From: a virus
IMG/VR virus record: IMGVR_UViG_3300031787_000011
Direction: 5' to 3' (one strand)
DNA: 64,000 bases
Part shown: piece by piece, positions 1 through 64,000 of the stretch
How the letters are laid out: every line of letters begins with the position of its first letter
Position numbering within the stretch: the first letter of the stretch is position 1
The notes under the pieces: generated by a model
Seen by the model: the letters and a program-made list of their open reading frames with translations, nothing else
Databases searched by the model: none
Told to the model about the DNA's origin: nothing
Made by a program: the position numbers and the translations under genes

Positions 1-2
1 GC

Positions 3-566
3 GACTTCAAAGAATATTCTACTGAAAAGGATCTACCGGAGCCCAATGATCCAGATGCTTCTGTTCCAGATATAGAAGATGACATTAAGTGGTTAAAATC
101 TTTATATTGTTTAATTTTAAAAAGAAGCGTATCTGAAAACGACGAAGGCCTAATTCATTGGATCGAAAAAATTAAAAAAGGAATCAGCAGATCCACAATA
201 GATCAATATTTTAGAGAAATAGCTCGTAAAGAAAATCATAAAAATACTAAGTTTAAATTAGAAGATCTATTTGGAGATACTCAACCAGAAGATAGAATTT
301 TTGTTTCTATAAATTCTACTATAGAAAACATTTTCTTATCTACTAAAATAATATCTTCCATAAAAGAAAAATATCCTAAAAAGCATATCTTTGTTTCTTC
401 TAATGAGCAAAGCCAACCTATATTCTCCGGTAATACTGATATAAAAGAAGCGTTTATCCAAACAAAAGAATTCTCTGACCCAGAATTTTTGAAAAAAAAC
501 TTTTTCGAAAGCTATTGCCTAGACAATTTTTCAATCAATAATCATCATTCAGTTTTGATCCAATGA
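3..566 (+). CDS. 3' part of a probable glycosyltransferase-related protein (DUF4214-like helical motif plus degenerate GT9-like segment); truncated by window edge
   Basis: Not in the ORF track. Frame 3 is open from base 3 to TGA at 564-566, overlapping the next ATG (ATGA). It reads ...KWLKSLYCLILKRSVSENDEGLIHWIEKIKKGISRSTIDQYF... then ...ENIFLSTKIISSIKEKYPKKHIFVS..., resembling the GT9 N-terminal GD-x-x-L-x-T...LK-x-x-YP motif. Confidence 0.6.
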   Translation, partial: DFKEYSTEKDLPEPNDPDASVPDIEDDIKWLKSLYCLILKRSVSENDEGLIHWIEKIKKGISRSTIDQYFREIARKENHKNTKFKLEDLFGDTQPEDRIFVSINSTIENIFLSTKIISSIKEKYPKKHIFVSSNEQSQPIFSGNTDIKEAFIQTKEFSDPEFLKKNFFESYCLDNFSINNHHSVLIQ

Positions 567-1717
567 ATCTATTAAAATCTTTCCAATCTACAACTGGACT
601 AAAACCGGGCAAGGGATATATTTATGAAAGAATATATCCGCTTCCATTTGATAATTATATAATCTTAGACACCCAGTCGGCGGATCCGAATAAAACCTAT
701 AGCTTTTGGTTTAGAGTAATAGAATTAATTGAGCCAATTTTAGCAAAAGAAAATATCAATATAATACATTTTATAGAAGATAAGAAATATTATTTTAATC
801 ATATTTATATCGATAGCTCTGTACATTTAAGCCACAAAGCGTATCTTATAAAAAAAGCCAAATTACTCTGCGGCCCTTCAAAAATTTATTCTTTAATCGC
901 TTCTGAATACAATACAAAGCAATGTTATCTTAAATATGATTATTATTTAGACAACACCTTAGTAGAAGATGATTGCGTAATACATTCTAATTATAAAAGA
1001 AAAAACTTTGTAAATCCGACTGGCGCGCCAATAAATAATATCAGACCTGAAGAAATAGCAAAAAAAATTATAAAAATGCTATTAAATTATGAACCAGAGT
1101 TTGATAACACAATATCAATTGGCAGAGTTTACGCCACTCAAAGCATAGAAATTATTCCTGATAATGTATTTGATATAAAATCAGACGCAAAAAATGATGT
1201 AGTTATAAGAATGGATTATTTGTTTGCTGAAGATAATTTGGACAAGCAACTCCAAGTATTGCCTGCTTTTATAGTTACTAATAAGCCAATAAATAAAAAT
1301 ATTCTAATCAGAAATAGAAAAAATATTAAAAAAATATATTTCAAAATAGAAAAAAATTCTCAAGCAGACTTTGTTTCAGAGTTGGCTGAAATTGGCATCG
1401 ATTGCGATCTTATAACATCATTATCTGCGGAAGACCTAAATAAAGAAAAAATAAAATACTTAGATTTCAAAAAAATTAATAAATTAAATACTTTAGACTT
1501 AAGCTTCCTCGAAGGCCTTGATAAATCTAAAGTTTATTATAAAGCAAATAAAATTGTAGTAAAGTCTGGCAAAACATTTTGTAGTAGATGGAACGCTAAA
1601 GTATCATTGAACCATCCAAGCGTAAGAGAAGCTGAATGTGCTTTACCTCCTTATTTCGACGACGAGTTCAAGGAAGAAGCTGACTACTTTTATTTCTTGA
1701 CCAAAGAGAAATTGTAA
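563..1717 (+). CDS. GT9 (heptosyltransferase)-like protein, probably degenerate, with C-terminal extension
   Basis: KTYSFWFRVIELI, AYLIKKAKLLCGPSKIYSLIAS and INNIRPEEIAKKI align with GT9 C-lobe motifs (K.W..W, A.L.IG.DS...H.A, I.PEEV), but the DS/H residues are replaced. Confidence 0.5.
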   Translation: MNLLKSFQSTTGLKPGKGYIYERIYPLPFDNYIILDTQSADPNKTYSFWFRVIELIEPILAKENINIIHFIEDKKYYFNHIYIDSSVHLSHKAYLIKKAKLLCGPSKIYSLIASEYNTKQCYLKYDYYLDNTLVEDDCVIHSNYKRKNFVNPTGAPINNIRPEEIAKKIIKMLLNYEPEFDNTISIGRVYATQSIEIIPDNVFDIKSDAKNDVVIRMDYLFAEDNLDKQLQVLPAFIVTNKPINKNILIRNRKNIKKIYFKIEKNSQADFVSELAEIGIDCDLITSLSAEDLNKEKIKYLDFKKINKLNTLDLSFLEGLDKSKVYYKANKIVVKSGKTFCSRWNAKVSLNHPSVREAECALPPYFDDEFKEEADYFYFLTKEKL

Positions 1718-1725
1718 GCCATAAT
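1697..1725 (+). promoter_or_regulatory. Sigma70-type promoter (TTGACC-N17-CATAAT)
   Basis: TTGACC at 1697-1702, exact 17-nt spacer, CATAAT at 1720-1725; ATG at 1732 lies 7 nt downstream. Confidence 0.7.
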
Positions 1726-1731
1726 CAAGTG

Positions 1732-2424
1732 ATGAGTATTCCTCCCAAAGTTCTCAAAAGAAACGAATATGGTCTTCTTGAAGACCCTCCTATTCCATAT
1801 GTATTTAACGAAGACGGATACGTAAATTGGCGTAAAATGATTCGCCCGGAGTTTCTTGTTCCCAATAAACAAAGAACCCAAGAAACAGATATCTCAAAGC
1901 TAGAAGACAAAGATCTTTTAATTCTATTAGGTGGAATTAAAGAACTTGCCCAAATTAGAGGTTTTACATGTGTATCTTATGATGTCCCAGAGGCCGGTCC
2001 CAATTATGTAATTGCTAGTTGTTATATTAATTGGATAGGCAACTACGAAACTGCTGACAGAGAAGTGTCTTTCCAATCTATCGCAGACGCTTCACCTGAC
2101 AATACTCAAAGTTTCGCCAGAAATTATCTAGCTGCAATTGCTGAAAATAGAGCATTTGTTAGATGCGTCAGAAACTTCCTCAAGATCAACATCGTTGGTC
2201 AAGAAGAAATTGGCACAAAAGTTATCGATGAGCCAGCTCCAGAAAATCCGATGTCTCCTGCTACGGTTCTTTACAACCTCATGAAAGAGAAGAACATCTC
2301 TTTCGAGCAAATCCAAAAGAGACTAATTAAAGACAAGTACGAAAAAGCTGAAGAAATTACATCAATCAACGATCTTTCTAAGCCAAAGATTTTTGAGCTT
2401 ATCGAAAGAATTAAAAAAGCCTAA
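1732..2424 (+). CDS. Probable Rad52/Sak-like single-strand annealing (recombination) protein
   Basis: ADASPDN...LAAIAENRAFVRCVRNFLKINIVGQEEI resembles the AETRA..RA.R...I....EE motif of Rad52-fold phage SSAPs. Short helical C-terminal domain after a Pro/acidic linker. The track start is GTG 1729; ATG 1732 is preferred. Confidence 0.55.
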   Translation: MSIPPKVLKRNEYGLLEDPPIPYVFNEDGYVNWRKMIRPEFLVPNKQRTQETDISKLEDKDLLILLGGIKELAQIRGFTCVSYDVPEAGPNYVIASCYINWIGNYETADREVSFQSIADASPDNTQSFARNYLAAIAENRAFVRCVRNFLKINIVGQEEIGTKVIDEPAPENPMSPATVLYNLMKEKNISFEQIQKRLIKDKYEKAEEITSINDLSKPKIFELIERIKKA

Positions 2425-2688
2425 TTACCATCTATTAGCCGGGCAGCTTTCGTAATCGGCTTTCACTTTCATCGAAACGAAACAGCCACAAATCGTGCAT
2501 CGACCTAGATCTCTATCTAGGTCTTTGCATTTACTACATATATCTAATCTTTGTTGGGCCTTGTCTTTTTGAGAGATTATAGGCTTTCCATTAGCTATTG
2601 CTGATCCAGCCTTTACTGCGGATCCGCTTAAACTTTTTGAAACCTTTGCTGCTTCTTTAAATAAACTACTGAAGTCGTTAAAATTCAT
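2425..2688 (-). CDS. Small Cys-rich (Zn-binding) phage protein
   Basis: RLDICSKC...RCTICGCFV..K....ESCPANRW; ATGA overlap with the upstream gene. Confidence 0.75.
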   Translation of the reverse strand: MNFNDFSSLFKEAAKVSKSLSGSAVKAGSAIANGKPIISQKDKAQQRLDICSKCKDLDRDLGRCTICGCFVSMKVKADYESCPANRW

Positions 2689-5600
2689 ATCTTTATTGTT
2701 CCTGGGAACATATTCGCGTATGTAAAATCTATTAATTTAGAATAAGAGTCTCCGCATCCATAAGTACAAAATATTGCTTCTCCATTTGCTCTTCCGTTAG
2801 AAACCGACAACGCTTGAGCCGTTCCTCTTGCATTGGCTTCTATAGTTCCGCCTGCGTTATAAAATTGAAAATAAGTATTGGGAATTGTATTGGCTGTAGG
2901 CAGTAAAGTCCCTGGGGGTACATATTTTTCATAGCTATCATTATTCAATCCACGGCAGCCAATGGCCGTATATCCTCCTACGCCGATTGGCGCGTTATTA
3001 TTGACGCAAGATGTTGTTTGCTCTGTAACTATTCCCAATATTTTTCTTCTGAATGTTCTTAAATAACTTTCTTTAAATGCGCCAGCCATTAGAGGATGCA
3101 GGAAAGGTTTAAATTTTATAGTCATCGAATCCTCATAAGAAGCTTTATATATTCCTTGAGATAAACCTAAAGGATCTGATCTATCTGATTTTAATTCCAC
3201 TCTTTCTACACTTCTAGAAGCAGAAACTGCTATAGAAGAATTTATGGGTAAATAAACACTAGCTTCATTTGTCAAAGCTTGTTTTGCTCCATTCGTACTA
3301 AATGTAATTAAATTAAATTCATTATCTCCTAAAGACGACTCGTACCAAGTATTAATAGAATTCTTTTGGTCTATAGCCCAAATCATTGGCAAAATTACTC
3401 TCACTTCATTAAGATTATTTATTCCCATCACTAGCCTATTGAACATTTCTGCTCTTGGTAGCATGTTTGGCAAAGGACCAAAGCTGTATTGCCCATCTCC
3501 CCTCACCGAAAGAGGCAGCAATGTGAGCCATGGCGGAGGAGTAAATCTGCTCGTAGAAAAAACTGCCGCGCTGGCATCTGGCACAACAGTTAAATTATTT
3601 AAAGAAAATAGCTCAGGAGTCCCACCGTCAGCATTTTTTTGCTCTACGTTTGGATTTAAAGAAACTGGAGTTATAGCACTAGAATCTTTTGTTGATTCTA
3701 TTGTGCTTGGGATTGTTGAATCTTCCACTTCGCTTACGCCCGGGTCTGTATCTTCGGTATAAATTTGGCTATTTTCTAGTGGATTTGTAAATTTATCTGT
3801 ATATAATTTTGAAATTATATTCCAAGTTTCATCTAAAACACCAATAGAAGATAAATCTTTTTCTTCTTGCGTCACATCAAGATCGTAAAAAACTACAGAA
3901 TTTTCTGGATTTGACTGCTCTTCTGGAATAGAAAAATTTAAATACTCATCTAACCTAGCTTTTTGTTCTATGGAAAAAGGATTGCCATTGTTTTGCTCTA
4001 GTCTTTGCTTATCAGCATAAGCACTTGCCAGCCTTACGCCACCTTCGATAGAAGCTTTTAGATTATCTCTATCAAAAGAATTATTTTGTAAAACTAAAAC
4101 GTTTCTGTTTATATTTAAATCGTTAGCTACTATTTGATAAGAACTTTTAACAAATGGAACAAGATCTGTAAAAGTCTGCTCTCTTTTGCTCTGCAAAGTT
4201 TTAAATAAAGAATAACCATGGCCTGGATCAGTTATTTGTATTCCTACTATTTTTCCGTATTCATTTAACTTGACTACCCCTTCTGCTCTTTTACCGCCTG
4301 AAGATTCTGGAGTTAAATTAGGAGGTGGTATTTTTAAAGTCGGAGGTATTAAAAATACATCTTTAGGCACCGATGGCAAAAGAATTGAATTTACCGTGCC
4401 CTCTAATACTGGATCCTTATAAAAAACATCATATTCACATGCTAATTTATAAAGTATTTTAAAATCAAACGTCGCCGAAGATTTTCCATCTGAAGTTACA
4501 ATACTTTTGAGTTCATCATATTTATAAAAACCAGCTTCTGGAATTCTAATGCCCCTCAAAACTGGGCTATTTAAGTCTAAATTTATCTTTTTGTCTTTTT
4601 CGCTTCTTGTTTCGGCATTTAATGGCACATACTTATCGTAAGCAATGTATCTCCAGTAAGGTGGAATTAGTAATTTAGAAAAACTTAGAGACTTTGTTCT
4701 TCCGCTTGATGTACATTCTACTTCATGTTTTACTACCAGAAGTCTTAAGTTGTCATTTTTGTTATCTTCTAATTCGTCTATTCTATCAAATAAAGATCTT
4801 TGCGCTGCGATAACATCTACATCTCGCTCTATCGATAAAACAAATTTTTGAGATTTGGTAAAGAAACCAAATTTTTTGTTTTCCGCAGCCGAAGTCGCAG
4901 TTGGATCTTTTGTTATTGTTATTACTTTAGTTAAATCTACATAAGAAGCTCCACTTTTATATTGTAATTTTACCTGGAAAAGCGTTGTTTTAATTGATAT
5001 TTTATTTTCAAAAAAAGAATAGTCGAAAAAGTCATCATTTATTTTCCAGAATAAAACTATCGATTTATTAGCTAATCCTTCTTTGTTAGTTATTATGCAT
5101 GGATGTATTTCTGTAACTGAAGCTGGATAAAAATACCCCTTTGTTTCATTATTTGTTTTTGTATAATTAGACTCATAGTAGAAAAAATCATTTCCTACTC
5201 CATTCGTAAAATAATAAATTCCTATGTCTAATCCTTTAAAAACCGAAGTGTCTAAAAATCCATGCGAATAAGTGGGCTCTGCGCTTGTAACCTCATCACC
5301 TTGGATTGATTCTGTTCGATTATTCGATATTGTATAAACCTCAGAAAATTTAGTATATATTTCGTATCTTAAAGTTGCCGGATTAACTACATCTATTATA
5401 TTTGTTGATATAGAAGAATCTATTGGTCTTTGTGGTTCTGTATTATCTACGTTATCAAAGAAAAGAGTCTTTTGCTCTGTATTTTGAGGCGTAAACCTAT
5501 CAAAGCTAACCTTTATGTAAAAATCAAAATATCCTCCAGAGTCTGATCTTATTATAGACTGCTTATTAAAATTAAAAATATAGCCGCTAATTTTTCCCTT

Positions 5601-6179
5601 GCTGTCTTTTCTAGTTAAATATTTATTCTTACTTAGAATTATAGTCTTCCAATCTTCTGCGTCTTTTCTTTTGTAAAAAAGCTCTAACCCTGATAAAGCA
5701 GATATATTGAACTCTTCTGTCGGTGCTAACACTAATTGTGCATTTACTAGATCGTAAGTTTTAGGTTCTCTGGCTATTGAAAAACTTTCTATCGAACTTT
5801 CTTGCAAGTCTAAGATTGTCGAACTCGATGGGTCTACCGTAAAAGGTTCAGTGGATACTGTCCCTACAGAATTAGAAGCCGTCAATACAAATCTAGTTTT
5901 ATACACTCTATCTATCTCAAAAGACTTGAATTTTACATTTTGTACGTCAAATAATTCTGGTTCGTTTACGGGTTCTTCGTCTCCATTTTTGGTAGTAAAA
6001 AATTGCTTTGATAAAATAGCCGAAGAAGCATTTAATACTGCTATTATCAAATTAAACTTATCTAAATTGTTTTCGTATTTTTCTGCGGTTAGTGCTACTG
6101 TAGGCAAAGAAGATGTTCCCGGGTCTTCTCTATTTACAGCTATTGGATATGATTTTTGTTGTGTTAATCTTATTGGCAT
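2685..6179 (-). CDS. Large putative virion structural protein (1164 aa)
   Basis: Long ORF in the tail operon. One baseplate-type repeat (AEGVVKLNEYGKIVGIQITDPGHGY) and a Cys-containing C-terminus. Confidence 0.6.
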   Translation of the reverse strand: MPIRLTQQKSYPIAVNREDPGTSSLPTVALTAEKYENNLDKFNLIIAVLNASSAILSKQFFTTKNGDEEPVNEPELFDVQNVKFKSFEIDRVYKTRFVLTASNSVGTVSTEPFTVDPSSSTILDLQESSIESFSIAREPKTYDLVNAQLVLAPTEEFNISALSGLELFYKRKDAEDWKTIILSKNKYLTRKDSKGKISGYIFNFNKQSIIRSDSGGYFDFYIKVSFDRFTPQNTEQKTLFFDNVDNTEPQRPIDSSISTNIIDVVNPATLRYEIYTKFSEVYTISNNRTESIQGDEVTSAEPTYSHGFLDTSVFKGLDIGIYYFTNGVGNDFFYYESNYTKTNNETKGYFYPASVTEIHPCIITNKEGLANKSIVLFWKINDDFFDYSFFENKISIKTTLFQVKLQYKSGASYVDLTKVITITKDPTATSAAENKKFGFFTKSQKFVLSIERDVDVIAAQRSLFDRIDELEDNKNDNLRLLVVKHEVECTSSGRTKSLSFSKLLIPPYWRYIAYDKYVPLNAETRSEKDKKINLDLNSPVLRGIRIPEAGFYKYDELKSIVTSDGKSSATFDFKILYKLACEYDVFYKDPVLEGTVNSILLPSVPKDVFLIPPTLKIPPPNLTPESSGGKRAEGVVKLNEYGKIVGIQITDPGHGYSLFKTLQSKREQTFTDLVPFVKSSYQIVANDLNINRNVLVLQNNSFDRDNLKASIEGGVRLASAYADKQRLEQNNGNPFSIEQKARLDEYLNFSIPEEQSNPENSVVFYDLDVTQEEKDLSSIGVLDETWNIISKLYTDKFTNPLENSQIYTEDTDPGVSEVEDSTIPSTIESTKDSSAITPVSLNPNVEQKNADGGTPELFSLNNLTVVPDASAAVFSTSRFTPPPWLTLLPLSVRGDGQYSFGPLPNMLPRAEMFNRLVMGINNLNEVRVILPMIWAIDQKNSINTWYESSLGDNEFNLITFSTNGAKQALTNEASVYLPINSSIAVSASRSVERVELKSDRSDPLGLSQGIYKASYEDSMTIKFKPFLHPLMAGAFKESYLRTFRRKILGIVTEQTTSCVNNNAPIGVGGYTAIGCRGLNNDSYEKYVPPGTLLPTANTIPNTYFQFYNAGGTIEANARGTAQALSVSNGRANGEAIFCTYGCGDSYSKLIDFTYANMFPGTIKI

Positions 6180-8995
6180 TATTGTATCTCCGAGTCTATT
6201 ATTGGTTGGTATTTAGCTTGGAACACGGCATCTGTATCGTTAAAAAGAGTGCTATTTTCTATTTTAAATTTAAAAATATATTCATTCACTCTTTCTGAAA
6301 TTACACCATCTAAGTCTCTATTAGAGTCGGCTGATTCAAGCAGTAAAATTTCAGGCTTGTAGTTTGAGTTTAAATAGCTAGAATAACTTCCAACAGAAAT
6401 TACATTCCCATTGATATCTTTTAACCGCAAAAATGCCCAAAAAAATTCTCCTTTTGTTATCTCAAATATTTCTGTACTCAATTGATCATCAGAGTATAAA
6501 GCAACTTCTGCTTCTCCTATTTTAGACGGCACAGAGTATGAATTAGAAGAAGTTTGTGTGCTTTCTGCTTTAGAGGGATTGGCAGCAGATATTATATTTC
6601 TAACCGTCGCTCTAGCTCTCAGAGATGTAACTTGATTATTTATTTTTATGTTATTTATCTGCACTGATCTTTGTCTGGGTAAACCTGACGTAAAATAATA
6701 TTCTATATCATCAAACTTTTCTTTTATTAATATAGGGCCATATAATTGTTGATCATTTTGATCTATAATAGAATACTCAACTTCATCTGCATATGTATAT
6801 GTTAAAGGAAAAGATATTGATGCATTTGGATAATCAAGCTGCACCCTAGACAAAGAAAAAGCATTACAAACCGGAGGGTTAGAGGCTGAAGTATTTAAAA
6901 ATGTAAATGGAAAATCGAATGGCACCTCTCCATCTGCTAAAAACGATAAAATTATTCTATTTTCTTTGTCTAAAAGTTTAAATAAATTAGATTTGCTTAT
7001 AATGACAGAAGAAACTCCAGCGTTTAAAACCATCGGCCTTAAAGTTGGGTCATTCCCTAGCCTCAAAAACATCGAAGAATATTTAGTATTTACTAAACTA
7101 TAGGCTAATTGAAAAGTATAAGATCCACCTTCTGTAATATAATCAGAATAAACTGTATAGTTAAGCATTTGATCTTGCGACAAATCAGTAAATGTCAAAA
7201 AAGAATAAGAGTTTGAATTTTCGTCATAAATAGTTTTTGCCACGCCTCCTATTTTTACAGTCAAAGTGAAAGATGGTATTGTTATATTTCTTATCAACTC
7301 TATAGATTGTTCTTCTGTAGCATATTGATTTCTTATTATATTTGCAAAATCATAATAAAAATTGAAAGCTTTACAAAAAAATGTCCCTATTTTACCAGTC
7401 GAACTTATAGTTGTTATTTGATTTGTACCATCAGCACTATCTGTTACATTAATAGAGGTATCATTTTCTTGATTAAATCTATATACTAATCTTGTGGCAA
7501 AATCAGTTTTAATTATAATTTGTTTAGCCTCGGTATCTTCATCTATTGAAACTATTCTGGGGATCTTAACTTCTACAGGCACATCTAAAGAATAATCTGT
7601 GCCGTCTGCATCTGTTTCTAAAACTTTATATATTCTAAATCTTAATGTTATTGCTACTACTGTTCCAGAATCCGAAAGAAGCTCACCACCAGAAATTTCT
7701 TTTATGCTAAAATATTTAGATAAATCTAAAATCTGGTCTATGTAAGACACAGTTGCTGAGGCTACGCTTCCGTTATCTTTAAAAGAATAATAATTTGTTC
7801 CATCAAAATATTTTATGTATCTGAAGTTATAGCCCCATATATCTGCTTTGACTGTATTAATTGATGCAAAGTTTTTATATAGCGTTAGTATTTCATTCGC
7901 TTTTAGCGAAAAGACTGCTATTACTGTTTTTGCTGTTCCATTAATTGGGCAAATTTGCTGGTCTTCAAATATTTTTATAACCCCGTTAACATTTACAGAA
8001 ACTTCTCCCGCATTGCTTGTGCATGATATTGTGTTGTTCGGGGCTACCGAAACCGAAGAGTCGCAAATATTAACATATTCATAATTAATTTCTGTTGATA
8101 TGTTTTCTACAGTAGTGTCGTTGATCTTTTCCAATTGAAGAGAAATAGAGCCGTGGAAAACGCTTTTACTCACCCATCCATCAGAAGTAACTAAAAGGAC
8201 AAATGGATAAAAATAATCGCTTACTTTTATTGAGCATTCTGTTAATTGATCATCTAAATAATATCTTTGAGTTCCAGCATCGTAATAAAATTTATTAGAA
8301 AAATTTTCTAAATAATCGAGCGTTTTATCTTCTATTAAAATTAAATTTTTATAATAAAAAGATCCCTGCTCTTGAGATGGAACGATTTTAAAATTTAAAA
8401 TCTTACAACTGCTATAGTTGATATAAATAGTATTTACTGGTACTTTATCTATATCACTATCTAACATATTCAAAGAAAGCATTGTCGCAGAACTTCCATC
8501 TCCAGAAGGCAGCAATTTATGATACGCTTTATTTATTACAATAGCAGAATAAGAATATATATAAACTTCATACATTACCTCCTCTCCTATATTCTGAGAA
8601 TTTAGATTTCCTATTGATCTTTTTTCAATAAAATTTCCAGTATTTAATTGTACATTCGCCGCAACACCTGCTCCCCCAGCGGTTCCAGAACCTCCATTAT
8701 CACTAACGCATTTCGATTGCGCGAATTTATAACTAGCAGGCAAATAAATATCTCCTATATCTAATGCTGCGCCATTCCCGCCAAGCCCTAAAGAGTCAGA
8801 CCAAAACGAATCAGAATTAGCTCCTAATAATATATTATCAATATAATTTCTAGCAACACCTTTAATATATGTCGGGCTATTAAAAGCTTCTGATTCAGAA
8901 ATCAAATATTGATTATCAGAAAACACGGAAGCCAGAGGATTAACAGAGGCGCTATCTGTATTAAAAAAATCAGATCTTACATAAAAAGACGACAT
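6179..8995 (-). CDS. Large putative virion structural protein (938 aa, beta-rich)
   Basis: Long ORF rich in S/T/N/Y/I; stop overlaps the next start (TAATG). Confidence 0.6.
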   Translation of the reverse strand: MSSFYVRSDFFNTDSASVNPLASVFSDNQYLISESEAFNSPTYIKGVARNYIDNILLGANSDSFWSDSLGLGGNGAALDIGDIYLPASYKFAQSKCVSDNGGSGTAGGAGVAANVQLNTGNFIEKRSIGNLNSQNIGEEVMYEVYIYSYSAIVINKAYHKLLPSGDGSSATMLSLNMLDSDIDKVPVNTIYINYSSCKILNFKIVPSQEQGSFYYKNLILIEDKTLDYLENFSNKFYYDAGTQRYYLDDQLTECSIKVSDYFYPFVLLVTSDGWVSKSVFHGSISLQLEKINDTTVENISTEINYEYVNICDSSVSVAPNNTISCTSNAGEVSVNVNGVIKIFEDQQICPINGTAKTVIAVFSLKANEILTLYKNFASINTVKADIWGYNFRYIKYFDGTNYYSFKDNGSVASATVSYIDQILDLSKYFSIKEISGGELLSDSGTVVAITLRFRIYKVLETDADGTDYSLDVPVEVKIPRIVSIDEDTEAKQIIIKTDFATRLVYRFNQENDTSINVTDSADGTNQITTISSTGKIGTFFCKAFNFYYDFANIIRNQYATEEQSIELIRNITIPSFTLTVKIGGVAKTIYDENSNSYSFLTFTDLSQDQMLNYTVYSDYITEGGSYTFQLAYSLVNTKYSSMFLRLGNDPTLRPMVLNAGVSSVIISKSNLFKLLDKENRIILSFLADGEVPFDFPFTFLNTSASNPPVCNAFSLSRVQLDYPNASISFPLTYTYADEVEYSIIDQNDQQLYGPILIKEKFDDIEYYFTSGLPRQRSVQINNIKINNQVTSLRARATVRNIISAANPSKAESTQTSSNSYSVPSKIGEAEVALYSDDQLSTEIFEITKGEFFWAFLRLKDINGNVISVGSYSSYLNSNYKPEILLLESADSNRDLDGVISERVNEYIFKFKIENSTLFNDTDAVFQAKYQPIIDSEIQ

Positions 8996-8996
8996 A

Positions 8997-11900
8997 TTAT
9001 TTTTTATTTATAATTTTAATTACAGAAGATTTAGAGAAATCGTCAAATTTAATATCTGGCGCACTCTTTATCTTGCTTATTGTTATATTCACTTCTATAT
9101 CAGAATTATTAATTATATTATAATTCGCGTCTTCTGTGTTTTCAGGGAATAGATTTTCTATATAAAATCCGCCAATTTCCATTTCGCTTTGCGGCAATAA
9201 AGTGTTGTCTGCTGTTTGCGATTGGCCTAAAAGCCTTTTGATGTTATCTATTTGTTTTGGCTCTAAATTTGCGTCTAAACCTATTGTAAGTTGTCTATTA
9301 TCAGGCATCTGCCTAACTGGGCTCAAAGCAGAAAAGAACGAATAATTATAATTAAATATAGGAGACCTAAGCCCCGTCTTCTTTATCTCGCATCTTTTAA
9401 ATGTTATTGTTTTATTTGTGCCTTCTAGATTTATAGTTATAGTTTGACTGTTATCGACAGCGCCAATAGTCCACCAATCATCAACGTAATCGGAGTTCAA
9501 CCAAAAAGCCGACTGGTCTCTTGGTATCCAAGCTATAATGCTATTTGCCGTTGATTTATACGCGTTTCTAATTTGAGCTTTGAATAATTCAAGCTGATCC
9601 ACGGCGACCTCTTCTTCCTCAGTTATACTTGGATCCGCGCCGCCTTCTTCTCCTTTCTCCTCAGCTTTGTTGAACGGCCTGTCTATGTCTTCTACCACTT
9701 TATACAAACGAACAAAATTAGGATACTTTATTTCATAAGTAGTTACATCTTCTCCTATAAATGTTTCGCCATCTGAATAAAACTTTCCTTTATATTTTAA
9801 ATACGGTAATTCTGTGGTGTTAGTAAATGCCGTGTCTGTTGGTATGTTTATATTATCAAAAAAGCTCTGGCTTATGCTTACTTGATATTTAATTCCATTT
9901 TGTATGCCCGGCAAAGTATAAGTCGATTGGTAGGCATCAAAGAATAAAAATCTATAAATTGTTTCATGGCCGATTCCCACTTCGTATCCTACCACATTAG
10001 AAGGCGAATCCGTTGGTATGTCTTTGCCATTATAGTAATTTCTAAGAGCCAGATTTATTGTCGTAGAAGTTCCATCTTTAGATAATAGTTTAACATAAGA
10101 TTTTTGTTCTACTTGATTATCGTCTAGTATTGGCAGAAGCTCTTCATTTCTTATTATTCCCAAATTTAGAGTTATTTCTCTCTGTGTCGATATCGCCGTG
10201 TTAGGATTGAATATGCAATAAAATTCATCCCTAGCTTTTGCTTTTTTCAAATATCTAGAAACAACTCCGCTTGTCGGACCAGCTTCTACGATCATCACTG
10301 AATTTCTATAGACTTTTCTTCTTCTATTTTCATCACTTAATATATTTACAAAAATATCTCTTGGACAATTATTTATCAAGAAAATTTGCTGCCCATAGCT
10401 TGGCGCAGTTACCGTCAAGTCATTATTATTATCTGTTAATAGATAATGCCCGGCTGTTGTTATTCTATAAACTGGTTTTAACAAATTATACGATTGAGTA
10501 TTATTTGTTAAATTCATCGAAGCTAAATTTGTTATATATATGCCTCTGAAATTATTAACTACTGTTTCTATAATGGCTTGATCAGCATAATAATAAGAAG
10601 AAGCGTACGTCTCGTCTTTTATTAAAGGAGTGATTATGATATTTTTATTATCTTTATCTGACTCTTTTTCCCCAGCAAAACTAACGTAATCATAAATACC
10701 ATTCAAGAAAAACTTCAAATCAGTTTTTAATAAATAGTTAGTTGAAGAATTTTTCTTTGATATGTAGTAAATGCCTTTCTCGTAAGACGCTAAAAAGTTT
10801 ACTCCTGTATCAGTTATCTCAACAAAACATTTCGGAGGAACAGAACAATAAGTCTCTGTATTTGAATCAAAAAATATACTTAAATAATAAGGAGTATTAT
10901 TATAGATGTAAAACCTTTCTGTCGTCCCAAGAGACCCAGCATTAAGCAATTTCAGGCTATAAGAGTCAAAAAAGTTGCCAGAGCTATTTACCTGAGAAGA
11001 TCCATATACAAAAAGCTTATCGTTTGCGGCGTAAGACTTGAGATCCGCTATATCAAGAACTCCAAACTCTCTGTCTTTTATATTTACTTCATATGCTATA
11101 TTTTTTGAATTATATCTAAATAAATATATATATTTACTATTTCCTATATTTTGTATGACTTTTATTCTTGCGCCAAATTTAAGATTTGGATAAAGCTCAT
11201 TTATTGTTTGCGTCAGATTCTCTGGAGCTCTTCCTTCTGCGTAATTAAGCGTGGTAACAGAAAAAGCAGAAGAAGCATTTAAATCTAAGGTCAATCCAGT
11301 AAATAAATTCTGGCTCGGATCTCTTGTTATTCTTGTCAAAGCCCCATTCCCAAGCAGAGAATTATTAGACCCAATATACATTCTATATTTACATGGATTA
11401 AAAACATAAAAATCTCTGAAAGACTTGTCGCTGAAGCTGTCAATAGTTATATTGAATCTATTGAAATTTGGAAGATACAAAAACTCATTACCACCTACTA
11501 TTTCTGTAGTTGATAGCCCAGATATTCCTTTCAGATTTCTAGCCGTAGCAAACACTTTTTTAACTTGAGGCAAGCTAGATGTTTCTTTTACCCAAGCAGA
11601 GCCGCTAACAGAATATAAAGCTATTGAATTTATATCAAGCAAATTGCTAGTTATTGCTGTGGAATAATTATAAATTGAATTCGGAGCAGAAGAATCTGAT
11701 TTTACTAAATTAATAAATAATATCTTTTTGCCCGACAGCAACGAAGCTAAAGTTGAACCACCAATACTTATATCAAGATTTGGCAAGTAAAATTTAGATG
11801 AGTATTTAGTTATTGGAATTAATATAACATTTGGTAAACCATTTATTGCATTTTGTGATTTAAAAAACTTAGTTAAATCAGTATGATTTGTATCTATAAC

Positions 11901-14900
11901 TTTTAAATTATATGCTCCGGCATTGAATTCATCACTTACCCTGTCGGTCAAATAAAATTGCTCCTTTTTTATCTTTGTTCCATCGTAAGATGCAAAAAGA
12001 TAAAAATCATTGACAATATACTTTTTATCGCCTAATTGAGTTATGTCGATAGCTTTTCTCCCATAGCAGTAAATAATTTTCGAAGTTGAAACTGATACGG
12101 AAGAATAAACGTCAAAAACTGAATAATCAATATCCAGTTTAATAGTGTTACCATCTATATCAATAAACGCATCTTGTATTAAATCTATCTTAGAAAAACC
12201 AGCCGCCCACAAGGAAGCCAAAGGATGTTCTGCTTCTAAATCAAAGGCTTGATTACTTAGCGCTATAGAGGTCGGCAAATAAGACACGTTTTCTACTTCG
12301 CCAAAAATGTTTGAATCGCTAAAATCAGTAGTATCTGTAGTAACTGTGTAAGACGCTCCAGTATATGTAAACAATTTTTGATTATTACCAGAAGATGGCA
12401 AAAGCGTATGTACAAGAACTCCACTCAATGTTTTTATTTCATATGGCCTTCCTGAAACATTTTTAATTACAAAAGAAATCGTTGCTGAAATATCCGGCAA
12501 AATAATAGAATCTACATCTGCTTTGTCTGCTTCTATTATATAATAAAATGTTGTACCTCCTGATTTTCTAGTATTAGTTCTTTCAGAATTTACTTGTGCT
12601 ATGAAGAATTCTTTGTTATTGTATATTGGATATATATAATTCGCGCCAGAATTTTTTACCAAACGATTCTTCTTTAGGGTTTTTGTAACAGAATCTACTG
12701 AAACTGTAACAGTATCATAAGCAAAGTTTATTAAAATCTGGTCTGTCGCTAATGCATTAGGGAAGTTTTTAGCAGTTGAACCATTCTCGCTTTCATAGCT
12801 AAATATTCTTGCATCTGGCGCCGAAGGTTTAGAAACCTGAAGTCTACCATTTACATATCCGTCTGGAGCATAATCAAAATCAATAGAATTAACTTCTTTT
12901 ATTCTATATAAATTGTTCCCGTCAACAGAATCAAAAGATTGTACGCCAATAGATTGTTCTAATGTCGGCAAAAAGATCTTGCCTTTATATTTATATTTTC
13001 TATTATAGCTATCTTTTATCGTAAAGGTATCTATTTGGCTATTTCTAATATAAAAATAGTCTTCATGATATCTATCTATTACATTATCCTCTAAATCAAT
13101 AATGGTGTCGTTTATATTTCTGCTTAAGAAACTTGTTCTTTGCAATATTGGCAAAGCGTCAGAACTTGAACCAGTTACCCTTAAACATATTGAATTTTGA
13201 GCCAAATCTCCTATTTCATTTATTTCTGAAGTTAATGGATTATTTTCTGTAGATATTATATTGTCGCTATCTTTTACCGACTCTTTGTTGATTTTATTTG
13301 GTAAGAATCTATTTCTGCAAATTAAAAATACTTCTTTATTTTGCAGGCCTGATGCTGGAGGCAAGTTAATCTGAGTCCCGCAAAAATTCAAATCTAAAAT
13401 ATTAATAGAAGATGGAATTAAAGAATTATCAATATCAAAATAGAAATGGCTTAGTGTTTCATTTAATATGTCCAGTCTTACAACTTGTGTAGACCCAACA
13501 GTCACCAACATCGCTCTTGCGATTTGATTTTCTGCTAGCGTATAAACTATATTTTCTTGAGTATTTCTGTAAAAAAATACTGAAGTGCTATTTTTATTTA
13601 CAAAATAAACAAAAGAGCCCTTTTTTAACCCAGTATCTAAGGTTTTTAGATCTACATAATTTACTAAATCACCTTTGAGCAAAATTAATTGTTCCGTAGA
13701 ATTTGATATATCAAATAAAGGAGAAGGCGAAGGATAAATTATGGAATAAGTTAAAACCGAGTTCGCTTGTCTCGTTACTGTTAATTTGAAATCTTGGTTT
13801 TGTCTCGGCACGACTTCTATAGAAGAGCCATTAATTATTCTTATATTTAAAGCTCTATTTATGGACTCGTCCTTTAAGAAGAAGTATTCTCTTGTTGTAT
13901 TTATTGTTGTCGTAAATTGAGAAATGATAATATCGGTATCATCTTTCAAAAGCTTTGTAGAATCTTCTTCTGTTTCTGTTGCTTTTAAGTATATTTTTAT
14001 TACGTCGAAGTAATTTTTTTGAAATTTCGACAGCGTTGATCCATTCCAATTGACATAATGGAAAGAATCAGCCGGTAAATTTACTCCATTTACAATCAAT
14101 GGATCTTTCGAAAAATTATAAATTGGCAAATTTGCAAAAGAATCAGCCGAAGAAAATTCTCCAGTTGTGTGATTAAAATTTATAAATCCTTCTTTAGGAT
14201 GATAAATTTTAGAGTCTTGCATTGTTACATTTGAATATGTACTTTGCGTTTGGATAGACTTAGTCACTCCATCGTCTGAAAACAACAGTTTTTTTGTTTG
14301 ATTTGCCGATATAGAAACCGTAGATCCAAATGTTACGTTTATAGAAGAATTAGAGTCGTTTACTAGAGTTAAAGTTTTCGACGCTATCGAGCTGCTATTT
14401 AAAACAGTTACGTTCGCACTTAAATAAAGAATATCATCATCTTGTTCTGCGTCTAGTAGATCAAAAGAAGAAGAAGGAAGCGAAGCAGCATTTGCTACAG
14501 TAATCACCCCATTGTTGGATATTTTAGCGTATTGATTAGTGTTTACTGATGATCCCCCTACAAAACAACTTACGTTTCCAGTATTTAAAACATAAGATTC
14601 AAACGAAGATGGAATATTCTCTAAAGATGCGTCCGCCTTGTCTGTCACGAAATAATATTCATTATAATCTTGATTTATTTTGAAACCAGAGATTTTAGAC
14701 TCAGGGTTATTGAAGTCTAACAGTTGACTATAAGTTGGGCTAGAAACGCTTACCGGAGTGTAAGAAGCTACATTCTCGAACTTTGTTACTGTGTTTTGCT
14801 GGGAGTTTGAGTCCCCAACTTCAAAACCATATTCGCTGGCTAGAGTTTCTTTTTTCTTTACAACAGAAGATTTTATTCCTGAAATTACAATATCATAATA

Positions 14901-17900
14901 ATTATTGCCATTGGCGCCGAAATTATAAACTCCTAGATCTACATTTCTTTGGCTAACATCTGGTATAACATATGAAAAACTATTAATCCCAGAAGGCTCT
15001 GATCTTAAGAATGTCAGTTTGTTGTTTCTATCTTTCTGATATATATTGTAATAACCACATCCAGCAACCTCATTCCAATCTACCTTAATCGGCAAAAAGT
15101 TTGTTTTTTTGATTACATTCGCTGAGTCAGAAGAAACTACTAATTTTTCTTGCTTAAAAATCCTAAATTCGTAATTCGCATCGTCTAAGAAAAGTGGCAA
15201 ATTAGTCTTGAAGGCCACCATTGATAAATAATTTGGCGTCTCTAAGTCCTCTGCTGAAAAATAATAAGGAGATATCGCCGAATATTCCGCTGAAATAATA
15301 TCTTTCGATAACCCAACGTCTTTCGACATCGTTGTCCACCCAGTAGAAGCCCCAGGGCCAGAAGATCCAGACGATCCAGAAGATCCAGCAGGTGCAGTTT
15401 TTAACTTGTATTGCAAATCATACTCCCATCCATAATTAAAATTTATGGAATATGGAGATCCAGCATCGCCTATTAAAACTAAGTCCTTAGTATAAAAGTT
15501 ATATTTTACTTTAGTTATCTGAAGCCTTCTTGTGTTCCTGAAACGGCCTTTTCCATCTAATACTTCTGTTGATGGCTTTAACTTCACAATCGAGCCATTA
15601 TCTAGAGTTTCTAAGACATAATTTGATTCGTATTTTTTAGAAGTTTCGTTTTCTTCTTTTATGTAAATATGATTTTCGAACAACCCATCGCTTAAAGCAT
15701 TTATAGAAGATGTTGTGATTGGCTTACCCTCATAGTTTTTAGAGGTATAAGAGCCATTTGGGAAAAAGAATAATGTCGAAAGAAGTTCTTTTGTTTCTTC
15801 TTTATCGTCTTGAAAAAATCTAGGTTCAGAGAAATTAGAAGAATCTCTTGAGCCATAGATATTATTATTTATTGGATTTTGATTAAAAAGTGTCCATTGA
15901 TGATTTTCTAAATTTGCTACTACTTTATAATTATATGTTTGTATATTAATTCTAACTTTGGAAGGATCTAAAAGTGAACCAGAGTTATTTGCTATTGTGG
16001 TATTAATATATGATTTTGTTATCTTTGCATCGCCTTCATTTTCTTCTTGTTGAAAAACTGAATTTGTTAGTCCTTGTTTTATAAACTTCAAAACCACCAA
16101 ATTTGAGAAAGACGCAGAAGTGGCAGATTCGCCATTTTGCACATTGCTCTTTACAAAAGACAGCGGAGCAGAAGAACTATTATATCCATATAAATGATAA
16201 GAATAAGATTTTGTATCTTGGTTCGATATTGTTATATTTGATGGAGGGGTGGCAGCCGCAGACCAAGCTCTAAAATTCGAAGTGTCATCATAGCTAAAGC
16301 TGTTGCCAGTCACATATTCAATTCTGAACAATTTTTCCACTTCAATATCTTGGTCTTTGAACGATACTGCCCCGAAATTTTCGCCTGTCTGATAAGATAA
16401 ACTGGCGGCAGAATTTTCCAAAAATCTTCTAAAAGACACTTCTTCATTGTAATCTTGCGCTGGATAGTAGTAATTTTGTTTACTTATTGTAAAACTATTA
16501 GCTTCGTATGGCTCATATGTTTGAACGCAGTAGAGTTTTTCGACCTCTTCAGCCGCTAAATCTGCGTCTCCCGGCGTATAAACTCCGCTTAAAATAGCTT
16601 GGTTAAGCTCAAATGCTTCGTTTGCTTTGTAAGACTTGGTGTATATTTCTCTTTCTACAAACACCCTAGGAGCTTTCGCGGTATTAGAACTAAAAGAATT
16701 CACTCCATCTGCGATAGCCGGGCCGCCTATTCTCTCATTTACATCTCGCAAAGCTTGAGAAAACAAAGTATTATAACTATTTTCTGATAAAGAAGGATAA
16801 ACATTAAAAGATGCTACATAATTTTTAGTATAAAAATAATTAACTGCTTTAAGCCAAGACTCTTGATTTACGTAATTATTTTTTGTTATTACCCCATCGC
16901 TTTGTATTTGAGTAACTGAACCGTTTTGTATTTTCAAACCGTCTGAAGCATATCTATTGTTATCAAAAAGCGCTGTGTCTCCCTTGCAAAATCCGGTAGC
17001 GTCTATAAAATAACCATCACAAGTAGAGTTTACTACAGTTCTAAAAACAGGCTCTGAAGCAGTCGAATTTTTATCTTCATTAATATAATAAGCTAAAACC
17101 CCGAACTGATCTCCGCAAGACACAAAAGTAGGGCTTAATCCATAGTTTGACAGAGGAGTAACTATGTAGCTTTCTCCGGTATTTAGATAATTTGAATAGA
17201 AGTCTCTAGTTATTATTTTTTTAGGAAGAGGAAAATTCGGCAAAGCTGTTTTATAAACAGGCATTTCATTATTTGCTTCCGTTAGCAAGTCTTGATCATT
17301 TTGGTCTATTTCAGCTCTGGTTTCCCAAGCCTCAGTATTTTCTGCCCTAGAATCCTCTTCTCCAAAATCATCGTTATAAGCTTTAGCTAAAGCATCAAAA
17401 TTATCCTGTATTGTTTTAGCCAATTGACTTTGGTCTTCTTCGTCTCCTGCTTCTGGAATTTGTATATCTTGAGCGTATTTTTCTGATTCATTTAATTGCT
17501 CTACGTCAATTAAATCTTGTACATTTTCGTATCCAAATGGCTCTCCGTCTTCGCTTATTCTTGGATAAACTGCGCCACCTGCATTCAGTGATATATTAAC
17601 AGCACCAGCTCCTAGATTATAACTTGACATGACATACCCAGAAACCGCTGGTTTTTCTCTTGTGTTATATCTTTCTACTTGAACATCTAGCTTATAAATT
17701 TCTTCGGTGTCTCCAGTAGTTAAAAGAATAAACTTAAACAAGTTATCGCTTTTGCTTAATTTGAATCCAGTGAAGAATGAGTCGTTCTTGATTTCTCTTG
17801 TTTTTATTTTGTCTGTATCTAATATATTTTGAAACTCTTCTTTAGTGAAAGAAATTTCTGTCACAGGTTCAAATGCATAACTTATTTGGCCATCTATTAC

Positions 17901-18668
17901 TCCAGAGACCTCTTCCTTGTATTTAGAGTAGTCTATTATAGCCTTGCCATCTGCCGTTAAATCTGCATAATCATAAATACCAAGTGGCTCGCTTGCTCTA
18001 GAAATTCTATACTTTAAAGAAGTTTGGTTCTCTAACTGGAACGGTATTTCAAAAATTGAATTATCCTGCGGTAAAGAATATCCACTATCATTATATAAAA
18101 ATTTGTATCTAGTTGTTACTTCATTTCTATAGCCCACATATCCAGAATCAATATATGAATAAGTGGCATCAGTATTATTAGTGTATAGTGAAATATTAGT
18201 GTTAGCCCAGTCTTCGCCAGAAACAGTTAGGATATCATTATTTGTAGATTGAGATTTTGTTAATCCTGAGATTTCATATCTTCTGTATAATTTACCAGAA
18301 AAATCCATGTCTGGCATAATTACGCTTGGGTTAGCTCCAGAAATAAATCTATCTGTTATTTCGAAATCTTTGATATAATTATAACCATCTATACCTAATA
18401 ATCCTTCTGTTATAAAAAATCTTGCTTTTGGAGCCTCTCCTTCAAAATTTATAATAGAAAACTTTTTGCCCGTAATGGCAAATTTGGATGCAACAATATC
18501 TTCCACCAACGGTCTTGGAATAGAATATCCATTAGAGCTATGATTTGGATTTTCAAAAAATGAAACCCAAAGACCATAAGTATATTTAGTAAAATCTGGG
18601 ATTAAATTAGGGCCTAGCCCAGATAATACCGTAGTAATAAAATTTTTATTGTCTGTTTCTGCGCTCAT
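8997..18668 (-). CDS. Giant putative tail-tip/fibre structural protein (about 3223 aa)
   Basis: 9.7-kb ORF. ATG 18668 (MSAETDN) lies 1 nt after the upstream stop and is preferred to TTG 18683. FN3-like segment (IKVDWNEVAGCGYYNIYQK) and degenerate LP...G...F..N beta repeats in the C-terminal half. Confidence 0.7.
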   Translation of the reverse strand: MSAETDNKNFITTVLSGLGPNLIPDFTKYTYGLWVSFFENPNHSSNGYSIPRPLVEDIVASKFAITGKKFSIINFEGEAPKARFFITEGLLGIDGYNYIKDFEITDRFISGANPSVIMPDMDFSGKLYRRYEISGLTKSQSTNNDILTVSGEDWANTNISLYTNNTDATYSYIDSGYVGYRNEVTTRYKFLYNDSGYSLPQDNSIFEIPFQLENQTSLKYRISRASEPLGIYDYADLTADGKAIIDYSKYKEEVSGVIDGQISYAFEPVTEISFTKEEFQNILDTDKIKTREIKNDSFFTGFKLSKSDNLFKFILLTTGDTEEIYKLDVQVERYNTREKPAVSGYVMSSYNLGAGAVNISLNAGGAVYPRISEDGEPFGYENVQDLIDVEQLNESEKYAQDIQIPEAGDEEDQSQLAKTIQDNFDALAKAYNDDFGEEDSRAENTEAWETRAEIDQNDQDLLTEANNEMPVYKTALPNFPLPKKIITRDFYSNYLNTGESYIVTPLSNYGLSPTFVSCGDQFGVLAYYINEDKNSTASEPVFRTVVNSTCDGYFIDATGFCKGDTALFDNNRYASDGLKIQNGSVTQIQSDGVITKNNYVNQESWLKAVNYFYTKNYVASFNVYPSLSENSYNTLFSQALRDVNERIGGPAIADGVNSFSSNTAKAPRVFVEREIYTKSYKANEAFELNQAILSGVYTPGDADLAAEEVEKLYCVQTYEPYEANSFTISKQNYYYPAQDYNEEVSFRRFLENSAASLSYQTGENFGAVSFKDQDIEVEKLFRIEYVTGNSFSYDDTSNFRAWSAAATPPSNITISNQDTKSYSYHLYGYNSSSAPLSFVKSNVQNGESATSASFSNLVVLKFIKQGLTNSVFQQEENEGDAKITKSYINTTIANNSGSLLDPSKVRINIQTYNYKVVANLENHQWTLFNQNPINNNIYGSRDSSNFSEPRFFQDDKEETKELLSTLFFFPNGSYTSKNYEGKPITTSSINALSDGLFENHIYIKEENETSKKYESNYVLETLDNGSIVKLKPSTEVLDGKGRFRNTRRLQITKVKYNFYTKDLVLIGDAGSPYSINFNYGWEYDLQYKLKTAPAGSSGSSGSSGPGASTGWTTMSKDVGLSKDIISAEYSAISPYYFSAEDLETPNYLSMVAFKTNLPLFLDDANYEFRIFKQEKLVVSSDSANVIKKTNFLPIKVDWNEVAGCGYYNIYQKDRNNKLTFLRSEPSGINSFSYVIPDVSQRNVDLGVYNFGANGNNYYDIVISGIKSSVVKKKETLASEYGFEVGDSNSQQNTVTKFENVASYTPVSVSSPTYSQLLDFNNPESKISGFKINQDYNEYYFVTDKADASLENIPSSFESYVLNTGNVSCFVGGSSVNTNQYAKISNNGVITVANAASLPSSSFDLLDAEQDDDILYLSANVTVLNSSSIASKTLTLVNDSNSSINVTFGSTVSISANQTKKLLFSDDGVTKSIQTQSTYSNVTMQDSKIYHPKEGFINFNHTTGEFSSADSFANLPIYNFSKDPLIVNGVNLPADSFHYVNWNGSTLSKFQKNYFDVIKIYLKATETEEDSTKLLKDDTDIIISQFTTTINTTREYFFLKDESINRALNIRIINGSSIEVVPRQNQDFKLTVTRQANSVLTYSIIYPSPSPLFDISNSTEQLILLKGDLVNYVDLKTLDTGLKKGSFVYFVNKNSTSVFFYRNTQENIVYTLAENQIARAMLVTVGSTQVVRLDILNETLSHFYFDIDNSLIPSSINILDLNFCGTQINLPPASGLQNKEVFLICRNRFLPNKINKESVKDSDNIISTENNPLTSEINEIGDLAQNSICLRVTGSSSDALPILQRTSFLSRNINDTIIDLEDNVIDRYHEDYFYIRNSQIDTFTIKDSYNRKYKYKGKIFLPTLEQSIGVQSFDSVDGNNLYRIKEVNSIDFDYAPDGYVNGRLQVSKPSAPDARIFSYESENGSTAKNFPNALATDQILINFAYDTVTVSVDSVTKTLKKNRLVKNSGANYIYPIYNNKEFFIAQVNSERTNTRKSGGTTFYYIIEADKADVDSIILPDISATISFVIKNVSGRPYEIKTLSGVLVHTLLPSSGNNQKLFTYTGASYTVTTDTTDFSDSNIFGEVENVSYLPTSIALSNQAFDLEAEHPLASLWAAGFSKIDLIQDAFIDIDGNTIKLDIDYSVFDVYSSVSVSTSKIIYCYGRKAIDITQLGDKKYIVNDFYLFASYDGTKIKKEQFYLTDRVSDEFNAGAYNLKVIDTNHTDLTKFFKSQNAINGLPNVILIPITKYSSKFYLPNLDISIGGSTLASLLSGKKILFINLVKSDSSAPNSIYNYSTAITSNLLDINSIALYSVSGSAWVKETSSLPQVKKVFATARNLKGISGLSTTEIVGGNEFLYLPNFNRFNITIDSFSDKSFRDFYVFNPCKYRMYIGSNNSLLGNGALTRITRDPSQNLFTGLTLDLNASSAFSVTTLNYAEGRAPENLTQTINELYPNLKFGARIKVIQNIGNSKYIYLFRYNSKNIAYEVNIKDREFGVLDIADLKSYAANDKLFVYGSSQVNSSGNFFDSYSLKLLNAGSLGTTERFYIYNNTPYYLSIFFDSNTETYCSVPPKCFVEITDTGVNFLASYEKGIYYISKKNSSTNYLLKTDLKFFLNGIYDYVSFAGEKESDKDNKNIIITPLIKDETYASSYYYADQAIIETVVNNFRGIYITNLASMNLTNNTQSYNLLKPVYRITTAGHYLLTDNNNDLTVTAPSYGQQIFLINNCPRDIFVNILSDENRRRKVYRNSVMIVEAGPTSGVVSRYLKKAKARDEFYCIFNPNTAISTQREITLNLGIIRNEELLPILDDNQVEQKSYVKLLSKDGTSTTINLALRNYYNGKDIPTDSPSNVVGYEVGIGHETIYRFLFFDAYQSTYTLPGIQNGIKYQVSISQSFFDNINIPTDTAFTNTTELPYLKYKGKFYSDGETFIGEDVTTYEIKYPNFVRLYKVVEDIDRPFNKAEEKGEEGGADPSITEEEEVAVDQLELFKAQIRNAYKSTANSIIAWIPRDQSAFWLNSDYVDDWWTIGAVDNSQTITINLEGTNKTITFKRCEIKKTGLRSPIFNYNYSFFSALSPVRQMPDNRQLTIGLDANLEPKQIDNIKRLLGQSQTADNTLLPQSEMEIGGFYIENLFPENTEDANYNIINNSDIEVNITISKIKSAPDIKFDDFSKSSVIKIINKK

Positions 18669-18669
18669 G

Positions 18670-21600
18670 TTATTGTCTTCCAACCATATTCGGACTTATT
18701 GGTACTGATTGATCGCCAGAATTATCATAAGAGTCTCTCATTAGGTCTTCAAATAAATAATCTCCTATGGCAGAGTCGTAGCCTCCTGGAGTTGTTATTC
18801 CGCTTAAACCTGCCCTAATAATAGCTTCTACTTGTCCCGGACTCATTTCAGAACCTTTATTCACAAAACCATTACACATTGCTCTTAAATAATATTCCAT
18901 TTGTATATAATGGTCGGAATACATTACTGTGTTTTTATCGACCTTGGGAATAAGTTTTACGAAATAAAATCTTGGATAACAACATCCAAATGGTCTTTGT
19001 TTTTGCCAGAAGTTGCCATTATCCATTGAAACGTCTCCATTCACACCTCTTGGGCATTGAATGCCAGCCATAGTATGGCAAAGATAATTTATTAATGCAT
19101 TTTCATCTGTTCTATAAGAATCAACATTAGTTGCCGCGAATTTAATAAACTCTTGTATTTTACTACTTATTCTTCCTTTTGGAGTCCCATCTCCAGTATT
19201 TTGTAGCCTATTTTCTATTATTACTTTAATAATATCTGATTTTGGATCGTATGGGTTTAGTCTAACTATTGACTTTATTTTATATGGAGGCCTATAAATA
19301 GGACAACTAGCAGCGAAGTTTGCTGGATGATTTAAATTTCCGCGCCAATCTCCATATTGAGGTTTTGTATTTGCGCTTTCTATATAATTATATCCAGACG
19401 GAGCTTCTACAATCAAAGGCAAATCGTTCGGCCTAGAAGACACATTAGCCAAAGCTTGCTTCACATTCCTTGATGTGCCTCTGAATGGCTCAAGAGACTG
19501 GCTAGCCGTTAAGCATCTCGCATTTAAAGCTCCCATTATGTCTCCATACATTGAAGGCTTCCAATAAGAGCTATTAGACCAATGGTATAAATTATAAGTC
19601 ATGAACATGGTCCATTCGTTGCTTATATTACCAGATGGTTTTTGTTTTATTCCATCTATAATGATTTCTCCTTTATCTATTCCTTTAATTAAAGAGTCTG
19701 GGGTTATTCCATCCAACTCAAAAACTCCGATTGTGCCCGTAGAATACTCTGAAACAAAATAATAATCTCCACCTTTGAATGTCGCGCCATGCTTTAATAT
19801 TTTCTTTTTATTATTATCTATATATATAACATGAGAATTCGTCCCCCTTAGTGAGGGCTCTAACTCTATCACAATGTAATCCTTGCCTTTGACTATTGGA
19901 ATAAATGTTTCTGTTTTTGCCCCTCTTATTGATCTGTTGCCTACTTCAGTAACAGATGGCCCCATATTTCTGAAGATATCTACGCCAGTATTTTTCATAC
20001 CCATTGCGTATCTATTAAAATATAAAACAGAATCACCGTCTTCATTTACTTCATAATCCATTAAAGCTGTTCTATCAGCCATTCTTACATTACTAGTTAT
20101 GAATTTTCTAGCAGATTCATATACTGGATTAGCACTGACATAAGCATCATTTTGATAAAGAGTTTTCTTTCTAAAGTTATATGCTACTCCATATCTAATA
20201 TAATTTGTAAATACTGTTTTAGCGGTGTCTGCATTAAAATGCCCTACAGGATCCATTTGCCCGGCATCTGTTCCTGCGCCTTCTGTGGTCGCTACTCTCA
20301 TCATTACATAAGCGTCAGCGGCACTTGGCTTCATTTCTAAAACGTGAGCAAATTGTATCGTTATGGCAAAGTTATTTTTTGTAACTGTTTGGGTTACGAT
20401 TTTTTTGCCTAAATTTATATAGCCAAAATTATTATAAGAAGGATTAGCGACTCCACTTGACCCTCTTATTTTAAAAGAAACACTCCCCTTGACTGGATAA
20501 ACAAAATAGTGTATTTTATTAAACTGATAAACTTTATAAGTGCTGACAGAGTTTAAGGAAAGATCATTAACTACTCCAGTTCTATTATTTAAAATATACT
20601 TATCACCAGAATTCAAAGGCACAGATTCATAAATTTCATTATTAACATAAATATCAATAAACATCCCAGATAACAAGGATTCCCCATTCTCCGAAATGCC
20701 ACAAGCTATGTCAGAAGTTTGTATAAATATTGCCGATAAACAAAATCTATTATTAGATCCAGTAGGATTAGTATTAAAAGCTCTTAATTCTTTGCCAGTC
20801 TCATCTTGGCCTTTAAATAAAAATGCATCGCCAGCATTTGTTGGTAAAAAATAATCATTTGTCGCCGTATTTTTAACAGCCGAATCGAATGAAATATTCC
20901 AGAGAAAGCTTCCTGGCCCTTCTGGGAAAAGTTCAGGATAGCCAAAAGAGTCGTATTTTATTTTTTTATTTCCCAAGCTATCTATCTTTATTTTACCCGA
21001 AGAATCTAGCTCATATTTTGGTCTAGAATAATTTGGGGCTAAAAGAAATTGTCTTGAGAAAAACTTTTCAAAATCAAAGCCGTGAGTCGTTACATTTCTT
21101 CCTTTTATAGAGTGCCTAGCCCTTTGGTCTTCTGTACCCCTAAAAAAACTTAAATAATAAAAGATAGCCTGCTCTATTTGGTCTTTAGAAGCGTTCTTTT
21201 TTCTAAATATACCGCCTTTTCCTTCTGGATCTGGAACATAACTAGGAGCATATCTTCCAGTAGATATAGCTTCTGTCACGTATCTTAAATGCCTTCTAGC
21301 GGCAGAGCATATACCCAAAGAAGCAAGTTGTAGTTCTTTGGTTGATGGCTGTAAAGCATTTCTAGGTAAATATTTGTAGTTTTGTTCAAACGCTAAACAA
21401 CCTCTTTGTATTTCTGAATCGCTCCATACAATATTTAAATTTGGATCTCCGCTTGTCTTTGTCGGCATTTTATCTGGCAACGCCAATTCCAAGCCACTTA
21501 ATCTAATCGGTTCAGACCAATATCCATGGACTCCATCTCTTGTGTCGTCTTTTGTTCCATTGGCTTGAGTTACTCTTGATGCCTTGCCGAATATCCAAGC

Positions 21601-21912
21601 CATAAATGGATTTGCTACATTGGCTCCTTGAGCTTCTCCAGCCTGAGCTTCGGGCCAACCAAACTTTCCATAAGTCATCTTTGGCTCTAAATTAGCATAA
21701 AATTTAAACCACTCATCTTGAGCCGGAAATTGACTATCTTGAGGATTTCTTATTCCTCTAAACATTGAAAATGCGTAATAAAAAATTCTCCAAGAACAAT
21801 CCCCTAACCCAGATAAAATTTTCTCATTAAATGCGTCCGCCAACAGATTATGATGCTCGTAATCAGTTGATTGATTAATTTTTACTTTCTTAGCTAGTGG
21901 AAGAGATGGCAT
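18670..21912 (-). CDS. Large putative virion structural protein (about 1080 aa)
   Basis: Long ORF in the tail operon; ATG 21912 (MPSLPLA) preferred to TTG 21924. Confidence 0.6.
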   Translation of the reverse strand: MPSLPLAKKVKINQSTDYEHHNLLADAFNEKILSGLGDCSWRIFYYAFSMFRGIRNPQDSQFPAQDEWFKFYANLEPKMTYGKFGWPEAQAGEAQGANVANPFMAWIFGKASRVTQANGTKDDTRDGVHGYWSEPIRLSGLELALPDKMPTKTSGDPNLNIVWSDSEIQRGCLAFEQNYKYLPRNALQPSTKELQLASLGICSAARRHLRYVTEAISTGRYAPSYVPDPEGKGGIFRKKNASKDQIEQAIFYYLSFFRGTEDQRARHSIKGRNVTTHGFDFEKFFSRQFLLAPNYSRPKYELDSSGKIKIDSLGNKKIKYDSFGYPELFPEGPGSFLWNISFDSAVKNTATNDYFLPTNAGDAFLFKGQDETGKELRAFNTNPTGSNNRFCLSAIFIQTSDIACGISENGESLLSGMFIDIYVNNEIYESVPLNSGDKYILNNRTGVVNDLSLNSVSTYKVYQFNKIHYFVYPVKGSVSFKIRGSSGVANPSYNNFGYINLGKKIVTQTVTKNNFAITIQFAHVLEMKPSAADAYVMMRVATTEGAGTDAGQMDPVGHFNADTAKTVFTNYIRYGVAYNFRKKTLYQNDAYVSANPVYESARKFITSNVRMADRTALMDYEVNEDGDSVLYFNRYAMGMKNTGVDIFRNMGPSVTEVGNRSIRGAKTETFIPIVKGKDYIVIELEPSLRGTNSHVIYIDNNKKKILKHGATFKGGDYYFVSEYSTGTIGVFELDGITPDSLIKGIDKGEIIIDGIKQKPSGNISNEWTMFMTYNLYHWSNSSYWKPSMYGDIMGALNARCLTASQSLEPFRGTSRNVKQALANVSSRPNDLPLIVEAPSGYNYIESANTKPQYGDWRGNLNHPANFAASCPIYRPPYKIKSIVRLNPYDPKSDIIKVIIENRLQNTGDGTPKGRISSKIQEFIKFAATNVDSYRTDENALINYLCHTMAGIQCPRGVNGDVSMDNGNFWQKQRPFGCCYPRFYFVKLIPKVDKNTVMYSDHYIQMEYYLRAMCNGFVNKGSEMSPGQVEAIIRAGLSGITTPGGYDSAIGDYLFEDLMRDSYDNSGDQSVPISPNMVGRQ

Positions 21913-21914
21913 AA

Positions 21915-22484
21915 TTAACTCCAAACTCCAATTCCGCCTCCTCCGCCTCCGGATTGGGATTTCAAAGTTCTTGCGCTTATATTAGTATCTCTGTAAGATA
22001 GATATTTTTTGCCTGCTCCATTTTTTGTTTTAAGTGGTCCTTGGCTTTGTTGGACTGGAGAATTATTTATATATGGAGATTGCGGTATTTTGACTTGCGA
22101 TATTTTTTCGAAAGAAACAGAAGCGACTAGCTGTTCTCCATACTCATAATTTTTTGAAAGATTGCCTTTCTGCCCAATAAAAGTAGATGGCATAGCTACC
22201 TTGGTAAAAGTTAATGTTTTTATGAAATTCCTATCGCTTGCTTGTATTGTAGGTCCAAAAAAATTAACTAAATTGACTGGAACATTTAGGCATAAAATAT
22301 ATCCCTTATTATAGTTTATAAAATCCTCTTCAAATAACGCAGCGGCTTCTGGCCCCATTTGTGTCGTAACAAAAGCCCTTAAAGTCGCGCTAACTTTTAA
22401 ACCTACCGTAGTGTTTTTATCTGATCCGTTCCAAGACACTATGTAGGGATAAGCCTCTTTTGCAGCTATTGTTGATCTTCTCAT
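21915..22484 (-). CDS. Hypothetical protein (189 aa), Gly-rich C-terminus
   Basis: Tightly packed ORF ending QSGGGGGGIGVWS. Confidence 0.6.
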   Translation of the reverse strand: MRRSTIAAKEAYPYIVSWNGSDKNTTVGLKVSATLRAFVTTQMGPEAAALFEEDFINYNKGYILCLNVPVNLVNFFGPTIQASDRNFIKTLTFTKVAMPSTFIGQKGNLSKNYEYGEQLVASVSFEKISQVKIPQSPYINNSPVQQSQGPLKTKNGAGKKYLSYRDTNISARTLKSQSGGGGGGIGVWS

Positions 22485-22485
22485 T

Positions 22486-23871
22486 TTATTTTACTCCTGT
22501 TATATATCTTTCTATTATATTATTGTTTATTCCACTAAGAGTAAGTTTTGCGACTAGTGGATTTTCGTCAAATTGAGTGCTATAAATAACTTTAACATTT
22601 ATAGACGTATCTTCTGTTATGGCAACTCCAGTTTTGACATATCCAGCGGAGCCAGAAATAAAAGAACTATCTCTATAACTTATCAAATTATTTCCTATTC
22701 CAGTAAGTAAATCAAAAAATCCAGTCACACTCTTTGTGTAAAAAGAAGTCTGCGCCGTTCCAGAAGCTATGCTTGGATTTGTATTATTTAATATTCCAGT
22801 GCCCCCAGAAAAGATTACTGTTGGTGCGGATGTATATCCAGAACCAAAATTGGTCATAGTTATATCTACTACAGAATCATATGTTGTGCTGTCTATTCCA
22901 AGAACCGCCACTCCAGAGGCCGATCCCGATGCCCCGCCCCCGCTAAATATCACAGTCGGTGCAGACAAATATCCATTGCCTCCACTAGCTACATTTACAT
23001 CGGTTACCATTCCCATGTAACCAGTAGCTCCAGAAAAATAAGTCAAAGAAATACTTATCGGCAAACTAGCAGGCACCAGCTCTTCTCTGTTAGTAGAGTA
23101 TCCATAATCTAATACTAAAGATCCTACTTTAGAAACTCCACTTTCAAATGTTGCTTCTGATATAGAACTTAAAGAATCAGACCCTTCTTGAATATTAAAA
23201 ACATACTCTAAGAATGGAACATCAACCCCCGTAACAGTCAACTGACTTGTATAATCTCCAGCGCTTGTATTTAAAGTATAATTTGAAATAAGTTCTCCAA
23301 GACCAGGATAGTTTTGTTGTATTAATATTTGCTGACTGCTAGAAGATTTAACTAATCCCGTAGGAATATTTTGAAATGAAAACGAAGATTGAGAATCAAA
23401 ATCTCCTGAGAAAACTTTGATTCCGCTTAGCGAATTTGTCGTTAGCGTGCCTGTTATATAATTTCCAGTTATAAATGTTTGAGGCGTCGTTAAAGAGAGC
23501 GTTGGTTTTTCTGAGCTAATACTTATAGAAGAATCTAACGTGCAACCAGTTAAATTAATAAAAAATCTCTCAGCGTAAAAATTTTCTTTTAGCCCAGATC
23601 TTACTATTTGATCTCCATTTATAGCGTAGTCGTAAGCTGTCCCTGAAAAATTTGTAGTAATATTAACTTGATTATCTGGGATATAAGAGCCGCAGTATCG
23701 ATTTTCATTATCAACAATTTTACCACTTATAAAAGAGATTTTGTAAGTTTTACTTTGGCCGCTAAAACCTATGTCGCAAACGCCCGTGCAATTATCGAAA
23801 GAAAGACCAAATTCTGCTGAAAAGCGGTTCTCTCTTAAAACACTTCTGAATGTATTGCCGGAGATTATCAT
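22486..23871 (-). CDS. Baseplate/tail structural protein with two G-x-GY-x-SAPTV repeats
   Basis: VASGGNGYLSAPTVIFSGGG and TNFGSGYTSAPTVIFSGGTG, a repeat typical of large-phage baseplate/tail proteins. Confidence 0.7.
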   Translation of the reverse strand: MIISGNTFRSVLRENRFSAEFGLSFDNCTGVCDIGFSGQSKTYKISFISGKIVDNENRYCGSYIPDNQVNITTNFSGTAYDYAINGDQIVRSGLKENFYAERFFINLTGCTLDSSISISSEKPTLSLTTPQTFITGNYITGTLTTNSLSGIKVFSGDFDSQSSFSFQNIPTGLVKSSSSQQILIQQNYPGLGELISNYTLNTSAGDYTSQLTVTGVDVPFLEYVFNIQEGSDSLSSISEATFESGVSKVGSLVLDYGYSTNREELVPASLPISISLTYFSGATGYMGMVTDVNVASGGNGYLSAPTVIFSGGGASGSASGVAVLGIDSTTYDSVVDITMTNFGSGYTSAPTVIFSGGTGILNNTNPSIASGTAQTSFYTKSVTGFFDLLTGIGNNLISYRDSSFISGSAGYVKTGVAITEDTSINVKVIYSTQFDENPLVAKLTLSGINNNIIERYITGVK

Positions 23872-26800
23872 TAGCTTAAGAAGTTGGTGTTTACTAGTTT
23901 TATATTTGGTCTATTTTTATAGATTAAAGTTTGCAAATTCAACGGCTTGCCCGGATAGCTCTGGAAAGAGCATTGAATGGTCAAGCCATTTTCTGCTAAA
24001 GCAATATTTAATTTCGTTAAACCGTTGTCTACTGTAAGCAAAGACTTTAGCGGATCTGAAATACTAGAGCAGAACAAATCAGCAGAATAACTTACGTTAG
24101 GCTGTAATAAAGATGCGGCTTTATAATCATAAATTGATTTTATTTTTTCGTGAAAGCTTTCAAAGGTGTCGAATTCATATCTTGGTTTTTGATTTGATCC
24201 ATATCCTTGGAAATTCATAACTACAGGAGTTCCATCTCCAAAAGCGCCGCCGATTGATTGATTACTAGAGTAAGACTGCTCCGTCTCGTCTGCGTAAAGC
24301 TCTCTTACATTCGGAGTAATATTATTCACATCTAATTCTAGAGAAAACCCTTCGTTGTTCAATATTCTTAGTATGTCATTTTTATCTTCTAACCCACCTC
24401 TAATAAAGTTTTTAAAAGGAGCGAAAATCTGACTAGAACTTTTGCTCTTTAAAGTAACTATGTAGTTGACTTGCGATGGCAAAGTTATATATTCTGATTC
24501 TAATCTAGTAGTGTTTACCATTGTGAATGGAACTGGAGTAGGAAATCTTGTGCTTCTTACAAGTATATTGTTTAAAGCTGGAGACGCCAAAGCCAACATG
24601 CCACTAGAAGATTGCAAAGATTTGCTAATGTGAGCTGTCAAGAAAGCGTTCGATGGCATTTTTCTTGTTATATTAAAACGCTGACACTGCATAGAGTCTG
24701 GGCCTATGCCAAGCAAAGCTGCATTATTATTTCTTTCAATGTTTGATTGCTCTTGCGGGTAAACACACACAGAATAAAAAATTGTTTTACTGCAATCTTT
24801 CTTATTCGCTTGAAGAGTAGCTGGATTCCCAGCCGCAAGTATATCTCTCAATAGAGTGCATCTTTCTGCTATTTGATTTTGGTATTCTATTGGATTTGTA
24901 AATGAATGCCCCGACAAAGTAGTAGGGAATTGATATATCTGAGCAAGAGAATTGAATCCAAACATCACTCCAAAAGAATAATTACTTAAAGGAAGATTTG
25001 TGACATCTACTGGCAAAGCAGCTCTTAAAACACCTAAAGATACTGGAGATAATTCTTTAAAAATAGGAGAATAAGCTTCTGCAAGATTTATTCTTGTGAA
25101 CTGAGCTATAGAATTATTGCTCATAAAAGGATCACCAGAAACAGCATAATCTAAATATTCTAAACCTCTAATTAGCTCTTGGAAAATACCATAAGCTGCG
25201 TCATCTCTTGCTAGATAAAATCTTACAGGTTTTAATCTATCTAAAGACTGCACATACTTAACATAAGAAGCCTGAGCTTTACTGCATAAATCCTCTGTGT
25301 TAGCTTTTAGTCTGTTGAACTCTGAAAAAGCATTGAAATAAGAATCTGTGCCATTATACAAACTAGCCAAACTTTCAATCAAAAATTTGGCATCTCTAAA
25401 TACTGGCAACTTATATATTTCATTTGAATAAACTTTTTGAGTCGCAGGAATTGTTTCTACGCTATATTGGAGTAGCTCGTTCTCATTACCAGCTATCCCT
25501 TCTGTTATGTTTTGTACATCTGTCCAATAATGTTTTCCTATGAAATCAGCGATATAAGATTCAATAGCTAAAATATTATTAGCTATCGATTCATTATAAA
25601 AACCAAGATTCATATTTATTAAAACATTTCCATCTTCATCAAAAGTTAATTCGCTTTGCAACTCTAAAGCTCTAGACACAGCCTCGAAAGCTATCAAATC
25701 AGCCTGTCTATCTATGTAGCTAAGCCTAGAGCCTAGTATGTCTCCGCCCAAAGGCAAGAAGCCTAATGCTTGATAAGCTCCTATTTGATAGTTATAGATT
25801 TCTCTTAGCTTTGGCGCGTATTTTCCCAGAATAGCCGATATTACAACCTGTTCATAATTTCTATTGGCTCCACAAAAATCGTAAGGCCTAGAAGGGGTGC
25901 CGAATAATTGCGGAAATATATCATAGAGCCTAATATTTCTAAATGTTCTATTGCCTAAAATTTGCTCGTATTCAATATTCTTCTCTCTCGCTTCCTTAAA
26001 ATAATAAGAAGAGTATACCTTTAGATTTTTTTTACTTAAATCATAATCAAAATCTTGTGATCTTATGACGAATTGAGAAGAGTCTGAAGCTTCTAAATTT
26101 TCCAAGCTTAACTTTGTTTTTAGAACATTTTCTTTCGCTAAAGAATCTGTAAGGTCTATTCCGCGTATTCTAACTTGATTAGATTGCCCAGAAAAATCTA
26201 CTACATAAGAATAAGAATACTCTTCGCACCATTGGGCTAAAACATTTTTTAATGTGCCAGAATATTTTCTTTTAATCTGCTCTCCAGACTTGTCTCTTAA
26301 AGATTCTACAGGAGAAGAACTGCCGCTGTTTCCGCTGCTTCCAGAACTGCCAGAATTTATATTCGATGGAGCAATTGATATTCCTAAAGCTTTCATTGCT
26401 TTAAGCAAAGAAGCAAAAGAATAGTAAGTTTCAGCAGACTTACAAATGCTATCTTTAAAATCTTCTTCTCCCAAAAGAATAATTGCCCCATATCCATTAG
26501 TGATTTGCTTTAATGGATCTGTAGATTTTATTATTACATAATTGTACTTGCCAGGGCCATTAGCAGTATCAGTAATTACTTGAGTTGTCGCGGGATCTAT
26601 AGATAATTTTTGACCTAGATTAGACTCTGCAAAATGCAAAAATTGAGAAAAATTTGATACCGTGACCGATCCAGCTTTTGAGCCATTAACTGAGGGGCAA
26701 TTCAATATTATTCTGTCTATGGTAGCCTCTTTTTCCGACCTACTATCTATTGCCACCTCGACTCCTAAAACACCAACATAAATCTTATCTAAAACAAAAG

Positions 26801-27323
26801 AGTTATCTTTAAAAGTAACTGTCAGAACTTTTTCATTATTCCTTTTTGATAACGAGTAAGAAGATATTTTAAAATTTTTGAGCTGGTATGTTTTTTTGCC
26901 ATCGCCATCTGTGATAGTAATATTATAGCTTGTCGTCGGCCCCATGTACTGATCTTCTATCTTAAAATCCTGGTCTATTAGCTGAGAAAGAGTATCTGAA
27001 GTGCCTTTGAATATTTGGCTTTGATTGTTTATTTGGTTTATTGGCGTAGTTTGAGTATTTCTTGCTGAGTTAAGTTGATTTAAAAGATCAATGTCTCTTT
27101 TTCTCTGTTGCTGCACAGAAAGAGCGCTTTTTGCTTCTTTAAGTGTTTTATTTAAAGCAAGATTAAGAACTAAAGTGCTTGGATTGCCATCGAATCCCAC
27201 ATCAAGAGATAAGGCATAAACATAACCATTAAATAATCTATTCCCAAGATCGAGTGGAGGCTGCCCAGAAGAAAACTGAGTTCTTGTTATATTTATACTG
27301 CTATTGTTCTTTACTTGAGCCAT
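23871..27323 (-). CDS. Putative baseplate hub / tail-tip protein (1150 aa)
   Basis: Lies downstream of the TMP. N-terminal FNGYVYALSLDVGFDGNPSTLVLNL and YSGTLKNVLAQWCEEYSYSY resemble hub (gp27/Tal-like) architecture. Confidence 0.5.
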   Translation of the reverse strand: MAQVKNNSSINITRTQFSSGQPPLDLGNRLFNGYVYALSLDVGFDGNPSTLVLNLALNKTLKEAKSALSVQQQRKRDIDLLNQLNSARNTQTTPINQINNQSQIFKGTSDTLSQLIDQDFKIEDQYMGPTTSYNITITDGDGKKTYQLKNFKISSYSLSKRNNEKVLTVTFKDNSFVLDKIYVGVLGVEVAIDSRSEKEATIDRIILNCPSVNGSKAGSVTVSNFSQFLHFAESNLGQKLSIDPATTQVITDTANGPGKYNYVIIKSTDPLKQITNGYGAIILLGEEDFKDSICKSAETYYSFASLLKAMKALGISIAPSNINSGSSGSSGNSGSSSPVESLRDKSGEQIKRKYSGTLKNVLAQWCEEYSYSYVVDFSGQSNQVRIRGIDLTDSLAKENVLKTKLSLENLEASDSSQFVIRSQDFDYDLSKKNLKVYSSYYFKEAREKNIEYEQILGNRTFRNIRLYDIFPQLFGTPSRPYDFCGANRNYEQVVISAILGKYAPKLREIYNYQIGAYQALGFLPLGGDILGSRLSYIDRQADLIAFEAVSRALELQSELTFDEDGNVLINMNLGFYNESIANNILAIESYIADFIGKHYWTDVQNITEGIAGNENELLQYSVETIPATQKVYSNEIYKLPVFRDAKFLIESLASLYNGTDSYFNAFSEFNRLKANTEDLCSKAQASYVKYVQSLDRLKPVRFYLARDDAAYGIFQELIRGLEYLDYAVSGDPFMSNNSIAQFTRINLAEAYSPIFKELSPVSLGVLRAALPVDVTNLPLSNYSFGVMFGFNSLAQIYQFPTTLSGHSFTNPIEYQNQIAERCTLLRDILAAGNPATLQANKKDCSKTIFYSVCVYPQEQSNIERNNNAALLGIGPDSMQCQRFNITRKMPSNAFLTAHISKSLQSSSGMLALASPALNNILVRSTRFPTPVPFTMVNTTRLESEYITLPSQVNYIVTLKSKSSSQIFAPFKNFIRGGLEDKNDILRILNNEGFSLELDVNNITPNVRELYADETEQSYSSNQSIGGAFGDGTPVVMNFQGYGSNQKPRYEFDTFESFHEKIKSIYDYKAASLLQPNVSYSADLFCSSISDPLKSLLTVDNGLTKLNIALAENGLTIQCSFQSYPGKPLNLQTLIYKNRPNIKLVNTNFLS

Positions 27324-27338
27324 AATCCTTTAGATAAG

Positions 27339-27344
27339 TTACAC
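27339..27344 (-). promoter_or_regulatory. GTGTAA putative late-promoter motif
   Basis: GTGTAActtatctaAAGGAttATG; the TAA doubles as the upstream stop codon. Confidence 0.4.
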
Positions 27345-29129
27345 GTTAAAATAACCTGTGTCATTATTATATATCACTTGAGAAAACGGCTCTAAAGAAA
27401 AGGTGGTATATCTTAAACTAAAGTCTGCTAGTTTTTCATAATCCAATCCTTTTACTTGCCTCAATCCGTTTACCCAAATTTGCTCATCAAAAAGATTTAT
27501 GTTTGTATCAAAATTGTTTGAATTATTGCCTGTGTATCTAACCCTATTCATTTCGTGCTTTGGTAATAATAATAAATCTCCATCAATAAGATTCGTAGTA
27601 TAAATGGTTATCGCTCCAGTCACGGCGGCATAATCAATACCAGAAATCAATTTATTGCCATTCAAATAAAGATCTCTATGATTGACATAATTGTAAGACA
27701 GAACTTTTGTTGTATTTGTTATGTCTTGAGTTGATATTCCAGTCAATGACCCAGAACCAGATATCAAATCATATGTCGCAAAGTCTGTAACATCAAAAAA
27801 GCTATTAGAATTTATAAAACCACTAGATACTGTGAAATCTCCTTCATTATCTCCTGTTATCCCAGTAACATATGTACAAGCTAATCCATTAACATATAAA
27901 TTAACTAATTCTCCCGATCCAGTATTTAATATTGTATATCTTGCATCAGACTGAGAAAACTGTGGAATCAAATTTATATCTTCTGAATTTTTGCCAGAAA
28001 AGCTATAAACTTCTTTATTAGAGTCATCAAAATTCGCAAGCAACAATACTTTAGAATTTCCAAATGGAACAGAATATCCAAAATCTATAAGGCCGCTCGG
28101 TGGGCGATATATTGTAATTTCTGATGTTCCTTGAACAGCACCAGTAAGCTCAACTAATCGATATTCATAAATATATCCAGTAACTCCTGAATAAAAAAAT
28201 CCAGTGACCGAAGAGCCATTCGAAGTTGCTGTAACGCCAGATGCAGGAACATATCCAGTTATGCCTGTCCCTACTATTACATTTTGATACTCGACTCCAG
28301 TCACAGATAAAAATGTTTCAAATTGAGTCTCGTAAACACCAGAAGCGTAACCAGAACAATAAAATGCTTTAGCGAATGTATTTCTTTCTGGGAAATCTAA
28401 TCCCAAATTAAACAACATAAAACTATCAATATAACCACTAAAATTATTATACCCAACTCCAGATACCCCTAAGCCCCCTAAGTAAAAGTTATTAGAATTA
28501 GAAAAATCTGCTAAATCAAACTGCACATTTAATGATTTTTTATTTAAAGTATCATCAAATTGATGCGTAGATAATTGTATAGAAGAGTCTATTTTAGCAA
28601 CAGAAATTACATTTTTATTATCTAGCTCTTGGCCTAATGTATAAATTCTTTTTCCATCTGAAGGAGTGTTGTGCTCGCAAAATAGTCTATTGCATCCATT
28701 TATTCCTATAGAAAAACCAGAAATTGCAGATCCAGAATTTTGAGACGATAATATTACTTTGCTTTTGTCAAAAGATCCAGTTTCTAAATGCTTGAATACT
28801 ATAAAAGCTGTCCAATCTGGGGAATCAAAATCACCTAATATTTTTAATTTATTTTGACCGTTGAATTGGCCGCTAACTATTCCTGGATTTACATTACCGC
28901 CACCTACTTTATCGTTATAAGATAGGGCCGGGTTATCATTTGAATAAATATTAGATCCAGAATACTGATACTGTATTCCAGTTTGATTATTAAAAATTAC
29001 ATAATTCGAATAACCAGCAGAATCAGTTACGCCTGTATACGATGGATTGCGGAAATCATAATCAATAGAAACAGAAGACCTGTCGCAAAAAATAGTTTCT
29101 AGAAAACCTGATTTTATAATTTCATTCAT
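27339..29129 (-). CDS. Virion structural protein with N-terminal LamG/ConA-like domain
   Basis: WTAFIVFK...ILSS...GFSIGING...FYLGG...FSGYIDSFMLFN is a LamG-like pattern. The C-terminal part has LYVNG/LYLNG/IWVNG repeats. Confidence 0.65.
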   Translation of the reverse strand: MNEIIKSGFLETIFCDRSSVSIDYDFRNPSYTGVTDSAGYSNYVIFNNQTGIQYQYSGSNIYSNDNPALSYNDKVGGGNVNPGIVSGQFNGQNKLKILGDFDSPDWTAFIVFKHLETGSFDKSKVILSSQNSGSAISGFSIGINGCNRLFCEHNTPSDGKRIYTLGQELDNKNVISVAKIDSSIQLSTHQFDDTLNKKSLNVQFDLADFSNSNNFYLGGLGVSGVGYNNFSGYIDSFMLFNLGLDFPERNTFAKAFYCSGYASGVYETQFETFLSVTGVEYQNVIVGTGITGYVPASGVTATSNGSSVTGFFYSGVTGYIYEYRLVELTGAVQGTSEITIYRPPSGLIDFGYSVPFGNSKVLLLANFDDSNKEVYSFSGKNSEDINLIPQFSQSDARYTILNTGSGELVNLYVNGLACTYVTGITGDNEGDFTVSSGFINSNSFFDVTDFATYDLISGSGSLTGISTQDITNTTKVLSYNYVNHRDLYLNGNKLISGIDYAAVTGAITIYTTNLIDGDLLLLPKHEMNRVRYTGNNSNNFDTNINLFDEQIWVNGLRQVKGLDYEKLADFSLRYTTFSLEPFSQVIYNNDTGYFNV

Positions 29130-30937
29130 GATTTTATTACATTTCTATTTGCTAATTGATTTGGGTCTAATGCGAAAGAGAATACAGAATTTGAGGAAAC
29201 AATTGATCCATATTTATTCGATGTTAAGTTATCTGAACTAGTTGAGCTAAAATTGCTATTTGATATAGATATGGAAGAAGACTCTTCTTGCAAAGTGTCT
29301 AAAGACTCATGCAATGCTTTAATAAAATTATCTTTGAAAGCTAACAACAACGTATCTTTATTGCCCAATAAAGTAGACTCTGGAGTCCCCGCCTTAGAAA
29401 GAGATAAATTGATTGCTGTTTTTTCTCTTTTCGCAACGTTCATATCTACCGCTATATGCCTTAAAGAATTATTGCAAGAAAATCCATAAGTAAAAATAGT
29501 ATTAGTTGGAGTATACTCGATAGAGTAATCTGAATTTGAAAGCCCCAAAAATCTATCTTTATTATCGTACGTCGCAGATATCGATACAGTTCCTAAAATT
29601 GGATTAGCTTCTACTTGCACTGAAACAGGCTCTTGATTCAAAGTGAATTTAGGAGTTGCTCCGTAATAACCAGTATAGTATCCATTCACTAGCGTATACA
29701 ATCTTGGCGCAGATGCACTTGTGCCAGCGGTGAATAACTCTGTCACATATTTTAAAGAATTCTCATATTTATTTTTTACAGAACCTCTGCACTTAACATC
29801 TCCCTTAATTTCTAAAGTGTCTATATAAGATAATTCGTCTATCGAATGAGAAATTGAAGCGTCTAAATAACAACCACTAAAAACAGTTTGATCGTTAGCG
29901 GATCCATAAAATTCTAAGTTATCATATGAAATGCTAAAATTTATCTTTCTAGCTTTTCGATCTTCATTTATTGTGACTTCGATTGGGTCTGGGCAGAATT
30001 TAAAACCATTCGGGCTACCATATTTACCTGAGATTACCGCGTAAGGATGCAATCCAGAAAGCTCATTAATTAAACTAGAAACTAAAGCATCACCCGTTAC
30101 TCCAGTTATCCCAGCCTTTATTTCTCCCTGTATGGAAGCCGTCACGAAATCATCTCCAGCTCCAGAAGTTAAATTAGTAGAGTAAGATACCAAATGATAG
30201 TTGTTGAAAGAATAATTCTGAGCAGACTCAGAGTCTCCTGTGACAGTTCTAAATTTATAGGTCTCTTCAACAGAATAAGTTAAATTTAATTTATCTAAAT
30301 TTTCTGCTATGCTTACTAAAACAGGAGTAAAATTACTAGAATTGTCTATGCTAGTAACTAACGGCAAAGATAATATTTTTGAAACACCTGTTCTTGTAGC
30401 AACATAAGATTTGGCATTATTTATTGCATCATCTATAGTTGTAGTAACGAAGCCTCTGGCTGCTACAGAATGAGTAATTGTTCCTACTCCATCATTACCA
30501 GGAGATATTGTAATTTCATCTTTTGGGTCTAGCACACCATAAGTGCCAGAAAAAAATCCAGTAAGTCCAGATGGGTAAGACAGCAATTCTACGGAATAAT
30601 TTACAACTTTATTATAAGGAGCATTGTCGAAAGAAACATTTTCTACAGAACACCCAGAGAAAGCATACGCCTCAGTAGTCGGCGGAACATCATCCGCATC
30701 TTCAAATATTTTTAATGTTTTAAAAGAAGATGCAAATATATCAACTAGCCCAGTTTGAGCATAATATAAATCATCGAAACTGTTGCCAGTTATAACCCCA
30801 TTCAAAACTATCCTTTGAGACATTCCCCATCTATCGCCATGAGTAATGACGTCGTCAGTTATTGATATGTAAGGAGTCGGCCCGGTCCCAGAAAGCGGCA
30901 CTCTCTTATTATTGTATCTTATTAATACGTCTGACAT
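29126..30937 (-). CDS. Putative tail-tip (distal-tail-like) structural protein (603 aa)
   Basis: Second gene after the TMP, beta-rich, apparently a distant paralogue of 30939-32843. Confidence 0.5.
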   Translation of the reverse strand: MSDVLIRYNNKRVPLSGTGPTPYISITDDVITHGDRWGMSQRIVLNGVITGNSFDDLYYAQTGLVDIFASSFKTLKIFEDADDVPPTTEAYAFSGCSVENVSFDNAPYNKVVNYSVELLSYPSGLTGFFSGTYGVLDPKDEITISPGNDGVGTITHSVAARGFVTTTIDDAINNAKSYVATRTGVSKILSLPLVTSIDNSSNFTPVLVSIAENLDKLNLTYSVEETYKFRTVTGDSESAQNYSFNNYHLVSYSTNLTSGAGDDFVTASIQGEIKAGITGVTGDALVSSLINELSGLHPYAVISGKYGSPNGFKFCPDPIEVTINEDRKARKINFSISYDNLEFYGSANDQTVFSGCYLDASISHSIDELSYIDTLEIKGDVKCRGSVKNKYENSLKYVTELFTAGTSASAPRLYTLVNGYYTGYYGATPKFTLNQEPVSVQVEANPILGTVSISATYDNKDRFLGLSNSDYSIEYTPTNTIFTYGFSCNNSLRHIAVDMNVAKREKTAINLSLSKAGTPESTLLGNKDTLLLAFKDNFIKALHESLDTLQEESSSISISNSNFSSTSSDNLTSNKYGSIVSSNSVFSFALDPNQLANRNVIKS

Positions 30938-30938
30938 A

Positions 30939-32843
30939 TCAAAGTTTTTCCTTTTTAACTAAGAACTTATATTCTATTGAAGCTCTTAAATTGTAATTAT
31001 TATCAATAGATAAATTTAAATTATCCATGAAAAAGGTAAGATCTCCAAGTTTAAAACCAAAATTTTCATTATATATTTTGGAGAATGCTTTTACGCCATA
31101 TTGATATTGAGGATAATTTATACCAAATAAGCGCCCGTTATCTTTATGAAGCATTTCTGTGGAAAACAAATCTTTTATCTTACCAAATACAGTGGCTGGT
31201 ACAATATTAGCGCCGGTTGTAGTGTACAGATTGTTTCTATTGATCTTCATTTCTATAACAATAGACTTAACGCCCTCCGTTAATTGAGTGGTTTGGTATA
31301 TTGTTTCTTGATTTCTTTCTACTTTACGATTGCTTTCATTCCAAGACCCAGGAATATTCGCGTTTGAATATCTATTTACTGGCAGATTAGTATTTTCTGA
31401 AACTGTTAATTGACGTATCAATCCAGAACTTGAAAGCGTAGGAGAATTTGAATATGTTTTTGTGTAGGTTGTTTCTACTCCGAATTTTAAATGATTAATT
31501 GCTGTGCTAGTTCTTACGCCAGCAAATGTGCCACTACCTGCCACCGCTAAATAATAAGGATTTATTCTTGTCAAATCATCTGCTCCAGAATTTGCGCTAA
31601 TTATATTTTTTATATCAGTCAAATTAGAAGAAAAGGCTTTATTTTTATTTGTATAAAATTTAATAGATCCATTAATTGTAGAATTATAAATTCCTTGAGC
31701 GTCTTTCACTAGAGAGATGGAATAAGTATGAATAGTCGTAGAGTCGTCGTAAGCGGCATTAGTTGTGAATCTTATTTCATAACCTATTTCTGGCTGCGTC
31801 TCTGTGAGATCTTTAGTTATTGAAATTGGATTTGACTTTAGTGTGTCTAAGGCATTATACTTTGGTAAGACTCTCTTAAATTTAGAATAATCATTAGAGA
31901 AGTATCTATTAAATACATTATTGCATCTTGAATACGCAGAAGATAAATTAGAATTTAACTTAGATATTGCGTTAGCTCTAGCCACAGCGAAACTCGATCC
32001 TTTGCCTTTTATTCTTCCTCTTTCTACTACTTCTATTACTCCTTCCGCGTTAAATACTACGTCAGTTAATAATGTTTCTGTTGTAGTAGAGCTATTATCA
32101 GAAAAAACTGTATATTGTTTGGAGTACGAGAAGTTATAGTTTATAAGGTCTACAGTTTGATCTATTAAAGAAGATCCATAATCTGTATTGCTTATTTGAA
32201 AGCTTGTGGAGCTATAAAAAGAACGTATCGAAGATAAAGAATCAAGTCCTAAAGCAAAAAATGTATTCGCTATATCTCTCGCATCCGTTACTACAGTTGT
32301 TTCTGAATTTTTATCTATATTGTCTATTCCGAAAGAAAGTCTATGCGATGCTAAAAAATTACCATCATCTTGTAGTGTAAAATTAAAAGACTCAGAAAAA
32401 TCTCTCAGCTTGTACCAAAGATTTGTTGCATTGCTATAAACAGACGGCAAATTATTCGCAGCAAAAGTATTAGACGAGTCATCTTTAAATACTTCTAATG
32501 TAATAGTAAACTTGGTGAATCTTACAGAATTCTCATCAAAATTTACAGAAGTAGGAAAAGAATAATTTAAAAATCTAGCCTTGCCATAAGACTTATCATT
32601 AAGGAATATTTCTACAAAGTCAGTCGAGCTTTCTAACAGCAACTTTACTTGTCTGAAATGCTCTTTTATTGGAACACTAGATTCTCTATTAGAAAAGTAG
32701 CCATCAATAGATATATCTTCTTTTCTTCTATAATTAAAAGCCCCAGCTTTTTGATTCGAGACAGAGTAGTTTAATAAAGTAGCCACAGCAAAACTTACTG
32801 CTGTTGAGCCGAACTTTATTACTGTTTCAGAGGTAAAGGCCAT
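30939..32843 (-). CDS. Putative tail-tip (distal-tail-like) structural protein (634 aa)
   Basis: Immediately downstream of the TMP, the usual Dit position; beta-rich. Confidence 0.5.
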   Translation of the reverse strand: MAFTSETVIKFGSTAVSFAVATLLNYSVSNQKAGAFNYRRKEDISIDGYFSNRESSVPIKEHFRQVKLLLESSTDFVEIFLNDKSYGKARFLNYSFPTSVNFDENSVRFTKFTITLEVFKDDSSNTFAANNLPSVYSNATNLWYKLRDFSESFNFTLQDDGNFLASHRLSFGIDNIDKNSETTVVTDARDIANTFFALGLDSLSSIRSFYSSTSFQISNTDYGSSLIDQTVDLINYNFSYSKQYTVFSDNSSTTTETLLTDVVFNAEGVIEVVERGRIKGKGSSFAVARANAISKLNSNLSSAYSRCNNVFNRYFSNDYSKFKRVLPKYNALDTLKSNPISITKDLTETQPEIGYEIRFTTNAAYDDSTTIHTYSISLVKDAQGIYNSTINGSIKFYTNKNKAFSSNLTDIKNIISANSGADDLTRINPYYLAVAGSGTFAGVRTSTAINHLKFGVETTYTKTYSNSPTLSSSGLIRQLTVSENTNLPVNRYSNANIPGSWNESNRKVERNQETIYQTTQLTEGVKSIVIEMKINRNNLYTTTGANIVPATVFGKIKDLFSTEMLHKDNGRLFGINYPQYQYGVKAFSKIYNENFGFKLGDLTFFMDNLNLSIDNNYNLRASIEYKFLVKKEKL

Positions 32844-32858
32844 ATTTTATTATATATT

Positions 32859-35800
32859 TTATCTCTTGAAATTCAAGGCTGCTGGTCCTAGTTTTTTGAG
32901 TTCTGGAATCTTGTCGAATAGGATACTGATTATTCCTTGCATTGCTTCATCTGGGGCATTTTGTATGGATGTTCTTCCATCTATATTTATAACATTAGAG
33001 TTAGAAACATTGCTAGAAGAAGCTCCATTAGGAAATGCTGATGTTATTCCATTTCTCATGGCCTCTGTTATCGCATCGGAAAACTCTCCAATTGCAAAAT
33101 TTGGAACGCTTCCTTGAGCGGCAGATGGGAAAGACATTCTCGGTGCAGACATTCTCATTCTTGAATAAACATCTCCAGAAGCCATCATGCTATTGCTCAT
33201 GGCAGCGAAGTTAGGAACTATACCGCTGGCTCTTTCTTGCATTACTTGCTCAGCAGTGACTCTTCTCCTCGCCGCCTCTTCTGAAACATCTTGAGGGAAA
33301 CTTGGAATAGGTCTGTTCCTAAATTCTATTGTTGATGCAGGAATAACTTGATTAGCTTCTCTAGCAGCTTGCGCTTCTCTTGCTGTTTTATAAATATTAA
33401 AAGATCTGGCAAACTCTGCATCTTTGAAATCTGTTGACTTGAAAGATCCAAGGCCATTCTTTCCTTCTTGGCTTAGTAAATAATTTATCTTATCTTGAGT
33501 GGTTAAATATCCGGCAGACTCAGCATTTTTATCAAAAGATTCTAAGAAAGATTTTCTTAATTTTGAACCTTGGGCTGCGTTTTCCGCTGACATTTCTTTA
33601 TCGATTCTACCTATTTCGGCGGCAGCTTGGGCAGACGCTCTAGCATCCATAGCTGCTTTTGCAGCTTGTTTTTGCTTTTCAATTATGCTTTCTTGCTCTT
33701 GAGTATCTTGAATATTTTTATTTATTTGAGCTTGCCTAGATCTAGAGAGCTGGAAAGTTTCAGAAACTAATGGATTTCCTGCTGCTTCATTGTATCTATT
33801 TATTTCTCTTAATAATTCCATTTTTCTAGGAATTATTCTATTTTCTTCTACGGCTTCCCTGCTAGTCAAACCTCTTACTCGCTTTGAAGACACGGCAGAT
33901 AAGCCCATTGTTTTATAACCTGCTCCGTACATGGCGTCCAATAACCCAGTCGCTTCTACTCCTTTTATAGCACCATAACCCAAAGCTCCGACTGCGAGAG
34001 GAAGAGCCAGGGTAGTTGCGAGGCCAGCGCCAGCTATACCAGCTCCTAATAAGCTTAACGAGCCAATTCCGCTAGATATATTTCCTGCTCCAATTAATTT
34101 TTCATCTTGATTAACAATTTGGTTAACTCCTTGTGCGATTTCAAAGCCAGCGGCTCCTACTCCAAGCGCTCCCAGAGCTTTGCCTCCATATTTACCTAAA
34201 AATTTTAAAGCATTTTTACTAAATCCAGAATTAGAAGTAAATCTTCCTAACGCGTCTCTGGCTCTTGCTGCAGGTTTTGCTACAGCAGAAGCTCCGCTTT
34301 CTTTGAATAATAAGGCGCTTGAAATATCTGCCGCCCTTTTACTTGTTGAAATTCCTTTCGGAGCAAAGCCTTTGGGCATTGTCCTTATTTGATTCCCTAA
34401 TACTTGATCTACTAATTTTTGAGTTGTAGATCCGCGCATATACCCACTTGAACCCAATGATTCTGAAGGGTTAAGCTCAAAAACTACAGTACCGACTCTT
34501 CCCCTTCCTCCTGAGTAAAATTCTTTAGTATTGACTCCTGCTTTTTTTGCGCTTTCTAATGTTGTAGCTCCTACATCTACTCCGAAAAATGCATTTTTTA
34601 TTCCTTTTTTAGCTACAAGTTCTCTGATGCTTTTTACGGCTGTGGCTTGCGCTGCTTTTTTATACTCTTGAGCTACTTTAGCGGCTTCTTTACCTAAACC
34701 AGATTTACTTAAAGCACTTAAACCTTCTTTAGAAGTTATGTCGGCAGTGCCAGCTCCTATTTTCAATACAGAGCCCCCTTTAAGCAATTTAACTTTTCCA
34801 TTCGCGTCAACAGCCACATGGACTCTCATTTCTCCATAATGAGGGCCTTCTACAGCAGCTTGCGTAAAAAATCCTCTAGCTTCTCCGCTTTGAAATCTTT
34901 TTATAATTTCCGCCGTATCTCCCAATCCTATTCCTCCGCTTCTTCCGAAAACTCCTTGCCCTTGAGCAAAACTAGAACCAAAAGCTGTTTTAACTAGAGT
35001 TTGATTGCCTCCTGAAATTTTATTTATTTCGGCTAGCAAATTTTCTGGAGTCAATTTATTTGCTCTAGATAATTTTCTTAATATAGGATCTAAACGCTGA
35101 GATTTAGGAATAGTAGAAATTTTTAATTCATCTAATTTACTTATTCCAGGATCTGCGATTTTTAAAATATTACTTCCTCTTAATTGAGAGCTTAATGTTT
35201 TAGTGCTATAAGGCTGAGTAGATATTGTTTTCGCGCCTTTAGGCAAAGACTCTTTATCTATAAGTTGAGATCCAACTTTGCCAGAAGGTGTAATTTTATA
35301 AAATCCTTCTGTTCCATGATCATACACAAATAAATTGCCAGCTTTTGCAGCTGACGAACCAACAGAAGCTACTTTTTCTCCGTATAGAGCGTAATTAGGA
35401 ACATACCCGCTAGACCTCATTCCTAAACTTCTCAAGCCATTTTTTTCATCGATACTATTTGTGACGCCGAATCCATATGGGTTAGAAGCATTTATTAAAT
35501 CCGGGCTTCTTTCCAAATTAATATTAGCCATAGCAAAGTTAGGAACGCCCATTATTCCTCTGCTGGCTAGCGCTGTTTTTTCTCTATTTACGGCGTCTGC
35601 TATCGAGCTAGAATATTTTGTTAAACCATTTGCGTTGCTTGGTATTCCGGTCGGCATTAATCCGCCCATACCTGCATAAGCTGAAGCGGCTGCTTTGACT
35701 TTTGATTCGTAATTTCCTTCTGATAATTTTACTTCGTCAGTTGTAACATTTACCAAAGCTGTTTTTATACCAGTAGCTCCAAACGCAGTCTTTAAACCAT

Positions 35801-38800
35801 TTTCAAAAGCAGTTATTAAAGCTTTACTTTGAGATTCAGATACTTCTATTAATTTTTCTTTGAGGGGAGAAATTGTATTTTCTAAAACTCTTAAAGCAGC
35901 GTCTTCTGTTTTGGCTTGTCTTACTGATTCTACATTAAATTTTTCGAGATCTCCCATCGCCTTCTGAATATCTTTTGGAATTTCAGGGCTGCCGAATAAA
36001 GCATTAGTTTTGAGCCCGGCAGATTCAAGAAGATATCTTTGATCGAAAGCTTTTCCTCTTAATAAACCAGCAGTTTGCCCAAGACCCATCATTTGAGCCA
36101 TGCCGGCTCTTCTCATGAGGTCTTTTTGCATGTCAAAAGCATTTAGCCTTGTTAGCTCACCCTTTACAGCTTGAATATCTGCTGGCTCTTTGCCGCCTTT
36201 AGTTGTCAAAAGACCTGGATATTTTTGCAAAGTATCAGTCAAAAAGTCTGTAGCCCCAGCAATTTGGCCTCTTCTAGAACCAATCATTGATCCTAGTTGG
36301 TAAGTTAATGGTCCCCTTATAGAAGAAGCCATTGCCTCTGCTCTCATTTGAGGATTCAATGAGGCTCTTATATCTCCGCCGAAAGCTATCTTTTCTTGAA
36401 GAGCTAAAAATTTTAATTGTATTTTTTTGGACTCTTCAGCTATTATTGTTGCTTTATTTATATCTCTTGATTGCTGAGAATTAAAATCAATAAGCTTTTG
36501 TATGCCTTTGGATTGCGCTTCGCTAAGCCCTGGTAATTTTTGTAAGCTTTCTAATTCCCTGCCCGCGCCCGCGCCCGGGGCCTCAATATTTCTTAGTCTG
36601 GCTTCTACCGCAGGAGACAAGTTAGCCAGAAATTCTTTATCATTTAATTGAGTCAATAATGAATTCTGGAAAGAAACTGCAGAATCAGCTTTCTTTATCG
36701 CCAGCGTAGCCTCTGAAGAGGCAGATATACCAGCTCGTCTGCTGAATGTTCCTGCTAGTTCTGCCAATTCTGGAAGTTGTTGTTCTAAAGCTTTCTTTAT
36801 TTCGGTTCTTATATCTCTAGCGTCTTCGACAGCTTGTCTTCTTGAAGCTAATGGCTTGCTTATTCTTGCGATCTCTTTGGCTTGATTAGCGGAAATTTTT
36901 TCAATGCCTTGGGCTACTTTTAAGGCTTCTATAAAAGCCTTTTTCAATTGATCGCTATTTAACTGATCAGAAAATTCTTTTACGTCTAATCCGGCCTTCT
37001 TGAGTATTTCGCCGAAATTAGCTGTAGTAGCTTGAGAAAGATCTGTTTTGAATATATCTGCATTTGCTCTATTTATTATTTCATTAAAGAAAGAGCTTAG
37101 TTCTGCTGGGGCTTGTTCGCCAGTTATTTTGCCTTTTCTGCCGAACGAAAGTGCAGAAGTTCTTATAGCTTCTTCTGTTTGAGCCTTTTTAAGATTTTCT
37201 TCTAAAACAGTAATTTGATCACTAATTGATGTTTGCCCAGCCAATCTAGAAATTAATTCTGGATTCTTGATTGATATTTTCTTTATTAAGTCTTCTCTAG
37301 TTTTGACAAGCTTTACTATTTCTCTAGGATCTGCTTTTGGATCTTTATATGCGGCGTCTAATTTAGACAAAGAAGCACTAAGCTCTGTTGTATTTTCGGC
37401 CAAGTCTGTAAAAGCTTTCTTAGAGCGATCTAACGCATCTTCAAATTTTTTGCTTTGAATTCTTTGATCTAAATCTCCTCCTGACAATTCACCCAACTTA
37501 ACGCCACCATAAATCTGCGCTAAGCCTGTTAATCCCGCCGCTACTCTGCTACCTGTTGAAGCTTTTTTAGACAATATAGCTGTTCCTATATTTTTTATGC
37601 CTGCGGAAGCTGGCAAAGCTTGGCTTATAAATTTTGACACAGCAGAAGGAATCACTTCTCTTTCTGCCAATTCATCTATTATGCTAGCGTAAGCTTGTTT
37701 TTCAAAAAGCTCTAACGCTCCAGAAATTGGATTAGCAAGTTTTCCGCCTGATTTTCCGAAAAAACGAGATAATAAAGCTGTAGGAATTTTAGCAAAATTA
37801 GGAACTACGTCTTTTAACCCATTAGGCTCATCTCTTTTATTTGTTACCGCTATTGGATTTCCGCCTTCATCAAAATGAGCCATGATTTGAGAGGCTGGTA
37901 AGCCGCTCATTGTTTTTTCTCTTCCTATGGCATCTGATAAGCCAGCAAAATTAGGAATATATCCTCCAGCTATTAGCTTTTCTTGCCGCAATATTTTTTT
38001 GCTATAGCCTAGTCTATCAAGTAATTTAAGATGCTCTGGATTATCTGTATCTAAAACTCTTGTACCAAACAGCTGAGCCGAAGAGAAGAAAACACTACTT
38101 TTATTATCAGTTATTCCTGGGAATATTTCTTCTGCATTAATTGGTTTTGATATTGATGGGCCGACTTTTCCAGTCACTAGTATGGGATAACTTTTATGCT
38201 TACCAGGGACTTTAGACGCGTATTCTCCTTGTTGCATTGAAGCTATTGAAGATCCAAATGCATAAGCTCCTTTTGGTCCTCTCGCTTTAACTCCGCCAGG
38301 CGCAAAAAATTTAACTAGTCTAGGATCTTTTAATTCATTTGCTGATTTAACTAATATTTTTTTATTAAATAAATCAGAGCTTAAAATATCAATAATGCTT
38401 TTTATTTCTGATCCGCTATGAGAATTTAAAATTGATTTGACATTAAATCCTCGCTCAGAAAGAGAAGCTATTATTTCTTTTGGCTTTGGATGATTAGCTA
38501 AAAATTGCTGTAAAAGAGCCTCATTAGTTTTTAAATTCTCTGGTACTAGATCGTTTACAGCGGAAGGGGCGACAACTGGGATGATTATGCTTTTAGTTAC
38601 TCCAGCTTTTCGACTTGCATTTTTTAAAGCCGTTGTCGGAGATGTAGATCTAACTGCGCTGGCATACCCTTTGCCTATTCTTGATGCAGAAAAACCAATT
38701 CCTCCAAATACTTCTCTTCCGATGATTTGAACGTCTCCAGTTTTCGAAATGTTTACTCCTTTTGCTCTACCTACTTTTAATGCATCGTAATATTTTGCAG

Positions 38801-41426
38801 CTATTAATATTTTAGCAAAATTAGGAACATATCCACTCGCCCTTCCCTCGATGCCAGATAAAGCGGATCTTACTGTCTCTGGGCTATATTTTTCTTTATG
38901 TACGCTATTGGATTTAAAAATAGCAGCCTGCAAACCTGCTGCGCCAGTTTCTATTTGATGTGATTTAGCAAATTCATTAGCTAATGATATCAATTTTGCC
39001 GCTTCTGTTTTGCTAGGTTTTTTGCCTCCAAGGATAGCTTGGATTACATTTGTATCTATTGGAAAGGCTGTTTTATCTTGCAATATAGCTCTAGCGTAGT
39101 GTCTAGTTTTAGCCGTGTCGTCGCTTCCTAAATCAACCCCTCTTAAAGCCTTCGACAAACCATATCTTCTGGCATCATCTCTAGTTCTTATATTTCCTTC
39201 GGCAGATACTTCACCTTTTTTGCCGAATAAACCCAAAGACGCTACATTTTTGTGCCTGCTAACTATTTTTGATGGAGCTAAATCAAAATAATCTTCTACA
39301 TTAGTAGATCTTGTTTTCATGTACCTGTTGAATATTGGAGCCGCGAATTGAGCAGCTACATAATCAGGCACAGAAGGAGAAATAGCAGAAGTTATATTAG
39401 CGTAAATTTTAGCTTCTTGTGGGGAAAGTTTTTTGCCACTAAATTCTTCGCCATGTATATTATAAAATCCTGCGTAATCCTTTCCTTGTTCATAATGCTT
39501 TTGAAATCTAGCAAAGATTTCTTTTTTGCCGATTCTTTGGATGATGTCTTTACGTTTTGCAAAATTAGGAATATACCCAGAACTCATTCTGGGAATGTCT
39601 TGCATTTTCCTATATTTAGGAATTATCGCGGTGTCTCCTGTGCCAGCAAAGTTAGGAATAACATCCTCTTCGCTATTGACCATTACTGGCTGAGTCTTGC
39701 CTTTAATTGTCGCTTGTATTAATTTAGCTTTTGGATTTTTAGCTCCATAAGCCTTGGCCATAGCGACCTCTTCTTGAGCTCCGCCAAATGTCGGGACATA
39801 TCCAGAAGCTCTTACTCTGCTTGGGCCGCCTCTAGCGACAACTGTAGGAATTATTCTAGCCCTTAAAGCTTCTTGCGTTTTTAGTTGTTTATTTTGCTCT
39901 CTTAAAGTTTGTAATACTGCTTGCTCCGCTGCAGCCAATGAAATGGTTCCCTTTTGTACAAGAGCAACTAATTTAGGACTTTGTGATAAAACATCATTAA
40001 CAGCTTTTTGCGAAGCTAATGATTTTTCTCCAGCGAATACTTCATCAAAATTTTTACTTACATCTTTTATAGAACTAACTCCGAATTTAACCATCTTAGC
40101 TAACAAAGTGCCTCCGATTCCCACTAGAAGAGGGATGCTACCAGTCGCTATAGTTTTTCCAAGGGCAGAGGCGGCCCCTTTAAAAAAAGACTCTCCTACA
40201 GATTTGCCGCTTTCCTCAGATTTTCCTAAAAGATCACTTGTAGGATTTACTGCTTTTAATAATATTTCAGAAAATGAACTACCGATCCTAACTAGTGGCT
40301 CTAACAATGGCTTACCTAATGCGGCAGCAGCTTCCTGAGCTTGGTTTTTTGTTTGTTGTAATAAAGCTGATAAGCTCTTATTTAATTCTTCGTTCTTTTT
40401 CTTAGCTTCATCTGTTGCTGCGCTAGAAATTTTTAAAGCACTAGCATAAACGCTATTTGAGCTAGAAAGATCTTTAATTAAAGCGTTAACTTGGTTGATT
40501 TGGTAAATACCACCAATTAATTCTGCTGTTCTTGATTTTTCTATCTGACTTAAATTTTTTGTAGCATCAGCGTAATTCTTAAGCACGGACAAACCATCCA
40601 ATAAGAATCCATTTTGATCTTTAATAGCAACACCCAACTGCTCCAACTGACTAAGAACCTCTGGTCTTTGTAGGCGAGTAAATATTGTCTTTAAAGCGTT
40701 ACCAATTACAGCGCCACCACGACCAGTTATTTGTTGAGCGGCTGTAACTGTAGCTATTAGCTTGTCTATGCTGATTCCGCTTTCTTCCGCAGAGCTACCT
40801 ACACGGCTAAGAGCCTCGTTCAATTGAGCAGAGCTAACAGCAAATCTTGTATCAACAGCAATTAACTTATTGACAATGTCTGTTGAGCTTAATGCTTCCT
40901 TATTGAAGCTGTTTATCGCAGTAGTGACACCATTTACAGCATCTGCATAACTAATTCCAGATATTCTTGCTAGTGTTAAAGCATCTTCTGTTCTTCTTAA
41001 TACTTCATTAGCAGACAAACCTTGTCTTGCGAATTCTTTAGCAGCTTCAGAAGCGGCTTCGAAAGGAACAGCGGCATTTCTTGCTACTTTGAATAACGAC
41101 TGAGAAAACCCTTCTAGTTGATCTCTAGATTGGCCTAAAAATGTATTTAATTCTACAAGTTGCTTATCGATTTCTATTGTAGCTCTTGCACCAGCTCTAA
41201 TAGCTTCTGAAACTTTGTAGATAGCGCCAGCAGTTAAACCGAAGGCTGTAACGCGGGCTGTAGCAGCTTCCAGAGATTTCCTGAATTCCGTGACATCTCC
41301 GCTTATTCTTCCCAGTGGTTGACCAAATTTAACAGAAGACGCTCTTCTACTAATACTATCAAAAGCTAAGTCTACCTGCTTTGTATTCGGTACAAGATTT
41401 AAATTTACGTTTACATTAGCTGGCAT
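32859..41426 (-). CDS. Tape measure protein (TP901/PhageMin_Tail N-terminal domain) with embedded HhH-GPD-like and ATP-grasp-like domains
   Basis: N-terminal EAAKEFARQGLS...ALTLARISG...AINSF...AVSSAQLNEAL...TGRGGAVIGNALKTIFTRL is a typical TMP core. Ala/Lys-rich helical composition, hydrophobic segments, and position after the tube and chaperones. Confidence 0.93.
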   Translation of the reverse strand: MPANVNVNLNLVPNTKQVDLAFDSISRRASSVKFGQPLGRISGDVTEFRKSLEAATARVTAFGLTAGAIYKVSEAIRAGARATIEIDKQLVELNTFLGQSRDQLEGFSQSLFKVARNAAVPFEAASEAAKEFARQGLSANEVLRRTEDALTLARISGISYADAVNGVTTAINSFNKEALSSTDIVNKLIAVDTRFAVSSAQLNEALSRVGSSAEESGISIDKLIATVTAAQQITGRGGAVIGNALKTIFTRLQRPEVLSQLEQLGVAIKDQNGFLLDGLSVLKNYADATKNLSQIEKSRTAELIGGIYQINQVNALIKDLSSSNSVYASALKISSAATDEAKKKNEELNKSLSALLQQTKNQAQEAAAALGKPLLEPLVRIGSSFSEILLKAVNPTSDLLGKSEESGKSVGESFFKGAASALGKTIATGSIPLLVGIGGTLLAKMVKFGVSSIKDVSKNFDEVFAGEKSLASQKAVNDVLSQSPKLVALVQKGTISLAAAEQAVLQTLREQNKQLKTQEALRARIIPTVVARGGPSRVRASGYVPTFGGAQEEVAMAKAYGAKNPKAKLIQATIKGKTQPVMVNSEEDVIPNFAGTGDTAIIPKYRKMQDIPRMSSGYIPNFAKRKDIIQRIGKKEIFARFQKHYEQGKDYAGFYNIHGEEFSGKKLSPQEAKIYANITSAISPSVPDYVAAQFAAPIFNRYMKTRSTNVEDYFDLAPSKIVSRHKNVASLGLFGKKGEVSAEGNIRTRDDARRYGLSKALRGVDLGSDDTAKTRHYARAILQDKTAFPIDTNVIQAILGGKKPSKTEAAKLISLANEFAKSHQIETGAAGLQAAIFKSNSVHKEKYSPETVRSALSGIEGRASGYVPNFAKILIAAKYYDALKVGRAKGVNISKTGDVQIIGREVFGGIGFSASRIGKGYASAVRSTSPTTALKNASRKAGVTKSIIIPVVAPSAVNDLVPENLKTNEALLQQFLANHPKPKEIIASLSERGFNVKSILNSHSGSEIKSIIDILSSDLFNKKILVKSANELKDPRLVKFFAPGGVKARGPKGAYAFGSSIASMQQGEYASKVPGKHKSYPILVTGKVGPSISKPINAEEIFPGITDNKSSVFFSSAQLFGTRVLDTDNPEHLKLLDRLGYSKKILRQEKLIAGGYIPNFAGLSDAIGREKTMSGLPASQIMAHFDEGGNPIAVTNKRDEPNGLKDVVPNFAKIPTALLSRFFGKSGGKLANPISGALELFEKQAYASIIDELAEREVIPSAVSKFISQALPASAGIKNIGTAILSKKASTGSRVAAGLTGLAQIYGGVKLGELSGGDLDQRIQSKKFEDALDRSKKAFTDLAENTTELSASLSKLDAAYKDPKADPREIVKLVKTREDLIKKISIKNPELISRLAGQTSISDQITVLEENLKKAQTEEAIRTSALSFGRKGKITGEQAPAELSSFFNEIINRANADIFKTDLSQATTANFGEILKKAGLDVKEFSDQLNSDQLKKAFIEALKVAQGIEKISANQAKEIARISKPLASRRQAVEDARDIRTEIKKALEQQLPELAELAGTFSRRAGISASSEATLAIKKADSAVSFQNSLLTQLNDKEFLANLSPAVEARLRNIEAPGAGAGRELESLQKLPGLSEAQSKGIQKLIDFNSQQSRDINKATIIAEESKKIQLKFLALQEKIAFGGDIRASLNPQMRAEAMASSIRGPLTYQLGSMIGSRRGQIAGATDFLTDTLQKYPGLLTTKGGKEPADIQAVKGELTRLNAFDMQKDLMRRAGMAQMMGLGQTAGLLRGKAFDQRYLLESAGLKTNALFGSPEIPKDIQKAMGDLEKFNVESVRQAKTEDAALRVLENTISPLKEKLIEVSESQSKALITAFENGLKTAFGATGIKTALVNVTTDEVKLSEGNYESKVKAAASAYAGMGGLMPTGIPSNANGLTKYSSSIADAVNREKTALASRGIMGVPNFAMANINLERSPDLINASNPYGFGVTNSIDEKNGLRSLGMRSSGYVPNYALYGEKVASVGSSAAKAGNLFVYDHGTEGFYKITPSGKVGSQLIDKESLPKGAKTISTQPYSTKTLSSQLRGSNILKIADPGISKLDELKISTIPKSQRLDPILRKLSRANKLTPENLLAEINKISGGNQTLVKTAFGSSFAQGQGVFGRSGGIGLGDTAEIIKRFQSGEARGFFTQAAVEGPHYGEMRVHVAVDANGKVKLLKGGSVLKIGAGTADITSKEGLSALSKSGLGKEAAKVAQEYKKAAQATAVKSIRELVAKKGIKNAFFGVDVGATTLESAKKAGVNTKEFYSGGRGRVGTVVFELNPSESLGSSGYMRGSTTQKLVDQVLGNQIRTMPKGFAPKGISTSKRAADISSALLFKESGASAVAKPAARARDALGRFTSNSGFSKNALKFLGKYGGKALGALGVGAAGFEIAQGVNQIVNQDEKLIGAGNISSGIGSLSLLGAGIAGAGLATTLALPLAVGALGYGAIKGVEATGLLDAMYGAGYKTMGLSAVSSKRVRGLTSREAVEENRIIPRKMELLREINRYNEAAGNPLVSETFQLSRSRQAQINKNIQDTQEQESIIEKQKQAAKAAMDARASAQAAAEIGRIDKEMSAENAAQGSKLRKSFLESFDKNAESAGYLTTQDKINYLLSQEGKNGLGSFKSTDFKDAEFARSFNIYKTAREAQAAREANQVIPASTIEFRNRPIPSFPQDVSEEAARRRVTAEQVMQERASGIVPNFAAMSNSMMASGDVYSRMRMSAPRMSFPSAAQGSVPNFAIGEFSDAITEAMRNGITSAFPNGASSSNVSNSNVINIDGRTSIQNAPDEAMQGIISILFDKIPELKKLGPAALNFKR
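33091..39812 (-). repeat. Ten dispersed copies of peptide motif (R)[AS][SG]G[YI][IV]PNFA or its core within the TMP
   Basis: Approximate positions: 39780-39812 RASGYVPTFG, 39642-39662 VIPNFAG, 39556-39585 SSGYIPNFAK, 38812-38841 ASGYVPNFAK, 37941-37970 AGGYIPNFAG, 37788-37808 VVPNFAK, 35529-35549 GVPNFAM, 35388-35414 SSGYVPNYA, 33201-33233 RASGIVPNFAA, 33091-33120 AQGSVPNFAI. Confidence 0.95.
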
Positions 41427-41446
41427 AACCTGTTTCCTTCAGTACA

Positions 41447-41452
41447 TTACAC
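41447..41452 (-). promoter_or_regulatory. GTGTAA putative late-promoter motif upstream of the TMP
   Basis: GTGTAAtgtactgAAGGAaacaggttATG. Confidence 0.5.
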
Positions 41453-42447
41453 TATAATCCATGCATTTCGATAAAATCTTGTTTTGTGAGCTTGCCGCCT
41501 TTTTTCGCGGCTAATTCATTTAGTGTCACTGCTTTACCGCCCACCATTTTTTCTAGCTCTTCTCTTGTAGCGCCAGTATAGCCCACGCCGCTTGATTGAC
41601 TTCCCGCGTTTGGCATAGAAACAGAATTTTCTACAGACTCATACCATTCTATCATCTTATCTGGATCAGAAACTACATCAGAAGGAGGGTTTGTTTGGGC
41701 TTGGTTTTCCATCAAAGACTTAAAATACTTTGCTTGAGAGAATAGATTTACTTGCAATATTGTTAAATCTCTTACATATTTACCAAAAAAATTCAAAGGA
41801 CTATTATCACACAAATTAAAAAGACTCATAAAAAACGAACAAGCGCAAATTCTCTTTATTTTATCGTGAGCGAATTTTTGGTAAAAACGCGTTAAAATAA
41901 GAACAAGATTATCTAACTCTCTATCCGATAATAAATCAAATTCTTCCTCTGAAAAAAAACGATTCTTAAATTCTTTATCGCTGTAGAAAGAAAGATATAT
42001 CACTAATTCATTTATTTTTTTGTCGGTATAGCTTTCGGCGCAGAAACCAAGCATGCTCAATTTTTCATTTTCTAATTCAGACAGTTGCTTTGTATAATTT
42101 TTTATTTTATTCTTTGCGTCGTTGATTTGTTTTTTTATGATAAGATTTCTCAGCAACATTTCTGTATCTGAAATTTGGCGCTCTAAGTTCTCTATTTCTT
42201 TTTCTTTTTCATTAGACCATAGTTGATTTCTTATTAAAAAAGTAAGTTTCTCTTCTTTGGATTCAAGACCTTTGTCTATAGCTTCTTGGCTGAATTTTCT
42301 TCTATGCTTATCTAGCTCGCCGTTCTCTAATTCAGTGAAATGCTTAATAAAAATAGGCTTTCCTAAGTATTCATCCTCAGAAAAGCCTACAGCTATCTCT
42401 TTGTACAAGCCTTTGTAAAAGCTTATTTTTTCATAAAGATCGCTCAC
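41452..42447 (-). CDS. Probable tail assembly chaperone (331 aa, GTG start)
   Basis: Immediately upstream of the TMP; charged and helical, with a coiled-coil segment. Confidence 0.6.
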   Translation of the reverse strand: MSDLYEKISFYKGLYKEIAVGFSEDEYLGKPIFIKHFTELENGELDKHRRKFSQEAIDKGLESKEEKLTFLIRNQLWSNEKEKEIENLERQISDTEMLLRNLIIKKQINDAKNKIKNYTKQLSELENEKLSMLGFCAESYTDKKINELVIYLSFYSDKEFKNRFFSEEEFDLLSDRELDNLVLILTRFYQKFAHDKIKRICACSFFMSLFNLCDNSPLNFFGKYVRDLTILQVNLFSQAKYFKSLMENQAQTNPPSDVVSDPDKMIEWYESVENSVSMPNAGSQSSGVGYTGATREELEKMVGGKAVTLNELAAKKGGKLTKQDFIEMHGL

Positions 42448-42453
42448 ACTATA

Positions 42454-43167
42454 TTAACCGACCAGTTCTTCTTTCGGCACTCCAGAGTTGAGCTGCCCGA
42501 TAAGGAAACCACCCTTTTCAACAACCCCGCTCAAGAATTCATCTCCAGATTCTTCTATCTGGTTTAGTCTTTCAAGTTTTTGCTCGAACGAACCTTCACC
42601 AAATAAACAAGTCTGAGACCCTTCCTCGCCCTGATAAAGAAGATTCAATACAAACCAAACATTCAAGAAATCAGAAGCTCTCTTCTCTGCTGTATTATCA
42701 AACAAAGAATTTTGCACGTTTTCATAATCGAAAATCTTTTGGCGTAGCACTTGATACTCTGAATTTAAAGCGGCATTCTTTAATTCCTTTTCTGCGTCAC
42801 TTAAACTCGAATCTTGACGAACCTTTTCTAGTTCAATTTCGATTGCTATTGCCTTGGAATAATTTTCTGCGTGCGCCTTCTTTTCTTCTTCTGATGGCAA
42901 CACGCCGTCTTGCTGGAACTTGCGCAAAAGATAATTTCTAGTAACAAGACCCATCTTTATGCCTTCGGAAACCTTAACTGAATAAAATACGCTCGCCTCG
43001 TCTTGGATCTTTCTATTTGGCCTCAGAATATAAAACTTGTGCGGGACTTTCTTTTCCACCTCTTTGGTGATCTGTATTTCTTCGCCAGCAGCGTTTACTT
43101 CTGTTGTGGTTTCTTTTACCTTTTGAGTCTTTTCGACTTCAAAACTATGTAGCCATTTTTCTTTCAT
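42454..43167 (-). CDS. Probable tail assembly chaperone (237 aa)
   Basis: Between the tube and TMP; acidic and helical (ILRPNRK...NTAEKRA). Confidence 0.6.
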   Translation of the reverse strand: MKEKWLHSFEVEKTQKVKETTTEVNAAGEEIQITKEVEKKVPHKFYILRPNRKIQDEASVFYSVKVSEGIKMGLVTRNYLLRKFQQDGVLPSEEEKKAHAENYSKAIAIEIELEKVRQDSSLSDAEKELKNAALNSEYQVLRQKIFDYENVQNSLFDNTAEKRASDFLNVWFVLNLLYQGEEGSQTCLFGEGSFEQKLERLNQIEESGDEFLSGVVEKGGFLIGQLNSGVPKEELVG

Positions 43168-43170
43168 ATT

Positions 43171-43452
43171 TTATTTTAGTGAAATATTTATAGACTTAAA
43201 GCTAGTATCAATATTTCTAATTGCATCATTGCCAGCGTCTAAGATCTTTTTTCTTATGTAATTATATTTATCGTTATCGAAATAATCAACATTTTTAGCA
43301 AAATCCTCGGAAGAGTTTTCGGCTATTTTTTTTAATAGTATTTCATGATCTTGCTTCAAATCATCGATAATCTCAAAATACTTCTTATAAAGAGAAATAA
43401 TATTTCTGCTATATTGGAATTTCAAATACTCTTTTAGTTTTTCGTCGTCCAT
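43171..43452 (-). CDS. Hypothetical protein (93 aa, MDDEKLKEYLK...)
   Basis: ATG 43452 is preceded by AAAGGA. The track's longer start (43623) runs through the terminator hairpin and is an artefact. Confidence 0.75.
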   Translation of the reverse strand: MDDEKLKEYLKFQYSRNIISLYKKYFEIIDDLKQDHEILLKKIAENSSEDFAKNVDYFDNDKYNYIRKKILDAGNDAIRNIDTSFKSINISLK

Positions 43453-43495
43453 AGTCCTTTGCTGTATTATATAGAAATAATAGAAAATATAAAAT

Positions 43496-43524
43496 AAAAA
43501 ACCCCCGCCGGTTAGGGCGGGGGC
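43496..43524 (-). terminator. Rho-independent terminator after the tail tube gene
   Basis: Minus strand CCCCCGCC-ctaacc-GGCGGGGG-TTTTTT: a perfect 8-bp GC stem plus U-tract, about 20 nt after the stop. Confidence 0.9.
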
Positions 43525-43543
43525 TAGATCGAAAGTTTTTTTA

Positions 43544-44668
43544 TTAACCTTGCTTGAAGTGTAGCCCAGAATTCTTACCGATTTGAGCGGAGAATTCCAT
43601 GGTAACAGTTTGGTTAGGTCCAATTGAAGAAGTGAAGTTTTGAGAATCCAATTTGGCGCCTTTTAGCATTACATAGGCTGTGTGAGCAGTGGCTCCTTGA
43701 TAACCAACTAGCTTTAGCTCGCAGTAATACTTGGTATCGTCACCATTTGTGGTCATTAGAGTATATAGTTTATTGGAAGCAGTAGTTCCAACAATAGCAT
43801 TTACGCTAAGAGTACAATTAATTGGGAAAGTGATTTCTCTAGCGAAAGCGAAAGCCTTGCCAAGTTTTCTGATTGGCTCACGGCCGATTGTCATGGCTAT
43901 ACTAGCGCTTTGGATCTTAAGGTCAGATTCGCTTAGACCAAACATCGGGGCATTGTCTGTGTCGCTAGTCCCTAGTTTTAAAGTAATATCGCCTGGTCTA
44001 ACAGCAGATACTTCAGAGGCTGAGTCGAATAATCCAGCGCCGTCAGGGAGAGTAACTGTGCTTGATGTAGAAATATCAGCTCCATCAACTACAGCAGGAT
44101 TTCCTATGTTGTAAGAACCGCCTCCTCCAGTAAATACTATGTTTTGGCCTTCTAGGGCGCAAGAAACTGTTGGAATTGCTCCTACTGAAGCTTCCAAAGA
44201 CCAAGAAGTGACGAAAGCATTACCAATACCAATAATTCCTTCGACTGTGCTTGTTGACATTTTATTTGAGTCATTGGCGTCGATACCGGCATCGCTGACA
44301 AGAACATAAACATTCTTTTGATCATAACCAGTGCCGCTAGAAATAATATAATCTAGCATGTGGTCAGCATTCGAAGAAACTCCAGTAACAGCGTCTGTTC
44401 TAAACCCTAAATGGCTTTCATTGAACCCTGTTGGCTCAAAGTAGTATGACATATCTACTGCTACGGTAGGTTCTTGCAAAATCAATCTATCAATAGCGGC
44501 CAATTCACCATATTGATTAATGTCTTGGCGGGTAATCGAAAAGTTATAATTACAACTTTGGACTCTGCGTAAGCTATGATCAGCAGCAGTGACTGTTGTT
44601 GTACCTGTTGGCGCGGCAAACAAAGCTTGGCTTTGGTAAATAACACGATTTCTTGTGGTGTTTGACAT
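43544..44668 (-). CDS. Major tail tube protein
   Basis: RNRVIYQSQALF...LRRVQSCNYNFSITRQDINQYGELA...PTVAVDMSY and IQSASIAMTIGREPIRKLG...FPINCTLSV form two tube-like repeats. Strong RBS (TAAGGA), own terminator, upstream of chaperones and TMP. Confidence 0.8.
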   Translation of the reverse strand: MSNTTRNRVIYQSQALFAAPTGTTTVTAADHSLRRVQSCNYNFSITRQDINQYGELAAIDRLILQEPTVAVDMSYYFEPTGFNESHLGFRTDAVTGVSSNADHMLDYIISSGTGYDQKNVYVLVSDAGIDANDSNKMSTSTVEGIIGIGNAFVTSWSLEASVGAIPTVSCALEGQNIVFTGGGGSYNIGNPAVVDGADISTSSTVTLPDGAGLFDSASEVSAVRPGDITLKLGTSDTDNAPMFGLSESDLKIQSASIAMTIGREPIRKLGKAFAFAREITFPINCTLSVNAIVGTTASNKLYTLMTTNGDDTKYYCELKLVGYQGATAHTAYVMLKGAKLDSQNFTSSIGPNQTVTMEFSAQIGKNSGLHFKQG

Positions 44669-44694
44669 ATGGTTTCCTTATATTCTATTGTCAT

Positions 44695-44700
44695 TTACAC
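44695..44700 (-). promoter_or_regulatory. GTGTAA putative late-promoter motif upstream of the tail tube
   Basis: GTGTAAatgacaatagaatatAAGGAaaccatATG. Confidence 0.5.
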
Positions 44701-44727
44701 AAAATAAATGAACTATAGAAAATTATT

Positions 44728-45573
44728 TTAGTAAGCATGAGGGGCTCTTACCACCTCCAAATCGAAGTCAACAAAAGCTGCTATGATGTCTGGATTTAAG
44801 CTCTTAAATTCTGCGGAACTTGATGTTTTTACTTGCGAAACTGAAACGCTAGACATATAAACATTATCTCCTGTAGCTATGCCAGTATAATTGTATGGCA
44901 CTCCAGTATAAGAACTCATTGCATTAAGATTTAAATCATTATTGCTTACTGTTCTAAAAAAGTCGTGAGCAGAATCTCTTAATACTCCGCAAGCGGCATC
45001 AAGGGAATACATTGAATTAGACATAACTAATCCCCTAAAATAACAAGTTGTCATATCTGTGCCGCCAAATCCAAAGGGTTCATTTTGCGAATTGACAAGC
45101 CTTAAAAATATAGCTGGATAAGTTATTTCATTTACAGCTAAACCCGTAAATGTTTGCGGCTTTCTATTTTTTGGCTCCATTTTTGTGGAAAATAATAGAT
45201 AGTCTTCTGATTTATCAGTTAAATAAACATTGAAATCTTTTATGGCATAATTACCACTTATTGTATTGGAGTTTTTATTTGAAGAGAATATTACTTGACC
45301 ATCGTAATGGTTTATAGCTACTAAACCACTTTGCCCGGGCGTGATAAAATTACCATCTAAGTATATTCCTGTTAATTGATTCGCTCCTGTTATAGAAGCA
45401 TCGCTGACTATTTGTTTGTATGGAGCAGCATATGTGTAATACCCATTATAAGCCCCAGAAATTGGATAAAATTTAGAACTAACATTTGTATAGCCCTCGC
45501 CTCTTTTTAATATAGTGTGGTCCACATATAGCAAAAAGCTACTTGTTAAAACGTTTTGGAAATTGGCTTTCAT
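44728..45573 (-). CDS. Putative tail completion/terminator protein
   Basis: Immediately upstream of the tube. TYPAIFLRL...PFGFGG and a terminal FVDFDLEVVR strand resemble tail terminators. Confidence 0.55.
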   Translation of the reverse strand: MKANFQNVLTSSFLLYVDHTILKRGEGYTNVSSKFYPISGAYNGYYTYAAPYKQIVSDASITGANQLTGIYLDGNFITPGQSGLVAINHYDGQVIFSSNKNSNTISGNYAIKDFNVYLTDKSEDYLLFSTKMEPKNRKPQTFTGLAVNEITYPAIFLRLVNSQNEPFGFGGTDMTTCYFRGLVMSNSMYSLDAACGVLRDSAHDFFRTVSNNDLNLNAMSSYTGVPYNYTGIATGDNVYMSSVSVSQVKTSSSAEFKSLNPDIIAAFVDFDLEVVRAPHAY

Positions 45574-46223
45574 TATATTATATTATTTGTAAAATTATTA
45601 GTGAAGTTACTAATAATTTTTGATATATATTTTGTTGTCTTGAAACCAGTCGGACGGTTAGACGGACCATCTGTTATTGGGCCTTTTAATTGCAAACCTC
45701 TTTCAGAACGACCTCTTGGGTAATCAGCGTAATAAGAAACTCCAGAAATTCCTCTTTCTATTCCTTTTACCCAGTTTCTGCCGCCATTCCAACCTTGGAA
45801 TTGAGCCGACTCATTAAAGTCTTCCAACTCTGGGATTTGAAATGAAACTTTTATTATTCTTGTTCTTTTCCCAGTAGCGAATTGACCTTTTTTATTTCTT
45901 GGATAATTTATAGTTAAGTCGGTGCCTTTGAATTTTATTTTTGATTTCAAAGCTGCTCTGACTGGAGAAATTGGATTAAAGCCAGCTTCAAACCCAATAA
46001 AACCAAATAAATCTCCATAACCACCTAAAGTATTGCTAATATTTCCCTGCCCCGGATCTAATAATTCTTGGGTTACAGGATGATCATCAAAATCTTCTAA
46101 AGCTTGATTTTTTATTTCATTAAATTGTTTTTTTATTGCTCTTTCTATTTCATCTTGCACTGAAACGTTAGAAAGGGCTTCTGAAACTATATCTCCTTGT
46201 ATTATTATATTTCCTATTTTCAT
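45573..46223 (-). CDS. Putative neck/tail-completion protein
   Basis: Synteny between the head-closure-like and terminator-like genes; FDDHPVTQEL, GDLFGFIGF, WVKGIERGISG. ATG 46223 overlaps the upstream TGA. Confidence 0.5.
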   Translation of the reverse strand: MKIGNIIIQGDIVSEALSNVSVQDEIERAIKKQFNEIKNQALEDFDDHPVTQELLDPGQGNISNTLGGYGDLFGFIGFEAGFNPISPVRAALKSKIKFKGTDLTINYPRNKKGQFATGKRTRIIKVSFQIPELEDFNESAQFQGWNGGRNWVKGIERGISGVSYYADYPRGRSERGLQLKGPITDGPSNRPTGFKTTKYISKIISNFTNNFTNNII

Positions 46224-46666
46224 CACCTTTCCCTTTCTAAGAAATAAGTGAAATATTGAGAAGATATATAAGGCCTCGGAGATTGAGAAGAAATAAACTT
46301 ATACATCAAATCATTGATAGTCACATAAAGAGTTTTGCCATTGTTTTGTATGAAGTCGTTGGCGTCACTTTGGATTTTTATTTCTACTTCTCCTTTATCT
46401 ATTCTATTTTCTGTTTCTTCTAGTATGTCTTGAGATTGCTTTTTATTAGAAGTAACTAAAGCAGAGAATACCCCTGTAACTGGAGTATAATTAATATTTT
46501 CTATGTCAGATCTCTCATTATAGCCAAACATTCTTGGCTGAGCTATGTTAATAATGTCGATTTTTGCTTCTTTATAAATGACTATGTCCTGCTTGAAGGT
46601 GTCAAACAGGTTAGTCATTCCTTTTTCGAAACTAGCTTTTTGCGTGGCAGACAGTAAAGAAGCCAT
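46223..46666 (-). CDS. Putative head-closure/adaptor protein (147 aa)
   Basis: Size, beta-rich C-terminus (YFTYFLERER) and synteny. Confidence 0.45.
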   Translation of the reverse strand: MASLLSATQKASFEKGMTNLFDTFKQDIVIYKEAKIDIINIAQPRMFGYNERSDIENINYTPVTGVFSALVTSNKKQSQDILEETENRIDKGEVEIKIQSDANDFIQNNGKTLYVTINDLMYKFISSQSPRPYISSQYFTYFLERER

Positions 46667-46674
46667 GCTTTTTA

Positions 46675-46680
46675 TTACAC
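46675..46680 (-). promoter_or_regulatory. GTGTAA putative late-promoter motif
   Basis: GTGTAAtaaaaagcATG (8-nt spacer, no SD). Confidence 0.5.
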
Positions 46681-46709
46681 TCTATCAAGAGATAATAGAT
46701 AGAAATAGC

Positions 46710-47612
46710 TTAAATTTGGCCAGAAGGATCTGGGGCTACAACATCTACATGAGCAATGTCGCTAATTGTTTCTCCTGCAACATTATAAACTTTTACAGTA
46801 TAATCTCCTGCGCTTGCTTCTGAGCCAGAATTTATATAATAATATTGGCTTATCTCTCCAGAAATTTCAGTTCCGTTCAAGTTCCATTGATAAGAAGGAG
46901 TTGGGTATCCAGATGCCATTACAGACATCCCAAAACTGTTTCCTGAAATTATTTGACCGCCGACTGGTTGATTAGTTATTACTGGAGCAATTGGAGGATT
47001 TACTATCACTGCGCATCCTGAGCTAATAGCTGTTCCTAAAGAATTTGAGACTACAACATCGTAAGTTCCTGCTTGATCTAGTTGAATATTTGAAATTTGT
47101 AAACCAGCACCAGTTTCTTCTGTAAGATCAATTGCGTCTTTTCTCCACTGATAGTACAATGGTTGACCATCTACTCCAACGGAAATATAAGCTGTTTGCC
47201 CAGACCATAATGTAATTTGCCTTTGAGGCTGTATAGAAATAAATGGAGCAATAATTGGAAAAATATCAGCAGACCATGGATTTGGAGGAGTAACTACGGG
47301 AGGAGTAATTTTATTTAAAATCTGCTGTATTGCTGCGCTTTCTTGGCTCTCCTTTTCGCCAGATGGCATGGCAGAATAAACCCAAGAAAAAACTTGATCT
47401 TCTTTCAAATCAAGATATGGAGTAAATGGCCCTGGAGAAGAAGGAACAGAAGTCACACCATAAGTTCTGCCATAATATGGCCCACCGCTTGGACCATTAT
47501 AGTAAGCCAAACAATCCCAGTGAACATTAAATACGTAATCAGTGACGCCGCTAAATTCTGGATAGCAGTCCATTTGATTAACTTTCCATTTTAATTGGAT
47601 GTCGGAGCTCAT
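46710..47612 (-). CDS. Phage tail-associated small domain fused to two Ig-like (I-set-type) domains
   Basis: N-terminal WKVNQMDCYP...VFNVHW...FTPYLDLKEDQVFSWV. Then PFISIQPQ...YYQWRKD...DQAGTYDVVVSNSLG and PVITNQP...SYQWNLNG...AGDYTVKVYNVAG. Confidence 0.85.
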   Translation of the reverse strand: MSSDIQLKWKVNQMDCYPEFSGVTDYVFNVHWDCLAYYNGPSGGPYYGRTYGVTSVPSSPGPFTPYLDLKEDQVFSWVYSAMPSGEKESQESAAIQQILNKITPPVVTPPNPWSADIFPIIAPFISIQPQRQITLWSGQTAYISVGVDGQPLYYQWRKDAIDLTEETGAGLQISNIQLDQAGTYDVVVSNSLGTAISSGCAVIVNPPIAPVITNQPVGGQIISGNSFGMSVMASGYPTPSYQWNLNGTEISGEISQYYYINSGSEASAGDYTVKVYNVAGETISDIAHVDVVAPDPSGQI

Positions 47613-47630
47613 ATATTGTATATAAGTATC

Positions 47631-47636
47631 TTACAC
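47631..47636 (-). promoter_or_regulatory. GTGTAA putative late-promoter motif
   Basis: GTGTAAgatacttatatacaatatATG. Confidence 0.45.
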
Positions 47637-47660
47637 TTTAAATTCTAAATCTTTTTTATT

Positions 47661-48992
47661 TTATAGCCCAAATCTAGATTTTGCTGTTTTGTAATTTTCT
47701 AAGATTTCCGATGGGCTCAGTACATTACTATATAAATTAAAATTTGCGACATTACAATTTGATCCGTACAGCGTGTTTTGAGCGCCTAAATAAAGATTAC
47801 CAACTAAATTTCCAGAAGGAATATCTGTTGAACTATTCCTTGCTATTCCATTTATATAAATTATTGCTAAAGGGCTGATTGTGCTTACGCTTACTGTTAT
47901 ATGGCACCATTGCCCAAATCCAATATTAACATTAGAATAAATAGTTGTAGTAGTCCCAGGAGCGCTTATTGGATTATAGTGAAATCCTACATTACTAGGA
48001 TAATATACTGTATAAGTTCCAAAAGCGTCTGAACCAAAGATTCTATCGCCAACTGCGACATTAGATATCCATTTGCAAAAAAAAGAAAAAGTATATTCTG
48101 AAAGAGATATAGGTGATGTTATTATTGCATAATTTGTACCGCTAAAAGTTATGACCCCACCGTTAGTATTAGTAAATGTAGGACCATTCACTAAAGTTGC
48201 ATTTTTTTGATTTCCAGTAATATCTTTGAGTTGAATAGGAGATCTATTTACTAATTCATAAATACTTGGCTCTGTTCCGTCTACTAAATCAATTCGCGGG
48301 TCATACCATTGTAATCTGCTAGTATTATCGCCACAATAATAATGAAAAACTCTTTGGAAAAGATATGTGCTTGTAGGCGCAAATTTAAAATCTCCGCCGC
48401 CGGTATTTCCTCCTATATCTGCAACTTTTTCTACACTACCTACGTTGTAAAGTCCACTATCTGGATGCCTTCCTGTGAAAGTCGTATCGAAAGGATACAA
48501 ATGCCCAACAATTAAATACCAAACATTTTGAGTAAAATTTGCAATATTATTATAATACCAATATGGATTTGACTCATCGACACTATCAGTTGTCCTTTTT
48601 ATATATTGTCCAGCATCCCAAGATGTACATCCTAAATAAGCAGTGCCGCCTGTTGTGCTTGATGTTCTTCTCGCCCAAACGCTAAATCTATACATTTTTG
48701 ATTTATCTATAGAATAATCAGCATATGTAACCCAACCGCCATCCGCTTCTCCATCGCCAGAAGGAAAACTACCCCAAATAATACTTGTTTCGCCCCAAGG
48801 ATTCGTGCCAGAAAATCTTTGATTTTCAGTCGCAGCACTTTGATTCGGAGTATATCCAGCTACCCCTCCAGTTCCCGTTGTCCACGTAGACATATTTATT
48901 AAAGAATATTTTAAAAAGCTATTCCTGTCTGCTGCGTCTAGGCTAACTAATAAAGAATCTTTTGTTATATTTGGTCCTAATGATGCTGCCAT
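47661..48992 (-). CDS. LamG/concanavalin A-like virion protein with inserted CBM-like domain
   Basis: GPNITKDSLLVSLDAA...DITGN..ATLVNGP...WCHITV...YINGI...YSNVLSPSEILENYKTAKSRFGL. Confidence 0.85.
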   Translation of the reverse strand: MAASLGPNITKDSLLVSLDAADRNSFLKYSLINMSTWTTGTGGVAGYTPNQSAATENQRFSGTNPWGETSIIWGSFPSGDGEADGGWVTYADYSIDKSKMYRFSVWARRTSSTTGGTAYLGCTSWDAGQYIKRTTDSVDESNPYWYYNNIANFTQNVWYLIVGHLYPFDTTFTGRHPDSGLYNVGSVEKVADIGGNTGGGDFKFAPTSTYLFQRVFHYYCGDNTSRLQWYDPRIDLVDGTEPSIYELVNRSPIQLKDITGNQKNATLVNGPTFTNTNGGVITFSGTNYAIITSPISLSEYTFSFFCKWISNVAVGDRIFGSDAFGTYTVYYPSNVGFHYNPISAPGTTTTIYSNVNIGFGQWCHITVSVSTISPLAIIYINGIARNSSTDIPSGNLVGNLYLGAQNTLYGSNCNVANFNLYSNVLSPSEILENYKTAKSRFGL

Positions 48993-48998
48993 AAATTT

Positions 48999-49709
48999 TT
49001 ATAATCCAAATCTACTTTTAGTTGCGTTGTAATTTTGTAATATTTCTTGTGCCGAAAGCGTTCGGTTATATTGTTTAATAGTTGATAAATTAATATTGGC
49101 GTCAGGTCCTCCTAAATCTCCACCTATATAATAGAGATATCCAGAACCTGGATCTACAGAACCTCCTGAAGTTATAGAAACGGCGGCACCTTGTTGTATA
49201 CCATTTTTATAAAAAGTTATATTATTTGCACTTCTATTAACGACAGCGCTAACATTCATCCAAGTTAGTACATCAGTAAATGTCGCAACAGTTGAATAAT
49301 AAATGTTTTGATCAATATCAGTGGTAGTATTTAAAAAAAAGGCTACAGTCCCAGCCGTAGTGTAATTTAATAAAAATAAGAATCCATGTAAATTAGCACC
49401 TCTCGCCTCTACTATTCCATTATATCCATTATCTTTTTGGTATACCCATGCATCTATCGTAAAGCTACTTAATCCTGGATTTAAACTAGCTGGATTACTT
49501 ACACTAATATAGTCATCTGTGCCATCAAAAACAATAGTTCCGCCATTTATATTGCTAAATGTGGGTCCATTGGTTAATGTTCCAATGTAACCAGTTCCGC
49601 TTAAATCTTTCCAAGTGGTACCTGTGCCAGAATAACTATTTTTATCAGCAGCATCTAAACACAATACCAATCCACTTCTAACTATTTTTGGGCCTCTTAT
49701 TATTGCCAT
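48999..49709 (-). CDS. LamG/concanavalin A-like virion protein (minimal, no insertion)
   Basis: GPKIVRSGLVLCLDAADKNSYSGTGTTWKDLSG...YNRTLSAQEILQNYNATKSRFGL; ATG 49709 preferred to TTG 49724. Confidence 0.9.
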   Translation of the reverse strand: MAIIRGPKIVRSGLVLCLDAADKNSYSGTGTTWKDLSGTGYIGTLTNGPTFSNINGGTIVFDGTDDYISVSNPASLNPGLSSFTIDAWVYQKDNGYNGIVEARGANLHGFLFLLNYTTAGTVAFFLNTTTDIDQNIYYSTVATFTDVLTWMNVSAVVNRSANNITFYKNGIQQGAAVSITSGGSVDPGSGYLYYIGGDLGGPDANINLSTIKQYNRTLSAQEILQNYNATKSRFGL

Positions 49710-49713
49710 AATT

Positions 49714-50886
49714 TTATAATCCAAATCTTGATTTTGTTGCGTTGTAATTTTGTAATACTTCCGCTGCTGTTAATGCTCTATTATAAATTCTAGCGTAGCC
49801 CATAGTCATATTTACATATAAATTAGAATACGCTAATCTTCCAATAAGCAACGGATTACTATTCGCGCTAGGCGTAGTAGGATACCCAGCACTATTGATT
49901 TGATTGCCATTAACATAGTTTATTTGAGTTCCATATATTCCAGTTGATACTATATGATACCAAATCCCATTAGTAAAACTAGTATTGAATCCTAGCCCAG
50001 CATTATCTCCGACATATCTAAATAATAAATTTGTAGTTGATGCTGTATATGAATCTACTCTTATTTCATATCCGTCAGCGTTACTCAATGTTTTGCTTAT
50101 GACTCCTCCGTATAGCTGTGTCTGAGTACCTAATTTTATAAAACACTCTAATGTTAAATTAGTCAAATTTGCTAAAACATTCCCGCAATTAATATGATTG
50201 CTATTCGCTGGATTAAATGTTATGCTCCCTTTGCTTTCGCCGACAAATAGCGGGCCATTAGTTAGTGTTCCTGTATTATTATTACCACTTAAATCTTTCC
50301 AAATCGTATTTCCATAATAATATGGATTAAATTGTGTTGCGCTTGATGCTCTTTCTATTTGCAATCCATCCCACCAAATAGTTATACCAGAACCACCAGT
50401 ATGTGTTCCATCTAATCTAAATTGAATATATCTAGTATTTGCATTTGTAAATGTATAACTGAAACTAAATCTTTGCCAGCTAGTCGTTATAGACATATTT
50501 CCAGAACTATAATCATTTATAGTAAAAACCGCTCCATTGGTATCTGCGCCAAAAATAAATAATTGACCATCTGTGGCTACGCTCGCTTTTGCCCAAACAC
50601 TAATTGTCCAAGTTTGACCACTTAAAGCAGAAGCTAAATTAGCAGCAGAAGAACCATATTTTCCAGCATAAGCATCGTTGCCTGTTATTACCATTTTCAT
50701 TGGCGTGGAACGATACTGTCTTATTATTGTAGTGTCTCTAGAAAGCGTGCAAGATTGTATTTCGCTTCCTATATTAGCAAATACGTCAGTAGGATTAGGT
50801 ATAACATTCGGACTATAACTATTCATGTCCGCCGCATCCAATGCCAACACCAATCCATTCGTTGCTATTTTGGGGCCGTATTGCAT
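49714..50886 (-). CDS. LamG virion protein with inserted carbohydrate-binding-like domain
   Basis: Same scaffold; the insert contains GQTWTISVWAK...ITTSWQRFSFSYT...WDGLQIERASSATQF. Confidence 0.88.
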   Translation of the reverse strand: MQYGPKIATNGLVLALDAADMNSYSPNVIPNPTDVFANIGSEIQSCTLSRDTTIIRQYRSTPMKMVITGNDAYAGKYGSSAANLASALSGQTWTISVWAKASVATDGQLFIFGADTNGAVFTINDYSSGNMSITTSWQRFSFSYTFTNANTRYIQFRLDGTHTGGSGITIWWDGLQIERASSATQFNPYYYGNTIWKDLSGNNNTGTLTNGPLFVGESKGSITFNPANSNHINCGNVLANLTNLTLECFIKLGTQTQLYGGVISKTLSNADGYEIRVDSYTASTTNLLFRYVGDNAGLGFNTSFTNGIWYHIVSTGIYGTQINYVNGNQINSAGYPTTPSANSNPLLIGRLAYSNLYVNMTMGYARIYNRALTAAEVLQNYNATKSRFGL

Positions 50887-50896
50887 GTATTATTGT

Positions 50897-50902
50897 TTAC
50901 AC
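50897..50902 (-). promoter_or_regulatory. GTGTAA putative late-promoter motif
   Basis: GTGTAAacaataatacATG (10-nt spacer, no SD). Confidence 0.5.
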
Positions 50903-50903
50903 T

Positions 50904-52979
50904 TTATAAACCGAATCGGCCTTTTGTAGCATTGTAATTTTGAAGAATTTCAGCAGCTGATAAAGCTCTATTGTAAACCAAAATACTTGCGATATCTAAA
51001 TCTGTAAAATAACTTGTTCCCGCTCTAGATCCAATAAATAAATAATCATCTCCAAAATTATTAGTATTATTTGAAGCTAAACTAGGAAGAGGATTTGTTA
51101 TAACAGTAGCTGCAACTCCTTGATTATATAAAGAAGCTTCTGCTGTAGTTTGACTTTTATCAAAAACAGCAGTGCTTATTTCCCAATTTAAATCATTATA
51201 ATTACTTTTATTCCAAACTCCTAAGTTATATCCATTGTTTCCTTTTACTCCTGCAAATACGTCATAATTTTGAGATGCAGAATTATCATTATATGTCCAT
51301 ACAAATCCATATTGAAAAGAATTAAAATCAGTAGATAATTCACATATAAATTTAGTATTTCCTGAAACTGGATACGATCTAGCTTTAAATATAACTAAAA
51401 CAGTAACAGCATTATAAGCCGAAAGATTTAAGGTAGATGTAGTCTTAATATAATTATTTGTACCATTAAGAGAAAAATAACCATTAGAATTCCAAGTTGG
51501 AGAATTATAAAGCGTTGCATGATTACTATTACCACTAACATCATACCAAGTTGTACCTGCTCCAGCATAACTATATGGATTACCAGCATCAAGATTTAAT
51601 ACAAGACCTTGTTGTACTATTGTATTTGCAAATTTTGACTTTTGAGCTTCGTAATTTTGAGCAATTTCTACCGCGCTTAATGCTCTGCTATATATTAAGG
51701 TAGATCCTACATTAATTGGAGCATATCTTCCAGAAACGATATCGTCTCTAGCAATTATTAAGTCTCCGATTGTAGATCCAGAGTATGATATTGCAGAAGT
51801 ATTTGCTGTTGTATTCGCAAGCACTCCATCTTTATAAACTTTTACATTTGAGCCATCAAAAGTACCCACTAGATTAGTCCAAGTATTTAATGGCATTGTA
51901 GTAGTAGCATCTATAACAGCGGCCGCAGCATTTCTAATTCTAAACCAAACAGTATCTGTATTATATGTCGCCATCAATGCGTATGCATCTCTGTCATTTC
52001 TTCTTAAAAAATTGCATATACTTGATTGATAAGCGTTTCTTTTAAGCCACATTGAAACAGTAACTTTTGCAGGATTTAATATAACATTATCCGCCACCAC
52101 TAAATAATCAGAGGAGCCATCAAATCTAAGCGCTCCTTTATTATAATAATCTGCCGCAGGCATATCTGCTGTAGTACCATTACCAAGTAGCCCATGATTA
52201 TTATTTCCACTCAAATCAATTATACTTCTATCTGTATTAAGAATTCCCCATTTTTGGCCGAGATATGTATGGACTAATTTTCTTTCTGTAACTGATAATA
52301 ATCTATTAAAAACAATAATTTCAGCAACTTCACAATTGCTTAATTCAGCGCCATAAATATTTACTCCTAAATACCAAGGACCAGCATCTGCGCCTGTACT
52401 ATTCGTTGCTAATGCAGTTCCTGTTGCATAAAAATTTGCTGAATCATTTGATGGTCCACCCCAATCTCCTAAATATAATTTCCAATTAGTATCAGCAGCA
52501 GAATAAGTTTGATATACCCATCCATTTCCATAATATTTATTCGTTTCACTTGCCCAATGTCCTAAAAGCCAATTATTATAACTGCTATTTGAAGTTAAAA
52601 TTCTTCCTGTTCCAGAAGATGCATTTGTATATCTATCAACTACAAAAATACTATACGCGCTATTTCTTAAATCTATTGTAGAATTTTGTATATTTTGAGC
52701 GGTAGTAAATGCTACTACTTTTCTAGAATTTTGAGAAGTACTACGTGTTGGTCCAGAAGATGGTGGCGTCATATGATAATTAAATCCACTTTTATCTCTC
52801 CATTGACTTACAGTAGTTCCTGAGCTATAACTAAATGTTGTATCATCCGCAGCATCTAGCCATAAAATCAATCCACCTTTCACAGGCAAATCTATGGCTG
52901 GATAAGATTTATTATGGGAAGGATCTAAAGATAAGACCAGATTTTCTGTTGTTATTTTTGGATTATAATGTTGAGCCAT
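50904..52979 (-). CDS. Multi-LamG virion protein (nested plus tandem domains)
   Basis: LWLDAAD...VSQWRDKSG...EIIVFNRLLS..ER..VHTYLGQKWG is nested in the first scaffold, followed by a second full scaffold ending NYNATKGRFGL. Confidence 0.88.
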   Translation of the reverse strand: MAQHYNPKITTENLVLSLDPSHNKSYPAIDLPVKGGLILWLDAADDTTFSYSSGTTVSQWRDKSGFNYHMTPPSSGPTRSTSQNSRKVVAFTTAQNIQNSTIDLRNSAYSIFVVDRYTNASSGTGRILTSNSSYNNWLLGHWASETNKYYGNGWVYQTYSAADTNWKLYLGDWGGPSNDSANFYATGTALATNSTGADAGPWYLGVNIYGAELSNCEVAEIIVFNRLLSVTERKLVHTYLGQKWGILNTDRSIIDLSGNNNHGLLGNGTTADMPAADYYNKGALRFDGSSDYLVVADNVILNPAKVTVSMWLKRNAYQSSICNFLRRNDRDAYALMATYNTDTVWFRIRNAAAAVIDATTTMPLNTWTNLVGTFDGSNVKVYKDGVLANTTANTSAISYSGSTIGDLIIARDDIVSGRYAPINVGSTLIYSRALSAVEIAQNYEAQKSKFANTIVQQGLVLNLDAGNPYSYAGAGTTWYDVSGNSNHATLYNSPTWNSNGYFSLNGTNNYIKTTSTLNLSAYNAVTVLVIFKARSYPVSGNTKFICELSTDFNSFQYGFVWTYNDNSASQNYDVFAGVKGNNGYNLGVWNKSNYNDLNWEISTAVFDKSQTTAEASLYNQGVAATVITNPLPSLASNNTNNFGDDYLFIGSRAGTSYFTDLDIASILVYNRALSAAEILQNYNATKGRFGL

Positions 52980-52982
52980 ATA

Positions 52983-55118
52983 TTATTTTCCGAATCTAAA
53001 TTTTGTTGCGTCGTAATTTTGAAGAACTTCTTCAGCCGATAATACTCTATTATACAATTTTACTTGACTAATACTTGCAGCTATAGTATAATTATTATCT
53101 CCGTGAAATCTTCCTATCCAAAAATTATTTGAAGTCGTTGATGTAGTATTTCTATAAGCCGCAGTTCCGATTAATATACCGTCAATATACAATTTGGCAT
53201 TTGTGGATGAATCATTAGTTACGACGATATAATGCCATTTGGCATCTGGATATGAACTGTTTGTGAATGGGTTGCTTTCACTATCACCGGTGTTCCAGTT
53301 TATATAATTTCCAGAAAAATAAAGATTTGGTCCAGATCCATAATTATCGCTGTCAATTGAAATTGGAATTTTTACAGCATAATTTGATGATCGTATCCAA
53401 ATTGCAATGGTTGATGATGCGGGAATATTTGTTACGGATGAAACAGAATAATCATCTACACCGTCAAAACTTATACATTTTGGTTCGGTTGATATAAAAG
53501 AAGGACCATTAGTTAATGTACTATTATAACTATTTCCACTTAAGTCTCTCCACGAAGTCCCACTTCCGGAATAACTACTATAAACATCAGCATCTACATA
53601 AAATTGTAAACCATTAGTTACAATATTCGGTAAACTAGCAAATTCCGATTTACTTTGTTCATAATTTTGTAAAATTTCTGAAGCAGTTAACGCTTTACCA
53701 TATATTTTACAACCGGCAACATAACCATCTAACATCCTCCCATATGTAGAAGCTCCTTCAGCGCCTATTCCTAAATAGTTTGTTATATTGATAGTTCCTA
53801 TGGTGAAAGTAGTTGATGAAGTTTTATCTAATACGCCATTCAAGTACCATCTTATATATGCCCCATCGAACGTCCAAACCACATGGTTCCATGCGTGTCT
53901 TGTTACCGATGTTGTGCTTGGCTGATGACCCACAGTAGAACCAGCGGAGCCATACATAAATGCATTAAATTTTCCATTGCCATCTAACGACAAATAAAAA
54001 TTGCTATTAGCAATCATTATAGCCCCTAAATCAGTATTTGTTCCAGCAAAACTAAAACTATTTGGTTTAACCCATGCTTCTAATGTAATTGAAGTTGTTA
54101 TAACTGAACTCATCCACGAAATAGAATCAGCAAAATAAAAATTGCTTTGTAATGGAGAACCTGTTGCATTTGCGGGATTTAATCTATAAGACTTGTCAAT
54201 AACAGGTATATTATTATTTTGACATGTCGCTACTTTGCCAAAAACTAAATCTCTATTTGTTAATGTAGTTTGTAATAATGGTATTCTCCATTTATTAGCT
54301 AAATAATTATGAACTTGGGATCTTTCTATGGCGGATAATTGTCTACTATAAATAATTAATTCTCCGATATCTCCATAGTATGGCTGATTGGCTGATGTAT
54401 TGACGGCCCCCATAAACAAATTAAAACCAGCCCCTCCTATTGTTATTGTTTGAGTCCCGGAAGAGTATAAATCAGGTCGTTGTCTTCCATTCGCATAAAT
54501 TATATTTGTGCCGCTTCCCGCATTGGTATGAGAAAATGTAATTAAAGTTGGAGACCCTTGCAAAAAGTCAGAATTAGTATTTGGACTTGTTAATGGAAGA
54601 ACTGTAACATTTCCACCACCCCCATTCCAATATACCCATAATGTTCTTGCGTAATTTGATCCATCTGGATCATTTACATCGAAATGAAGATTATTTGTGT
54701 TTGTGCCATTATTTATACTGAATGGATATTGATAAGTTGTGCTATTTACATCCCCCCGCATCACTAAAAATATTGTAAATTCGGTATATGATGTTGTAAA
54801 TGGGCCGTAGATATAGTCATTCGCGCTAAATCTCATGGTATTTCTACCATTCAACCCACCAAGAACTGATAATGGTTCATTTGCAAGCGTTAGCCCACCG
54901 CCAGTTAATACTAAATTACTATTTGATTTATCTCCCCAATATCTTACATTTCTAGTACTAGTTTCGGTTGTGATTGTAGATAGATCATCTGCGTCAAACC
55001 AAGTAATGCAACCATTAATTTGTTTTGGTGTTTTGATAAAACCTGCGCTAACTGATGGATCTAGAGCAAAAGCAAGAGCAGATGTTACTGTACTTGGTCC
55101 TGAATTGATTGTACTCAT
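52983..55118 (-). CDS. Multi-LamG virion protein (nested plus tandem domains)
   Basis: WFDADD...WGDKS...ELIIYSRQLSAIERSQVHNYLANKW, then two scaffolds, ending NYDATKFRFGK. Confidence 0.88.
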   Translation of the reverse strand: MSTINSGPSTVTSALAFALDPSVSAGFIKTPKQINGCITWFDADDLSTITTETSTRNVRYWGDKSNSNLVLTGGGLTLANEPLSVLGGLNGRNTMRFSANDYIYGPFTTSYTEFTIFLVMRGDVNSTTYQYPFSINNGTNTNNLHFDVNDPDGSNYARTLWVYWNGGGGNVTVLPLTSPNTNSDFLQGSPTLITFSHTNAGSGTNIIYANGRQRPDLYSSGTQTITIGGAGFNLFMGAVNTSANQPYYGDIGELIIYSRQLSAIERSQVHNYLANKWRIPLLQTTLTNRDLVFGKVATCQNNNIPVIDKSYRLNPANATGSPLQSNFYFADSISWMSSVITTSITLEAWVKPNSFSFAGTNTDLGAIMIANSNFYLSLDGNGKFNAFMYGSAGSTVGHQPSTTSVTRHAWNHVVWTFDGAYIRWYLNGVLDKTSSTTFTIGTINITNYLGIGAEGASTYGRMLDGYVAGCKIYGKALTASEILQNYEQSKSEFASLPNIVTNGLQFYVDADVYSSYSGSGTSWRDLSGNSYNSTLTNGPSFISTEPKCISFDGVDDYSVSSVTNIPASSTIAIWIRSSNYAVKIPISIDSDNYGSGPNLYFSGNYINWNTGDSESNPFTNSSYPDAKWHYIVVTNDSSTNAKLYIDGILIGTAAYRNTTSTTSNNFWIGRFHGDNNYTIAASISQVKLYNRVLSAEEVLQNYDATKFRFGK

Positions 55119-55121
55119 ATT

Positions 55122-56363
55122 TTATATTCCATAAGTTTTACGAGTTGCATTGAAATTTTGTAATACTTCTGCGGCAGTTAATGCGCGATTATAAGCTCTT
55201 GCAGTTGATACAATTGAATTACTTGCATAATCTGTACTTGCCGCTCCAATATAATATGGAACTGTCGATGAGTATTGTCTTAATTGTTTAGTTAATGTCG
55301 CGCTGTCTCTTAATACGCCATTTACATATAAATATCTCATAGCATTTTCAACATCATTCACAAAAACACCATGATACCAAGTGTTTAAACTCAATGTTAC
55401 GCCAAGACCTGAATTTGTTACATCATTATACCATGTAATTGCATAAATAACATTTGGAGATCCTTTATCATGATTAAATCCACTATGATATCCTTGTCTT
55501 CCAAAAAAATATCCATTATATAATCCCGGCGGAGTTCCTAATAATTTAAACCAACATTCATATGTATGACTATTGTTACTTAAATTATCTAATATAGAAT
55601 TGGCAACTGGAGTTGTTATTGCACCTTGAGAATTTGCATTAAAATAATATCCTCCACTATCAAAAGCTATAGCAGAACTGGTAAGATCAATATTATAATT
55701 ATTTCCACTTAAATCTATTAATCCGCCTCCACCAGCAATAGTATTTGCAGATCTAGAGCCTAAAACTAAAGGAGTAGAATATGCTTTCTGTTCTATTTGA
55801 TATCCAAAATATGCAAGTTTTTCGCCGACATTATCGCCAGTATAACTACTCATATATACTCCAGTTTCATTTGATGGAGTAGTAAATGTTATTGATAGTC
55901 TAATCCAAGTTCTTCTTGGCCAATTTAAATAATTTGTATCACCATTATACGCAAAATTACCTAATGAATTATTATTTACGTTTGTCCTTAAATATGGTTG
56001 GGACTGCATCGATGTTCCATCAAACCAATAATAAATGGACATCGCATATTGAGTGCTTGGAGAAATCGGAATAATAGAAGAGCCCAACTGTTGATTGCCA
56101 GTGGCAGTCACAGTTGAGCTAAAGATTCGTAAATTAGTAGTATCTACATTTAAAATGACAGGCTTTGATATAGAGGTATCATTATCATTGAAAATAGTAG
56201 AACCTGAATTTACCCACCAATTACCATTGGAGTTTAAGTAATTATTGGTAGAATAAGCGATATTTGTAGTGGCCTGACCTCGAAAACTTTTAGCATATTC
56301 ACGATTATAATATAACTGTAAATCTTTTTTTACTATTCCTCTATTGGCATGCTGTACGGCCAT
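55122..56363 (-). CDS. LamG virion protein with inserted carbohydrate-binding-like domain
   Basis: IVKKDLQLYY...SFRGQATTN [insert ...WIRLSITFTT...QIEQKAYSTP] DLSGNN...YNRALTAAEVLQNFNATRKTYGI. Confidence 0.85.
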   Translation of the reverse strand: MAVQHANRGIVKKDLQLYYNREYAKSFRGQATTNIAYSTNNYLNSNGNWWVNSGSTIFNDNDTSISKPVILNVDTTNLRIFSSTVTATGNQQLGSSIIPISPSTQYAMSIYYWFDGTSMQSQPYLRTNVNNNSLGNFAYNGDTNYLNWPRRTWIRLSITFTTPSNETGVYMSSYTGDNVGEKLAYFGYQIEQKAYSTPLVLGSRSANTIAGGGGLIDLSGNNYNIDLTSSAIAFDSGGYYFNANSQGAITTPVANSILDNLSNNSHTYECWFKLLGTPPGLYNGYFFGRQGYHSGFNHDKGSPNVIYAITWYNDVTNSGLGVTLSLNTWYHGVFVNDVENAMRYLYVNGVLRDSATLTKQLRQYSSTVPYYIGAASTDYASNSIVSTARAYNRALTAAEVLQNFNATRKTYGI

Positions 56364-56371
56364 ACATACTG

Positions 56372-56377
56372 TTACAC
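56372..56377 (-). promoter_or_regulatory. GTGTAA putative late-promoter motif
   Basis: GTGTAAcagtatgtATG (8-nt spacer, no SD). Confidence 0.5.
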
Positions 56378-56385
56378 CTTAAAAC

Positions 56386-56598
56386 TTAAGGCTTAATAAT
56401 ATGCGACTCAAAAGATTCGCTCTTAGGAGCCTCTTCTGGCACTGGCAAAGCGGCTCTCAATTTTGGCTCAATCTTTCGAGTAAGAACTAGGCCAGCTTCA
56501 GCAGCCGCAAGACCTCTTGCTCGAACTGCGATGTCGATAATCTCTAGGAGAACCTGGGCTTCGTTAATTGTGTAATCTACTGAAATTGTTTTTTCCAT
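56386..56598 (-). CDS. Small helical hypothetical phage protein (70 aa)
   Basis: Fills the gap between genes; LLEIIDIAVRARGLAAAEA helix. Confidence 0.7.
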   Translation of the reverse strand: MEKTISVDYTINEAQVLLEIIDIAVRARGLAAAEAGLVLTRKIEPKLRAALPVPEEAPKSESFESHIIKP

Positions 56599-56637
56599 AC
56601 TTTTAATATTATATAAAGTTAAAACTAAAAATAAAAA

Positions 56638-57339
56638 TTATTTTTGGACATAATCTCTATAACTTTCTTTGAGCTTTTCTTTATAATCTGAGTATTGCCT
56701 TTCTATATCTGAATAACTTTCTTTTTGGACGCATAATAAATCTTTAGCCGCAAAACAATGATTGTTCTCTTGGAAGTTTCTTGCTAAATACCAATCAATA
56801 GCCTCGTATTCTTTTATAAAATTTATTACATCTAATTCTTTTTCTAGATTTAAATCATTAAGAATTTTATTTATAGCATTTTTAGAATAAGCTATAGCAT
56901 GAGTGCAAAAACAAGTTTTTGCCTTTATTAAATTTTGAGAATATTTTTCTACAGGCGCATAATCATATCCTTTAACAAAAAAAGCCCCAAAATAAAAAAG
57001 ATCCCAATTCGCAGGCAACTCTGATGTACTTTTATTTATTTTATTATTTAAAGATTCTCCAAAATCTAAAAATAAAAAATCATCTTCTAAAACAAGAACA
57101 TTAGAGTAGTTATTTTTTTGGGCTTCTTTTAAAATATAATAATGAGATAAAGCACAGCCAATTTGAGCGTTTTGTCGGTGAGATAATTTAGGATGAGCGC
57201 AAAGTATTCCTTCTCTTTTATTTATTTTATCCGCTATGCCTAAAAGAGAAAATTGAGAAAGACAACTTTCCCATCTATCTGTCCGATGCTTTAAATTTAT
57301 ACAATAAATTTGTTCAAAAAAATCAAAAGCATTATTCAT
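56638..57339 (-). CDS. Glycosyltransferase family 25
   Basis: IYCINLKHRTDRW, GCALSHY, VLVLEDD, WDLFYFG, THAIAYS, IDWY and Q..SYSDIE are the canonical GT25 motifs in order. Confidence 0.92.
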   Translation of the reverse strand: MNNAFDFFEQIYCINLKHRTDRWESCLSQFSLLGIADKINKREGILCAHPKLSHRQNAQIGCALSHYYILKEAQKNNYSNVLVLEDDFLFLDFGESLNNKINKSTSELPANWDLFYFGAFFVKGYDYAPVEKYSQNLIKAKTCFCTHAIAYSKNAINKILNDLNLEKELDVINFIKEYEAIDWYLARNFQENNHCFAAKDLLCVQKESYSDIERQYSDYKEKLKESYRDYVQK

Positions 57340-57347
57340 ATATATTG

Positions 57348-60300
57348 TTATCTTCTTTCTAAAGCAGTTACTCTAGATTTTAGCTCATTAATTTGCGCCT
57401 GCTGCTCTTTTATAGCTTCTGCTAACACTGCTGTTATTCTTGGATAATCTAAAGATCTAGCGTCTGGGCAATCATCATTTAATTTCCAAGTACTTACTAG
57501 TTCGGGTAATACTTGCTCTAATTCTTGCGCAATAAATCCGATAACAGGAGTATTTAAACTATAACCGTCTCTTGTATTGTTTATGAATTCATTCCATTCG
57601 TATGTTACGCCGCGCAACTTCATTACTTTTTGGAGCGCGTTTTCAATTGGTTTTATATTTTTCTTGAATCTTAAGTCTGATGACGTTGGGAATGAGGTCG
57701 CATGAGCATTACCATTAACATCCAAAGTATAAGCTGGGGTTACCCCTACACCTAATATATAAGTTCCGGGGCTAACTTGATTTGATAAAAATAATTTGTC
57801 TGAGCCGCTGTACCATCTTAATACATCACCAGCTACTCCATTTTGCAAGTAATTGTACCATTTTGTAGCACCTGCGTCTTGGAATTGAATGCCTCCTTGG
57901 TAACTAGTGCTTGATCTATTTATAATATAATAAGCTGCTCCCGCACCGCCGTTTAATGTCACAGTAGATGTTCCATCGTCAGTTTCAAGAGAATTTCCAA
58001 GAGTAGTAGTATTTGTAAATTTAGCTATTCTATTTGTTGTACCGCTTGCATTTGCTGCGCCTTGAGACCCAGTGCTACCTTGAGACCCAGTGCTGCCTTG
58101 AGAACCTAAGCTTCCAGTACCGCCAGTGCCGCCTTGAGATCCTATGGCTCCTGTACCGCCAGTACCACCTTGAGACCCAGTGCTACCTTGAGATCCAGTG
58201 CTACCTTGAGACCCAGTGCTGCCTTGAGAACCTAAGCTTCCAGTACCGCCAGTGCCGCCTTGAGAGCCTAAGCTTCCAGTACCGCCAGTGCCGCCTGTCC
58301 CGCCAGTACCCCCTGTTCCGCCAGTGCCGCCAGTGCCGCCTTGAGAACCTAAGCTTCCAGTACCGCCTGTTCCGCCAGTACCACCTGTTCCGCCAGTGCC
58401 GCCAGTGCCGCCTTGAGAGCCTAAGCTTCCAGTACCGCCAGTGCCGCCTGTCCCGCCAGTACCACCTGTTCCGCCAGTGCCGCCTGTCCCGCCAGTGCCG
58501 CCTGTTCCGCCAGTACCACCAGTGCCGCCTGTTCCGCCAGTAGCAGCGATAGAATCTAAAACATCGTAAGTGTTAGCGGAAGATAAATACCAAACTAATG
58601 GGACCGTTGATGTTGGATTCGGAGTCCCATTTAAGGCGAAAAAGTTTGTAGAACTAAAAGTTCCTGTATTTCCGGCCTTTACGATCATGCAATACTCTTC
58701 CCATTTTCCTGTGCCAAGAGTAGAGGTAGTCCAATAAGATGTTCCGTTAGTACCAATAGAATTACTATGGAAACTAAGCGAATATCCAACAGGTATTTTA
58801 GCTACAAATACGCAAGCAAAAACAGAATTAGCTCTAGTATTATCCGCAAAATACCATCCTCCAAAATAAGGCGACGTTGCAGCAGAAGTATGAGTTATTC
58901 TTACTACGTATCCGCTATTATTTGGAGCTCCTAAACCAGTCGAAGCTATTCTAGCTATAGATATGGTCCCTGTGGCGTTGTTATCGTAAATGTTTATTCC
59001 ATTTAAGTTATTATCAATGAATGTTTCGTTATTGTGTAAAGACTTGCCTCTTCTATAAGTATCAAAACCTATAGTAGACTGACCTAATTCTACAGTCGCC
59101 GCTGTGGCGAAAGAAGTTTGGCTCCTTATATTTAGATCTCCTATTAAATTTAAAGTTGATCCATTAAAAGTCAAATTAGACTCTCCATTAGCCCCGGCTC
59201 CTCCAGTGGCAGTAAGAATATAATCATTTACATTGTTAGTAAGCGCTACTGAAGAGCCTTGAGATCCTAAACTTCCAGTGCCGCCAGTGCCACCCGTTCC
59301 GCCAGTACCACCTGTTCCGCCAGTGCCGCCTTGAGAGCCTAAGCTTCCAGTACCGCCAGTGCCGCCTGTTCCGCCAGTACCACCAGTGCCGCCTGTTCCG
59401 CCTGTTCCGCCAGTACCACCAGTGCCGCCTTGAGAGCCTAAGCTTCCAGTACCGCCAGTGCCGCCTGTTCCGCCTGTTCCGCCAGTACCACCAGTGCCGC
59501 CTTGAGAACCCAAACTTCCAGTACCGCCAGTGCCGCCTGTTCCGCCAGTGCCGCCTGTTCCGCCAGTGCCGCCTGTTCCGCCAGTACCACCAGTGCCGCC
59601 TTGAGAACCCAAGCTTCCAGTCCCACCTGTGCCGCCAGATGTTCCAGATGTCCCAGATGTTCCAGAGCTTGCGGCATTGACTTTTGTCTTAACTGTTCCA
59701 TCAGCGTCTATGACTAAACAATTTGTGCTTGAGCTTGCAGATATTCCAGTAAATCTGATAGTACCAGAAACATCTAAAGTATAAAGAGGGTTGCTTTGGC
59801 CTATTCCAACTTTATTATTTTTAAGAACAAAATCGCCGCTTCCATATTGCCCCAATACAACTCTATCATCAGCGAAGACTTCCATCACTGGCAATCCTGC
59901 ACTATTATTTACAGACATTAATGAATCTGATAAATCATCAATTACAGAAAAGAGTGTCCCGTTTGTGCCGTCCGCCCTGAGTAATGTAGCGCCAGATGTA
60001 GTTGAATTTAAATGCAATCTACCAAGAGGACTTGTAGTGCCGATACCAACATTACCACCATCAGCTTTGATGGTCATGCGGGTGGTCATTGTGCTACTTA
60101 CATTTTGTCTAAAATAAATATCTCCATAAACTTGAGAAGAAGTTACTGGATACGTATTATCAATGTAAGATACAGCGAAATTTGGATTATATATTAAATG
60201 CAATCCATGAGCATCAGAAACTCCATAACTTATTTTTATGCCCTGATCGCTATTTGCAGAACTTGTTATTCTAACAAATGGATTTGCCCCGTGAATATGC

Positions 60301-63300
60301 AGCAATGTAGCAGGGCTTGTTGTGCCTATGCCTACATTACCTCCTTGCAAGATTGTCAAAGTATCAGCGCCAACACTATTTTTAAAATAAGTTGCAGTGG
60401 AACTTCCAGCATAATAATTGGCGTTATAAATTCCAGATCCCACAACAAGATTTGTTCCAATATTAGCATCTCCATTAACGTCTAATTTCCGCGATGGACC
60501 TGTTGAGCCAATGCCAACATTTCCATTACTTAACATTACAAAACTATTACCAAAATTAGATTTATAAGATAATGTAGCTAAATTATTACCAGTTCCTGTA
60601 GCGTCTGCATCTACCCAATTCCAACCATCTGCATAAGCATCATTATAAGCGCTACTGTACATGCTTTCAACATACAATTTAGGCCAGTAGCCCGGACTTA
60701 CTAATACAATACAAACTTTAAGTACGCCGGAAGAATCCCAGTCTTCGGCAGACAATTTAACTGTTGGGGCAAAGCTGCCTGCTGAAGTAATTGTCGCGTT
60801 ATAAAAAGTGCTTAAATAATAATGCCAACAAATCATTAAATTAGTAGTTTCTGCGCTACCATATCTGAATCCTTTAATATTGATGGTAAAATCTGCTGCA
60901 GCAGATGCAAACGGAATTTTTGTTCTTATTTTTATGAAGCTTGGAGTAACTTGGCTATTTATATCCAAACCGATCATTGTTAATTTACTACCATCACCAA
61001 AACTAGCTTCTCCATTAACAGCCAATTTAACAGATGGATTTGTTTCGCCTATTCCAACTTTATTGCCACTTATTATAAAATCTCCGCTATTAAATTGTCC
61101 GGCTTTTATTGTATTATTAGCGAATACTTCTAGTACAGGTAAACCTGCTATAGTATTTACAGACATCAAAGAATCAGATAAATCATCTGTTATTGAAAAA
61201 AGCGCTCCATTTGTGCCGTCGGCTTTCAATACTGTTTCGCCAGTAGTTGTTGAAACTACATGAAGTTTTCCGCTAGGTTGAACTGTACCGATGCCAATAC
61301 TTCTATTGTGCCCAACTGACATCATCACTTCAGGAGTAACATTTTGGACTCTATTTATAGCGAAGTCTATTCTTGTATCTGTATTTGTATTCCAATAAGG
61401 AGTAATTTGAGCGAGATAACCAGTACTAGCATCAAATCTTAATTGAAGGCCTTTGCCTTGAGTAGAGGCTACATCTAAATTAAAAAGCGCGCCTCCTAAA
61501 TTGCCTAAGCCAAGATAACCATTACTATTAAGAACAAAAACATTACTTGCGTTTACGTTATTGTTATAAGCTATATTTAAATAATTAGTGTCAAGGCCAA
61601 CAGAATAAAAGATGCCGTTGTTTCTTTGGAGTCTTAATACTTCAGAAAATGCCCCTAATGCATTATTAACATGTAAACCGCCAGAAGGAGTAGTTGTTCC
61701 TATGCCTATATTGCCATTAACATCTTGATATATTGTAGAATTATTAAGGGTACTCGCTGAATTAAATTTTGAGATATAACCCGAACTCCCTGACAAACTT
61801 GCGCTAGACCCGGCGGATCCTGTACTTCCAAGGCTTCCAGTGCCACCAGTCCCGCCAGTCCCACCAGTACCGCCAGTGCCGCCAGTGCCGCCTGTTCCGC
61901 CAGTACCACCTGTTCCGCCAGTGCCGCCAGTGCCGCCTTGAGAGCCTAAACTTCCAGTACCGCCAGTGCCGCCTGTCCCGCCAGTGCCGCCTGTTCCGCC
62001 AGTACCACCTGTTCCGCCAGTGCCGCCAGTGCCGCCTTGAGAACCCAAGCTTCCAGTACCGCCAGTGCCGCCTGTTCCGCCAGTACCACCAGTGCCGCCT
62101 GTTCCGCCTGTTCCGCCAGTACCACCAGTGCCGCCTTGAGAGCCTAAGCTTCCAGTACCGCCAGTGCCGCCTGTCCCGCCAGTGCCGCCTGTTCCGCCAG
62201 TACCACCTGTTCCGCCAGTGCCGCCAGTGCCGCCTTGAGAACCTAAGCTTCCAGTCCCACCTGTGCCGCCAGATGTCCCAGAAGTTCCAGATGTTCCAGA
62301 ACTTGCGGCGTTAACTTTCGTCTTTACTGTCCCGTCGGCATCTATCACCAAGCAATTTGTGCTTGAACTTGCGGATATTCCTGTAAATCTAATTGTACCG
62401 CTAACATCAAGAGTATATAGGGGATTATTTTGTCCAATTCCTACTTTATTGTTTTTTAATACGAAGTCTCCACTGCCATATTGACCAAGAACAACTCTGT
62501 CATCTGCAAAAACTTCCATTACTGGGAGTCCTGCAGAATTATTAACAGACATTAAAGAATCACTCAAGTCATCAATTACTGAAAATATTGTTCCATTCGT
62601 TCCATCGGCGCGAATTAATGTGGCTCCTGCTGTTGTTGAATTTACATGCAATTTACCAGATGGAGTGGTCGTGCCTATGCCAACATTACCATCTGCTCGT
62701 ATATAAACTGTATTATTATTTGATGAAGAATGAAATGCGATAGGGCCAGCATTATAGATATTAAAAGCGCCAGCGCCACCATAAGTAGTATATCCCGCGC
62801 TAGCTTTAAATATATAAGCCGAGCCTACTCCATTAGCTGTAAATTCTATTTCAGAATACTGATTAGCACTTGGGCTTTGCAGACTTAGTAGAGTTCCGTC
62901 TCCATATACTGTGAGTTTTCTATTTGGAGTTGTCGTACCTATACCAACATTATTTCCTGAGCTGATATATAAACTTGTATTTCCATTATTGATTAAAGAA
63001 GTAGAATTTAAGCTAAATAAAATAGAATTATTATTACCATCTATTACGGATGCGTATCTATCTGATATTATGCGAGAACTGGCAGCTATTTCTCCTATCA
63101 CGGACAAATTAGTGGCAGGATTTGTTGTCCCGATCCCGACATTTCCATTATTTTTTATTACCAATGCATTTATTACGTTCGCTGATGTAAATGAACCGGT
63201 AGCTACATCCATGAATCCAAATACTTTATAACCAACAGCCGGAGCAAAACCTTCGAAATATGGTCTATAAGCTTGAGTGGGTTCAACTGTACCAGCTAAT

Positions 63301-64000
63301 TCATTAGTCCATGTTAAGTTTTGTCCATATGTGTACCAAGGACTATTTTGTGAAGAATGGAATGTATGTTCTGATGTTCTAAATCCTCCATTTAATCTTG
63401 TTAATTTTAAACCAACATTTGTTACAGAATCATTTCCAATTTGAGCATTGCCTTGTATTTCTAACTTTTGTGTAGGACTTGTTGTACCTATACCAACATT
63501 ACCGCTATTATCAATAGTTAAAAATTCATTAGTAGCAAAACCATCTGCCATTGAAATTTTTAACTTATCAGAATCTGAGTTGTCTATCCCAACACTCCAA
63601 TTTTGACCACCGGATGTCAAAAAATTAAGATATGGATCGTGTGTTGAATTTGAATTTAAAGTTGCAATTCGTATTTTAGCGTCACCTGAATTATTTGCAA
63701 CTAATAATCCAACTGTAGGTGCTGAAAACAGACTTGTCCAATCAAAATTTGCAATCGCTGCAGATGAATTTACATGCAACTTTGCTAATGGACTACTTGT
63801 GCCTATACCAACACTTCCTGACACGAATAAATTTGAAGTTATATCAGTAGTTCCATTTATTTTAGAGCTACCAAATACTTCAAAAGTATTAGTAGACTGA
63901 GAATGAGTGCCAAATCTTGCTAAATTTATGTATTGATTGGCGACGCTTCCTGCTTGTTGTAAATATAAAGGTATATTTGCAGAACGATCTATTTTTACAA
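57348..64000 (-). CDS. Giant tail fibre with collagen-like G-X-Y blocks and C-terminal Peptidase_S74 intramolecular chaperone; 5' end outside window
   Basis: Repeated GNVGIGTTxP-x-x-KL units. C-terminal SDLRFKKNI...GFIAQE...LDY...AIKEQQ coiled coil. The frame stays open from 63824 to the window edge (...VKIDRSANIPLYLQQAGSVANQYINLARFG...), so the track's GTG is not the true start. Confidence 0.92.
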   Translation of the reverse strand, partial: VKIDRSANIPLYLQQAGSVANQYINLARFGTHSQSTNTFEVFGSSKINGTTDITSNLFVSGSVGIGTSSPLAKLHVNSSAAIANFDWTSLFSAPTVGLLVANNSGDAKIRIATLNSNSTHDPYLNFLTSGGQNWSVGIDNSDSDKLKISMADGFATNEFLTIDNSGNVGIGTTSPTQKLEIQGNAQIGNDSVTNVGLKLTRLNGGFRTSEHTFHSSQNSPWYTYGQNLTWTNELAGTVEPTQAYRPYFEGFAPAVGYKVFGFMDVATGSFTSANVINALVIKNNGNVGIGTTNPATNLSVIGEIAASSRIISDRYASVIDGNNNSILFSLNSTSLINNGNTSLYISSGNNVGIGTTTPNRKLTVYGDGTLLSLQSPSANQYSEIEFTANGVGSAYIFKASAGYTTYGGAGAFNIYNAGPIAFHSSSNNNTVYIRADGNVGIGTTTPSGKLHVNSTTAGATLIRADGTNGTIFSVIDDLSDSLMSVNNSAGLPVMEVFADDRVVLGQYGSGDFVLKNNKVGIGQNNPLYTLDVSGTIRFTGISASSSTNCLVIDADGTVKTKVNAASSGTSGTSGTSGGTGGTGSLGSQGGTGGTGGTGGTGGTGGTGGTGGTGGTGSLGSQGGTGGTGGTGGTGGTGGTGGTGGTGGTGSLGSQGGTGGTGGTGGTGGTGGTGGTGGTGGTGSLGSQGGTGGTGGTGGTGGTGGTGGTGGTGGTGGTGGTGSLGSTGSAGSSASLSGSSGYISKFNSASTLNNSTIYQDVNGNIGIGTTTPSGGLHVNNALGAFSEVLRLQRNNGIFYSVGLDTNYLNIAYNNNVNASNVFVLNSNGYLGLGNLGGALFNLDVASTQGKGLQLRFDASTGYLAQITPYWNTNTDTRIDFAINRVQNVTPEVMMSVGHNRSIGIGTVQPSGKLHVVSTTTGETVLKADGTNGALFSITDDLSDSLMSVNTIAGLPVLEVFANNTIKAGQFNSGDFIISGNKVGIGETNPSVKLAVNGEASFGDGSKLTMIGLDINSQVTPSFIKIRTKIPFASAAADFTINIKGFRYGSAETTNLMICWHYYLSTFYNATITSAGSFAPTVKLSAEDWDSSGVLKVCIVLVSPGYWPKLYVESMYSSAYNDAYADGWNWVDADATGTGNNLATLSYKSNFGNSFVMLSNGNVGIGSTGPSRKLDVNGDANIGTNLVVGSGIYNANYYAGSSTATYFKNSVGADTLTILQGGNVGIGTTSPATLLHIHGANPFVRITSSANSDQGIKISYGVSDAHGLHLIYNPNFAVSYIDNTYPVTSSQVYGDIYFRQNVSSTMTTRMTIKADGGNVGIGTTSPLGRLHLNSTTSGATLLRADGTNGTLFSVIDDLSDSLMSVNNSAGLPVMEVFADDRVVLGQYGSGDFVLKNNKVGIGQSNPLYTLDVSGTIRFTGISASSSTNCLVIDADGTVKTKVNAASSGTSGTSGTSGGTGGTGSLGSQGGTGGTGGTGGTGGTGGTGGTGGTGGTGSLGSQGGTGGTGGTGGTGGTGGTGSLGSQGGTGGTGGTGGTGGTGGTGGTGGTGGTGSLGSQGGTGGTGGTGGTGGTGGTGSLGSQGSSVALTNNVNDYILTATGGAGANGESNLTFNGSTLNLIGDLNIRSQTSFATAATVELGQSTIGFDTYRRGKSLHNNETFIDNNLNGINIYDNNATGTISIARIASTGLGAPNNSGYVVRITHTSAATSPYFGGWYFADNTRANSVFACVFVAKIPVGYSLSFHSNSIGTNGTSYWTTSTLGTGKWEEYCMIVKAGNTGTFSSTNFFALNGTPNPTSTVPLVWYLSSANTYDVLDSIAATGGTGGTGGTGGTGGTGGTGGTGGTGGTGGTGGTGGTGSLGSQGGTGGTGGTGGTGGTGGTGSLGSQGGTGGTGGTGGTGGTGGTGGTGSLGSQGGTGGTGSLGSQGSTGSQGSTGSQGSTGSQGGTGGTGAIGSQGGTGGTGSLGSQGSTGSQGSTGSQGAANASGTTNRIAKFTNTTTLGNSLETDDGTSTVTLNGGAGAAYYIINRSSTSYQGGIQFQDAGATKWYNYLQNGVAGDVLRWYSGSDKLFLSNQVSPGTYILGVGVTPAYTLDVNGNAHATSFPTSSDLRFKKNIKPIENALQKVMKLRGVTYEWNEFINNTRDGYSLNTPVIGFIAQELEQVLPELVSTWKLNDDCPDARSLDYPRITAVLAEAIKEQQAQINELKSRVTALERR
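58060..58541 (-). repeat. Collagen-like 9-bp-unit repeat block 3 (GGT/GSL/GSQ/GST triplets)
   Basis: Tandem ccgccagtg/ccgcctgtt/ccgccagta and ccttgagaccc units; Gly at every third residue. Confidence 0.95.
59257..59665 (-). repeat. Collagen-like 9-bp-unit repeat block 2
   Basis: (GGT)n-GSL-GSQ higher-order units. Confidence 0.95.
61806..62300 (-). repeat. Collagen-like 9-bp-unit repeat block 1
   Basis: (GGT)n-GSL-GSQ higher-order units. Confidence 0.95.

Follow-up and report, generated by a model that had tools for sequence, protein, structure and literature searches.

The tape measure protein (TMP) encoded on the minus strand at positions 32859–41426 of the 64-kb window (the whole stretch of viral DNA that was analyzed) is punctuated by a short recurrent peptide. 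Comparison with related TMPs at the level of sequence establishes that the cassettes lying between copies of this peptide are exchanged mix-and-match, with breakpoints inside the motif. The protein (P0001; 2,855 residues, roughly 310 kDa) is a giant siphophage-type TMP from an uncultured aquatic phage. It joins two known themes, enzyme-bearing TMPs and polyvalent proteins, and its motif architecture is a real feature; a published description of such a layout was not found in the literature on the motif, on DUF7178 or on enzyme-bearing TMPs. As the best explanation of the whole, and with our confidence about evenly balanced, we favor an account in which the cassettes sit in a conserved TMP frame, are borne in the tail, are freed at the junction peptide and are swapped by way of its DNA.

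A tape measure protein and its junction peptide

The gene was defined from the list of open reading frames and the translation; a plus-strand reading of the same interval contained only stops and was discarded. Pfam PhageMin_Tail (PF10145) matches residues 119–301 with 92.8 bits against a cutoff of 33.2, and ten TMP PHROGs match residues 24–573, the best being phrog_4211 (E = 6.1e-49). On these sequence matches P0001 is assigned to the TP901-1/PhageMin_Tail-type TMPs, and the original prediction of a conventional TMP core from residue 1 to about 540 is borne out. Pfam searches of the entire TMP and of its segments returned PF10145 only, with no peptidase domain and no ART-PolyVal, LPD or MPTase-PolyVal domain. 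A tail-tube-like gene (phrog_3995, phrog_158) is located at 46710–47612; the seven ORFs that separate it from the TMP gene (41452–46666), as well as the ORFs downstream, gave no Pfam or PHROG match. The gene order around the TMP is common to two related loci, L001 and L053. A programmed frameshift between the ORFs at 43544–44668 and 43171–43623 was considered and dropped, as their overlap lacks a slippery sequence.

Ten copies of the motif are present in the TMP, identical in count to the original prediction and within about 6 residues of the positions given there. Eight are PNFA (Pro at residues 591, 620, 868, 1158, 1209, 1962, 2738 and 2775), one is PNYA (Pro at 2010) and one is PTFG (Pro at 545). 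The pattern [IV]PN[FY]A is observed nine times against 0.004 expected from amino-acid composition. The motif had not been noticed in any other protein of the window, and a six-frame search of the 64 kb found zero copies of [IV]PN[FY]A outside the TMP. Related loci totaling 934 kb hold 294 motif matches, of which 288 fall inside giant TMP ORFs.

The consensus spans nine residues, [AS]-x-G-[YF]-[VI]-P-N-[FY]-[AS]. In a logo of 449 unique instances, information is held at positions -4 to +4 and collapses straight after the final A/S. The Pro and Asn are ~100% conserved among homologues that are themselves ~30% identical. The codons for the motif follow near gene-wide usage and every synonymous codon occurs at every position; because synonymous codons vary so freely, selection acts on the peptide and not on its DNA. 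In AlphaFold2 (AF2) models the motifs lie in low-pLDDT coil and the following domain begins 0–5 residues later. The models thus place the motifs within low-confidence linkers at the edges of folded, non-helical domains, and the blocks between motifs measure 248, 290 and ~311 residues, close to the globular blocks of about 240, 280 and 320 residues first proposed. Double or triple motifs flank modules M2 and M3 and the C-terminal part of M5. The motif shows no periodicity matching a tube repeat, and none occurs within the 753 residues of M3.

Modules and predicted folds along the protein

All modules are on the minus strand. The N-terminal module M2 (residues 1–548; 39783–41426) corresponds to the conventional TMP core matched by PhageMin_Tail and the PHROGs, ends in the degenerate G-Y-V-P-T-F-G (residues 542–548) and occurs in 64 family segments. 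Motif scanning and family segmentation then delimit the mini-module M12 (residues 549–594; 39645–39782), which ends in D-V-I-P-N-F-A. It is followed by M6 (residues 595–623; 39558–39644), which ends in G-Y-I-P-N-F-A and whose motif DNA holds the indel crossover described in the next section. The two cassettes M8 (residues 624–871; 38814–39557; ending in G-Y-V-P-N-F-A) and M15 (residues 872–1161; 37944–38813; ending in G-Y-I-P-N-F-A) come next. The long, motif-free module M3 (residues 1213–1965; 35532–37790; ending in G-V-P-N-F-A) is presumed from its composition to be a helical ruler and is found in 53 family members at lengths of 589–791 residues. It is bordered by two copies of the mini-module M1, the first at residues 1162–1212 (37791–37943; ending in V-V-P-N-F-A) and the second at residues 1966–2013 (35388–35531; ending in G-Y-V-P-N-Y-A). 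There are 102 M1 copies in the family, and M1 is conserved in ~40 further IMG/VR TMPs.

Module M5 opens with an ATP-grasp-like domain (residues 2014–2324; 34455–35387). Within it there follows a Gly-rich hydrophobic stretch of low pLDDT (about residues 2385–2510; 33897–34274), a candidate membrane-inserting segment on which a Gly-zipper_Omp match in the homologue P0063 (E = 5.5e-4) has a bearing. The C-terminal part of M5 (about residues 2511–2741; 33204–33896) is modeled by AF2 as long helices (model residues 573–785) and ends in G-I-V-P-N-F-A. The mini-module M7 (residues 2742–2778; 33093–33203; ending in G-S-V-P-N-F-A) leads into M4 (residues 2779–2855; 32862–33092), with which the TMP ends at its C terminus. 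M4 is highly conserved, has many invariant columns and occurs in 51 family members at lengths of 72–78 residues.

HhH-GPD glycosylases combine a helix-hairpin-helix, a Gly/Pro-rich loop and a catalytic Asp, and bifunctional members add a Lys in the HhH. The original prediction had named an HhH-GPD-like and an ATP-grasp-like block, and predicted structures support both at the fold level. M8 is modeled with the two-lobed, all-alpha HhH-GPD fold. Two residues, K773 and D791, lie 18 residues apart and are invariant in 27 sequences. In the model, K773 starts the second hairpin helix, and a loop containing Pro leads to the helix that D791 caps; the two residues may be equivalent to K120 and D138 of EndoIII. 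Searches with M8 found no match to Pfam PF00730 (E up to 10), nor any PDB entry by sequence or profile. In BFVD, the M8-like fold has weak matches among polyvalent-type phage proteins. With the model of residues 612–1212, Foldseek returned nothing from the PDB at E ≤ 0.001 and an ESM Atlas shape search reached a TM of only ~0.2. An exhaustive HMMER search with residues 624–1161 against 1.84 billion representatives recovered 12 proteins, all of them giant TMPs or fragments, and no free-standing M8 or M15 gene was among these representatives.

M15 is homologous to the family M10 (hhalign probability 97.5%) and had no Pfam, PHROG or PDB sequence match. In an ESM Atlas feature search its best hit (0.88) was unnamed, and ART-PolyVal and diphtheria-toxin clusters followed at 0.80 as leads only. 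An ADP-ribosyltransferase (ART) identity was not adopted for M15, as hhalign gave no link of M15 or M10 to the ART cassette.

For the ATP-grasp domain the prediction has a pLDDT mostly of 80–95. The top 50 Foldseek matches to residues 2014–2324 are all ATP-grasp enzymes (TTL, PurK, ArgX, Ddl, RimK) at probabilities of 0.87–1.00, the best being 7cbz_F (E = 1.4e-4), and we assign this region the ATP-grasp fold on its predicted structure. ATP-grasp enzymes bind ATP and Mg by means of a beta-strand Lys, together with a Gly-rich loop, and an E-x-N Mg site. The signatures KTAFG..GVFG, FFxQ, ExRVHV, GVDVG and FE[LIV]NP[ST] are conserved in ~15 of 28 M5 variants; the ~15 homologues bearing the domain span 27–88% identity, with canonical positions assigned by pattern. 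The domain has no Pfam match, and shorter proteins containing the ATP-grasp part were limited to three probable TMP fragments, with no free-standing form. Overall, Pfam, PHROG and PDB sequence and profile searches of the inter-motif segments returned nothing for the cassettes of this TMP.

Cassettes are exchanged at the motif

We collected 69 metagenomic homologues with 1–17 motifs each, 65 of which have at least three. They follow a common frame, M2-[M12]-M6-{cassettes}-M1-M3-M1-M5-M7/M14-M4, within which ~25 mostly unrelated cassette families are shuffled. Most of these families have only their last 10–30 residues in common by hhalign. The original proposal that motifs would be kept as the domains between them varied thus holds among the 69 homologues. 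In one relative, P0063, the cassettes include ART-PolyVal (E = 6.7e-25) and DUF7178. Relative to L001, an estuary relative that is 96% identical, the TMP differs by an indel of 1,431 nt, equal to 477 residues or two cassettes, and the crossover falls inside motif DNA in a shared 17–20 nt. Additionally, 60% of 454 internal similarity-block ends lie within 10 residues of a motif as compared to 7% at random, a statistic that counts sequence pairs and not independent recombination events.

These results sustain one of the functions first proposed for the motif, that of a recombination junction, given the crossover in motif DNA and the block ends enriched at motifs. Pfam searches identified no cognate protease within the 64-kb window. 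Among 50,697 GenBank phages, tblastn found none that matched residues 540–1215 or 2560–2855. In the homologue P0020, which lacks the N-terminal core, the TMP looks as if it were naturally split, but the break was discarded as an artifact of a 100-N scaffold gap.

Proposed delivery from the tail and competing readings

For the polyvalent proteins of phages and conjugative elements (Iyer, Burroughs, Anand, de Souza and Aravind 2017, PMC5512222), delivery along with the DNA and splitting into units have been proposed. They resemble the present TMP as giant phage proteins with strung unrelated enzymatic domains and extensive mosaicism; P0001 likewise holds several unrelated domains in one giant protein, namely the predicted HhH-GPD and ATP-grasp folds. 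In contrast to polyvalent proteins, here it is the TMP that acts as carrier, searches detected no MPTase-type peptidase domain in it, and a single, strictly conserved nine-residue peptide stands between the units, an arrangement not described for polyvalent proteins. The hallmark ART-PolyVal occurs only in the relative P0063 and not in this TMP. The word "tape" occurs 0 times in the 2017 paper, and glycosylase domains are not listed there.

The TMP of phage T5, pb2, is a metastable trimer that is expelled on receptor binding, and it is cleaved after R1127, just before its enzyme domain, with both pieces staying in the tail (Linares et al. 2023, PMC10038345). The T5 site, N-S-F-V-P-R↓A-E-G-G, shares with S-G-Y-V-P-N-F-A only [FY]-V-P and the preceding small residue, and T5 pb2 has no [IV]PN[FY]A motif. 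T5 pb2 has one site and one muralytic cell-wall domain, whereas the present TMP has ten sites, cytoplasm-type folds and exchangeable cassettes. Mycobacteriophage TMPs, from work by Pedulla in 2003 and by Piuri and Hatfull in 2006, reportedly embed small muralytic motifs. The embedded motifs or domains differ from one related phage to the next, as here, and function during infection, as proposed here; unlike here, those inserts are of peptidoglycan hydrolase type and not ATP-, NAD- or DNA-dependent folds, and they are not known to be delimited by a shared junction peptide. In extracellular contractile injection systems (eCIS) and encapsulins, a short conserved peptide sends diverse unrelated cargo into a phage-related container; encapsulin cargo carries short C-terminal cargo-loading peptides that bind the shell interior. 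Their cargo consists of separate proteins with N-terminal (eCIS) or C-terminal (encapsulin) tags, whereas the cassettes here form consecutive parts of the TMP, and free proteins with the motif do not occur nearby. Loading of eCIS cargo is called poorly understood in one preprint (bioRxiv 10.64898/2026.05.27.728243).

In the account that we favor, the frame consists of the N-terminal core, the ~750-residue ruler, the hydrophobic and helical C-terminal part and the conserved tip end. Independently folding cassettes are inserted into this frame, each followed by a flexible linker ending in the nine-residue peptide. The cassettes would ride in the tail with the TMP and leave it at ejection, and cytoplasm-type enzymes would therefore enter the cell before gene expression. 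The payload would comprise a Lys/Asp glycosylase-lyase-like domain and an ATP-grasp ligase, joined in relatives by an ADP-ribosyltransferase, and the TMP would be a tail-borne counterpart of the polyvalent proteins. Most likely, the peptide at the junctions serves as a processing site at which the cassettes are released. Its conservation is wholly N-terminal and, as on the non-primed side of protease sites, stops at a small residue; T5 cuts its own TMP just before the enzyme domain at a site sharing [FY]-V-P. The 15–20 nt coding for the peptide could provide in-frame microhomology for the gain, loss and swap of cassettes.

Several observations count against this account. The lumen of a siphophage tube is ~4 nm, and folded domains of 250–310 residues in three copies are too large to lie there side by side; the cassettes would therefore be stored extended or unfolded, or elsewhere. 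Cutting at every motif would also free the conserved 29–50-residue peptides M6, M7, M12 and M1 without evident purpose. The resemblance to the T5 site amounts to three residues, and the HhH-GPD and ATP-grasp calls rest on predicted structures, neither domain matching its Pfam family.

A broader form of the proposal, which we consider possible but doubtful, extends it to a large clade of uncultured long-tailed phages. Their TMP would be a peptide-addressed, cut-apart delivery train whose cassettes are freed by a phage or host protease, possibly the activity that cuts T5 pb2, for which work on T5 has suggested a host contribution. The freely exchangeable, cytoplasm-acting enzymes that would enter before phage expression include an ADP-ribosyltransferase as well as a DNA glycosylase/lyase and an ATP-grasp protein ligase, and the DNA of the peptide would serve as the trading joint. 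Should delivery occur, the tails of siphophages would act as devices for injecting proteins, with a payload open to exchange; the polyvalent-protein idea would then reach the tail lumen, and dozens of uncharacterized candidate host-takeover or anti-defense enzymes would be indicated. The junction peptide would offer a simple handle for payload searches in metagenomes, would aid identification of the protease that matures TMPs such as lambda gpH and T5 pb2, and could serve the engineering of phage tails that carry chosen proteins into laboratory bacteria. Even if nothing is delivered, the family provides a clean example from nature of domains shuffled in frame at a joint that is short and conserved.

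The cassettes may be cargo and the motif nonetheless remain uncut. It would then be a docking peptide at the C-terminal end of each cassette and would anchor it inside the tail tube, on the wall, or on a tail assembly chaperone, much as encapsulin cargo-loading peptides bind within the shell, with double and triple motifs clamping the ruler ends. We regard this as rather unlikely. It agrees with the position of the motif after a flexible linker at the C-terminal end of unrelated domains, with the multiple motifs bordering the ruler segments M2, M3 and C-terminal M5, and with the Pfam searches that found no protease in the window; the conserved mini-modules between paired motifs fit a structural role better than that of released peptides. 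The abrupt loss of conservation after the small residue is, however, more typical of a cleavage site, and T5 sets a precedent for cutting just before a TMP enzyme domain. Docking also lacks a candidate partner for the motif, and it sits poorly with the missing tube-repeat periodicity and the motif-free 753 residues of M3. An improbable alternative has the cassettes work in the producing cell as parts of a late polyprotein, the ATP-grasp domain modifying virion proteins, for example, and the HhH domain holding or processing the DNA end, after which they would be removed or become inert passengers. Lambda gpH and T5 pb2 are indeed processed during tail morphogenesis, although the cleaved enzyme piece of T5 remains in the tail (PMC10038345). 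ATP and DNA are present in the producer cytoplasm and removal of the cassettes would end the problem of lumen capacity, but the rapid turnover of ~25 unrelated cassettes including ART-PolyVal is a pattern of conflict effectors and not of assembly factors. Ordinary late enzymes would also be expected in free-standing form, and M8 and M15 were not found so among the 1.84 billion representatives.

It seems quite improbable that the domains are catalytically dead fold relics whose only use is to fill space in, or to plug, an unusually long tail, with the motif as a structural hinge. No cassette of this TMP has Pfam-level membership, M15 is without a recognizable fold, and inserts could tune length, as TMP length sets tail length. 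Against this, K773 and D791 are invariant and the ATP-grasp signatures conserved across distant homologues, a relative has a bona fide ART-PolyVal match, and helical repeats would add length better than globular inserts. We disfavor, as very improbable, the view that the motif is primarily a DNA-level recombination signal with peptide conservation as its by-product. The indel crossover falls exactly in the shared 17–20 nt and block ends accumulate at the motif, as such a signal would have it. A dedicated site for homologous recombination, however, needs more than 15–20 nt, all synonymous codons are used at each motif position at near gene-wide frequencies, and the Pro and Asn persist at ~100% in homologues of ~30% identity.

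A tape measure frame with exchangeable cassettes

The giant tape measure protein (TMP) P0001 is encoded by a single minus-strand ORF of 2,855 aa (32859..41426). Its N-terminal 550 residues form a standard tape measure core, with a PF10145 match of 92.8 bits (cutoff 33.2) and ten TMP PHROGs spanning aa 24-573. The original prediction counted ten copies of a GY[IV]PNFA-type motif, and a regular-expression scan returned the same counts at positions within about 6 residues: eight PNFA copies (Pro at aa 591, 620, 868, 1158, 1209, 1962, 2738 and 2775), one PNYA copy (aa 2010) and one PTFG copy (aa 545). Nine matches to [IV]PN[FY]A were observed where protein composition predicts 0.004, and no further copy was found in any frame of the 64 kb.

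A word-indexed search with aa 540-1215 yielded 69 giant TMPs (1,672-4,722 aa), each with the motif (69/69; 1-17 copies). Modules were defined by cutting each protein after every motif and clustering the pieces. The resulting family frame comprises the core (M2), an optional mini-module M12, the mini-module M6, a variable cassette run, the mini-module M1, the ruler segment M3 (~750 aa) and M1 again, followed by an optional cassette, M5, M7 or M14, and the C-terminal end M4. Cassette lengths are tight (e.g. 183, 248, 290 and 103 aa), and in profile-profile comparison the common part of most cassette families is only the last 10-30 residues, that is, linker and motif. Tested for fixed motifs against varying domains, as had been proposed, the homologues displayed a constant frame and motif with variable cassettes. 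The TMP frame thus carries cassettes that fold independently, can be exchanged and are linked by a single conserved peptide.

None of the cultured phages in GenBank carries these parts, and in 185,579 species genomes they occur in only six MAG contigs. A further 40 or so TMPs (1.5-4.2 kaa) with a motif-bounded M1 and 3-7 motifs came from an IMG/VR scan, and the closest relative (L001) is from an estuary metagenome. An exhaustive HMMER search of 1.84 billion representatives with cassettes M8 and M15 matched 12 proteins, none outside giant TMPs or their fragments. The M1 mini-module (~50 aa; consensus PNFA-x-L-S-D-A-[IV]-x-R-E ... N-P-x-G-x-A-V-T-N-x-x-D-E-P-N-G-L ... G-Y-V-P-N-[FY]-A) is conserved past the close family in those roughly 40 IMG/VR TMPs (L011-L052), and also occurs in the six MAG contigs (L055-L060). 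The latter are binned as Flavobacteriaceae, Crocinitomicaceae, Puniceicoccaceae, Neomarinimicrobiota and Halobacteriovorax, a weak hint to hosts.

Exchange at the motif

The logo of 449 unique motif instances reads [AS]-x-G-[YF]-[VI]-P-N-[FY]-[AS], with conservation at background level directly past the last residue. Codon usage in the motif is near that of the whole gene and all synonymous codons occur; the conserved entity is the peptide. The motif is exclusive to TMPs, with 288 of 294 hits across 934 kb of related loci falling in giant TMP ORFs.

The window and L001 (96% identical) differ by a 1,431-nt indel, equal to 477 aa or two cassettes, with its crossover inside the shared motif DNA GG(G/T)TAT(A/G)TTCCTAATTTT. 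Among 40 homologues (blocks of ≥75% identity), 60% of 454 internal block ends fall no more than 10 aa from a motif as compared to 7% of random positions, counted as sequence pairs rather than independent events. Together, these data identify motif DNA as the place of cassette exchange and directly support the predicted recombination junction. The ATP-grasp-bearing part of module M5 has also been swapped between the two phages, from 7 residues after a motif: window 33304-35365 (TMP gene nt 6062-8123) is replaced by L001:17494-20260 between 96% identical flanks, which indicates that this segment itself was exchanged. The M5 region of L001 is dissimilar and longer (964 versus 728 aa).

Enzyme folds and the role of the junction peptide

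Sequence-based searches of inter-motif segments were uninformative beyond the core, so homologues were collected and aligned and two stretches of P0001 were folded. In the model of aa 1950-2855, aa 2014-2324 form a confident alpha/beta domain whose best 50 Foldseek matches are without exception ATP-grasp enzymes, including tubulin tyrosine ligase, PurK, ArgX/LysX, Ddl and RimK. The usual ATP-grasp signature stretches are conserved in ~15 of 28 homologues, those bearing the domain. For the HhH-GPD-like cassette M8 (38814-39557), the M8-like fold weakly matches, in BFVD, two phage proteins that stand alone and are about 200 aa long (Salinibacter phage M31CR41-2 A0A2I6UH43, target TM 0.64; Synechococcus phage S-CBP42 G8EYE9, target TM 0.56), as well as large 'uncultured Caudovirales' proteins with multiple domains, whose annotations name helicase, GNAT, SleB or ART-PolyVal-like domains. 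The HhH-GPD and ATP-grasp guesses held at the fold level and failed as family membership by sequence. As modeled, two P0001 cassettes have enzyme folds with conserved catalytic-type residues. In profile-profile comparison the sole relative of cassette M15 (aa 872-1161) is cassette family M10, and ESM Atlas searches yielded no fold assignment for this block. Elsewhere in the family, ART-PolyVal occurs as a cassette in one relative (P0063; E 6.7e-25). Several others have DUF7178, a match to the free-standing phrog_3842.

Among known systems, polyvalent proteins and TMPs that bear enzymes come closest, the latter being T5 pb2 and mycobacteriophage TMPs with muralytic motifs. A common junction peptide and exchangeable enzyme cassettes of cytoplasm type, as in the window TMP, are not known from either group. 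We found no account of a motif-punctuated cassette TMP in the literature searched, and the polyvalent-protein paper never mentions tape measures or glycosylases (PMC5512222). The contribution of the window is the HhH-GPD and ATP-grasp cassettes, at fold level, and a crossover at nucleotide resolution.

The cassettes may accompany the TMP inside the tail and exit at ejection, a scenario that would amount to the polyvalent-protein strategy in tail-borne form; the ART-PolyVal cassette and the matches in BFVD to proteins of polyvalent type point the same way. Counting against delivery of folded enzymes, the tail tube lumen is narrow and a Pfam search of the window ORFs found no protease gene. We favor the junction peptide as a putative processing site, since only its N-terminal side shows specificity, up to a final small residue, and by analogy with T5 pb2, whose cleavage after R1127 falls immediately ahead of the enzyme domain and leaves both pieces in the tail (PMC10038345). 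The resemblance of the sites is weak: the pb2 context reads N-S-F-V-P-R↓A, with only [FY]-V-P in common. The main rival, an uncut docking peptide, accounts better than cleavage for the conserved mini-modules and for the motif pairs that flank ruler segments.

Neighboring genes

Seven minus-strand ORFs without Pfam or PHROG match (41452-46666) separate the TMP from a tail-tube-like gene (46710-47612), in an order kept in L001 and in a further related locus (L053). They outnumber the usual chaperone pair and may encode chaperones or a factor that processes the TMP. Besides a 3,228-aa ORF (8997-18683), there are ORFs of 938-1,164 aa downstream of the TMP (2685-8995 and 18670-27323); the four of these scanned against Pfam had no match. 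An ORF of >2,158 aa (57348-63998) extends past the window edge and is followed immediately downstream by a GT25 glycosyltransferase gene (56638-57339; E 8.2e-10). Directly upstream of the tail-tube-like gene is a minus-strand run of six ORFs (47661-56363), five of which (443, 390, 691, 711 and 413 aa) end in a C-terminal Laminin_G_3/ConA-like lectin domain, two also with CBM_4_9. These five probably represent one family of virion decoration or fiber proteins that bind carbohydrate. In L001, the Laminin_G genes are interrupted by an inserted gene that weakly matches HNH (L001:1034-1840).

Follow-up and report, generated by a model that had tools for sequence, protein, structure and literature searches.

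An ATP-grasp ligase domain predicted inside a giant, motif-punctuated phage tape measure protein

Introduction

Phage tape measure proteins (TMPs) are commonly viewed as rulers that carry, at most, domains for cutting the cell wall. Such muralytic TMPs include T5 pb2, which bears an M23 peptidase, and the mycobacteriophage TMPs with Rpf-like motifs; their catalytic module lies near a hydrophobic, membrane-inserting segment, is presumably ejected before the DNA, and acts on peptidoglycan outside the cytoplasm, for which it requires no ATP. A different kind of giant virion-associated protein, the polyvalent proteins of phages and conjugative elements, strings together unrelated modules, among them several enzymatic domains and a zincin-like processing peptidase; it is presumably delivered along with the DNA (Iyer et al. 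2017, PMC5512222). TMPs are unmentioned in that survey, and ATP-grasp proteins appear there only as RNA ligases.

The ATP-grasp amino-acid and peptide ligases (i.e., TTL/TTLL, LysX/ArgX, RimK, DcsG, BacD, PGM1, and Ddl) share a three-part fold and are free enzymes. Phages also encode ligases of this superfamily. For instance, the cyanophages S-RIM8 and S-RIM12, Pelagibacter phage Mosig, and Yersinia phage YerA41 carry separate RimK-like genes of 200–300 aa that BLAST detects with RimK; the copies of YerA41 and GN1 are annotated ‘structural protein’, and none is annotated as a tape measure. In addition, the R2K clade (CDC123, DUF4343) comprises divergent ATP-grasp modules that occur in phages and have been proposed to tag proteins (PMC4431377).

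Here, we analyze a 64,000-nucleotide stretch of DNA from an uncultured phage (IMG/VR record IMGVR_UViG_3300031787_000011; hereafter, the window), in which a putative ATP-grasp ligase is set within a 2855-aa TMP. As in muralytic TMPs, the predicted catalytic module sits near a hydrophobic segment, but the ligase would require ATP-Mg. As in polyvalent proteins, the modules are strung along a giant virion protein; here, however, the motif GY[VI]PN[FY]A separates them, and Pfam detects no peptidase, zincin-like or other, in the TMP. The initial annotation knew of no described TMP with an ATP-grasp domain, and this still holds: no paper describing one was found in the literature searched.

A Giant Tape Measure Protein with Punctuated Modules

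The protein is a genuine TP901-type TMP, as judged by its PF10145 core, its position in the tail module, and its hydrophobic segments (aa 425–452 and aa 2453–2488). Ten PHROG TMP families match it (best 6e-49), and the core shares 24–26% identity with TMPs of Bacillus, Lactococcus, and Mammaliicoccus siphophages. Upstream lies a gene for a tail protein bearing Ig-like domains, and two related contigs (L008 and L009) share the order of genes surrounding the TMP. The features discussed below are collected in Table 1. Other globular blocks occupy aa 627–860 and aa 875–1150, and one enzymatic domain has been verified in the protein. In general, TMPs tolerate many inserted modules, which are gained and lost between homologues.

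Table 1. Features of the TMP gene. Positions are those of the window; domain residue numbers in the last column plus 2014 give protein residues, the domain start used being aa 2015.
Feature	Position	Strand	Basis
TMP gene, 2855 aa (P0001)	32859..41426	minus	Open frame without stop; PF10145; PHROG TMP families
TP901-type TMP core, aa 119–301	40524..41072	minus	Pfam PF10145 PhageMin_Tail, E 3.5e-26
Conserved 55-aa element, aa 1960–2014, ending in GYVPNYA (aa 2007–2013, nt 35388–35408)	35385..35549	minus	Alignment A3: 16 invariant columns, 15 homologues
Predicted ATP-grasp domain, aa 2015–2345	34392..35384	minus	AF2 model, fold searches, invariant residues
Small N-subdomain, aa 2015–2094: one helix, four short strands	35145..35384	minus	Model secondary structure; sequence resembles a single NHL repeat
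SKLDE, aa 2096; candidate linker lysine K2097	35127..35141	minus	K83 and L84 invariant 23/23; between N-subdomain and central domain in model
LVKTAFGSS, aa 2144	34971–34997	minus	TMP translation
Strand with K2146, then Gly-rich loop to G-Q-G-V	34950..34997	minus	K132, T133, G136, G144, V145 invariant
FFTQ hinge strand and E-M-R-V-H-V (ExR) strand	34815..34871	minus	Q175 22/23; E185, R187, H189, D193 23/23; model strands 170–176, 182–192
FFTQAAVEG, aa 2186	34845–34871	minus	TMP translation
EMRVHV, aa 2199	34815–34832	minus	TMP translation
FFGVDVG, aa 2280; putative acidic metal ligand D2284	34569..34589	minus	G268 and D270 invariant, 22/22 sequences covering the site; strand 265–275
VVFELNPS, aa 2314; putative ExN metal-binding motif E2317, N2319	34464..34487	minus	Invariant, 22/22 sequences covering the site; ends strand 297–306
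Hydrophobic Gly/Ala-rich segment, aa 2453–2488	33963..34070	minus	Kyte–Doolittle maximum 1.81 over 19 residues; ~100 aa C-terminal of ligase domain
Two C-terminal PNFA motifs, aa 2735–2741 and 2772–2778, 37 residues apart	33093..33224	minus	Same 37-residue spacing in most PNFA-type homologues

Ten punctuation motifs are distributed along the TMP. The ligase domain is always preceded by a GY[VI]PN[FY]A motif, which in most homologues ends 1–2 residues short of the domain start; in this protein, SSGYVPNYA ends one residue before aa 2015. The motif is characteristic of a broad class of giant, modular TMPs, which includes 77 IMG/VR ORFs, and a related member (L112) carries a PolyA_pol-head nucleotidyltransferase. 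Just upstream of the ligase, it may represent a module boundary and serve as a processing or docking site. A complex prediction of the ligase domain and the upstream 55-aa element in the presence of ATP and Mg scored 0.00, which speaks neither for nor against binding.

Fold of the Ligase Domain

The AF2 model of the domain (m47abb07ef52f), built on an alignment of 23 homologues, has a pLDDT of 85.4 and a pTM of 0.86, and clearly predicts an ATP-grasp fold (RAGNYA plus a protein-kinase/PIPK-like domain) for aa 2015–2345; a single-sequence AF2 prediction was poor (pLDDT 44.7) and unusable. The best 50 Foldseek matches in the PDB are all ATP-grasp proteins (best E = 8.8e-6), and VIA gave Z-scores of 10.7–12.4 over 178–249 residues. 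Similarly, all 50 matches listed from an exhaustive VIA search of 48,161 chains, carried out independently of Foldseek, are ATP-grasp enzymes (Z = 7.7–11.8), headed by TTLL11 (11.8), DcsG (11.0), PGM1 (10.9), BacD (10.8), and ArgX (10.5), with RimK (9.5) further down. Searches of BFVD and the ESM Atlas (shape and language-model features) found only ATP-grasp families, with Klosneuvirus CDC123 as the best BFVD match (E = 3.6e-4). Overall, four independent libraries and two aligners pointed to ATP-grasp only, in agreement with the initial placement of such a domain inside the TMP.

The similarity to the known amino-acid and peptide ligases extends over the three-part fold (Z = 9.5–12.4) and the order and secondary-structure placement of the strand-2 lysine, Gly-rich lid, hinge glutamine, ExR, Asp, and ExN. 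The N-terminal part is different: where the known enzymes have a Rossmann-like pre-ATP-grasp domain, the TMP has a small, β-rich subdomain of ~80 residues, and domain residues 9–52 match NHL-repeat proteins.

Conservation of the Putative Catalytic Residues

The initial annotation was based on six motifs, and translation of 32859–41426 places all of them in a single frame of the TMP, at the positions and in the order given there. Nine residues (K83, K132, G144, V145, E185, R187, D270, E303, and N305) are unchanged in 22–23 homologous domains of 34–88% identity, whereas the mean column identity of the domain alignment is only 53% and the surroundings of these residues vary. Loss of the K, D, or ExN residues among homologues, which the initial annotation had raised, is thus not seen down to 34% identity.

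The strand and loop positions of ATP-grasp catalytic residues, together with the linker lysine, have been defined previously (PMC4431377, section 5), and the invariant residues of the TMP domain fall on these same elements. K2146 lies in model strand 129–135 and is aligned by hhalign to the lysine of RimK VVK. It is followed by a Gly-rich loop that keeps the A-Q-G-Q-G-V ending and spans 13 residues from Lys to Val, as compared to 10 in RimK, and so is a variant longer by three residues; loop residues 136–142 have low pLDDT, in keeping with a mobile lid over the ATP. The invariant K2097 sits between the subdomains and is a candidate linker lysine by its place in the model. The ExR motif, described as the mark of the peptide-bond-forming ATP-grasp assemblage (PMC4431377), is present as E2199-M-R2201. 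In sequence terms, the residue classes predicted to bind ATP-Mg are all strictly kept: K2097 (position inferred), K2146 and the Gly-rich lid, the hinge Q2189, E2199-x-R2201, D2284, and E2317-x-N2319.

A Previously Unrecognized ATP-Grasp Family

Sequence and profile searches of Pfam, PHROGs, and PDB with aa 1990–2360 or 2015–2350 yielded nothing. A profile of the domain (A1) gave chance matches only against the PDB (E = 0.28 or worse), and no Pfam ATP-grasp family matched any of 23 domain members at E values up to 10. An hhalign comparison of the A1 profile to E. coli RimK was not significant (probability 1.7%), even though the alignment is sensible, pairing the Lys-loop stretch of the domain with RimK VVKLVEGTQGIGV, and its hinge and ExR strands with RimK LVQEY and DIRCLV. 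The assignment to ATP-grasp therefore rests on predicted structure and motifs, because no sequence method ties the domain to any ATP-grasp family.

The same results bear on the RimK/LysX-type ligase originally proposed. Placement in the RimK/LysX family (PF08443, PF18030) is not supported, as no family HMM matches the 23 members. Structural Z-scores are tied across families, with LysX at 10.9, ArgX at 10.5, RimK at 9.5–10.8, TTLL11 at 11.8, DcsG at 11.0–12.2, and SAOUHSC_02373 at 12.4. The R2K clade, also suggested for comparison, was ruled out. In R2K members, both the linker lysine and the ssxGbGl loop are missing, and a second Lys/Arg stands in the loop just after the strand-2 lysine (PMC4431377); these R2K loop features are absent from the TMP domain, whose Gly-rich loop retains G-x-G-V and whose candidate linker lysine is invariant.

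The domain also diverges in its spacing. After the ExR strand, it is ~12 residues shorter than RimK, and the distance from Asp to ExN is 33 residues versus 12 in RimK, with ~20 extra residues before ExN. The substrate-binding part is unlike that of known ligases, so specificity is not readable from the sequence.

A phmmer search of 1.84 billion representatives found the full domain in eight clusters. Seven of these are large proteins (1191–3692 aa), and the eighth is a fragment of 167 aa; the remaining matches cover only the NHL-like first 50 residues. Among 8000 candidates of 91–623 aa scored with a second profile (A2), there was no free-standing relative, and tblastn against 50,697 phage records gave no match to the domain, the free-standing phage RimK-like genes included. 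Thus, the domain is a previously unrecognized ATP-grasp family, found only inside giant TMPs and invisible to current profile libraries.

Proposed Function and Delivery

The ligase domain is predicted to be complete and is probably still active. By analogy with the chemistry of the superfamily, it would bind ATP-Mg, convert a carboxylate into an acyl-phosphate, and couple this to an amine; by its ExR motif, the domain would belong to the assemblage of enzymes forming peptide-like bonds. The initial annotation inferred either an injected peptide-tagging enzyme or a modifier of virion proteins. Since a ligase of this kind needs ATP-Mg, its site of action should be the cytoplasmic side of the infected cell or the producing cell.

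Our findings suggest that the phage brings a ready-made enzyme into the cell together with its DNA. This reading is favored because the domain turned up in the above searches only as a fusion within TMPs and because the TMP of L112 also carries a type of enzyme with cytoplasmic substrates. The steps of delivery are proposed on the basis of the domain's place in a virion protein that exits the tail before the DNA does. Unfolded or compacted, the module would be carried in the tail and ejected with the TMP, the hydrophobic segment 100 residues downstream would enter the membrane, and the module would refold on the ATP-containing side and modify a host protein or metabolite before phage gene expression. 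Taken whole, the best explanation is that aa 2015–2345 form a compact, complete ATP-grasp enzyme module of a new, TMP-only family, delivered with the TMP and acting on a host target; we give this full account an even chance of being correct.

The ligase could instead act in the producing cell, modifying the TMP or other tail proteins before or during assembly (e.g., by adding C-terminal amino acids or cross-linking side chains), or being cut out at PNFA-type motifs as a free late enzyme. ATP would then be at hand without translocation, and the ten punctuation motifs could be recognition or cleavage sites. The structural matches include ligases acting on proteins or peptides (RimK, LysX/ArgX, TTL/TTLL, and the RiPP ligases 7mgv and 7drm). 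Moreover, to our knowledge, a folded domain of ~37 kDa is too large for the lumen of a siphovirus tail, a point that also weighs against the delivery reading. An enzyme acting at assembly, however, requires no fusion to a virion protein, as the stand-alone RimK-like genes of known phages illustrate; the side chains of the punctuation motif offer neither carboxylate nor amine, and the Pfam search for a protease in the TMP was negative. On balance, we consider action in the producing cell unlikely.

The remaining explanations question the chemistry or the fold itself. The structural matches listed include succinyl-CoA and citryl-CoA synthetase, ITPK1, and synapsin (Z = 7.7–8.6), and the divergence of the substrate-binding region from every characterized ligase would also suit carboxylate–thiol (CoA) ligation or a phosphotransfer as in ITPK1/synapsin-like proteins instead of amide bond formation; yet the higher-scoring matches are amino-acid and peptide ligases (Z = 10.4–11.8), and ExR marks the peptide-bond-forming group, which makes other chemistry improbable. 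We see just as little probability in a pseudo-enzyme, that is, an ATP-grasp fold serving without catalysis as a spacer, plug, or binding domain. The enzymatic activity is a prediction, and TMPs do accept variable modules, but the invariance of every putative ATP-Mg-binding residue amid changing surroundings is typical of active enzymes. Finally, the uniformly negative sequence searches and the poor single-sequence model would be expected of a chance motif pattern coupled to a wrong fold prediction. This is very improbable in light of the confident alignment-based model, the unanimous fold searches, with which the language-model features concur, and the location of the motifs on the expected strands.

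Implications for Siphophage Infection and Assembly

An intact ATP-dependent ligase in a TMP implies either that the TMP reaches the cytoplasm as an enzyme carrier or that tail assembly involves ATP-driven covalent modification, and either would alter our understanding of siphophage infection or assembly. Extending the delivery reading to the whole class, we tentatively propose, with considerable doubt, that modular ‘cargo’ TMPs are widespread, in which GY[VI]PN[FY]A delimits swappable enzyme modules, such as the ligase described here and the nucleotidyltransferase of L112, that are threaded through the tail and freed in the host; there, seconds after adsorption and ahead of transcription, the ligase would attach amino acids to a protein or metabolite of the host. 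If true, this would be a siphophage route of protein injection comparable to that of T4 Alt or N4 vRNAP. Motif-punctuated modular TMPs form a large, apparently undescribed class that could hold many further delivered enzymes.

The tape measure gene and its phage

The product of the 2855-codon reading frame listed in the table is a tape measure protein (TMP), since it matches PF10145 in Pfam (aa 119-301, E 3.5e-26) and ten PHROG TMP families (best 6e-49), shares 24-26% identity in its N-terminal part with TMPs of Bacillus, Lactococcus, and Mammaliicoccus siphophages, and is encoded between a tail protein with Ig-like domains upstream and large tail-tip-sized genes downstream, in a gene order that is the same in related contigs. 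The source looks like a large uncultured siphophage. G+C is low (about 0.30-0.40 over most of the window). The IMG/VR relatives lie on contigs of 57-175 kb. Two other regions encode a fibre-like protein of 2158 aa with a C-terminal Peptidase_S74 chaperone domain and a series of paralogous virion structural proteins with matches to phrog_8510 and phrog_24074.

Features of the TMP, its ligase domain, and related loci (residues are predicted assignments; model strands and loop residues in domain numbering, to which 2014 is added for protein numbering)
Feature	Nucleotides	Strand	Protein position	Remark
TMP gene, 8568-nt ORF	32859-41426	-	2855 aa	open frame
Conserved 55-aa element before ligase domain	35385-35549	-	1960-2014	15 aligned homologues
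NHL-like start of ligase module	35228-35360	-	2023-2066	
Candidate linker Lys			K2097	invariant, between subdomains; inferred position
Lys ending RAGNYA strand 2			K2146	model strand 129-135
ssxGbGl loop			ends A-Q-G-Q-G-V	low pLDDT at residues 136-142
Acidic residue, strand 4 of kinase-like domain			D2284	model strand 265-275
Hairpin joining metal-binding Asp to ExN	34488-34583	-	2285-2316	
ExN ending strand 5 of kinase-like domain			E2317-L-N2319	model strand 297-306
Two C-terminal PNFA motifs	33093-33224	-		
Fibre-like and paralogous structural proteins	57348-63824 and 47661-56363	-		
PolyA_pol head (PF01743) nucleotidyltransferase	L112:3939-14582	+	1241-1368 of a 3548-aa TMP	E 1.2e-13
RimK-like gene, Yersinia phage YerA41	MW570730.1 29556-30212			GenBank
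RimK-like gene, Yersinia phage vB_Yru_GN1	LC779065.1 66714-67370			GenBank

An ATP-grasp fold inside the TMP

The initial annotation placed a RimK/LysX-type ATP-grasp ligase immediately after a GYVPNYA motif. The block indeed begins one residue past that motif, and all six ATP-grasp-like motifs occur where and in the order described. At the sequence level, aa 2015-2350 had no match in Pfam, PHROGs, or PDB sequences, a 22-sequence family profile found nothing real in the PDB, and the ATP-grasp Pfam models were untouched by any of 23 family members, even at E 10. A comparison of the family profile with E. coli RimK (hhalign) pairs the expected elements, namely LVKTAFG...QGQGV with VVKLVEGTQGIGV, FFTQ with LVQEY, and EMRVHV with DIRCLV, but at a probability of only 1.7% this alignment is consistent with the assignment and not evidence by itself.

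AlphaFold2 gave a poor model from the single sequence, while a 23-row alignment yielded a pLDDT of 85.4 and a pTM of 0.86 (83.8-85.4 across five models). The best 50 Foldseek matches in the PDB are all ATP-grasp enzymes, headed by TTL (E 8.8e-6), and VIA-align scored the Foldseek list at Z 10.7-12.4 over 178-249 residues. Run without Foldseek on 48,161 representative chains, VIA-align again returned only ATP-grasp proteins among the best 50 listed (Z 7.7-11.8). BFVD matches comprised CDC123, TTL, Ddl, and phage ATP-grasp proteins; the ESM Atlas gave PurK, RimK/GshB, and unnamed ATP-grasp clusters by shape (TM 0.46-0.57) and exclusively ATP-grasp families, with many viral clusters among them, by language-model features. 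The predicted ATP-grasp fold is therefore robust. Placement in any one family, RimK/LysX included, is not, because VIA Z scores within about 1 of each other are ties: TTLL11 (11.8), DcsG (11.0), PGM1 (10.9), and BacD (10.8) lead the exhaustive comparison, followed by BesA and carbamoyl-phosphate synthetase (both 10.6), ArgX (10.5), LysX/ArgX (10.4), and RimK (9.5).

Predicted catalytic residues and departures from known ligases

Conserved positions of the ATP-grasp superfamily (PMC4431377) were placed on the secondary structure of the AlphaFold2 model. The ATP-Mg-binding residue set is conserved in the ligase domain. Unchanged in both family alignments (22-23 homologues, 53% mean column identity) are, in domain numbering, K83, L84, K132, T133, F135, G136, G144, V145, G147, E185, R187, H189, D193, K208, G268, D270, E303, N305, G311, and G314, so the Lys, Asp, and ExN residues singled out earlier (K132, D270, E303, N305) are kept across homologues. 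Low pLDDT in the ssxGbGl loop is as expected for a mobile lid. The ExR motif, E2199-x-R2201, is tied in the superfamily to an assemblage of ligases making peptide-like bonds (PMC4431377). Kinship with the R2K clade, raised in the initial annotation, is ruled out because R2K members lack the Gly-rich loop and linker Lys, whereas the ligase domain keeps the loop and a candidate for the lysine.

Compared with RimK, the lid is longer by 3 residues, about 12 residues are missing past the ExR strand, and the gap from Asp to ExN is 33 residues instead of 12. The extra length lies in the joining hairpin; the insert is itself conserved (T274, A279, G283, F289) and may form a family-specific substrate lid. 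Unlike the Rossmann-like pre-ATP-grasp domains, the N-subdomain is modeled as one helix and four short strands. The first ~50 residues of the module resemble a single NHL beta-propeller blade and matched many multi-repeat NHL proteins, with E values down to 4.5e-17 that are inflated by summing over repeats.

Distribution and motif punctuation

A word-indexed search found 25 proteins of 1718-3829 aa, 23 with a precomputed Pfam tape-measure match, whose ligase domains are 34-100% identical. Exhaustive phmmer of 1.84 billion representatives recovered the complete domain from no more than 8 clusters; seven are large proteins (1191-3692 aa) and the eighth is a 167-aa fragment. No free-standing relative emerged from a profile search among 91-623-aa proteins (8000 candidates scored), and the domain was not found in the GenBank phage collection.

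The window TMP carries ten [VIL]P[NT][FY][AG] motifs, mostly GY[VI]PNFA. A comparable set occurs in most homologues, where one motif ends 1-2 residues ahead of the ligase domain. The 55-aa element before the ligase has invariant N-P-x-G, T-N, D-E, and G-L and ends in the motif, and a hydrophobic Gly/Ala-rich segment (aa 2453-2488) follows about 100 residues past the domain. In most PNFA-type homologues, a spacing of exactly 37 residues separates the C-terminal pair of PNFA motifs; in the three proteins checked (the window TMP and homologues P0004 and P0006), the second motif lies 81 residues from the C-terminus. Inter-motif modules vary between homologues; for instance, Pfam detects DUF7178 in P0004 and not in the window TMP. 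Three homologues (P0023, P0024, and P0027) have no PNFA motifs; GVPGF[SA]xGG precedes their ligase, and a G-x-V/I-P-G-S-G-x-G-D-x-V/I-P-[AS]-[LM]-L-[SA]-P-G-E-V-V-L-N type motif follows later. These alternatives suggest that TMP punctuation comes in interchangeable kinds.

The exact GYVPNFA coding pattern occurs at at least 119 IMG/VR loci (L011-L129); among those listed, 107 are in frame in ORFs >500 aa, and 77 fall in ORFs that contain at least three motifs. PF10145 stands at the start of all three motif-bearing ORFs sampled, and the ligase domain, among the matches listed, is confined to its close family. GY[VI]PN[FY]A is a punctuation hallmark of giant TP901-type TMPs as a broad class, with cleavage, docking, or tube contact as possible roles. 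One such TMP, at locus L112, holds a nucleotidyltransferase domain that begins about 25 residues past an SGGYVPNFAL motif, another enzyme of the cytoplasmic type built into a tape measure.

Proposed site of action

By superfamily chemistry, the ligase would activate a carboxylate with ATP and then join it to an amine; carried by the TMP, it would act where ATP is. The cytoplasm of the target cell after ejection is more likely than that of the producing cell, since it is hard to see why an enzyme used at assembly should be built into a virion protein, and since known phage RimK-like genes are free-standing. Less likely, the ligase would modify the TMP or tail proteins in the producing cell, possibly with processing at the motifs.

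In Yersinia phages YerA41 and vB_Yru_GN1, a free-standing RimK-like gene is annotated 'structural protein', a hint that other phages, too, may package ATP-grasp ligases in the virion. As the initial annotation supposed, a full-text literature search, including the PNFA and polyvalent-protein literature, found no description of a TMP-ATP-grasp fusion. The TMP ligase domain is a new ATP-grasp family; its architecture varies on kinds already known, namely enzyme-bearing TMPs, polyvalent virion proteins, and phage ATP-grasp ligases.
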